Below are positions 1 to 34,736 of a stretch of DNA of 34,736 nucleotides, piece after piece. The DNA lies in contig DAHWNL010000087.1 in NCBI GenBank assembly GCA_027339965.1, forward strand, positions 1 to 34,736. Reading direction: 5' to 3'. The first letter of the stretch is position 1; the number at the start of each line of letters is the position of its first letter. A program made the translations under genes and the position numbers. This DNA comes from Granulicella sp. (GTDB taxonomy: Bacteria; Acidobacteriota; Terriglobia; Terriglobales; Acidobacteriaceae). A model generated the notes under the pieces. It worked only from the letters and a program-made list of their open reading frames with translations. It was not told the origin of the DNA and searched no databases.

Positions 1-146
1 TCGAATTGCTCCCCGCTGATGTCGCTTGCGTAAGCTTTTCTCCGTTCCATCCTTCTTGATTACCGCCCCGGAGAAGCCAACGCATATGGCTTCTCAGATT
101 CCTGTGCCACATCGAAACCATAGATCGTAAACAGGCTCTGAGCGAA

Positions 147-572
147 ATGGGGATGGAAGTTGCGATACCGCGAGCGGTCGAAGAGGAATGCTGCGGCGGC
201 AAAAAGACTCTCGAAGCTTTCATGATTCAAAAAGCGGTGCACGAGTCGAGAATCAGAGTGCACATCGTGAAGAATCGGAAGTTGGTGCTGAAGCTGGCAC
301 CGGATTTCAACATGGGGAGCGGAGAGTCGGGAGCCATTGCGCTTGCCTTGCAGGAGAAAGCGCGGCTGGTGGGCGTCGATGACAAGCGCGGCATGGATGC
401 CTGCAAACTGACGGGAGTTCCCTTCACCACGGCAATCGCTATCCTGCTGCGAGGCCAACAGAAAGGGCTGATCGGCAAAGACAATGCGTTGGCTCGTCTC
501 GCGTTCCTCGCCAGGCACGGGCGTTACAGAAGTTCAATTGTTGGAGATGCAAAGCGGAGACTGGAGGAATAA
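147..572 (+). pseudogene. PIN-domain (DUF3368-type) toxin, apparently lacking its N-terminus
   Basis: Contains VAIPRAVEEE, GSGESGAIALA and VGVDDKRG, typical of DUF3368/PIN proteins. The first strand with the conserved Asp is missing. The in-frame upstream sequence back to TGA 57-59 does not supply it. Confidence 0.7.
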
Positions 573-575
573 GCC

Positions 576-872
576 ATGACGCAGACGATGAGTATCCGCA
601 TGGACCGGGAGAATTACGAGTTCCTCCATGCGATCAGCCGGGAGGAGCGGAGCGACCTGTCCAAGGCGGTGCGTGAACTGGTGACGCGCGGCCGGGCTCT
701 GCTTGCCGTAGAGAAGTACCGCGAGGGCGAAGCGTCGCTGGGCAAAGCCGCCGAGCTGGCAGGCCTGCCCGTGGGACAGATGATGACTCTTCTCGGAGAA
801 TTCGGGGTACGGCTCAAGATCGACCAGGAAGATTACCGTCAGAGTCTGGAGAATCTCGCCAAAGTTTGGTGA
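576..872 (+). CDS. UPF0175-family antitoxin (N-terminal RHH-like DNA-binding part plus HTH)
   Basis: MSIRMD...DLSKAVRELV (RHH-like) and YREGEASLGKAAELAGL (UPF0175 signature). GGAGGA RBS upstream; starts 3 bp after the PIN stop. Confidence 0.8.
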   Translation: MTQTMSIRMDRENYEFLHAISREERSDLSKAVRELVTRGRALLAVEKYREGEASLGKAAELAGLPVGQMMTLLGEFGVRLKIDQEDYRQSLENLAKVW

Positions 873-883
873 GTCCGTGAGAA

Positions 884-1744
884 ATGCAACTCTGGTTTGT
901 CGATGACGCCCGCCAACAGACCCCGACCAGACAGGGAATGGGCCCGCTACGCGCCGCAGGAGCGATTTGCGTCTCGGAGGCAAATCTCAAGAGTTTTGAG
1001 GACGCGCTTGATGCATTATGCCGAACCGTCGGATTTCCTGATCGTCAGGAGTTCAAGTGGTCGCCTGGCCGGGAGCCTTGGATGCGCGATCATCTCACTG
1101 GGCAGGCGCGAACTGAGTTCTTTCTAACCGCGGTAACCATTGCGAGGGACCACGACATTTGTGGGGCGCTGGCCGTTGTAGATACGGACCATACCGTGAT
1201 CGCCGGCGCCGGCAACCACGAGACTTCTGTAGTCCGTCTACTTCTGGAACGGATTCAGAATGCAACATCCATGGAAGAATACGCCCTCTTCATCGCCGAT
1301 ACGCCGAGTGGCGGAAGCAGGCAAAATAGCGACGCATTCATCAGTGACTGCCCGGAGACGATGTGCACAGGGACGAATGCGCTTTCGCCACTGAACAGGA
1401 TTGCCATGGTGCTCACGTGCAGCTCACATCTCAATCGCTGTCTTCAGTTCGCTGATTTGTTCACTTCTTGTTTGACAGCATTTGTCTCAGGAGAGAATCG
1501 CTGGTCGCCGTCAGTTGCGCGCGAGCTGCGCGGGTTGCTTCGGGCCGAGTTGGGAAGGGTGGGTGGTTGTGGCGTAAAGATTCATCCCGACTACGTGTAT
1601 GCCAATCTGTATCAATGGCTCTTTGGCGACGATACGTTTGTGCGGTCTTATTGCGCGCATCCCATGCCCATTCTGACCAGATCCTACAAGACTAGCGTCG
1701 AGGCATATTGCTCGGCGCCAGCACCGAGGAAAAAAGGGAGCTGA
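884..1744 (+). CDS. DUF3800-like protein (RNase H-like fold, putative nuclease)
   Basis: N-terminal WFVDD, internal EFKW and FIAD, C-terminal LQFADL (QxAD motif). Starts 11 bp after the antitoxin stop. Confidence 0.7.
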   Translation: MQLWFVDDARQQTPTRQGMGPLRAAGAICVSEANLKSFEDALDALCRTVGFPDRQEFKWSPGREPWMRDHLTGQARTEFFLTAVTIARDHDICGALAVVDTDHTVIAGAGNHETSVVRLLLERIQNATSMEEYALFIADTPSGGSRQNSDAFISDCPETMCTGTNALSPLNRIAMVLTCSSHLNRCLQFADLFTSCLTAFVSGENRWSPSVARELRGLLRAELGRVGGCGVKIHPDYVYANLYQWLFGDDTFVRSYCAHPMPILTRSYKTSVEAYCSAPAPRKKGS

Positions 1745-1771
1745 AGGGGCCGGGGTTTCAGTTCCATAGGG

Positions 1772-2431
1772 TCACGATGACTGCTTGATGCGCGGCCAGA
1801 TGTCGGCAATGGTTTCACAGGCGGCATCGATATCGCGCTTCAGTCGCTTGTTCAGCTCTTTTCCGCTGTGTTGCGTTTGCCGGGAGACATCGAGATAGAT
1901 GAGGTCCCTCGGTTGAACACCGAGGCCGTCCGCGGCCGCTGCCTCGTGCATGACCTTCAGAATGATCTGGACGACTTCCTCGTCCGGTTTCGGGAGGCTG
2001 AAATCCAGCTTGATGAGCTTCTTTCGACCGCCTTCGTCCACATAGAGGTCTGGCGTTGCGGAAACGATCACCTCGCCATGCTGATACTTCGGCTTCGGCG
2101 TTTCCAGCACTGTGAATTTGTTGCGGGAAAAATGGGTCATATAGGTGTTCACTGCCCGCACGTTGTCTTTGATTCGCGATGCGTCCTTTTCCGGATGCTC
2201 GATTTCCTTCTTCAGCAGCGCTTCGATGGCGGTCAGCAGCACGCTCACCTCATTCCCGCTCTCGTGATACTTGCGAATTGCCGTTCGGGCCTCGCTGTAG
2301 CGGACGATCTGAGGCCGTTTCTTGCCGTCGGCGGTGTATTGGAACTTCTGGTTGCGCAACAATGTGCGCTGCGCGGCCGAGCTGGCCTTCATGAATTTTG
2401 CCAAGCCGCTCACAGAGATCTGAATCGCCAT
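1772..2431 (-). CDS. hypothetical protein, degenerate PD-(D/E)XK-like fold, possibly SocB-like
   Basis: 219 aa from ATG 2431 with a GGAAGGA RBS. Motifs VSATPDL...LIKLDF, KVMHE and C-terminal ETIADIW. Confidence 0.6.
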   Translation of the reverse strand: MAIQISVSGLAKFMKASSAAQRTLLRNQKFQYTADGKKRPQIVRYSEARTAIRKYHESGNEVSVLLTAIEALLKKEIEHPEKDASRIKDNVRAVNTYMTHFSRNKFTVLETPKPKYQHGEVIVSATPDLYVDEGGRKKLIKLDFSLPKPDEEVVQIILKVMHEAAAADGLGVQPRDLIYLDVSRQTQHSGKELNKRLKRDIDAACETIADIWPRIKQSS

Positions 2432-2594
2432 CTCGTTTCCTTCCTGGCGCCTCGTTGGGCGAACTGCTGCTGGGCAGCGTCTCAAACGCGCAAGGGGCGC
2501 AGGGCCAAGACATATAACAAGATACTCTCACGCCCAGGATGCGGAGCGCTTTGAAAATGCTTCGGAAGCGTGTGGACGAACGGATCGGATACGA

Positions 2595-2838
2595 ATGGCT
2601 GAGCTGATTTGGGACGGGAAGTATGCGGACGGCAAGCAGCAAAGCCCGGTGCGGGCGGCGTTGCCGTTCCAGACCATCGAGACGGTGAATGAGAGCACGG
2701 CGGACCGGCAGCGCGCTGGACTATTTTGCCGCCGGGCGGCAGACGGAATGGCGCAACCGGCTCATCTGGGGCGACAAGAAATATGTGCTGCCATCCCTGC
2801 TGCCGGAGTTCGCGGGCAAGGTGAACCGGATTTACACC
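2595..2838 (+). pseudogene. type III RM Mod-like site-specific DNA methyltransferase, N-terminal fragment
   Basis: MAELIWDGKY...LPFQTIETVNE, then a frameshift in a GC run near 2711-2716, then WRNRLIWGDKKYVLPSLLPEFAGKVNRIY. Homology stops just before the expected IDPPF motif. Confidence 0.85.
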
Positions 2839-3195
2839 CAATATATGCGTTCCTTGCGCGAGGAGTGTGTTCATCAAGACCTGCTGATGCGCACAAAACT
2901 GGTGCTCGCGTAACTGGTGCGCGGTGTTCTCCGTCCGCTGCGGGAAACGGGGCCGAGAGCGACTTTACCGCCAACGGAGTTGATTCCCGGTGGTGCGCTC
3001 CTGAATGCGACTGCCGATTGGCCCAGGCCAAAGCCGGAGTGTCCAACTGCTGAGATAGCTTTGCACCGCACGGAACGGACAGATGGTGAGGATGTTCTAT
3101 GCTGGTCTCTGTGAAATGGCCGCCGGCTGCACAGGAGCGCACGCGGCCTGATCTGAGGAAGTTTTCGCTGAACGATGCCAGGAAGGATGGTTGTG

Positions 3196-3486
3196 ATGGC
3201 GGTGGAGTCCAAAGAGGAGCAGAGCAGAGAGCAGCAGAAGCTGATCGCCAGGATTCGAAGGATCCGCGGTCAGGTGGACGCCATTGAGCGCTCACTGGCC
3301 GAGAAGGAGCACTGCGCCGACACGCTGATGTTGCTGGCCAATGTACGCGGAGGCATCAATAGCCTGATGGCCGAGGTGCTGGAGGACCATATCCGCCTGC
3401 ACATGCTGTCTCCAGGAAAGAACCCGGTGGCCTCCACCGAGCTGGCCGAGGACCTGATCGATCTGGTGCGAGCCTATCTGAAGTAG
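3196..3486 (+). CDS. CsoR/RcnR/FrmR-family metal/formaldehyde-sensing repressor
   Basis: RIRRIRGQV, C-x-D-x-L, VRGGIN, EDHIRLH, C-terminal RAYLK. GGAAGG RBS. Confidence 0.9.
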   Translation: MAVESKEEQSREQQKLIARIRRIRGQVDAIERSLAEKEHCADTLMLLANVRGGINSLMAEVLEDHIRLHMLSPGKNPVASTELAEDLIDLVRAYLK

Positions 3487-4466
3487 CCTGGCAACGCTTC
3501 GGTCTGGTGGAGGGAAAAGAAGGAGCTGCGCAGGGCCGCGTCGCGAAAGGCTTCAACGCCGCCGGCACGCAGCGTGGAGAGAGCGCCGGCGAGGTTACCA
3601 AAGGCTGCGGCGCGCAAAGGGTCCATACCGTCGAGCCAGGCGCGGAGGAAGCCGGCGTTGAAGCTGTCCCCGGCACCGATGGTATCGATGACGTCCTTGG
3701 AATCGATGGGGATGGGAGCAACCCAGTCGCGCTGGAATCCGCGCTGGGATCCTTGCTGGACCAGGGCTCCCCGAGCTCCGCATTTGACCACAATCAGCGG
3801 GACACGAGGAGCGAGCGCGTCCAGCGCTGCTTCCAGCGAGGGCCGGCCGGCGATCTTCTGAACCTCCACTTCATTGGGCAAAAGTAGATCGATCTTGTCC
3901 AGCAGCGTGGGCAGGACGCCGCTCCAGAGGCCGGAGGGGTCATCATTGGTGTCCAGCGAGAGGGTGAGGCCGGAGCGGCGGAGGTGGTCAAAGAGTTGCG
4001 GCAGGCCTGCGTGGAGGCCAGTCTGAAGGAAGAGCGAGGAGAGATGAAGGTGGCGGGCAGAGACGAGCAGCGAGAGGTCAAGGTCAGAGACCGTGATCTG
4101 CTCTGTGACGCCGGGGTAGGTGAGCATGTGGCGCCGAGAGCCGTGGGGCAAGACGATGGTGACCCCGGTCCGGGTGTTGGCGCGGCGAACGATGTGAGAG
4201 GTGTCCAGGCCGGCTTCGGCCAGATGCTTCAGGGCAATCGTTCCCATGGCGTCGTCGCCCAGCAGAGAGGCGAACCCGACGCGTGCGCCCAAAAGTGAGA
4301 GGTTGTGGGCCAGGATGGAAGAGGATCCGCCCAGGGTCATGTGGAAGTCAGAGGCCAGAAGCTCAACTTCCACCGGAAGCGCCTCAGGAAGGCCCTGCAG
4401 GATAAGATCGAGATTGGTTTCGCCGGCAATGGCGACGTCAAGCGCTTTGACGGCGGAGGCGATCAT
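3474..4466 (-). CDS. PfkB-family carbohydrate kinase
   Basis: GETNLD, LGGS, GDDAMG, PNEVE, VKCGARG, DTIGAGDSFNAGF. Confidence 0.95.
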   Translation of the reverse strand: MIASAVKALDVAIAGETNLDLILQGLPEALPVEVELLASDFHMTLGGSSSILAHNLSLLGARVGFASLLGDDAMGTIALKHLAEAGLDTSHIVRRANTRTGVTIVLPHGSRRHMLTYPGVTEQITVSDLDLSLLVSARHLHLSSLFLQTGLHAGLPQLFDHLRRSGLTLSLDTNDDPSGLWSGVLPTLLDKIDLLLPNEVEVQKIAGRPSLEAALDALAPRVPLIVVKCGARGALVQQGSQRGFQRDWVAPIPIDSKDVIDTIGAGDSFNAGFLRAWLDGMDPLRAAAFGNLAGALSTLRAGGVEAFRDAALRSSFFSLHQTEALPGYFR

Positions 4467-4559
4467 GAGGGTCCTTGGGTGGACGATGTGAATGGAGCTT
4501 CAGAAAGGGTATGGAGCGGGAAGGCTCCAGCGGCCAAGGCGAAAGCAACCGTTCCTTGC

Positions 4560-4588
4560 GATTTTAGCTTCCTGATTTTAGCTTCCTG
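4560..4588. repeat. 14 bp tandem direct repeat (GATTTTAGCTTCCT x2)
   Basis: Seen directly in the divergent pfkB/amidohydrolase intergenic region. Confidence 0.9.
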
Positions 4589-4782
4589 CTGGAGAGGAGG
4601 GAAAGCATCCCGCCGGGTGGTGCGATGCGAAGAGACCAGGCAGGCGCATTCTCGGCAAGAAGGCAGAAGGCGGCTGGGCCCGTGCTGATAGTATAGGGAT
4701 TTTGGCGCAACAGCATGGACAGAGATTGCGGGCGAACATGGACGGGTGGAGACGGAAGCCGGCCTGCGAAGGATGGAAGGGG

Positions 4783-5871
4783 ATGATGCAGCGACCTGAC
4801 GGACAGGATGGCGCGCAAAAGGACAAGTTTGTGGCCATGATGCGGGCCAAGGCGCAGGTGATGTTGCCCCTGAGCGAGTTTCATCCGCGCAGCATGTTGA
4901 AGACGGCAGAGCATGAGGTAAGGCGGCCGCGCTTCCCGGTAATTGACTACCACAATCACCTGGACGCGCAGGATCCGGCGCAGGTTCTGCGGGTGATGGA
5001 TGCCTGTGGAATCGAGCATATGGTGAACATCACGATGCAAGTGGGCGAGGCGGCGCTGGCGATGATGGAGCGCTATCGCAAGGCGGATGCACGCCGCTTC
5101 TCCACGATTGGATGGATGGACTGGGATGGGGTGGAGGGGGATTTTAAAGTCTTTGTGGCTGGCAGCGTGAAGCGGCTGGAGCGGCTGGTAGAGGCCGGAG
5201 CGGTGGGCTTCAAGATATGGAAGGATCTGGGCCTGAGGGTCCGCGACGCCAGCGGTGAGCTGGTGCGGGTGGACGACGAGCGGCTGGCCCCGATCTTTGA
5301 GCGGGCCGGCGAGCTGGGCGTTCCGGTCATGGTGCACATCGGGGATCCGGAGGCCTTCTTTCTGCCCATCGATGGCGACAATGAGCGCTATGAGGAGCTG
5401 GCGGCGCATCCGGAGTGGAGTTTTTATGGCAGCCAGTATGGCAAGAGCGATCTTTTGGAGCAGAGGGATCGGGTGTTCCGGCGGCATCCGCGAACCACCT
5501 TTGTGGGAGCGCACATAGCGGAGAACAGCGAGGATCTGGAGCGAGTCTCCAGGATGCTGGACGCCTGCCCGAATGTGCTGGTGGACATCAGCGCCCGGGC
5601 TTCCGAGCTGGGCCGGCAGCCTTACGCAGCGCGGAGATTCTTTTTGCGCTTTGCTGACCGGATTCTGTTTGGTACGGATTTAACGCCGGAAGAGGAGATG
5701 TACAGACTCTATTACAGGTTTCTGGAGACAGCCGACGAGTACTTTGCGTATCCTACACATGCCTCCGGACAGGGGCGCTGGCGCATCTATGGCCTGGATC
5801 TTCCGGAGGATGTGCTGCGCAAGGTGTACCGGGAGAATGCACTGCGGCTTTTGTCGCATCTGCAAAGCTGA
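4783..5871 (+). CDS. amidohydrolase family protein (Amidohydro_2-type)
   Basis: IDYHNH, GFKIWK, VMVHIGD, GAH and FGTD metal-binding motifs. Start placed at MMQR after GGAAGGG. Confidence 0.9.
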   Translation: MMQRPDGQDGAQKDKFVAMMRAKAQVMLPLSEFHPRSMLKTAEHEVRRPRFPVIDYHNHLDAQDPAQVLRVMDACGIEHMVNITMQVGEAALAMMERYRKADARRFSTIGWMDWDGVEGDFKVFVAGSVKRLERLVEAGAVGFKIWKDLGLRVRDASGELVRVDDERLAPIFERAGELGVPVMVHIGDPEAFFLPIDGDNERYEELAAHPEWSFYGSQYGKSDLLEQRDRVFRRHPRTTFVGAHIAENSEDLERVSRMLDACPNVLVDISARASELGRQPYAARRFFLRFADRILFGTDLTPEEEMYRLYYRFLETADEYFAYPTHASGQGRWRIYGLDLPEDVLRKVYRENALRLLSHLQS

Positions 5872-5976
5872 CTCCAGATGGCCGCAGCCTGGGATCGTAG
5901 CGGCTTGGGATGCGTTTGCCCGAGAAGACCCCTCAAACGAAGGTCACTCAAAACTTAGAAGGAGTAAACACCAACG

Positions 5977-7809
5977 ATGAGCCATGGATCTTGCGCTGTA
6001 CCAATGGACCCGAGGGGTAGTGAGGAGCAGGACAGCAGCCGGCGGGCTTATAATCTGCTGTTGCTCTCCGTGGCCGGGCTGGGCGGACTGCTTTATGGCG
6101 TGGATGTCGGCATCATCGGTGGGGCGCTGCCGTATCTGGAGGCGACCTCGGGGCTGAGCGCCGCGCAGCTCTCGGTGATTGTGGCGGCGGTGCTGCTGGG
6201 CAGCGTGCTGTCCACAATCTTTGCCGGCCTGCTTGCGGACTGGATGGGACGCAAGCCGCTGATGGCGCTGAGCGGCCTGGTGTTTGTGATCAGCATTCCG
6301 ATGATTGCGCTCTCGCACGGCTATGGGCCATTGTTTCTGGGGCGGCTGCTGCAGGGCTCCAGCGCCGGCTTTGTGGGCGTCGTGGTGCCGCTTTACCTGG
6401 CCGAGTGCCTGACCTCTTCCTCGCGCGGCAAAGGAACGGGGATCTTCCAGTGGCTGTGCACCTTCGGCATTGTGGCGGCAGCGCTGATCGGCATCTACTA
6501 CAGCTATCACGTGCAGGCGGTAGCGGCGCGGGCCAGCGCGGCGACGCTGTTCCATGTGGAGGATCAAGCCTGGCGGCGCATCTTCTGGATCTCCTTGCCG
6601 CCGGGAGTGTTGTTCGTGCTCGGCAGCTTGTTTGTGGGCGAGAGCCCGCGCTGGCTGTTTCGCAAAGGACGGCTGGAGCGGGCGATGAGTTCGCTGCTGC
6701 GCTCGCGTTCCGCCGCCGGCGCGGAGCTTGAGTTTGAGGAGATGCAGGCCATCGCCAACGAGCGTGATGCAAACAAGCACGCTGAGGGCTCGCTGCTGCG
6801 GCGGAAGTATGTGGTCCCCTTCCTGCTGGCCTGCGTGATCCTGTTCTGCAACACGGCCACCGGAATCAACTCGATCATCGGCTTCAACACCAGCATCCTG
6901 CTGCAGAGCGGTCTTACCGACGTGGCTTCGCACTGGGGCTATGTGGTGTTTACCATGGTGAACTTTCTGATGACGGTGGTGGGCATCCTGCTGGTAGACA
7001 AGAAAGGCCGCAGGTTTCTGTTGATTCTGGGAACGACCGGCGTGACACTCTCCATGCTGGTGGTGGCCGGCATGTTTTGGCGTACCGAGCGGTCGGAGAT
7101 GGAGTGCAGGAGCGCGGTGCAGTCCATGGTGGAACCGGGGCAGGAGCTGACGCTGCGCTTTGATCCGGCGACGGCGGCAAAGCTGCTGTCCCAGAGTGGA
7201 TTCAGCAGCAGCCAGGCGCTTGCCCAGCATGCTTCGCTGGCCGTAATTTACTCCTACGGCGGGTTTACCGGCGAGACCACGTATGTGCGCTCAGATGACA
7301 AGGGCGCCGCGCCGATTCACATTACGCGCGCAGGCACGGTGCCGGTGAACGCAGTGGACGCATTCTTCAAGAATCCGTTTGCCGATGTGAAGGCTGCACA
7401 GACCGCCCCGCTGAAGATAGAGCGGGCGAGGATCGGACAGATCCCCAGTACGCAGTATGGCGAAGCGGTGGCTTTGGCGCTGTTCAGCTTCATCGCGTTC
7501 TACGCGCTCGGTCCGGGAGTGTGCGTCTGGCTGGCGCTCTCTGAGTTGATGCCGACCCGAATCCGCTCCATGGGAATGAGCTTTGCCCTGGTAATCAACC
7601 AGATGGTGTCAACGACGCTGGCGGTGATCTTTCTGCCCGTGGTGAGTCAGTACGGCTACTCTTCGATGTTCCTGCTCTTTGCCGGCTTTGGAATGGTCTA
7701 CTTTGTCACCGCGCTGTTCTTCCTTCCTGAGACCAAAGGAAAGACGCTGGAGGAGATCGAACAGTACTTTGAAGGGACAACGGCGCGGGAGGCAATGGCC
7801 GGCGAGTAA
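5977..7809 (+). CDS. sugar porter family MFS transporter with a large insertion between TM9 and TM10
   Basis: GGLLYGVDVG, DWMGRK, PLYLAE, ESPRWL, VDKKGRR, SELMP, PETKGKTLEEI. Confidence 0.95.
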   Translation: MSHGSCAVPMDPRGSEEQDSSRRAYNLLLLSVAGLGGLLYGVDVGIIGGALPYLEATSGLSAAQLSVIVAAVLLGSVLSTIFAGLLADWMGRKPLMALSGLVFVISIPMIALSHGYGPLFLGRLLQGSSAGFVGVVVPLYLAECLTSSSRGKGTGIFQWLCTFGIVAAALIGIYYSYHVQAVAARASAATLFHVEDQAWRRIFWISLPPGVLFVLGSLFVGESPRWLFRKGRLERAMSSLLRSRSAAGAELEFEEMQAIANERDANKHAEGSLLRRKYVVPFLLACVILFCNTATGINSIIGFNTSILLQSGLTDVASHWGYVVFTMVNFLMTVVGILLVDKKGRRFLLILGTTGVTLSMLVVAGMFWRTERSEMECRSAVQSMVEPGQELTLRFDPATAAKLLSQSGFSSSQALAQHASLAVIYSYGGFTGETTYVRSDDKGAAPIHITRAGTVPVNAVDAFFKNPFADVKAAQTAPLKIERARIGQIPSTQYGEAVALALFSFIAFYALGPGVCVWLALSELMPTRIRSMGMSFALVINQMVSTTLAVIFLPVVSQYGYSSMFLLFAGFGMVYFVTALFFLPETKGKTLEEIEQYFEGTTAREAMAGE

Positions 7810-7878
7810 CTTCCGGGCAGGGACGGCAAAGATGCAGGATAGATGCCTGACAATGGGACTCTGCGGAAGGACGATGGA

Positions 7879-9390
7879 CTATCCAGCCGCTTCCATCTGC
7901 GGCTGGGTCTCGGTGAGTGCAGCGGCAGGCGCTCCATCCAATTGACCCGTCTGCGTCAGGCTCTCCGGCTTCATCCGCGGCCCGTTCTCACCGTCGTCCT
8001 GCACAACAGAAGCCAGTGCTTCAAAACATTCTCTGTCCAGTTTGGCGGGTACATCGCGCTCCATGATCTTCAACGCCTCGCGGACGCTGAATCCACGGCG
8101 ATAGGGTCGATCCTCGGTCAGCGCGCCGTAAACGTCCGCGACGCCAATGAGGCGCGCCTCCAGGGAGAGATCTCCGGCGCTCAGACGGTCGGGATACCCC
8201 GTGCCATCCAGCTTTTCGTGATGAGCACCGGCGATATACGCCAGCTCTCGAAACTGCTTCACGTGACCGAGAATCGTTCGGGTCAGCCTGGGGTGCTCCC
8301 GCACGACGGACCACTCCGCGTTGTCCAGTTTGCCGGTCTTGTCGAGAATGGCGTTGGGAATACGAAGCTTGCCCAGATCATGCAAAAGCGCTGCGCGATA
8401 CACCAGGCGCTTCCGCTCCGGATCCAATCCCAGGGCAGCGGCGATGCGTGCGGCGGCATCCGTAACGCCAATGGAGTGTTGAAACGTGTAATGAGACTTG
8501 GCGTCCACCACCTCCGCAAATGCCTCACAGACGGAGTCGATGTGCGCGGCGGAGATTCGGCGCGTTTCGCCGGGCGAGAGATCGATCACCGCAGCCCGCG
8601 CGCCGTGTTCTGCCTCCGCGGAGGTTTGCCCTCCCTGGGGCAGACACTGCCGCCACAGGGCGCCGCTTTGGTGCAGGGATTCGGCGGCCTTCACCACTTC
8701 GGGATCGAACCAGCGTCGATTGCGCTGCTGCAGGACGAGCATGGCCGATTCGGGACCGCGCTCGCCGGCGAAGACGTCCAGGTGCTGTGCAACAGCCATC
8801 ACGCGCGCCAGCGCAGATATGGCTGTTCCCCGCAGCCGTTGCGGATAGCCGCTGCCGTCCCAGTGCTCATCCAGGCTGCGCACAGCCAGCGCGGTTTGTT
8901 CGCTCATGCCGATTTTACGAACGATGCTCGCGCCACGGTCGCAACGCATCTGAATCATCTCTTCATTGTTGCGGTGCTGCGTAAGTCCAATCTGCAAGAT
9001 GCGCGCCACCCGGCGCGCCGAGTTCGCATTCGGCAACACGTTGCGCCAAAGCAGACGCAGCGTGGAAAGGCGCGGCTGATACGGCCGTGTCCAGTCTTCC
9101 AGCTTGACACCTGCCTTGACCGCACGATCGTCGCCGCCGCCGATGATCTGGCACATGCGCGTCGCGTTGCTGCTGCAGCCAATGTCTTTCAGCAGCAGGG
9201 CGTGATAGAGATCGGCTAGCTCGACATCGGATAGGCCGATTTCCATCCCCAGCCGCATGCCAAGCAGACAGCTCCGCAGAGTGTGCCCCGGCACGGCGCC
9301 CTCGGTCAGATCCAGAGCAAAGGACAAGGCCGAGATCACCTCAGCCAGCGACGGCGCGCCACCTTCAGCAGAATCCTGCTCGAATTTCAT
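7879..9390 (-). CDS. tandem HD / HD-GYP domain protein (putative cyclic-dinucleotide phosphodiesterase)
   Basis: The N-terminal domain is degenerate (LLKDIG, EHWDGSGYP). The C-terminal domain is intact (LLHDLGK, HHEKLDGTGYP, VADVYGAL, RPYR). Start at MKFEQ, or 9405. Confidence 0.9.
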   Translation of the reverse strand: MKFEQDSAEGGAPSLAEVISALSFALDLTEGAVPGHTLRSCLLGMRLGMEIGLSDVELADLYHALLLKDIGCSSNATRMCQIIGGGDDRAVKAGVKLEDWTRPYQPRLSTLRLLWRNVLPNANSARRVARILQIGLTQHRNNEEMIQMRCDRGASIVRKIGMSEQTALAVRSLDEHWDGSGYPQRLRGTAISALARVMAVAQHLDVFAGERGPESAMLVLQQRNRRWFDPEVVKAAESLHQSGALWRQCLPQGGQTSAEAEHGARAAVIDLSPGETRRISAAHIDSVCEAFAEVVDAKSHYTFQHSIGVTDAAARIAAALGLDPERKRLVYRAALLHDLGKLRIPNAILDKTGKLDNAEWSVVREHPRLTRTILGHVKQFRELAYIAGAHHEKLDGTGYPDRLSAGDLSLEARLIGVADVYGALTEDRPYRRGFSVREALKIMERDVPAKLDRECFEALASVVQDDGENGPRMKPESLTQTGQLDGAPAAALTETQPQMEAAG

Positions 9391-9443
9391 ATTTTGACGA
9401 TACATTCCTGACACTGGCGCAGCTCCAAACCTACGAAGGGATA

Positions 9444-9469
9444 TCGGAAGAATAGCTCGGAAGAATAGC
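9444..9469. repeat. 13 bp tandem direct repeat (TCGGAAGAATAGC x2)
   Basis: Seen directly 55-80 bp upstream of the HD-GYP start. Confidence 0.9.
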
Positions 9470-9788
9470 GCAGTCTGCTTTTCGCACAGTCTTTGGAGTT
9501 CTGTCTCCGCGGCCGAATTCCGCCGAATCCCGGCGGCGGGCGCCACTGCGGGCAACCGCTCAAGTGCTTGAGAAACTGCTGGTTCGATGCCTTTGATCGC
9601 GTGAAAGGCCAGGCCTCGCCCGTTGACCGGTCGGTATTTCTTCCCCAGGCCCTCGACAGCCGCGCACGGTTCGTTTGCGCCCGAATCCACAGGGCCTCCC
9701 GCCCGGATCGCCTCTTTCTTTCTTTCACTGCCCATCCAAACCGCCTGAACCCCCAACCACCGGAACCGCACCCATCCGCATCGAGGGC

Positions 9789-10961
9789 TCAGCGAGGAAG
9801 GGAGACTGCCTGCTTGAGAGCATCAGCCACTTCCTGCTGCTGGTTCGCAGTCATGCGGTTGAAAAAGGGCAGTGCCAGCATGCGGGGCGCAACCGCCTGG
9901 GTAACCGGCAGCGGCCGTGCCGCGCTGGCATGGCCCCGCCAGGCCGGCTGCAAGTGGATGGGTGAAAAGTAGCATCCGGTTGCGATGCCTTGGAGCGCAA
10001 GTTCCGATTGCACCCGTTCCCGGCTTGAGCCGATGGGGAGCCGAACCGCATAGACAAACCAACTGATCACCCGGCGCGGAAGCTCCCTGGGCGGCGGCTC
10101 GAGACCCGGAACGTTGGCCAGCAAGGCGTCATACCTTCCGGCAACGGCGTCGCGCAGCGCAAGGATCCGCTCCAGCCGGCTCAACTGCACACGGCCAAGG
10201 GCGCAAGCCAGCTCTGCCAGCCGATAGTTGTAGCCTGGCTCGATGTGCTCCAGCCAGCCGGAGGCTTCCCGGCAGCCGCGCGCATCCGCACCCATGCACA
10301 TCCGGTCCGGGTTACGCCCCTGATTTCTCAAGCTCCGCAGCCGCCGGGCATGGGCGGGGTTGCGGCAAAGTACTGCGCCACCCTCGCCGGTGGTGATTTG
10401 CTTGTTGGGATAAAAGCCAAACACGGCCAGATCGCCAAAGCTTCCGGCGCGACGGGCCGAGGGCGAATCGCCGAATTGAGCGCCGAGAGCCTCGCATGCG
10501 TCCTCGATGATCCGGACGCGATGCCGCCGGGCGATCTCCGCAAACGCATCCATATCCGCCGGAACCCCGAACGTGTGAACCACAAGGATCGCCCTGGTCT
10601 GCGGCGTGATCGCCTGCTCCACGAGCGCAGGATCGAGATTCAGCGTTACCGGTTCGATATCCACAAACACCGGTGTGGCCCGCACCTGCAGGACTACGTT
10701 GGCCACGGCGATAAACGCAAAGGAGGGAAGGATCACTTCGTCCCCCTCGCCGACTCCCAGGACCAGGAGCGCCAGGTGCAGGCCGGCCGTGCCGGAGCTC
10801 ACCGCCACTGCATGGTCAACGCCGTGGTATTTGGCCAACGCTGCTTCAAAAGCCTCCAGTTCCGGTCCCAGGCTGAGTTGAGATGTCCGCAGGACGGCTG
10901 TCGCAGCGTCGATTTCCGCCTTCGTAATATCCGGCGCCGCCAGTGGAATGCGCACTGTCAT
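9789..10961 (-). CDS. DegT/DnrJ/EryC1/StrS-family PLP aminotransferase
   Basis: SSGTAGLHLAL, IIEDACEALG, FGFYPNKQITTGEGG, GYNYRL. Confidence 0.95.
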   Translation of the reverse strand: MTVRIPLAAPDITKAEIDAATAVLRTSQLSLGPELEAFEAALAKYHGVDHAVAVSSGTAGLHLALLVLGVGEGDEVILPSFAFIAVANVVLQVRATPVFVDIEPVTLNLDPALVEQAITPQTRAILVVHTFGVPADMDAFAEIARRHRVRIIEDACEALGAQFGDSPSARRAGSFGDLAVFGFYPNKQITTGEGGAVLCRNPAHARRLRSLRNQGRNPDRMCMGADARGCREASGWLEHIEPGYNYRLAELACALGRVQLSRLERILALRDAVAGRYDALLANVPGLEPPPRELPRRVISWFVYAVRLPIGSSRERVQSELALQGIATGCYFSPIHLQPAWRGHASAARPLPVTQAVAPRMLALPFFNRMTANQQQEVADALKQAVSLPR

Positions 10962-12151
10962 CGATCTTCCACCCCTGAGCAGACGGGAGCCGGCTGTTTG
11001 ATCAGCAACCCGTCAAGCGACACCGTTCTCAGCACGCGGGCAATGGTCTCCGAAGCGGTTCCATCGCCGTACGGATTCGTCATTCCGGCAAGATCTTTGC
11101 GGAAATCAGGTTGCAGAGCTCGGGCAATGGCAGCGCGAATGGCATCTGCCTGCGCAGGCGCATCGATCACATTCCGAGCCCGTTCGCGGCCTTGCTGCCG
11201 GATGCCGACGTTGACGACCGGCAGGCCGAGCGAGGCCGCTTCCATGATTCCGCTCGATGAGTTGCCGATGAGCACCTCCACGGATTGAAGCAGGCTCCAG
11301 TAAGAAACAGCGTCGAGGTTGACAAAGAGATGCGTGTTGGCGCGGGCCGCCGCCAGGCTGCGCACGCGCTCAATGAGCGCATGACTGCCGGCATCCGTAT
11401 TGGGGTGGCAAAAGATCAACTGTCCGGGCGTAGCGGCGAGCGCGGCAAACAGCGCCTCCGCCTCCGCGTTCGTGTCCCGCAGAATCGTGACCGGGTGCCA
11501 TGCGGCGAGCAGCGTTGGCGAGTCAAGCGCGATACCGAGGCGCTCTTCCAGTTGCGCGCGGCTAAGAAGCTTCGAACGGCGCAGATGATCCAGAGACGGA
11601 GCCCCGGCGCGATGTACGCGCCAAGCCTCTTCTCCCAGGGCAAGGACGCGCCGGCGAGCGGTCTCCGTGGAGGTGAAGTGGATATGGGACAGCTTGGTCA
11701 GCGCGTTGCGCACCGCATCGTCGATCGCTCCCTGGCTGACCTCCCCGCCTTCAATGTGCGCCATGGGAATACGCAGCGCCAGAGCCACCGCCGCCGGCGC
11801 CAGCATCTCATAGCGGTCAGCGATCAGCAGCAGGATCTCCGGCCGCCACGCTGTCAGAGCATCTGCAAGGCTCAGGATGGCAAGTCCGATCGTCTTGGCC
11901 ATCCCCGTGTCCGTATCGGAGCTGAGCAGACACTCGATGCGGGCTTGCATGGGAAAGCCGTCCCGCTCGACTTCGGTGATCGTAGAGCCAAACCTGGGTG
12001 AGAGATGAGGGCCCAGCGCGAAGACGCCGAGTTCCACATCCGGCTGGTCCTGCAGGACGCGCAGCGGCCAGTAAAGATGGCTGTAATCCGCGCGCGAGGT
12101 GGTGAGCACACCTATCCTCCGCCGGCCGCGCGCCGTTTCGTTGCCGCTCAT
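10958..12151 (-). CDS. neuC: UDP-N-acetylglucosamine 2-epimerase, hydrolysing (NeuC/LegG type)
   Basis: TSRADY, DRYE, HIEGGE...IDDAVRNALTKLSHIHF, GNSSSGIME, RQQGRE, NPYGDG. 4 bp overlaps with both neighbours. Confidence 0.9.
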   Translation of the reverse strand: MSGNETARGRRRIGVLTTSRADYSHLYWPLRVLQDQPDVELGVFALGPHLSPRFGSTITEVERDGFPMQARIECLLSSDTDTGMAKTIGLAILSLADALTAWRPEILLLIADRYEMLAPAAVALALRIPMAHIEGGEVSQGAIDDAVRNALTKLSHIHFTSTETARRRVLALGEEAWRVHRAGAPSLDHLRRSKLLSRAQLEERLGIALDSPTLLAAWHPVTILRDTNAEAEALFAALAATPGQLIFCHPNTDAGSHALIERVRSLAAARANTHLFVNLDAVSYWSLLQSVEVLIGNSSSGIMEAASLGLPVVNVGIRQQGRERARNVIDAPAQADAIRAAIARALQPDFRKDLAGMTNPYGDGTASETIARVLRTVSLDGLLIKQPAPVCSGVEDR

Positions 12152-13245
12152 GCGGGAACCCGGCTCGGGCCGCCCGCAAGCAGTGCCCGCAGCGTCTCAC
12201 TGGGGGTATAGTCCGGGACCAGGGTCTGCAAATGATCCAGCGCAGCCGCTAGATCGCGGGCATCCAGCGCGCTGCGCAAACGGGCAAGAACGCTGCGCAA
12301 TCTGTCCCGGGCAGGCATGGGCGAGGTGATGGCGATCAGGTCCCCGGCCGGCGCGGCCTGCGGCGTCTCCGGCGGAGACCAGAACTGTTCGCTGGCCTTG
12401 TCACCGGCGCGTAGCCCCGTCTGCCGCACGGAGATGGGAAGACCCCCGGCGAGTTCGCGGATCATGAAGCGCGCCAGGTCCGCGATGCGATGGGCTGCGG
12501 GCAACGCGGGCGCCAGCAGTACCGGCGGCTCCAACTCCAGCGCCGCGGAGAGCAGAAGGCTGACGGCCTCCTCCAGCGTAATGAAGTAGCGGCTGGCTGC
12601 CGGATCCGCCAAGCAGAGGGGTCCTCCTGCGGCAATCTGACCGGCAAAGACCTCAACCACGCTGCCGCGTGAAGCCAGCACGTTGCCCAGGCGCAACGCA
12701 GTGCCGCCGGCGGAAAGAACAATCTGTTCAGCTACCCGTTTGGTGGCGCCCATCACCGATGCGGGGGCTACGGCCTTGTCCGTGGAGAGCAAAACCACAC
12801 GCGCGCCCGCCGCGGCTTCCATGAGTGAAAGCGTCCCGAAGATATTGTTCTCCATGGCCGCCAAAGGCTGCTCTTCAAGAAGCGGCACATGCTTGAAGGC
12901 CCCGGCGTGAAACACCAGTCCCGGAGAGCGACGGGCGAAGATCTCCTCCAGCAGCGCGCGATCCCCGGCGCTGCCCAGCCGGAACTCCGTGGGCACGGTC
13001 AGCCCTGCTCCAGCCCATTGGCGCTGCAGCGAGTGGAGATCGTTTTCCGAGGCATCCAGCAACACCAGCCGGGGCGGGTCCAGCGCCGCGATGCGGGCCG
13101 CAAGCGCGGAGCCGATGGAGCCCGCCGCGCCAATGACCAAGACCGGCGCCTCGCGCAATCCTTGCAGGATATTGTGCGCCGGCGACGCCAGGCTGGGGCG
13201 ATCGAGGAAGCCGCCCCAGTCCGGGATCTTTGGGCAGGGGATCAT
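12148..13245 (-). CDS. nucleotide-sugar 4,6-dehydratase (Polysacc_synt_2, PglF/CapD catalytic domain only)
   Basis: GAAGSIGS, HAGAFKHVP, STDKAV..SVMGATKR, RLGNVLASRGSV. No N-terminal TM region. Start 13245 is supported by a TATACT box 6 nt upstream. Confidence 0.88.
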   Translation of the reverse strand: MIPCPKIPDWGGFLDRPSLASPAHNILQGLREAPVLVIGAAGSIGSALAARIAALDPPRLVLLDASENDLHSLQRQWAGAGLTVPTEFRLGSAGDRALLEEIFARRSPGLVFHAGAFKHVPLLEEQPLAAMENNIFGTLSLMEAAAGARVVLLSTDKAVAPASVMGATKRVAEQIVLSAGGTALRLGNVLASRGSVVEVFAGQIAAGGPLCLADPAASRYFITLEEAVSLLLSAALELEPPVLLAPALPAAHRIADLARFMIRELAGGLPISVRQTGLRAGDKASEQFWSPPETPQAAPAGDLIAITSPMPARDRLRSVLARLRSALDARDLAAALDHLQTLVPDYTPSETLRALLAGGPSRVPA

Positions 13246-13251
13246 CTCCGC

Positions 13252-13257
13252 AGTATA
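13252..13257 (-). promoter_or_regulatory. putative sigma70 -10 box (TATACT) for a leaderless transcript
   Basis: TATACT-GCGGAG-ATG(13245) on the minus strand. Confidence 0.55.
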
Positions 13258-13404
13258 AATCGGGGTGATAGCGCCCCTTGGCGGCCGGAAGAGCCGTCCT
13301 GTTGGCAGTAGCGTGCTTCCCTCGCAAGGTTCGCATACACTAGCCATTGGCGCGGCTGGAAGGGCGGCAATCCCTGGCTACGCGGAAGAGAGTATCCACG
13401 CACG

Positions 13405-16400
13405 ATGCGCATGCGAATCGCCGGATATGCGATGCTGGTAAGCCTTTCCGCGGCTGGCGCCGGCGCGGCAACGGGAAAGACGGACCATCTGGAGGCGATC
13501 CGGCTGAACGATCGCGGCGTTGCGCTGATGAGCCAACAGCTTCCGGAGCGCGCGGCGAGGAACTTCGCCGCGGCTCTCCAGAAGGATCCCGAATTTGCGC
13601 AAGCCGCCGTCAATGAGGGCATAGCGCTCTACGCCCAGCAGAAGCTGGAGGATGCCGAGGCGGCACTGCAAAGGGCCATCCGGATCGACCCAAAAAGCGC
13701 GCAAGCCTGGTACAACCTGGGCTTGACGCAACGCTCTCTGGATGAGTTATCGAAGGCAGCCGCCAGCTTCCGCCGCGCGGCGGCGCTCGACCCCCACGAC
13801 GCGGACTCGTTTTATTTTGAAGGCGCCTGCTACGCCGGGATGGGAGAGTTCTCCGCGGCCATCCCCATCTTCCAGAAGGCGCTGGCGATCAATCCCCTGC
13901 ATCCGTCAGCGGAGTTTGGGCTAGCCCGCTCCCTGGTGCGTACCGGCCATAAAACGGAGGCGCAACAGGACTTCAAACGCTTCCAGATGTTGACAAACGA
14001 CAAACTCGGAACGCCGATCGGCCAGGGCTACGGAGAGCAAGGCCGCTACTCGACCGTAACCGCGGTGCAAGAGCCGGAGACGATCGAACGCAAGATGATA
14101 CCCGTGCGGCTGGCCGCTCGGCCCATGATCCCGGAGAACGCGCCCTCGGCCTGGACAACCGGTGGCGGAGCCTGCATGATCGACGCCACCGGCTCCGGGC
14201 AGATGGACCTGGTGCTGATGCAGTCCGGCTCGCAGGCCATTCGCATCCTTCACCCGCAGAGCGATGGCGCCCTGGTGCAGCTTGATGCTCCGGCCATGGG
14301 GCTGAGCGCCGGCGGTCAGGCCGTCGCCTGCGCCGTAGGCGATTACGATGGCGACAAGCGGAACGATCTGGCGGTCGCCATGAGCAATAGAGTTCTTCTC
14401 TTCCGCAACCTGGGGCACGGCAGGTTCCAGGACGTCACCGCCCATGCGGGCCTGATGCCGCGCAATCGGCCTACAGGAATTTCATTCATCGACTACGACC
14501 ACGATGGAAATCTGGACCTATTCCTCACCGGTTCGCCTCTCCAGCCAGGGGGCGAGTCCAACGTGGTTTGGCGCAATGATGGCGACGGCGCATTTACGGA
14601 GCAGACCCAGCAGACAGGATTGGGTGGAAGCGGCAAGACCTCGGCGGCGATGCTGACCGATTTCAATAACGATCGCGCGGTGGACATTGCAGTCACCGGC
14701 GCTGCGGCCGCACCCATTTTGTACATCAATCCGCGCACTGGCAAATGGCCCACGCAGCCTTTATATGACCGGAAGAGCCTGCCGCCCACCGCGGGCATCG
14801 CCGTGCTTGACTACAACAAAGATGGCTGGATGGACGTTGCGGTGACGCACGCCGGGCCGCCGGGGCTCACCTTGTGGCGCAATGTTGCAGCGCCCAAACC
14901 CCTCGCCCGGCGTTTTGAACAGGTGCGTCTGCCCCTGCAAGGCGCCTTGCGCGGCTGGGGGGTGACGCCGATCGACATTGACAACGACGGCTGGATCGAT
15001 CTGGCCGCCATTGTGGACACGAAGGCAGGACCGCAGGTGCATGTCTTCCGGAACCGAGGCGATGGGACGTTTGAGGATGTGAGTGCCGCGCTGGGACTGG
15101 ACAAGGTGCAACTCAAGGCTCCGCGCGGACTGATCGCGGCTGACCTGGAGAACAAGGGCGCCGCCGACCTGATTGTGACGCAGCGGAACGCTCCGCCCGT
15201 GTGGCTGCGCAACGTGGGCGCAAACAAGAATCACTTTGTACGCCTGGCCCTGGTCGGCAATGCCGACAACAAGACCGGGATCGGCGCCAAGGTGGAGGTG
15301 TTCGCCAATGGCCTGTGGCAGAAGTGGGAGTTGACAGGAGCTTCCGGCTACCAGACGCAGGGACCGCCGCAGATTCTCATTGGACTGGGCAAGTCCGAAG
15401 GCATCAGCCTGCTGCGCATCCTGTGGCCCACAGGCGTCTTGCAGGACGAAATGAATCTGCCGCACACGGAAACCATCACGGAAGACGAAGTAGACCGGCG
15501 CGGCAGCTCCTGCCCGGTGTTGTTTGTGTGGAATGGAAACAATTACCAGTTTGTTACCGACGTGCTGGGCGCGGGCGTGGTGGGGCACTGGTTTACGCCC
15601 GCGCGGCACAACATTCCTCGCCCCAGCGAGTGGGTCAAGGTGGACGGCGAAGATGTGGCTCCGGTGAACGGGAAGGTGAGTGTGCGCTTCATGGAGCCGA
15701 TGGAGGAGGTAAACTACGTCGACCAATTACGGCTGGTGGCCGTGGACCACCCCAAGAATGTGAGGGTGAATCCGGACGAGCGGTTCCTCGACAGCCCTCC
15801 ATTTGCATCCGGCCAGGTGGTGGCCAGTGTGGACGCGCGCCCCCCGGCGGGCGCCTGGGATGGGACCGGACGCGATGTTCTGGACGAACTGCTCCGGCGG
15901 GATCACCGGTTTGCCGGCGGGTTCACTCCACTGCCGTATGATGGCTTCGCCAACCTCCACGCGTTGACCCTGGATCTGGGCAGGATCGATACCCAGGGTC
16001 CATTGCGGTTACTGATGACCGGCTATGTGAATTACTTCAGCGCGACATCGCTTTATGCGGCTTGGCAGGCCGGCGTGCGGCCCATTGATCCGTATATTGA
16101 AGCGCAGCTTCCCGACGGCGAATGGCGGCGCATCGACGCAAGGGCTGGATTTCCAGCGGGTCTGGAGCGCACCATCGTGGTGAACCTCACAGGCAAGCTG
16201 CCGCCGGGCACGCGTCGTATCCGTCTGATGACGAACCTGGAGATCTACTGGGATCAGGTCCTCATCGATCGTCATGCTCAAGGCGGCTTCCGCGCGACGG
16301 AGTTGCCTTTGGAGCTGGCCACTGAGCAGTTTCAAGGCTATCCCAAGGAGATCGACGGCCCCAGCCCCGGCGATCTCAGCTACAACTACAATCTGGCCAG

Positions 16401-16866
16401 CCTGACCGGACCCTTTCAGCACGAAGCCGGCGATTACACGCATTTCGGCGATGTGACGCCGCTTTTGAAGAGCATCGACGACCGCTTCGCCATCTTCGGC
16501 AGCGGCGAGGGGATTGCCGCTGAGTTCGATGCATCCCGCCTTCCATCATTGCCGCCGGGCTGGAAGCGCGATTACTTCTTCTACGCCAACGGCTATGAAA
16601 AGGACATGGATTGGTGGGACTCCTCGCCGTTCACCGTATCGCCGCTTCCCTTCCATGAGATGACATCCTATCCCTATTCCATCGAAGAAGGGTTTCCGGC
16701 CAGCGCCGCCTCGCTTCGCTACCGCCTGAATTGGAACGATCGTTATGTCTCCGGCAAACCCACGGGGTTGCACCGGTTCCAGTATCAGTGGCTGCCTTCC
16801 GCGCCGAGCGACGATCCGGCGAAAGACGCGCGAGAACGCGCGCCGGATCACGTCGGCTCGGAGTGA
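13405..16866 (+). CDS. secreted TPR + FG-GAP repeat + ASPIC/UnbV (CRTAC1-like) protein
   Basis: Signal peptide, TPR helices (AWYNLG, ALAINP), repeated DxDxDG motifs (DYDGD, DYDHDG, DFNND, DYNKDG, DIDNDG), GIGAKVEV...WPTG, then SCP and a long C-terminal domain. Confidence 0.9.
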   Translation: MRMRIAGYAMLVSLSAAGAGAATGKTDHLEAIRLNDRGVALMSQQLPERAARNFAAALQKDPEFAQAAVNEGIALYAQQKLEDAEAALQRAIRIDPKSAQAWYNLGLTQRSLDELSKAAASFRRAAALDPHDADSFYFEGACYAGMGEFSAAIPIFQKALAINPLHPSAEFGLARSLVRTGHKTEAQQDFKRFQMLTNDKLGTPIGQGYGEQGRYSTVTAVQEPETIERKMIPVRLAARPMIPENAPSAWTTGGGACMIDATGSGQMDLVLMQSGSQAIRILHPQSDGALVQLDAPAMGLSAGGQAVACAVGDYDGDKRNDLAVAMSNRVLLFRNLGHGRFQDVTAHAGLMPRNRPTGISFIDYDHDGNLDLFLTGSPLQPGGESNVVWRNDGDGAFTEQTQQTGLGGSGKTSAAMLTDFNNDRAVDIAVTGAAAAPILYINPRTGKWPTQPLYDRKSLPPTAGIAVLDYNKDGWMDVAVTHAGPPGLTLWRNVAAPKPLARRFEQVRLPLQGALRGWGVTPIDIDNDGWIDLAAIVDTKAGPQVHVFRNRGDGTFEDVSAALGLDKVQLKAPRGLIAADLENKGAADLIVTQRNAPPVWLRNVGANKNHFVRLALVGNADNKTGIGAKVEVFANGLWQKWELTGASGYQTQGPPQILIGLGKSEGISLLRILWPTGVLQDEMNLPHTETITEDEVDRRGSSCPVLFVWNGNNYQFVTDVLGAGVVGHWFTPARHNIPRPSEWVKVDGEDVAPVNGKVSVRFMEPMEEVNYVDQLRLVAVDHPKNVRVNPDERFLDSPPFASGQVVASVDARPPAGAWDGTGRDVLDELLRRDHRFAGGFTPLPYDGFANLHALTLDLGRIDTQGPLRLLMTGYVNYFSATSLYAAWQAGVRPIDPYIEAQLPDGEWRRIDARAGFPAGLERTIVVNLTGKLPPGTRRIRLMTNLEIYWDQVLIDRHAQGGFRATELPLELATEQFQGYPKEIDGPSPGDLSYNYNLASLTGPFQHEAGDYTHFGDVTPLLKSIDDRFAIFGSGEGIAAEFDASRLPSLPPGWKRDYFFYANGYEKDMDWWDSSPFTVSPLPFHEMTSYPYSIEEGFPASAASLRYRLNWNDRYVSGKPTGLHRFQYQWLPSAPSDDPAKDARERAPDHVGSE

Positions 16867-16964
16867 AGGAGAGAAGGGCGCGCCGCATCCGCTGGGATAC
16901 ATTGGATTATCGCCGCGACCTCCGGCTATACTGCTCCACAATCAGGAAACAAGGAGAAGCGGAC

Positions 16965-17486
16965 ATGAGAAGAGGATCCATTGCGAGTCGAGCGGCCAAG
17001 GGAATGTTGATCCTGACGGTTGGCCTCGCGCCCCTGACGACCAACGCGCAAGCCACGGGCACCGTTCTGACGCCAGCAGCGTTGCAAAGCCTGATTCCGG
17101 CAACCGTCTTCTATGACGGGCAGACGACCACCACCCAGTTGCGCAACTCCTGGGGAGTGAAGTTCGCCGACGGCTCCTACGTGCTTGCGGCTTTGGTGGA
17201 CACATCAGGCTACTCCAGTGCCGTTCAGGCAAACTTCCAGGCTTACTTCATCACCGAGGTTCCGATCCGCGTGAATGGAATGAAGCTGGGGGCGGGTATC
17301 TACGGCATCGGTTTTGTGTCCGGAGGAAAGTTTGTTGTTACCGATGTGGGCGGCCACAAGCTGCTGACGGTGGATTCTGCCAACGACGGCAGCCTCAAGC
17401 GGCCCAGGCCGCTGGAAGTGGTTGCGGAGCCGGGCGGAAAGTTCCATCTTTACGAGGGCCGCAGTTATGTGGTCCTGGGCCGGTAG
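16965..17486 (+). CDS. hypothetical secreted protein
   Basis: AAGGAG RBS, signal peptide ending NAQA, beta-rich mature part (LVDTSGYS, GIYGIGF, RPRPL). TATACT at 16927-16932. Confidence 0.8.
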   Translation: MRRGSIASRAAKGMLILTVGLAPLTTNAQATGTVLTPAALQSLIPATVFYDGQTTTTQLRNSWGVKFADGSYVLAALVDTSGYSSAVQANFQAYFITEVPIRVNGMKLGAGIYGIGFVSGGKFVVTDVGGHKLLTVDSANDGSLKRPRPLEVVAEPGGKFHLYEGRSYVVLGR

Positions 17487-17602
17487 AGCAGGAAAGATGC
17501 GCAGGCGATTCCGGTTGAGCGGTTCTTTCCCGGACAAGCTCCTTTGCTCCCCTGGAAGACCTTCTGTCCCGTAGGCTCGGAGCGGGTTGTAGAGCCAACA
17601 TC

Positions 17603-19024
17603 ATGACCGAATCCAGCTCCGCCATCCATCTGCTACCAGCCGCCGCGCAACTGGAGTTGCTGCGCAGCGGCAGGCTCTCCGTGCTGGAGCTGGCCGAGGC
17701 TCATCTGCGGCAGATCCGGCAACTGAACCCGGCGCTGAACGTATTTGCAGACTTTGATGCGGAGCGGGTGCGGGCTGAGGCCCGGCGTCTGGATGCATGG
17801 CATGGGGTCAGAGGGCCGCTTCATGGCCTGCCCGTCACCGTAAAGTCCTCCATTGCTGTCTCCGGCCTTCGCTGCGAGATCGGCAGCCTGCTTCATCGCG
17901 GCCATGCGCCCCGCCAGGACGCTGTTGCGGTAGCGCGATTGCGCGCCGCCGGAGCCCTGGTGCTGGGCACGACCAACTGCCCAGAGTTTTTGATGGCCTA
18001 TGAAACCGCGAACCGGCTCTATGGACGCACCTGCAACCCATGGGACCTGGAACGGACGCCCGGGGGGTCGAGCGGGGGCGAATCGGCGGCCATCGCAGCG
18101 GGACTGTCCGCAGCCGGACTGGGCAGCGACAGCGGAGGATCGGTGCGCGTGCCCGCGCACTTTGCGGGGATCTGCTCCTTGAAGCCAACCCCTGGACGCA
18201 TTCCAAGCCAGGGCCATCTGCCGCCCTGCATCGGGCCGTTTTCAACCCTGGGCGCCATCGGTCCCATGGCCCGCCGCATGGACGACGTGGCGCTGCTGTT
18301 TCATACGCTGAGTGAGCAGTACGCCTGTGATCCGGCGAGTCCTCCGCTGGCGCTGCTTCGCCCCAGCCTGGACGAGCTGCGGATCCACGCGGTTGGCTGC
18401 TTCGAGGATGATGGACTCACGCCGGTTACAGGCGAAACTCGCGCCGCCGTGCAGTCAGCGGCTCAGGCGCTGCGCGAGGCAGGATTCCGTGTGCAGCCCT
18501 TTCGGCCCAGCACGCTGGAGGCGCTGCGCCGCCTGTGGTGGAAGTTCTTTGTGCAATGCGGCGCCATGTTTTATGAACCGGCCATCCGCGGCAAGCGCGA
18601 ACAACTCAGTCCCATCTTCCAGGAGTTCCTCGGTATCGCTGCTTCGGCACAACCGCTGACGGCATCGCAGTTGCTCGACGCCTGGGCAGAGCTGGACCTG
18701 GTTCGTCTGAAGACTCTCGAAGAGATGCAGGAGTATCCGGTGCTGCTCTGCCCCGTGGCCGCCGTTGCTGCATTTCGCCATGGCGAGCGCAGGTGGACGA
18801 TCGAGGGCCGGACGATTGAGTATCTGGATGCTGTGCGGCACACCCAGTGGTTCAATGCGCTGGGCGCGCCGGCCGCCGTGGTTCCGGTAAGTCAGTCGGC
18901 CGATGGCCTGCCGATCGGCGTGCAGATTGCAGCCCGGCCCTTCGCGGACGAGATCGCGCTGGGGATTGCAGCGGTGCTGGACGCGGCGTTTGGATTCAGC
19001 CCGCCTCCCGCGGCGATGCGGTGA
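17603..19024 (+). CDS. amidase signature family protein
   Basis: GPLHGLPVTVK, GTTNCPEF, NPW, GGSSGG, GSDSGGSVRVPA, GLPIGVQ. Confidence 0.95.
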   Translation: MTESSSAIHLLPAAAQLELLRSGRLSVLELAEAHLRQIRQLNPALNVFADFDAERVRAEARRLDAWHGVRGPLHGLPVTVKSSIAVSGLRCEIGSLLHRGHAPRQDAVAVARLRAAGALVLGTTNCPEFLMAYETANRLYGRTCNPWDLERTPGGSSGGESAAIAAGLSAAGLGSDSGGSVRVPAHFAGICSLKPTPGRIPSQGHLPPCIGPFSTLGAIGPMARRMDDVALLFHTLSEQYACDPASPPLALLRPSLDELRIHAVGCFEDDGLTPVTGETRAAVQSAAQALREAGFRVQPFRPSTLEALRRLWWKFFVQCGAMFYEPAIRGKREQLSPIFQEFLGIAASAQPLTASQLLDAWAELDLVRLKTLEEMQEYPVLLCPVAAVAAFRHGERRWTIEGRTIEYLDAVRHTQWFNALGAPAAVVPVSQSADGLPIGVQIAARPFADEIALGIAAVLDAAFGFSPPPAAMR

Positions 19025-19197
19025 GTGGCGTCTCTCCGGGATCGCCTGCCCCATGGGCGCGGACGCGCCCCGCGCCAAGCGATGGGGCGACGCCTGCCTT
19101 GTATGCCTGTGCAGCGACGCTGACCGGCACGCCGGCTTACTCTGGCAAACATCTCTTGACGCGGCTGCGCCGGGCCTGATCCGCGCAGAAGAATCTT

Positions 19198-20964
19198 CTA
19201 CAGCACCTCCGCCCAGCGCGGCGAGGCGGCAAAGGCGGCGTGAATCAGACCGACGTGAGAGTACGTCTGAGGGAAGTTGCCCCACATGCGCTTCTCCCGG
19301 GGATCGTAGTCCTCGGCCAGCAGGCCGAGGGGCGACAGAGTGGCATAGATACGCTGGAAGACCGCTCTGGCGTCTGCCTGACGACCGATGGCGGCCAGCG
19401 CCTCAATCAGCCAGAAGGCGCAGATCACAAAGGCGACCGAGGGTTTGCCGAATCCATCATTCAGGCTGTAGCGCTGTAGCCAGTCGCCGAGTGCGAGATC
19501 TTTGTGGATCTTGTCGATGGTGCTGACGATTCTTGGATCGCCGGGAGGAAGAAAACGCAACTGAACCATCTGCAGCAGCGAAGCGTCCAGGTCCTCGCCG
19601 CCGTAGTGGCCGACAAAGCTGTTGACCTTTGCGTTCCATGAGTTGGCCAGGACCTCGGCATGAATGCGATCGGCGGCGGCGCGAAACTCGGCGGCGTGCT
19701 CCGGCGCATGCAGATCGGCGATCTTGCCCATGCGATCCGCCGCGGCCCAGCACATCAGGTTGGAGAAGGTTTGCGGCTGCCATTCGGTGCGGTACTCCCA
19801 GATGCCGGCATCCGGTTTGCCGGAGACCGAGATGGCCTTGCGCGCCAATCCTTCCATCAGCCGCAGGGCCGCGGGCGAGCGCTCCGCGCTCATGCGCTCA
19901 TCCAGAAAGACCGGCGCCAGGGCCATAACCATCTCTCCGAAGATGTCGTTCTGGGAGTGCAGCGCAGCGCCGTTTCCGATGCGCACCGGCTTGATGCCGT
20001 TGTAGCCCGCCCAATGTTCCAGGATGGACTCGTCCAGGTTGCTGGTTCCATCAACCCGATAGAGGGGTGCAAGGTTCAGGTCCGGAGCGCCTCCGGCCAC
20101 GTTCAGAAGATACTGGACAAACTGCTCCCGTTCTTCAAACTGGCCCAGCAGCCCGAAGGCGCTGAGCACGTAGTAGGAGTCGCGCAGCCAGCAGTAGCGA
20201 TAGTCCCAGGTGCGTCCGCCCTCGGGCGACTCCGGGATGGAGGTGGTCATGGCGGCGATGATGGCTCCGGTGTCTTCAAAGCAATGCAGCTTGAGCGCCA
20301 GCGCAGAGCGGATCACCTCTTTCTGGAACATGGGCGGAATCTCGCACTGCTTCACCCATCGCTGCCAATAGCGGGTGGTCTCATTCAGAAACCGTTCGCA
20401 CAAAGGAGCGACAGGCTCTTCCACCGGCGCTCCCCAGGCCAGAATCATGTGCTGGCGGCCGGTGAGCGTGAAGGGCCTGCCGTTCAAGTAGGAGAGCGAG
20501 ATGTCCGTGGTCAGCCGAAGTTCGGTATCAAACCCTTCAAAGCGCAGATGGTGGGAGCCTTCCACGGTCTTGGGCTGCATCTTTGACCATCCCAGCCGGG
20601 GCGCGCAGACGATCTCGATACGCGGCGCGCCGGAGATCGGCTCCAGAATCCGATACAACTGCTTGGGCCGGAAGGTGCGATCGTAGTGCAGGAAACGGGG
20701 AGCGAAGTCGATGATCTTAAAAGAGCCCGTGTCGGTGTGGAAGGTGGTCTCCAGAATGTTGGTATTCGGCACATAGGCTTGTGTGCCCACCTCTCCATTG
20801 GCTGGCCGGATGCGAAAGGCGCCGCCCTCTTCCTCATCCAACAGAGTGGAGAAGATGGGTTCGGAGTCGAAGCGAGGCAAACAGCACCAGACAATCTCAC
20901 CGCTCTTGTGGATCAACGCGGAGAACTGACAGTTTCCGATCAGTCCAAGGTCTTCAATTCGCAT
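19198..20964 (-). CDS. glycoside hydrolase family 15 (probable trehalase)
   Basis: LIGNC, PRFDS, WDYRYCWLRD, GIWEYR, LLAED, GNFPQTYSH. Start may be 20964, 20982 or 20991. Confidence 0.92.
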   Translation of the reverse strand: MRIEDLGLIGNCQFSALIHKSGEIVWCCLPRFDSEPIFSTLLDEEEGGAFRIRPANGEVGTQAYVPNTNILETTFHTDTGSFKIIDFAPRFLHYDRTFRPKQLYRILEPISGAPRIEIVCAPRLGWSKMQPKTVEGSHHLRFEGFDTELRLTTDISLSYLNGRPFTLTGRQHMILAWGAPVEEPVAPLCERFLNETTRYWQRWVKQCEIPPMFQKEVIRSALALKLHCFEDTGAIIAAMTTSIPESPEGGRTWDYRYCWLRDSYYVLSAFGLLGQFEEREQFVQYLLNVAGGAPDLNLAPLYRVDGTSNLDESILEHWAGYNGIKPVRIGNGAALHSQNDIFGEMVMALAPVFLDERMSAERSPAALRLMEGLARKAISVSGKPDAGIWEYRTEWQPQTFSNLMCWAAADRMGKIADLHAPEHAAEFRAAADRIHAEVLANSWNAKVNSFVGHYGGEDLDASLLQMVQLRFLPPGDPRIVSTIDKIHKDLALGDWLQRYSLNDGFGKPSVAFVICAFWLIEALAAIGRQADARAVFQRIYATLSPLGLLAEDYDPREKRMWGNFPQTYSHVGLIHAAFAASPRWAEVL

Positions 20965-20994
20965 TTTCCCCGGCAGGCTCATCAGTCCCATTTA

Positions 20995-21000
20995 TATAAT
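20995..21000 (+). promoter_or_regulatory. perfect TATAAT -10 box, putative leaderless otsA promoter
   Basis: TATAAT-AGAAAC-ATG(21007); no Shine-Dalgarno sequence. Confidence 0.6.
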
Positions 21001-21006
21001 AGAAAC

Positions 21007-23256
21007 ATGACGCGATTGGCGAGGTTCATCCTCGGCCTGCTGGTAGCCCTTGCGTTGTTGACCTGGACAGTGTCCGGAGTGGTGCAGACGACAACGCGCG
21101 AATGGTTTGAGCGAGACGTCAGTGAGCATGCGCGGCTTGCGATGGTGAGCGCGACGCGGTCGCTGGCCGATGCCTGGTACGATCCCGATGGCCTGAAGAC
21201 CCGCCTGCTGGCCATTGACCGCAACCAGCATGTGATTGGAGTGGCGGCCTGCAATGTTGATTTAACAACCCGGTCCATGACACCGGACCTCCCCGAGGTC
21301 TTTCGCTGCCAGGCATTAGGCGCCTGGGTGCGAGCCGCAGGCACCGCTGCGGGAGACACCAATCCGAAGCTGCAGGAGTGGAGTACCGTTGCCACGCTGC
21401 CCACGGGGCGGGTGTACGTTGCGGCCATGCCGGTAGTGATGCAGGGGCAGATTCTGGGCTTTGTAATCCTTGCTCATGACTTGAGCTACATTCAGCGCCG
21501 CGAGGCCAGAGCGCAGACCTTTCTGCTGATTGTCTTTGGCATTCTTGCGGTGCTGGCCTTCGGCGTTCCACTTCTGGTTGCCCGGCGGGTCCGCGATGAC
21601 TGGAGCACGGAGGTGCGCAAGCTCCTGCACGGCGGAGGCAAAAAGGAGCCGCGTGAGTTTCAACCCATCCTGAGCGATGTGCGAGAGCTGATTGCGCGCA
21701 TGGCCGACGAGCGCGAGGATCTGCCCGGACAGTGGACGGCGGACCGGCTGCGGCAGATTCTGAATCGCAATCTGCACGGCGAGAAGATTGTGATTCTAGC
21801 CAATCGCCAGCCCTATAGCCATATTCGAGGCGAAGACGGCAGTATTGAAGTGCAGCATCCGGCCAGCGGCCTGGTGACGGCGCTGGAGCCCATCATGCGC
21901 GCCTGCTCCGGCGTGTGGGTTGCCCATGGCAGCGGAAATGCCGATCGAGAGACGGTGGATCGCAGCGATCACGTGCGGGTTCCACCAGAGGAAGAGTCCT
22001 ACCACATACGCCGCATCTGGCTCAGCGAAGAGGAGCAGCAGGGCCACTATTACGGCTTCTCCAATGAGGGGTTGTGGCCGTTGTGCCACATCGCCCACAC
22101 CCGTCCAACCTTCCGCTCGGAAGATTGGGAGTACTACAAGCAGGTAAATCAGAAGTTTTCTGACGCGGTGTGCGGTGAGGTGGACTCCGAGGACCCCATC
22201 ATCATGGTGGAGGACTACCATTTTGCCCTGGCCCCAGCCATGATCCGCAAGCGCATGCCGGCGGCCACCATTATCGCCTTCTGGCATATTCCGTGGCCGA
22301 ACGCAGAGCGCATGGGGATCTGCCCCTGGCACAACGAGATCCTGGAGGGACTGCTGGGCAGCAGCATCGTCGGCTTCCACACGCAACTCCACTGCAACAA
22401 CTTTCTGGATTCGGTGGACCGTTACCTGGAGACCAGACGCGACCGAGAACAGAATGCGGTGATCATGCACGGGCAAAGGACGCTGGTGCGGCCTTACCCT
22501 ATCTCCCTGGAATGGCCCGTCCACTGGGCGGAGATGTCGCCAGACTCTGCGGAGTGCCGGGCAAAGGTCTTCCAGGAGCTTGGCTTGAAGCCGGACGCTC
22601 TGCTGGGGCTTGGCGTTGACCGGCTGGACTATACCAAGGGAATTGAAGAGCGGCTGGCGGCGGTGGAGATGCTGCTTGACCGCTATCCGAGGTTCCGTGG
22701 ACGCTTCACCTTTGTCCAACTGGCGGAGCCAAGCCGCACAAAGATCACCCGGTACAGGGATCTGAATGAGGCGGTTGAACTGCTGGCCAGGCGCATCAAC
22801 GATCGATTCGGCACGGAAGACTATCGTCCCGTGGTCCTCCTGCGTTCTCATCATGAGCCGCCCGAGGTCTTCCGCTACTATCGCGCCGCGGACCTGTGTT
22901 ACGTAAGCAGCCTGCACGACGGCATGAATCTGGTGGCCAAGGAGTTTGTGGCCGCTCGTACGGATCTGCGAGGTGTGCTGATTCTGAGTGAGTTTACGGG
23001 AGCGGCGCAGGAGCTGACCGAAGCGTTGATTGTGAATCCATACGATCTGGTGAAGAGCAGCGACGCCCTGGCCGCTGCACTTTCCATGCCGGAGGAAGAG
23101 CAGTTGGACCGCATGCAGGCCATGCGCTCCATGATTAGCCGTTTCAATGTCTATCGGTGGGCGGGAAAGATGCTTGCGGATGCCGCGCACCTGCGCAGCC
23201 AGGAGCGGCTCTCCGGGCGCCTGGCGGAACGTATGAACGTGGGTACCAACATCTGA
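21007..23256 (+). CDS. otsA: trehalose-6-phosphate synthase (GT20) with N-terminal TM-extracytoplasmic-TM module
   Basis: [56 protein letters not shown]. About 255 aa N-terminal extension with two hydrophobic helices. Confidence 0.93.
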
Positions 23257-23258
23257 CC

Positions 23259-24005
23259 ATGAAGTATCTCCTATCCAAGACATCCCTACCTGTTGTGAAG
23301 CGTTTGGCCCAGGATCATACGCTGTGCGCCTTTGATTTCGACGGCACGCTGGCTCCCATCGTGGACAACCCCCGCATGGCCCGGATGCGTAGCTCCACGC
23401 GAACCCTGTTGAAGCGCGTCGCATCTCTTTACCCGTGCATTGTGGTCTCGGGCAGAAAGAGAGAAGACGTTCTCCATCGGCTGAATGGCATTCCCCTGGC
23501 CGGCGTCTTTGGCAACCATGGGGCTCAGGCGGACGGCAAGAAACACGAAGACCTCCGCATCAGGCGCTGGAAGAAGATGCTGGAAGCCGAGATTGGAGAT
23601 CTGCCCGGCGTCTGGGTGGAGGACAAGGGATCGTCTCTGGCGGTGCACTATCGCCAGTCTTCGCGGCCCGCCCACTCGCTGCGCCAGATCGCCGCCGCGG
23701 TGGCCAAGTTGAATGAAGTGCGCGCCTTCGGCGGCAAGAAGGTGGTGAACCTGGTGGCCGATGGCGCCCCCACCAAAGCCGACGCAGTGGCCGCCGAGTG
23801 GGACCGCTTGGGCTGCAAACGAGTCTTGTATCTGGGCGATGACGAAAACGATGAAGATGCCTTTGGTCTGGAGGGTGACGTGGTCGCGGTCCGCATCGGC
23901 AAGAAGAAGCAGACCAAGGCCCGCTACTATCTGCGGTCGCAAGTAGAGATTGATCAACTTCTGACTTGCTTGAAGCATCTGCGCGAGATGAAGACGGCTG
24001 GATAG
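23259..24005 (+). CDS. otsB: trehalose-6-phosphate phosphatase (HAD)
   Basis: FDFDGTLAP, VSGR, GNHG, VEDKG, HYR, GDDENDE. Starts 2 bp after otsA. Confidence 0.93.
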   Translation: MKYLLSKTSLPVVKRLAQDHTLCAFDFDGTLAPIVDNPRMARMRSSTRTLLKRVASLYPCIVVSGRKREDVLHRLNGIPLAGVFGNHGAQADGKKHEDLRIRRWKKMLEAEIGDLPGVWVEDKGSSLAVHYRQSSRPAHSLRQIAAAVAKLNEVRAFGGKKVVNLVADGAPTKADAVAAEWDRLGCKRVLYLGDDENDEDAFGLEGDVVAVRIGKKKQTKARYYLRSQVEIDQLLTCLKHLREMKTAG

Positions 24006-24386
24006 GCGGGGACACAAGAGCGAGAGACTGCGTCAGAGCTGGAGCGGGAAAGCTCCGGTTGAGCCCGCTGCATCCAAGCCGAATGTGGCTGCGGGACAGA
24101 CCGTTGAAATTCCGCGTTGGCACAAGGAGCCGTGATCTTCGCGGAGCCGCCCAAGAGCGCTTCCGCATGAGCAGCAGCATACTGGGCCGCAGGCTGGTGG
24201 CAAAGGAAGCGCACGGTCTGAAGCGGGATCGACCGGCAAGTGGCTTGCTCTGGCTTGCTTGTGGTCTTTCCTTTCGGATGGGTTTCCCGAAGCATGGACA
24301 AGGCTACAGATTTTGCTTGCCACAACGCCTGCGCGTGCGATCCTGCGCAAGACGGTTTGTGCTGACAACAAACGATTCCTTCCCCG

Positions 24387-24749
24387 ATGAGTGAAGCGCT
24401 GAAGCGTGAGAAAGTTCCGGTTACCAACACCCGGCCTCACAACGGTGCGGCTGACCTATGGCAGTTTGTGCCCGACGGAGTTCTCCCGCTCAAAGACCCG
24501 CAGACCGACATCCCTCGCATTGCCAAGGACAAGCATCTCGTCAAGCTGATCGGCGAAGCCGCACAGCGCATCCCGACCACGCACAGGCTCAACCTGGGGG
24601 ATGCTCGTGTTGACATGAGCAGACTGCCGGAAGGCGACGTCCACCTGGTCGTCACGTCTCCACCCTAATGGATCTTGAAGGGGTACTGAGACTCGGATGG
24701 CCAGATGGGCCATATCGAGGAGTACGACGAGTTCTTGAAAGAGCTGGAC
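24387..24749 (+). pseudogene. N4-C/N6-A DNA methyltransferase N-terminal remnant (SPPY type)
   Basis: LGDAR...VHLVVTSPP*WILKGY*DSDGQMGHIEEYDEFLKELD, with in-frame stops at 24666 and 24687. Confidence 0.85.
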
Positions 24750-24971
24750 GCTGTCACCGGCGGCGCGCAGATGGACGGGTTTATTAAGCCCGTGCGCCAG
24801 CTGCTGTGCGAGTCCGGCCTGCCCGAGACCGACGTTTCCTGCGGGAGATACGTCGAGTTGCCAGGTTGGCATCGTCCCGAGAAGAAATGGGATCTGCTGG
24901 TTGTATCGGAAGGCCGGCTCCTCGCGGGCATTGAGTTCAAGTCGCATATCGGCTCCTTCGGCAACAATTAC
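24750..24971 (+). pseudogene. PaeR7I/XhoI-family type II restriction endonuclease internal fragment
   Basis: AVTGGAQMDGF...LPGWHRPEKKWDLLVV...IEFKSHIGSFGNNY; truncated at both ends. Confidence 0.85.
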
Positions 24972-25399
24972 CTAGCGCACATCCCTGGAAGATATTGCAT
25001 AACCCCCCGAGCATAAGCCTGAAGCAGGCGACACAGAAGAAGGCTTCGTTGAATGAGAAGCAACCCGAGGAGGCGGGCCGGCAAGCACCGAAAGTTTTCT
25101 AGCCAAGCGCTGGGTCTTTCCATCCTCAAGCGATTGCGGGGCGCCTTACGGCATCGTCTTTGTTGCCTCCCGTCAATTCGTCGCCAGCCCATACCCCGCG
25201 CTCCAAGCGCTTCTCTTGATCGCCCGTCAGATGACGAAGCATCTCCTGCCCTAGAAGCCCCAGGGCCAGGACGGAGACTCGAATCTCCGCAAGGTCGGCG
25301 TTCGACGTTGTGAGAACCGGCTGCGCTCAGCGTACGTTCCGGCTGGAGTATTCTTGCAAGGGGATACTCGATCGAGGAGTTCATTCCAGGAGAAGCTAC

Positions 25400-27778
25400 A
25401 TGACGAAGACGTCTTCCCGTTGCATTGCAGGCCTTTTTACGACTCTCTTGTCTCGCTCCAAAGGAGCGGTCACGGCGCTCATCGTTCTTGGGGCGCTGGT
25501 CTCCCTTGCCGGGGGACAAACTTCTTCGTCCGGGCTCGCTGCGTCGTCTGGGCTCGCTGCGTCGTCTGGGCCCGCTGCCAGCGTGGATCCAATCCTGGGG
25601 ACGGGCGAGGGTCCGGGAGGTGGCATCAATCTATTTCCCGGCGCCACCACGCCCTTTGGCATGGTGCAGCTTAGCCCTGATACCCAGGATCATGGTTATG
25701 GTTACCACTACAGCGACCCTTTCATCGGTGGATTCAGCATGACCCACATGAGCGGCGTGGGATGCCCCAATGAAGGCGACGTCTTTTTTACGGCGACCAC
25801 CGGGCCTATCCACACCACACGCGATGATTTTTCTTCGCCGTACTCGCACACCATGGAGAGCGCCAGGCCGGGCTACTACCAGGTGCGCCTGCTGGAGTGG
25901 AACATCCATGCCGAGCTGAGCGCCACCGATCACACCGGGATGGCTCGATTCACCTTTCCCGCAGGTCAGCCAGCGAACATCCTGCTGCCGATCAGCCACT
26001 CGGAGAGGAACGTCACTGGCGCCTCAGTGCAGATCGTGGGCGACAGGCAGATTGAGGGTTACGTGGAAGACCAGGCGTTTTGCGGCAATTTGCAGCGCTA
26101 CAAGGTCTACTTCGTCATGACCTTCAGCAAGCCGTTTGCCTCTTACGGAACCTGGACCGGGAAGAAGTATGGAGGCCCGGGCAGCATCGCCGCGGGCAGC
26201 CGCACGGCGGAGCAGTCCGGGCATCAGGGATGGATCGGGGCCTACACAAGCTGGCCAGCCGCACCCCACGCGCAGACGGTCACGGTGAAGATCGCCATCT
26301 CCTATGTTGACCCTGCCGGCGCGGAGAACAACCTGAAGACCGAGGCGGCCGGCAAGAACTTTGCGACCATCCGCAGCGAGGCGGAGGCAGCATGGAACCG
26401 GGAGCTGAGCACCATTGACATCTCTGGAGGAACCAAGGCGCAGCGCACGGTCTTCTATACGGCGCTCTATCACTCCCTGCTGATGCCCAGTCTGTTCAGC
26501 GATGCGGATGGCCGCTACCTGGGCTTCGACGGCCAGATCCACAAGGCTCCTCCGGGCCACGCGGTCTACGCCAACTATTCGGGCTGGGATATCTACCGCA
26601 GCCAGATGCCGCTGCTGGCGATGATCGAGCCGCAGCGCATGGAAGACATGGCGCAGTCCGTGGTGCTGATGTACCAACAGGGCGGCTGGATCGGGCGCTG
26701 GCCGCAGACGAATCTCTATACCAACATCATGGCGGGAAGTCCGTTGAGCGTGGCGCTGGCTACGGCCTGGCTGGATGGACTGCACGGCTTCGACATGAAG
26801 GCCGGCTGGGAGGGCATGTTCAAAGACGCTACCGAGGCTCCGGCACCCGGCCATCCGTACGCCGGCGAGCAGGGCATCGACTGGATCAACAAGCTCCACT
26901 ACGTGCCGGATGACAGGGTGGGTTACGGCTCCGTCTCGCAGCTTCAAGAAGACGCTATCGCCTACGCCTCCCTGTATCGCCTGGCGAAGGATCTGGGCAA
27001 AACCGTCGACGCCAGAACGCTCTACGACCGCGCGCTGTACTATCGCAACGTCTTCGATAACGCCGATGGCTTCTTCCGCCCGCGCAAAGCCGATGGCAGC
27101 TGGGTGAAGAACTTCGATCCCGCGCAGGATGGTCACGGATTCATCGAAGGCAGCGGCTGGCATTATCAGTGGCTGGAGCCTGCCGATGTGGCCTGGGTGG
27201 TGAAAGCGATGGGCCCGGAGGTCTTCAATCAGCGTTTGAAGGAGTTCTTCAACTATCCGGTCCCGGACTGGTACGGCAAGTACTACAACCCGTATAACGA
27301 GACCGATCTCGAAGCTCCGTTCCTGTTCAACTTCTCTGGCCGCCCGTGGGAGACGCAGCGGGTGGTGCGCCGTGTGCTGGAGGAGAACTACACGGATGAC
27401 CCCAACGGCATCCCAGGCAATGATGACTGCGGCGAGATGTCCTCCTGGGCGGTTCTGAGCATGATGGGCCTCTACAGCGTGGACCCGGCCAGCCTGGCCT
27501 ATGAGCTGGTGGGCCCCACGTTCCCGAAGACGGTGATTCATCTCCGCCAGCCGTACCCAGGCAAGACGTTCACCATTGAAGCCAACGGAGCGGGGCCAAA
27601 GGCTGCCTATATTCAGAAGGTGGAACTGAACGGCCAGGCGCACGCGCAGAACTGGATCTCATTCAAGGCGATCTCTACTGGAGGCAACTTGCGCTTCGAG
27701 CTAGGAACAACACCGAACCATGCCTGGGGCTCCGCGCCTGCCGATGCGCCACCTTCGTTGAGCGACGCCAAGCCGTAG
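25400..27778 (+). CDS. GH92 glycoside hydrolase (alpha-mannosidase family), secreted
   Basis: FPGATTPFGMVQLSPDT, FSMTHMSGVGC, FYTALYH, WDIYR, FIEG, GNDDCGEMSSW. AGGAG RBS. Confidence 0.95.
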   Translation: MTKTSSRCIAGLFTTLLSRSKGAVTALIVLGALVSLAGGQTSSSGLAASSGLAASSGPAASVDPILGTGEGPGGGINLFPGATTPFGMVQLSPDTQDHGYGYHYSDPFIGGFSMTHMSGVGCPNEGDVFFTATTGPIHTTRDDFSSPYSHTMESARPGYYQVRLLEWNIHAELSATDHTGMARFTFPAGQPANILLPISHSERNVTGASVQIVGDRQIEGYVEDQAFCGNLQRYKVYFVMTFSKPFASYGTWTGKKYGGPGSIAAGSRTAEQSGHQGWIGAYTSWPAAPHAQTVTVKIAISYVDPAGAENNLKTEAAGKNFATIRSEAEAAWNRELSTIDISGGTKAQRTVFYTALYHSLLMPSLFSDADGRYLGFDGQIHKAPPGHAVYANYSGWDIYRSQMPLLAMIEPQRMEDMAQSVVLMYQQGGWIGRWPQTNLYTNIMAGSPLSVALATAWLDGLHGFDMKAGWEGMFKDATEAPAPGHPYAGEQGIDWINKLHYVPDDRVGYGSVSQLQEDAIAYASLYRLAKDLGKTVDARTLYDRALYYRNVFDNADGFFRPRKADGSWVKNFDPAQDGHGFIEGSGWHYQWLEPADVAWVVKAMGPEVFNQRLKEFFNYPVPDWYGKYYNPYNETDLEAPFLFNFSGRPWETQRVVRRVLEENYTDDPNGIPGNDDCGEMSSWAVLSMMGLYSVDPASLAYELVGPTFPKTVIHLRQPYPGKTFTIEANGAGPKAAYIQKVELNGQAHAQNWISFKAISTGGNLRFELGTTPNHAWGSAPADAPPSLSDAKP
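25526..25579 (+). repeat. in-frame 18 bp tandem repeat x3 (SSGLAA/SSGLAA/SSGPAA)
   Basis: TCGTCCGGGCTCGCTGCG, TCGTCTGGGCTCGCTGCG, TCGTCTGGGCCCGCTGCC, just after the GH92 signal peptide. Confidence 0.9.
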
Positions 27779-27832
27779 GCGGAGGGCCGCGTGAAGAGGC
27801 GTGTGCGTCGCTGGCGAGCTAAAAGAGTCGCC

Positions 27833-27949
27833 CTAAAGCAGTTTCAGTGCAGGTGTACCCAATGCCTCGACTTCAATGGGCGTTTCCCCCAATGAAAACG
27901 CCACTGTAAGCCCTCTTCGGGACACCCATCAACCCTGAAAATGCCATAG
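27833..27949. mobile_element. MITE-like non-autonomous element (~117 bp)
   Basis: Imperfect terminal IRs: CTAAAGCAGTTTCAG versus the reverse complement of the right end, CTATGGCATTTTCAG (12/15). Internal GGCGTTT...AAACGCC hairpin. Lies between convergent genes. Confidence 0.65.
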
Positions 27950-28042
27950 CATCGTTGGCGCAGCGCTACCGGCCTTGGGTTGGCGCCGCGCGTTACGAAC
28001 GCAGAACACCTCTGCCACGGAGGCTCTATCGCTCTTGGCCAA

Positions 28043-29545
28043 TCACTTTTGGCTGCCTGTATCGGTATCCGGCGGGCTCAGAGGCGCATTTTCCACCAGT
28101 GCCGTCTTTGGATGGATTGGCAGCACCAGCGGCTTCTGAGGACGCTGTGAAAAATCAAAATCGTTCATCAGATCTCCTAACAAAGGATCGTTCTCTCGAA
28201 CCTCTGGCCTCAAGTCCGGCCGTCCATCCGTCTTCGGATCCAGCCTTTCCCCATGCAGAAAAACATCTTCGATAAACTTCAGGTAAGCATCCGGACTCAG
28301 CGTCTGATGGTCGATATACCCCGGTTTCGCGTACGGGCTAATCAGAAGACCCGGAACGCGAATGCCAAGTCCCATCGAGTCCAGACGCGGAGGCGCCATG
28401 TGATCGTAGAACCCTCCCCAGTCATCCCAAGTCAGGAAGATCGCCGTGCTCTTCCAATCCGGACCTGTCATCGCCGCATTGATGATCCTTGTTACGTAAG
28501 ATTGCGCAACGCTCACCTTTGCAGGAGGATGATCGCTGTCAAAACCGTTCGGCGAGATCCAGACGACTGAAGGCAGTTTTCCTTCTTGGGCCGCCACAAA
28601 ATACTGGCTCAGATCCTGAATGTTGTCGAGTTGGTGATCGTCATGCACATCCGTAAATCCAGGCAGTACATTCCAAATAATAGGAACGCCGGACTGCGCA
28701 GTATGCCCCATGGGCATGCGGAATTTCCCGTTGTCCATGCCACGGTTCGGCTGTGGTTCTTCCGCTCCGTGGTCAAGGTAATATGTCCAACTCACATTTG
28801 CCTTGTGCAGTAGCCATGTGATCTCAGTCCAGGCGAAGGGCGTTGGATTCGCAACTGTTCTGTCTCTCGGCATCAGATTGCTCACACAAGTCTTGGGATC
28901 GTTCGAACTCGCGCAATTCGCTGACCATGCTGATACAAGCCACAAATGAGAAGGAAAACTCCACGAGTGGAGCGCTTCGAACATATGATCCTGAAGAACA
29001 AAATGCTTTGCATATGCCCAGTAGTTGGGAAGATCTGCTCCATTGAAGTAACCCAACACGGAATCAGCTTCTCTGGGATCTTGTGGGTTTCTGCAATACT
29101 GGAGCGTCGAGACCAGCGGATAAAGCCCATAGGACTTGGTCGCTTCGATGTCGGATATAAACCCATTCATTTTTCCATCTGCCACATCCACCATGGAAGC
29201 TTCTGCCTCGTGAGGTCCTCCGCAGGTTATGTCTGTATCCGTGTGGTAGGGCCGCACGCACTTGCCTGTGACAGGATCGGGCACACACACCGTCGGAACT
29301 CCGTTCCGCATCGGAATTCCATCCGCTCCCGGGTACGTTCCAAAATATTCATCAAAGGTGCGATTTTCCTGAAAAATGATGATGATATGTTTGATCGGGA
29401 TGTTTGTTTCCGCCGATGCCGCCCGCTTCTTGCTTGCGGCTTGAGCCGGCGCAGCCAAAATCGTCAAAACGCACGCAATGAGTACAGAAACAGAATTTGC
29501 TGGGATTCTGAAGCGCCAGCCCAATCGATGAGCTTCCATTTGCAC
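28043..29545 (-). CDS. phospholipase C / phosphoesterase family protein, secreted
   Basis: [58 protein letters not shown] start with GGAGGAAAGG RBS; AQA signal cleavage site. Confidence 0.92.
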
Positions 29546-29962
29546 TTTCCTTTCCTCCGTGGAGACGGGAACCCGGTTGCAGGTCTTATGAATCAGGACA
29601 ACATCTCATCAAGCGACAAACTGGAGTTGGTTCTTCTTTTACGATCTTCAACGCAGTCGGCCACATCGCTCGGAGGATCGGTTATCCCGCTCTTGCATTA
29701 GCCAGCGCAGTTGTTGCTGCGGCTGCTGTGACGGCAATTGTAGGACTCCTGGCGGGGAGCTGTAAAGATTGCTACGCGGCCTTCTGAGTTCCCGGCCCTT
29801 CGCCCTCGGAGGCCACGGCTTGATGGGAGGAAGAAGCGGATCCCTTCCCGGGACAGATTCAGGCTCGACTCGAGGTGCAAAAGTCAATCCGCGCGATGGC
29901 GCCAAGTCGCGAAGCAAGTCGTGAACTCGCAGGCGTATACGCCTCCCCTCTTCACATTGCGG

Positions 29963-30391
29963 TTACTTGAGGCTCTTCCACCAGGGGGTGAGCGCAGTTG
30001 ACAGGATGATCTGGCAGAAGGGCACCAGGAGAAACCACGCCAGCACCGGCCAAATACGGAAGGGCCTTTGTGCCCGGGCTGCGCGGTTGATCTGGAAAAA
30101 GGCTCCGGTGATCATACCGCACGCAGACCAGTACGTGATGGCGGTAACCTCAAACGGCCCCGGACGCGTGGCGAAGACCATTGCGGCGATCGCGCCCAGG
30201 AGGATGGGGGACAAAATTCGCCACAGGCTCTTCTGCATCCAGCCGTTGGCCACGCCATGGAAGTCGAAGTGGATGGGAACCTCTTGCGGCAGCGCCTTAA
30301 AGGCGAGGTTGACGGCACAGACGTAGATGGCGGCAGTAGCAAAAGGCACCATGCCGGCGACCAGATACCATCGGTGGAGCGGAACTTTCAT
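29963..30391 (-). CDS. DUF1648 domain membrane protein
   Basis: LPQEVPIHFDFHGVANGW motif and about four hydrophobic segments. GGGAGG RBS. Confidence 0.85.
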   Translation of the reverse strand: MKVPLHRWYLVAGMVPFATAAIYVCAVNLAFKALPQEVPIHFDFHGVANGWMQKSLWRILSPILLGAIAAMVFATRPGPFEVTAITYWSACGMITGAFFQINRAARAQRPFRIWPVLAWFLLVPFCQIILSTALTPWWKSLK

Positions 30392-30440
30392 CGTATTCCT
30401 CCCGGCAATGGATAGTTTCCGTGATGCGCAGCGTCCGGCC

Positions 30441-30608
30441 ATGGATCCGGCTGGAGCAGCGCCGGCGGATGCTCGCGATACTAAAAGATTAGATGCCTAT
30501 TTGGCCAAAGTTCAGAAAGCGGAGAAGTCGAGCAAGAAGAAAAAGAAGAAGGCGCGGAAAAGCGCTGAGGTTTTGGGCAGCGAATCCCCGAGGAGAGAGA
30601 CCGTATGA
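30441..30608 (+). pseudogene. C-terminal remnant of an ArsR/SmtB-type regulator
   Basis: LEQRRRM and RLDAYLAKVQ lie in different frames. The stop overlaps the following SRPBCC ATG (ATGA), the usual ArsR-SRPBCC arrangement. Confidence 0.5.
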
Positions 30609-31020
30609 CGGCAAGTCAAGCGCAGGACCCTGAGTCGATGGCGAACTCCAGAATCTGCAAGGCTCCTCGAGAGGCTATCTTTGCGCTGTTGACCGACGCG
30701 GAGCCCATCTCAAAGTGGTAGAGGCCGCGCGAGTTCTCCACCAGAACCGAGCGGATGGACGTGAGGCCGGGCAGGCTGTGGATAGACATCACGGACTGCG
30801 AGGAGGGCGTGGAGTCTCCGAATCAGGTGCGGTGAGCGACGGTAGATCCTCGGCGGCAGATCGTCCTCGACCACCTCAACCAGCCTCGGTTTCAAAGGAT
30901 GGCGAACTTTACCGAGGTTGCACCGAACAGAACGGAGATCGAGTACACGCCCCAGTTCCAGGACGAAGAGGCTTGCCAATGAGGCGAGCGGCATGACGCG
31001 GCAAAGGCAGATGGAGAGAG
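30605..31020 (+). pseudogene. SRPBCC/AHSA1 domain pseudogene
   Basis: Manual translation gives SRICKAPREAIFALLTDAEPISKW*RPREFST...MDVRPGRLW...PNQVR*...IVLDH...PRF, with in-frame stops at 30719, 30833 and 30980. Confidence 0.75.
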
Positions 31021-31099
31021 GCACAGACTGCTCAAGGCATCTTTGTTGGAGAAGGAAGCTCGCCTTTGCGCGAGTTGCTGGTCGAGGTAGGCATACAGC

Positions 31100-31267
31100 G
31101 ACGCGTGGAGGCCGCTCGCTTGAGTGTGCGCGCGATCGCGCGCACACTCAACTCTCTGTCCCGCTTCACTTGAAGCTCGATACGCTGCTCAAGACTCAAC
31201 TGCTCATACGATCTGCCCATGCAACATCTCTTCCTCGAAGTGTTGCACTTCTACCTGGAGCGCGGCC
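31100..31267 (-). mobile_element. IS30-family remnant (left end plus transposase N-terminal HTH)
   Basis: MGRSYEQLSLEQR...SVRAIARTLKRAAST from ATG 31220. Upstream GAAGTGCAACAC resembles IS30-family IR cores. Confidence 0.8.
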
Positions 31268-31492
31268 TTGCCCAGTTATTCGCCGGAGCTGAACCCGGAC
31301 GAGTTGCTGAATGCCGACCTGAAGCAGAGAGTCACGAAGGCTGCTCCGGCACGAAACAAAATTGCCCTGACGCGCACTGCCATCAGTGCACTGCATAGCA
31401 TCCAGAAGCAGCCTGATCGAGTCGAACACTACTTCGGACAAAAAGATGTGTCGTAGGCCGCATAGGTCGCACTCTTCAGGGCCGGATCAGTA
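31268..31492 (+). mobile_element. IS630-family remnant (transposase C-terminus plus right end)
   Basis: LPSYSPELNPDELLNADLK...IQKQPDRVEHYF. Ends GGCCGGATCAG-TA, consistent with a TA target. Confidence 0.85.
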
Positions 31493-31582
31493 AAGGCTCG
31501 CTTTGCTTCTCCCTTCATATTTGACGTTCTCCCACATCGCCCTGATGCCTCCAGCGCATATTTGCGATGTCTTGCTTCCCAT

Positions 31583-32023
31583 TCAAAAATTTTGTTTCAT
31601 CCAGCGCATCATGGCATCTCTTGATCGGGGATGTTTGATCTTCATCCATCCGGGACCACTTTCAGCAAAGCGGCTCGCAGGAATCTGTTGAATTTGGACT
31701 TGACCGGGACGATATCCCGCGTCCTTCTCAATCCTCTGAATCTCATCGCTGGTCACGGGCGCAGACCCGGGAGGAAAGTCCAGCACGACCGAAGGCTGGC
31801 GAAGATTGAACTGCGCACTTTCCAGCGTCGGCAACGAATAAAGCCTCACCAGAATGTTGAAGAATCCACGCGGGGAAAATACTCCGTTCAATTGTGCAGT
31901 AACTCGCTGCCAGTCAGCACCTTGCGGGCGGCCTACCGATGTTTGCGGAGCGGCTGAGCAGGGCAGGAAGAGGAGCACTGCGAGTGAGAGAGTCCCTTGA
32001 GCCTTTCTTGCGCCGATCGTCAT
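31583..32023 (-). CDS. exported protein with an HMA/MerP-like ferredoxin fold lacking CxxC
   Basis: Signal peptide, then VTAQLNGVFSPRGFFNILVRLYSLPTLESAQFNL...VVLDF...VTSDEIQRIEKDAGY, matching the HMA pattern. 4 bp overlap with the upstream gene. Confidence 0.6.
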   Translation of the reverse strand: MTIGARKAQGTLSLAVLLFLPCSAAPQTSVGRPQGADWQRVTAQLNGVFSPRGFFNILVRLYSLPTLESAQFNLRQPSVVLDFPPGSAPVTSDEIQRIEKDAGYRPGQVQIQQIPASRFAESGPGWMKIKHPRSRDAMMRWMKQNF

Positions 32024-32952
32024 TGTCTGCGCCTCGAAAAACCAGAAAAATAATACTCAGTAAAAAATAGCAATTTGTGTTTTTCCAGCACATCGTTCGG
32101 GCTAGCCACGTCTTGTACGGCCGGAACCTGCATTCCCGCTCCAATCTCATAATGCAAGGTCGCGTACTCAACAATTGCGTCTACATCGAAGCTTGACTTG
32201 CTGGAGTCTGGAGTGATTCGGCCCGCAAGATGGGTAAGCGAATCGTGCTGGTAATTCTCTTCCACCGAGAGCCACAGCTCCTTGGGAAGTCCAAGCTCCG
32301 GCAGAGTGTGCGGATACAATCTCAGTTCTGACTGACCGTCCGCGCGAAACTGATCGCCGGGAGTTTCGCCCACATCCGTTACCGGATTGTGGCGGAAGGT
32401 GCTGTCCGCAGCCATCCCGTACTTTGGCCCGTTGCAGCCGAATGCCACGCCTCCATAAGGAGCCATGCTGCCGGACCCGGTTTGAATGGATGCAGGCAAT
32501 AGCCCGCTGGAGTCGCTAAGCGTATTGCTCCCGCTCGGCAGATACAGACCCGCCAAAGGGGCAACACGCAAGGTTGACTTTGGGGTATCCCGGCTGAATA
32601 ACGTGTAACGTGCAAACGCTAGAGTGTCGCCAAGGCCTCCCAGCTCCGTCTCGCTCGGGCCGGACGGCGTTGCTTGATGAATCGCCAGATACACCGGGTC
32701 GAACGTGGTGAAAATAGTCCACCGTCCACTAAGGCCGTAGGCTAAGTCGGAAGGAAACTGTGACCTTACAATGTCTTGGCTGTCGAACGCAGGATCCCAG
32801 TTGAATCGCGTGAACACTTGATTGTCCGCGACTGGTAGAGCGGTGACGAAGGTGACGGGGGCTGCAAATGCGGGCCGCGGGTGTCCAGCAAAAAGCCCAG
32901 CCAGCAAGCATGCGTAAGCCAGCCCTGGCGACAGTCTTTGAATGAACCTCAA
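32020..32952 (-). CDS. COG4313/Phenol_MetA_deg-like outer-membrane beta-barrel ('transporter')
   Basis: Signal peptide ending AFA; APVTFVTALPV, LAYGL, GLGD...RY, LPSG, QTGSGS; aromatic-rich terminal strand (FTEYYF). TTG start. Confidence 0.75.
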   Translation of the reverse strand: MRFIQRLSPGLAYACLLAGLFAGHPRPAFAAPVTFVTALPVADNQVFTRFNWDPAFDSQDIVRSQFPSDLAYGLSGRWTIFTTFDPVYLAIHQATPSGPSETELGGLGDTLAFARYTLFSRDTPKSTLRVAPLAGLYLPSGSNTLSDSSGLLPASIQTGSGSMAPYGGVAFGCNGPKYGMAADSTFRHNPVTDVGETPGDQFRADGQSELRLYPHTLPELGLPKELWLSVEENYQHDSLTHLAGRITPDSSKSSFDVDAIVEYATLHYEIGAGMQVPAVQDVASPNDVLEKHKLLFFTEYYFSGFSRRRQ

Positions 32953-33570
32953 AACAGATCAACCTTCTCACAAGAAATCGAACAGCATATTTCTCACAAC
33001 CCCATGCACTCCCTGCGAAGTGGGACTGCATTGCCCCTGCCAATCATGCAGACGCACTGCGAACGATAAACGTTATCAACTGGAACCGCTGGAAAGTTCC
33101 GTAACCTGGAGCAAGACTGTATTCCTTGGATATATCTTGATCGTGTAACATCTGGAAGCTATTTCGACAATCCCTTGCTTTTTTCGCCAAGATGCACATG
33201 AGAGGCGACATCAAAGCCGTACAGCCCGGCAGGCTCTCCCTGAACCAATCGCCACCGGCTGTTCGCCCTTCGTCGCGTCGCAAAGCACCTCGGACCGTTA
33301 ACTTGATCGCATGGCTTCACCTTTCCGGCACCGAGAGGGTGAATGAATCCAATTGGAGTAGCCGGGCAGGGCGCAGACTCCAATTGGCCCGCCGCTGGAC
33401 TGCGCTGCAGAAGGTCGCGAACGCGAGAGGAAACAGCAGCGCGATCCGCCGGGGCGAGGTAACGCGCCGCCGCCAAGTTGATATCCCGTGTTCGCAATTC
33501 GCCTCGATCAATTCCATTGTCGGCTATGCAATCAGGTCATTGAATAGATGTCAAGCAGCCCTGCTACAGG

Positions 33571-34592
33571 ACAGCAGTTCTAAATGGCAGAGGGATCGAG
33601 ATCGCTATTGGCGTCGGGGGAGAGTGATGCTCTGTTGAAGCATGGAGATATTGGAGTCGCTTGTGGGCGGGTTACGCAGGGTGTGCGCTGGACTTCCTGA
33701 TCCACGACGCGGTACGGATGTGGATTGCAGCATGGAGGATATTGGGCTTTCAGCGTTTTCCCTGTTTTTCATGCAGAGCGAGTCGCTCCGGGCCACAACC
33801 TGGTGCTGCCGTTGATGCCCGAGTTCATCACCCCGCAGGATGGAGCCGAAAAGCAGAATTGCGAGCGCAGTGCAGCCAAACGCTGGTTGCTGGCCCATGG
33901 AGAACGCGTCAAGGACTTGCGCCCGGTCTATGTGGGCGACGCTCTGTTCAGCAGCCAGCCGATGGCCGAGGCGATGCTGGCCACCGGTGCAGACTTTTTG
34001 TTGGTATGCAAAAGGGACAGCCACAAGACCCTGTACGAGTATGTCGAGGGAGTGTCGCTGGAGCAATATGAAGTGACCGGGACCCGGCAACCGCAGCCTG
34101 ACCTATCGCTACCGCTGGATCAACAGGGTTCCGCTGCGCGACGGCAAAGATGCGCTGAGCGTCGACTGGCTCGGGGTAAGCATCACCGATGCCAAGGGAA
34201 AGACCACCTACGATGGCGCCTTCGTGACCAGTCTGGCCTTGACGGAGGACAACGTGGTGGAAGTTACGGCCTGTGCGCGGGCGCGCTGGAAAATCGAGAA
34301 TGAGAGCTTCAGCGTGTTGAAGAATAACGGCTATAACCTGGCCCACAACTTCGGACACGGCAAACAATACCTGGCCCGGATCTTCGCCGCGATGAACCTG
34401 CTGGCCTTTGCCTTCCACACGGTTTGCGACTGCCTGGAAATCTCCTGGCAACAAGCCCGCCAGGCCATCGCAACCCGCTCCCGATTCTTTCAGGACCTCC
34501 ATACCATCTGCGCCTACGTCCTGTTCCCATCCTGGGCTTGCCTCATGATTCCTCTCATCTCCGGCAAAGCTCCGCCTATTTAGAATCGCTGG
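33571..34592 (+). mobile_element. ISNCY-family (ISDol1-like) insertion sequence, internally deleted, 1022 bp
   Basis: IRs ACAGCAGTTCTAAAT (33571-33585) and ATTTAGAATCGCTGG (34578-34592), 12/15 match. 7 bp direct repeat CTACAGG at 33564-33570 and 34593-34599. Confidence 0.88.
33642..34583 (+). pseudogene. ISNCY DDE transposase pseudogene
   Basis: LPDPR...DIGLSAFSLFFMQSES jumps by deletion near 33784 to VAPG...PEFITPQDGAEKQNCE...GDALF. Frameshift near 34080. RARWKIENE.F..LKNNGYNLAHNFGHG. The stop lies inside the right IR. Confidence 0.9.
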
Positions 34593-34736
34593 CTACAGGG
34601 CTTTCCCCAGAATTTCTCAGGCTGGCCAAACGAGGGCCAGTTCCAGTTGGGCATTCGGGGGTGATTCTTGTGGCGGCCGGAAGGCGCTTCCGGAGAGCAG
34701 GCGTCGAATTCCGTCTGCGAGAGCATAAAAGCGGAA

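Follow-up and report, generated by a model that had tools for sequence, protein, structure and literature searches.

Organization of the otsA locus

The window, i.e. the whole 34,736-nt stretch of Granulicella DNA that was analysed, carries a receptor-type otsA gene (21007..23256, plus strand) with the predicted architecture TM1-Cache-TM2-linker-GT20. Its ORF runs from ATG 21007 to the TGA stop at 23256 and encodes 749 aa. An upstream GTG start at 20686 was rejected on two grounds, its overlap with the GH15 gene and the onset of homology at ATG 21007. otsB (23259..24005, plus strand) begins 2 nt past the otsA stop and encodes a trehalose-6-phosphate phosphatase (TIGR00685, 93 bits against a cut-off of 68); the two genes are likely co-transcribed. 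On the other side lies a divergent GH15 trehalase-like gene (19198..20964, minus strand) with PF00723 and TREH_N.

The divergent genes are separated by a gap of 42 bp (20965..21006), a candidate leaderless promoter in which TATAAT (20995-21000) lies 6 nt ahead of the ATG of otsA. A TAnnnT whose last base falls 5-8 nt upstream of the start codon was found in 10 of 22 homologs, which are related to each other, as against 147 of 2499 long ORFs of the genome. In the promoter scan no pair of -35 and -10 elements emerged at the start of otsA, and no Rfam family matched in the window. Among 14 GTDB loci from Acidobacteriota and Myxococcota, GH15 was divergent in all 14 and otsB was adjacent in 12, the contigs of the other two ending first. 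In the Granulicella genome (98.9% complete) the single GT20 match was this otsA, and neither TreY nor TreS was found over the cut-off, so that otsA looks like the cell's main trehalose route.

Domain order and membrane topology

From sequence and models, the predicted order of the protein is TM1, an outer domain of 146 aa, TM2, a linker made of helices and then the GT20 domain with its catalytic residues. PF00982 (aa 260-726) is preceded by 259 aa, close to the 255 or so that an earlier note on this sequence had estimated. Hydropathy peaks at aa 8-26 (predicted TM1, 21028..21084, plus strand, hydropathy 2.31) and aa 173-191 (predicted TM2, 21523..21579, plus strand, hydropathy 2.92) fell within 3 nt of the membrane helices proposed in that note. 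Five K/R residues in aa 192-207, right after TM2, predict that this end is cytoplasmic. The two peaks and these charges together would place the outer 146 aa outside and GT20 inside; the note had spoken of an extracytoplasmic segment of about 145 aa, and the segment between the TM helices is indeed predicted to face outward from hydropathy and charge bias. AACNV (C82), FRCQA (C101) and the terminal hairpin (aa 136-162), on which it had also remarked, were all in place.

The hairpin (27 aa) gave a third, weaker hydropathy peak of 1.89 and forms two beta strands in the model. A third TM helix at aa 138-156 was rejected, since this segment is modelled as beta strands and 115 of 120 proteins tested have two hydropathy peaks only.

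The outer domain has a predicted Cache fold

An AlphaFold2 model of aa 1-255 was built from 84 sequences and had a pLDDT of 90. Its helices span aa 2-55, 60-71, 101-108 (short), 160-207 through TM2, 216-236 and 245-254, TM1 running into the long first helix (2-55). Between the TM helices, aa 27-172 (21085..21522, plus strand; pLDDT mostly >90) form a predicted extracytoplasmic single Cache domain of WalK type. The long N-terminal helix and the PAS-like five-stranded sheet of the model are those of a single Cache domain, and so is the location, extracytoplasmic and between two TM helices as predicted from hydropathy and charge bias. When the model was used in Foldseek, the top five matches were all WalK (best E 6.7e-8). 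In the VIA structure search the WalK outer domain (4ywz) came first, with 130 of 147 residues aligned at Z 13.9-14.3 and an rmsd of 2.3 A, ahead of KinD, CitA (Z 12.3), DctB and other Cache domains; a WalK model with both TM helices and linker aligned over aa 1-239 with Z 16.0 and rmsd 7.2 A. The Cache-like sensor suggested by the earlier note is thus borne out as a fold by the AlphaFold model and the Foldseek and VIA matches to WalK.

Profile searches were also carried out. Two subtypes of the outer domain exist, one with the Cys pair of the present protein and one Cys-less, and they matched each other with an hhalign probability of 99.8 over 249 columns. The Cys-less profile matched solved kinase sensor domains (5o7j, E 1.5e-4; WalK, E 1e-3 to 9e-3); the Cys-subtype profile gave nothing significant by sequence in the PDB (best E 0.026). 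No Pfam Cache-clan model matched this protein, and with aa 1-255 Pfam and NCBIfam gave weak matches only (AtoS, E 3e-4; BioY; GAF_PdtaS). Among the 84 alignment members, sCache_3_2 was found in 2 (best E 4.8e-6) and SMP_2 in 11. A further protein, L038, scored 27.1 with a Pfam Cache-clan model against a cut-off of 28.4. Neighbours in the ESM Atlas at 0.93-0.95 include sCache_3_2 and Cache_WalK/HAMP clusters. The support for a Cache fold from the match between the two subtypes and from the Cys-less profile is independent of the structural support but weaker.

Conserved residues and selection in the outer domain

Cys82 (21250..21252, plus strand) lies at the end of the first strand and Cys101 (21307..21309, plus strand) at the start of the helix after the second strand; they are likely disulfide partners. 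They are the sole Cys residues before aa 300. Both were kept in every full-length close homolog of two sets (157/157 and 120/120, together 277/277) and in 79 of 84 diverse sequences. Of the five exceptions, one is Cys-less, two appear to be frameshifted and two retain a single Cys. Both are missing from the Cys-less sister subtype. Most likely the pair forms a stabilising disulfide, which might also be redox-read. The CSS motif is absent, C82 being followed by NV and C101 by QA, and no CSS family matched this protein. The CXXCH motif of Cache_heme is likewise absent, the sole two Cys lying 19 residues apart.

Other residues of the module are nearly invariant (W33, D37, P96, G151, D158, R165, W199, P220, D224 and W243). 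Two sheet positions are variable, 137 being H, Y, Q or L and 157 being H, Q, N or Y. The present protein carries R41H, D73N, E74Q and R75H, which are rare (5, 3, 9 and 19 of 157 close homologs, respectively); the loss of these four family-conserved charges could mean that its sensor is retuned or weakened.

Against five close homologs, dN/dS was 0.039-0.102 for Cache and 0.038-0.080 for GT20 (5/5 pairs). By these ratios, purifying selection acts on the outer domain as strongly as on the enzyme. Together with the residue conservation, the low Cache dN/dS rules out decay and is compatible with a sensory as well as a structural role.

A shortened linker without a HAMP profile

The two-helix cytoplasmic linker (aa 192-242; 21580..21732, plus strand) contains the conserved W199, P220 and D224. 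It is followed by the W243 helix (aa 243-256; 21733..21774, plus strand), which leads into the first GT20 strand and is also present in some soluble sister enzymes. In the Cys-less subtype the linker reads P-I-A-R-x-A-x-W-M-R-x-L-R, a connector of 12-14 residues, P-L-A-x-E-V and a coiled-coil-like run. Compared by hhalign with 32 true HAMPs, the Cys-less linker scored 19.7 over 49 columns, a score reached by 0 of 100 shuffles, although the probability was low (21.6%). The Cys-subtype linker scored 9.7, and 26 of 100 shuffles did as well; compared with the Cys-less linker, its first helix is shorter by about 7 residues and most of its connector is gone. PF00672 did not match the linker of this protein, and in a PF00672 search of five genomes no OtsA linker, even of the Cys-less subtype, was among the best 150 of 157 matches. 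Hence the HAMP-like linker expected by the earlier note needs correction: the HAMP profile did not match here, and the linker is homologous to that of the sister subtype, which is weakly HAMP-like, in a shortened form. Sequence comparison thus traces it to HAMP by homology, while its own profile is not that of a HAMP. Two early-branching proteins (L025 and L050) have the Cys pair and lack the seven-residue deletion, which would fit a gain of the Cys pair before the linker was shortened.

The GT20 domain

As shown by PF00982 (400 bits against a cut-off of 32.5, E 1.4e-119), aa 260-726 (21784..23184, plus strand) constitute a GT20 trehalose-6-phosphate synthase domain. The full-length model superposed on 5jio with an rmsd of 2.4 A, a TM-score of 0.92 and about 35% identity, in agreement with a GT-B fold. 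Trehalose-phosphate synthases ranked first in NCBIfam, yet below the cut-offs (TIGR02400, 417 against 564.85 bits); this shortfall probably marks a divergent OtsA subfamily. R267, Y348, W357, D403, H427, R539, K544, R577, D638 and E646 were conserved in the alignment and aligned to 5JIJ; we take them to be acceptor- or donor-binding from the roles of their counterparts in E. coli OtsA. The glycine loop reads ASGL (S287) and the Trp position is occupied by His307, family-wide (69 of 70 rows), so these two features seem to be a subfamily signature. The GT20 domain named in the earlier note therefore looks catalytically intact, with its active-site residues conserved. None of 23 solved GT20 relatives matched before aa 256.

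An extended C-terminal helix with an LRxxERLxGR-like sequence (23185..23253, plus strand) spans aa 715-747 in the model. The tail past the NVYRW motif measured 21-65 aa in 33 fused rows and 12-25 aa in 10 soluble sisters, and the long helix may contact the linker. The full-length monomer model had a pTM of 0.68 and a pLDDT below 50 in the linker (aa 196-240); these values put the coupling of sensor and enzyme outside what that model describes. Homodimer predictions for aa 1-255 scored 0.22 and 0.27 against a mark of 0.42, in a run whose controls did not fold, and count neither for nor against an oligomer.

Distribution and phylogeny of the fusion

Searching with aa 1-255 yielded 435 matches among 8000 candidates, and all 120 best matches listed (the query itself included) have PF00982, which shows that the fusion of otsA with the sensor module is not a chance event. 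A profile search gave 3110 and a distant-member search 2847 matches among 8000 candidates, with GT20 in 119 of the 120 best listed in each case; the distant members included many Betaproteobacteria (Rhodocyclales, Gallionellales, Rhodoferax and Sulfurisoma). GT20 also lay directly downstream of the module in all 13 GTDB loci, of 14, that reach far enough. Consequently the fusion is conserved as such, as the earlier note had supposed, both in the best 120 matches of every search (119-120 with GT20) and in the GTDB loci (13/13). By phmmer, 399 matches were obtained among 50% representatives. In 56 representatives the sequence continues for 30 aa or more beyond the module, and 39 of them had GT20; by eye the other 17 seemed mostly to be frameshifted-GT20 reads or chimeras, and none looked kinase-like. 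This survey of other outputs covers the best 120-150 matches of each search. No match to aa 1-255 was found on plasmids.

The fusion is present in Acidobacteriota, Myxococcota and Betaproteobacteria, and cultured carriers exist, e.g. Sulfurisoma sediminicola. In 301 sampled Acidobacteriota genomes, GT20 was found in 110 (132 matches). The upstream frame was read for 72 of these 132 matches (49 of the 51 strongest plus 23 weaker matches), which revealed the Cache fusion in 26 genomes, 11 of the Cys subtype and 15 Cys-less. No unfused OtsA was seen with this query in 24 of the 26. The distribution is patchy, with a genome of the same genus lacking any match, and some genomes (G010 and G044) have two copies. 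Natural variants include proteins whose linker is more fully HAMP-like, others that lack the Cys pair and others that lack the sensor.

A tree of 54 GT20 domains was rooted on six canonical OtsA sequences, after 24 of 78 sequences that were near copies or surplus outgroup had been left out. The Cys subtype formed a clade (support 98/96), which holds three rows without a Cache domain. One of them (L032), an Aminobacter plasmid enzyme of 605 aa and 50% identity, has one TM helix and a short linker; another (L059) has no upstream homolog and the third (L062) lies near a contig end. Soluble sister enzymes exist as well. A single origin of both Cache subtypes was considered and set aside: a quick tree joins them (SH-aLRT 90), but in the careful tree they form a polytomy with the soluble sisters. 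A neighbouring branch includes OtsA enzymes joined in frame with a Na+/H+-exchanger domain (4 loci). Judging from the sequences, this may represent a second recruitment of the OtsA lineage to a membrane protein.

Discussion

Cache domains, which make up the largest extracellular sensor family, are described as the input parts of signalling proteins. Bacterial OtsA is described as soluble and controlled by transcription and metabolites. The protein studied here appears to be a GT20 member with a Cache-fold domain and, by the tests run, to stand outside the HAMP, CSS, Cache_heme and WalK-kinase families; the kinase output of WalK (HisKA/HATPase) is absent, aa 260-726 being GT20. We propose that it is a one-protein membrane receptor-enzyme in which the Cache domain would steer the trehalose-6-phosphate synthase through a shortened HAMP-derived linker, OtsB likely making trehalose. 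This reading, which rests on sequence and models, has in our estimate a probability of about 0.55.

Cache-HAMP receptors act as dimers or higher oligomers, and we infer all signalling steps of the proposed mechanism. The receptor-enzyme would act as a dimer or higher oligomer. An envelope cue would shift the last Cache helix together with TM2, the two being one continuous helix (aa 160-207), and the linker helices would then displace the W243 helix, which continues into the first strand, where the acceptor-phosphate residue R267 lies; the long C-terminal helix is possibly moved too. The outcome would be a bias of the GT-B open/closed cycle. A physical envelope cue, such as the osmotic or desiccation state or pH, or else a partner protein, is favoured over a dedicated small-molecule ligand, because W33, D37, C82, P96, C101, G151, D158 and R165 look structural and positions 137 and 157 vary. 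Such post-translational control of a pathway that stands beside its own trehalase would reduce futile cycling.

Alternatively, a module derived from a kinase might tether and oligomerise OtsA at the inner membrane, or feel the bilayer through its TM helices, the Cache domain serving folding or stability. The Aminobacter relative, with its one TM helix, short linker and missing Cache domain, speaks for such an anchor, and the shortening of the linker, the structural look of the invariant residues and the different membrane domain in the neighbouring branch point the same way. However, one TM helix would suffice for anchoring, yet a 146-aa domain of fixed length is kept across three phyla, with a Cache dN/dS equal to that of the enzyme and with W199, P220 and D224 of the linker nearly invariant. 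We consider an anchor or scaffold, although the main rival, rather unlikely. It is also conceivable that the thiol/disulfide state of C82-C101 is set by the Dsb system and switches the enzyme, as in the E. coli CSS-domain phosphodiesterases PdeB, PdeC and PdeG, for which regulation of this kind is reported (PMC13712737). The retention of the pair in every close homolog, its absence as a whole from the sister subtype and three DsbA-like (PF13462) matches in the genome are consistent with this. Nevertheless, the CSS motif is lacking, the pair is dispensable for the design, since the architecture is unchanged in the Cys-less subtype, and periplasmic Cys pairs are often structural, e.g. in PdeN (PMC13712737). 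A redox switch is in our view a clearly improbable explanation.

The remaining alternatives concern the enzyme. The earlier note had raised trehalose 6-phosphate/trehalose as a possible signal-controlled output. In one alternative, trehalose 6-phosphate would be a second messenger made by a signalling enzyme like a diguanylate cyclase. The signalling-enzyme architecture would suit this, as would the two copies in G010 and G044 and the fact that 10 of 14 Cys-less loci gave no otsB match, with about 1.5 kb downstream covered and a divergent query. However, otsB lies directly behind otsA here and is adjacent in most GTDB loci, and this only OtsA found, with no TreY or TreS over the cut-off, looks like a bulk trehalose route. 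With otsB 2 nt downstream and no other OtsA found in the genome, the output is likely trehalose itself; a messenger is less likely than regulated trehalose synthesis, and we regard it as very improbable. To an inactive GT20 domain, or one with another product such as glucosylglycerol phosphate, we likewise give very little weight. The score of 417 bits lies below the NCBIfam OtsA cut-off of 565 bits, and the glycine loop reads ASGL, with His307 at a conserved Trp position, but both changes are family-wide (69/70), the ten catalytic residues from R267 to E646 are present and conserved, GgpS scored lower (309 bits), and the gene is flanked by otsB and the trehalase-like GH15.

A wider reading can be put forward tentatively, at somewhat less than even odds: a disulfide-stapled Cache domain would read an envelope cue and switch osmoprotectant synthesis on or off within seconds without kinase, second messenger or transcription. 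The proteins would then be a widespread receptor class with a biosynthetic enzyme as output, one OtsA lineage having become linked to the membrane more than once (as Cys-less Cache-HAMP, Cys type with shortened linker, Na+/H+-exchanger). A link from Cache to a glycosyltransferase would, if true, be a new output class for Cache sensors. It would also provide fast desiccation and osmotic protection in environmental bacteria in which it is often the only OtsA (24 of 26 carriers sampled), and, because trehalose can serve as read-out, would give direct access to the signal that WalK-like Cache domains perceive.

The architecture is real and conserved, and apparently undescribed. No description of the fusion was found in the literature searched, which lies mostly outside the subscription journals. 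The passages on OtsA in a 2024 review mention no such fusion (PMC11046441). In the part concerned of one study GSU2337 is said only to contain a synthase domain (PMC2700814), and the account of a GH15-otsB-otsA cluster in a genome paper (PMC3164672) describes no such module; nor does the former. The outputs in Table 1 of a Cache census are kinases, chemoreceptors, cyclases, phosphatases, transcription factors and channels, and the passages concerned name no glycosyltransferase (PMC4822843).

Compared with known systems, the protein shares the GT-B fold, the catalytic residues and the linkage to otsB with soluble OtsA/Tps1 enzymes (M. thermoresistibile 5JIJ/5JIO, E. coli 1GZ5/1UQU, C. albicans 5HUT). 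It differs from them in the 259-aa membrane module in front, the ASGL and AHGSG motifs and the longer C-terminal helix. An N-terminal extension of 77 aa is found in RipTPS, an OtsA of Ralstonia solanacearum, but it is described there as a type III secretion signal and not a membrane sensor (PMC4278537). Y154, W163 and D208 are reported as the three essential residues of RipTPS (PMC4278537). Their motifs and spacing suggest Y348, W357 and D403 as the counterparts in the present protein. The trehalose-6-phosphate synthase of the Thermoproteus tenax TPSP-GT-MSC system is reported to be activated post-translationally and to have a genetic link with a membrane stress protein (PMC3634074); in contrast to the present fusion, those are separate proteins, activation is by a partner glycosyltransferase and no extracytoplasmic domain is fused. 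On the input side, WalK (YycG) and other single-Cache kinases (4YWZ, 5IS1, 7DUD; CitA, DcuS) have the same order of TM1, Cache, TM2 and helical linker. Identity to WalK is about 10%, and the present protein differs in its glycosyltransferase output, Cys pair and shortened linker. The CSS-domain phosphodiesterases resemble it in that two TM helices surround a two-Cys periplasmic domain that controls a cytoplasmic enzyme in one chain (PMC13712737). The present protein differs in that it has no CSS motif and a biosynthetic output, and redox control would be hypothetical in its case. By analogy, they may serve as a precedent for signalling from a two-Cys periplasmic domain between two TM helices to an enzyme.

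The trehalase/otsA intergenic region

The starts of the divergent trehalase and otsA genes are separated by a gap of 42 bp (window 20965-21006). Within this gap, TATAAT is located 6 nt ahead of the otsA ATG, and no match to a Shine-Dalgarno sequence precedes that ATG. Because of this combination, the nucleotide sequence suggests that the otsA mRNA of the window may be leaderless. The pattern TAnnnT was found close before the start (ending 5-8 nt upstream) in 10 of 22 otsA homologs, which are related and so not independent, versus 5.9% of the long ORFs of the genome that carries the window. The trehalase/otsA gap of all four Myxococcota loci (L012:3151-3220, L013:4931-5000, L014:4931-5000 and L015:3022-3091) contained the palindrome TTGGA-N2-TCCAA, a candidate operator in these loci; this palindrome was not present in the window.

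Variation of the predicted outer Cache domain

At aa 41 and 73-75 (21127-21231) the window lineage carries H, N, Q and H, in positions where the family has R41, D73, E74 and R75. We speculate that these replacements possibly represent a pH-related retuning. The Cys subtype was present twice in full in each of the genomes G044 and G010 (L018, L019, L029 and L030), and G010 harbored a partial third copy (L031). Three of the four full copies had an additional Cys 2 residues past the C82 position, and the remaining one had it 3 residues past that position.

Other genes

A TreS/alpha-amylase-like gene at G000:C41:4398-5900 may be broken, since it is spread over several frames and has an internal stop. 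Inspection of translations by eye indicated a 1153 aa protein with a signal peptide and TPR-like and FG-GAP-like repeats (13405-16866, + strand), a tandem HD-GYP-like protein and, following it, a cluster of nucleotide-sugar genes of the aminotransferase, UDP-GlcNAc 2-epimerase-like and dehydratase-like types (7879-13347, − strand), and short frames resembling a restriction-endonuclease fragment and transposase fragments (24705-25016, 31124-31456 and 33661-34583). The amidase (PF01425) and the secreted-looking GH92 glycosidase (17603-19024 and 25310-27778, + strand) have no relation to the receptor-type otsA.

Relatives with other domain arrangements

Natural relatives lacking the sensor domain are L032:3947-5764 (from Aminobacter plasmid NZ_CP015007.1), comprising one TM, a short linker and GT20, and L059, in which no Cache homolog was found upstream of GT20. 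In a neighbouring GT20 branch, four Acidobacteriota loci with three family codes (L063:1459-4521, L064:1432-5394 and L067:1432-5289, all − strand, and L068:1043-3964, + strand) encode in-frame fusions of GT20 with a membrane domain of the Na+/H+-exchanger type (PF00999).
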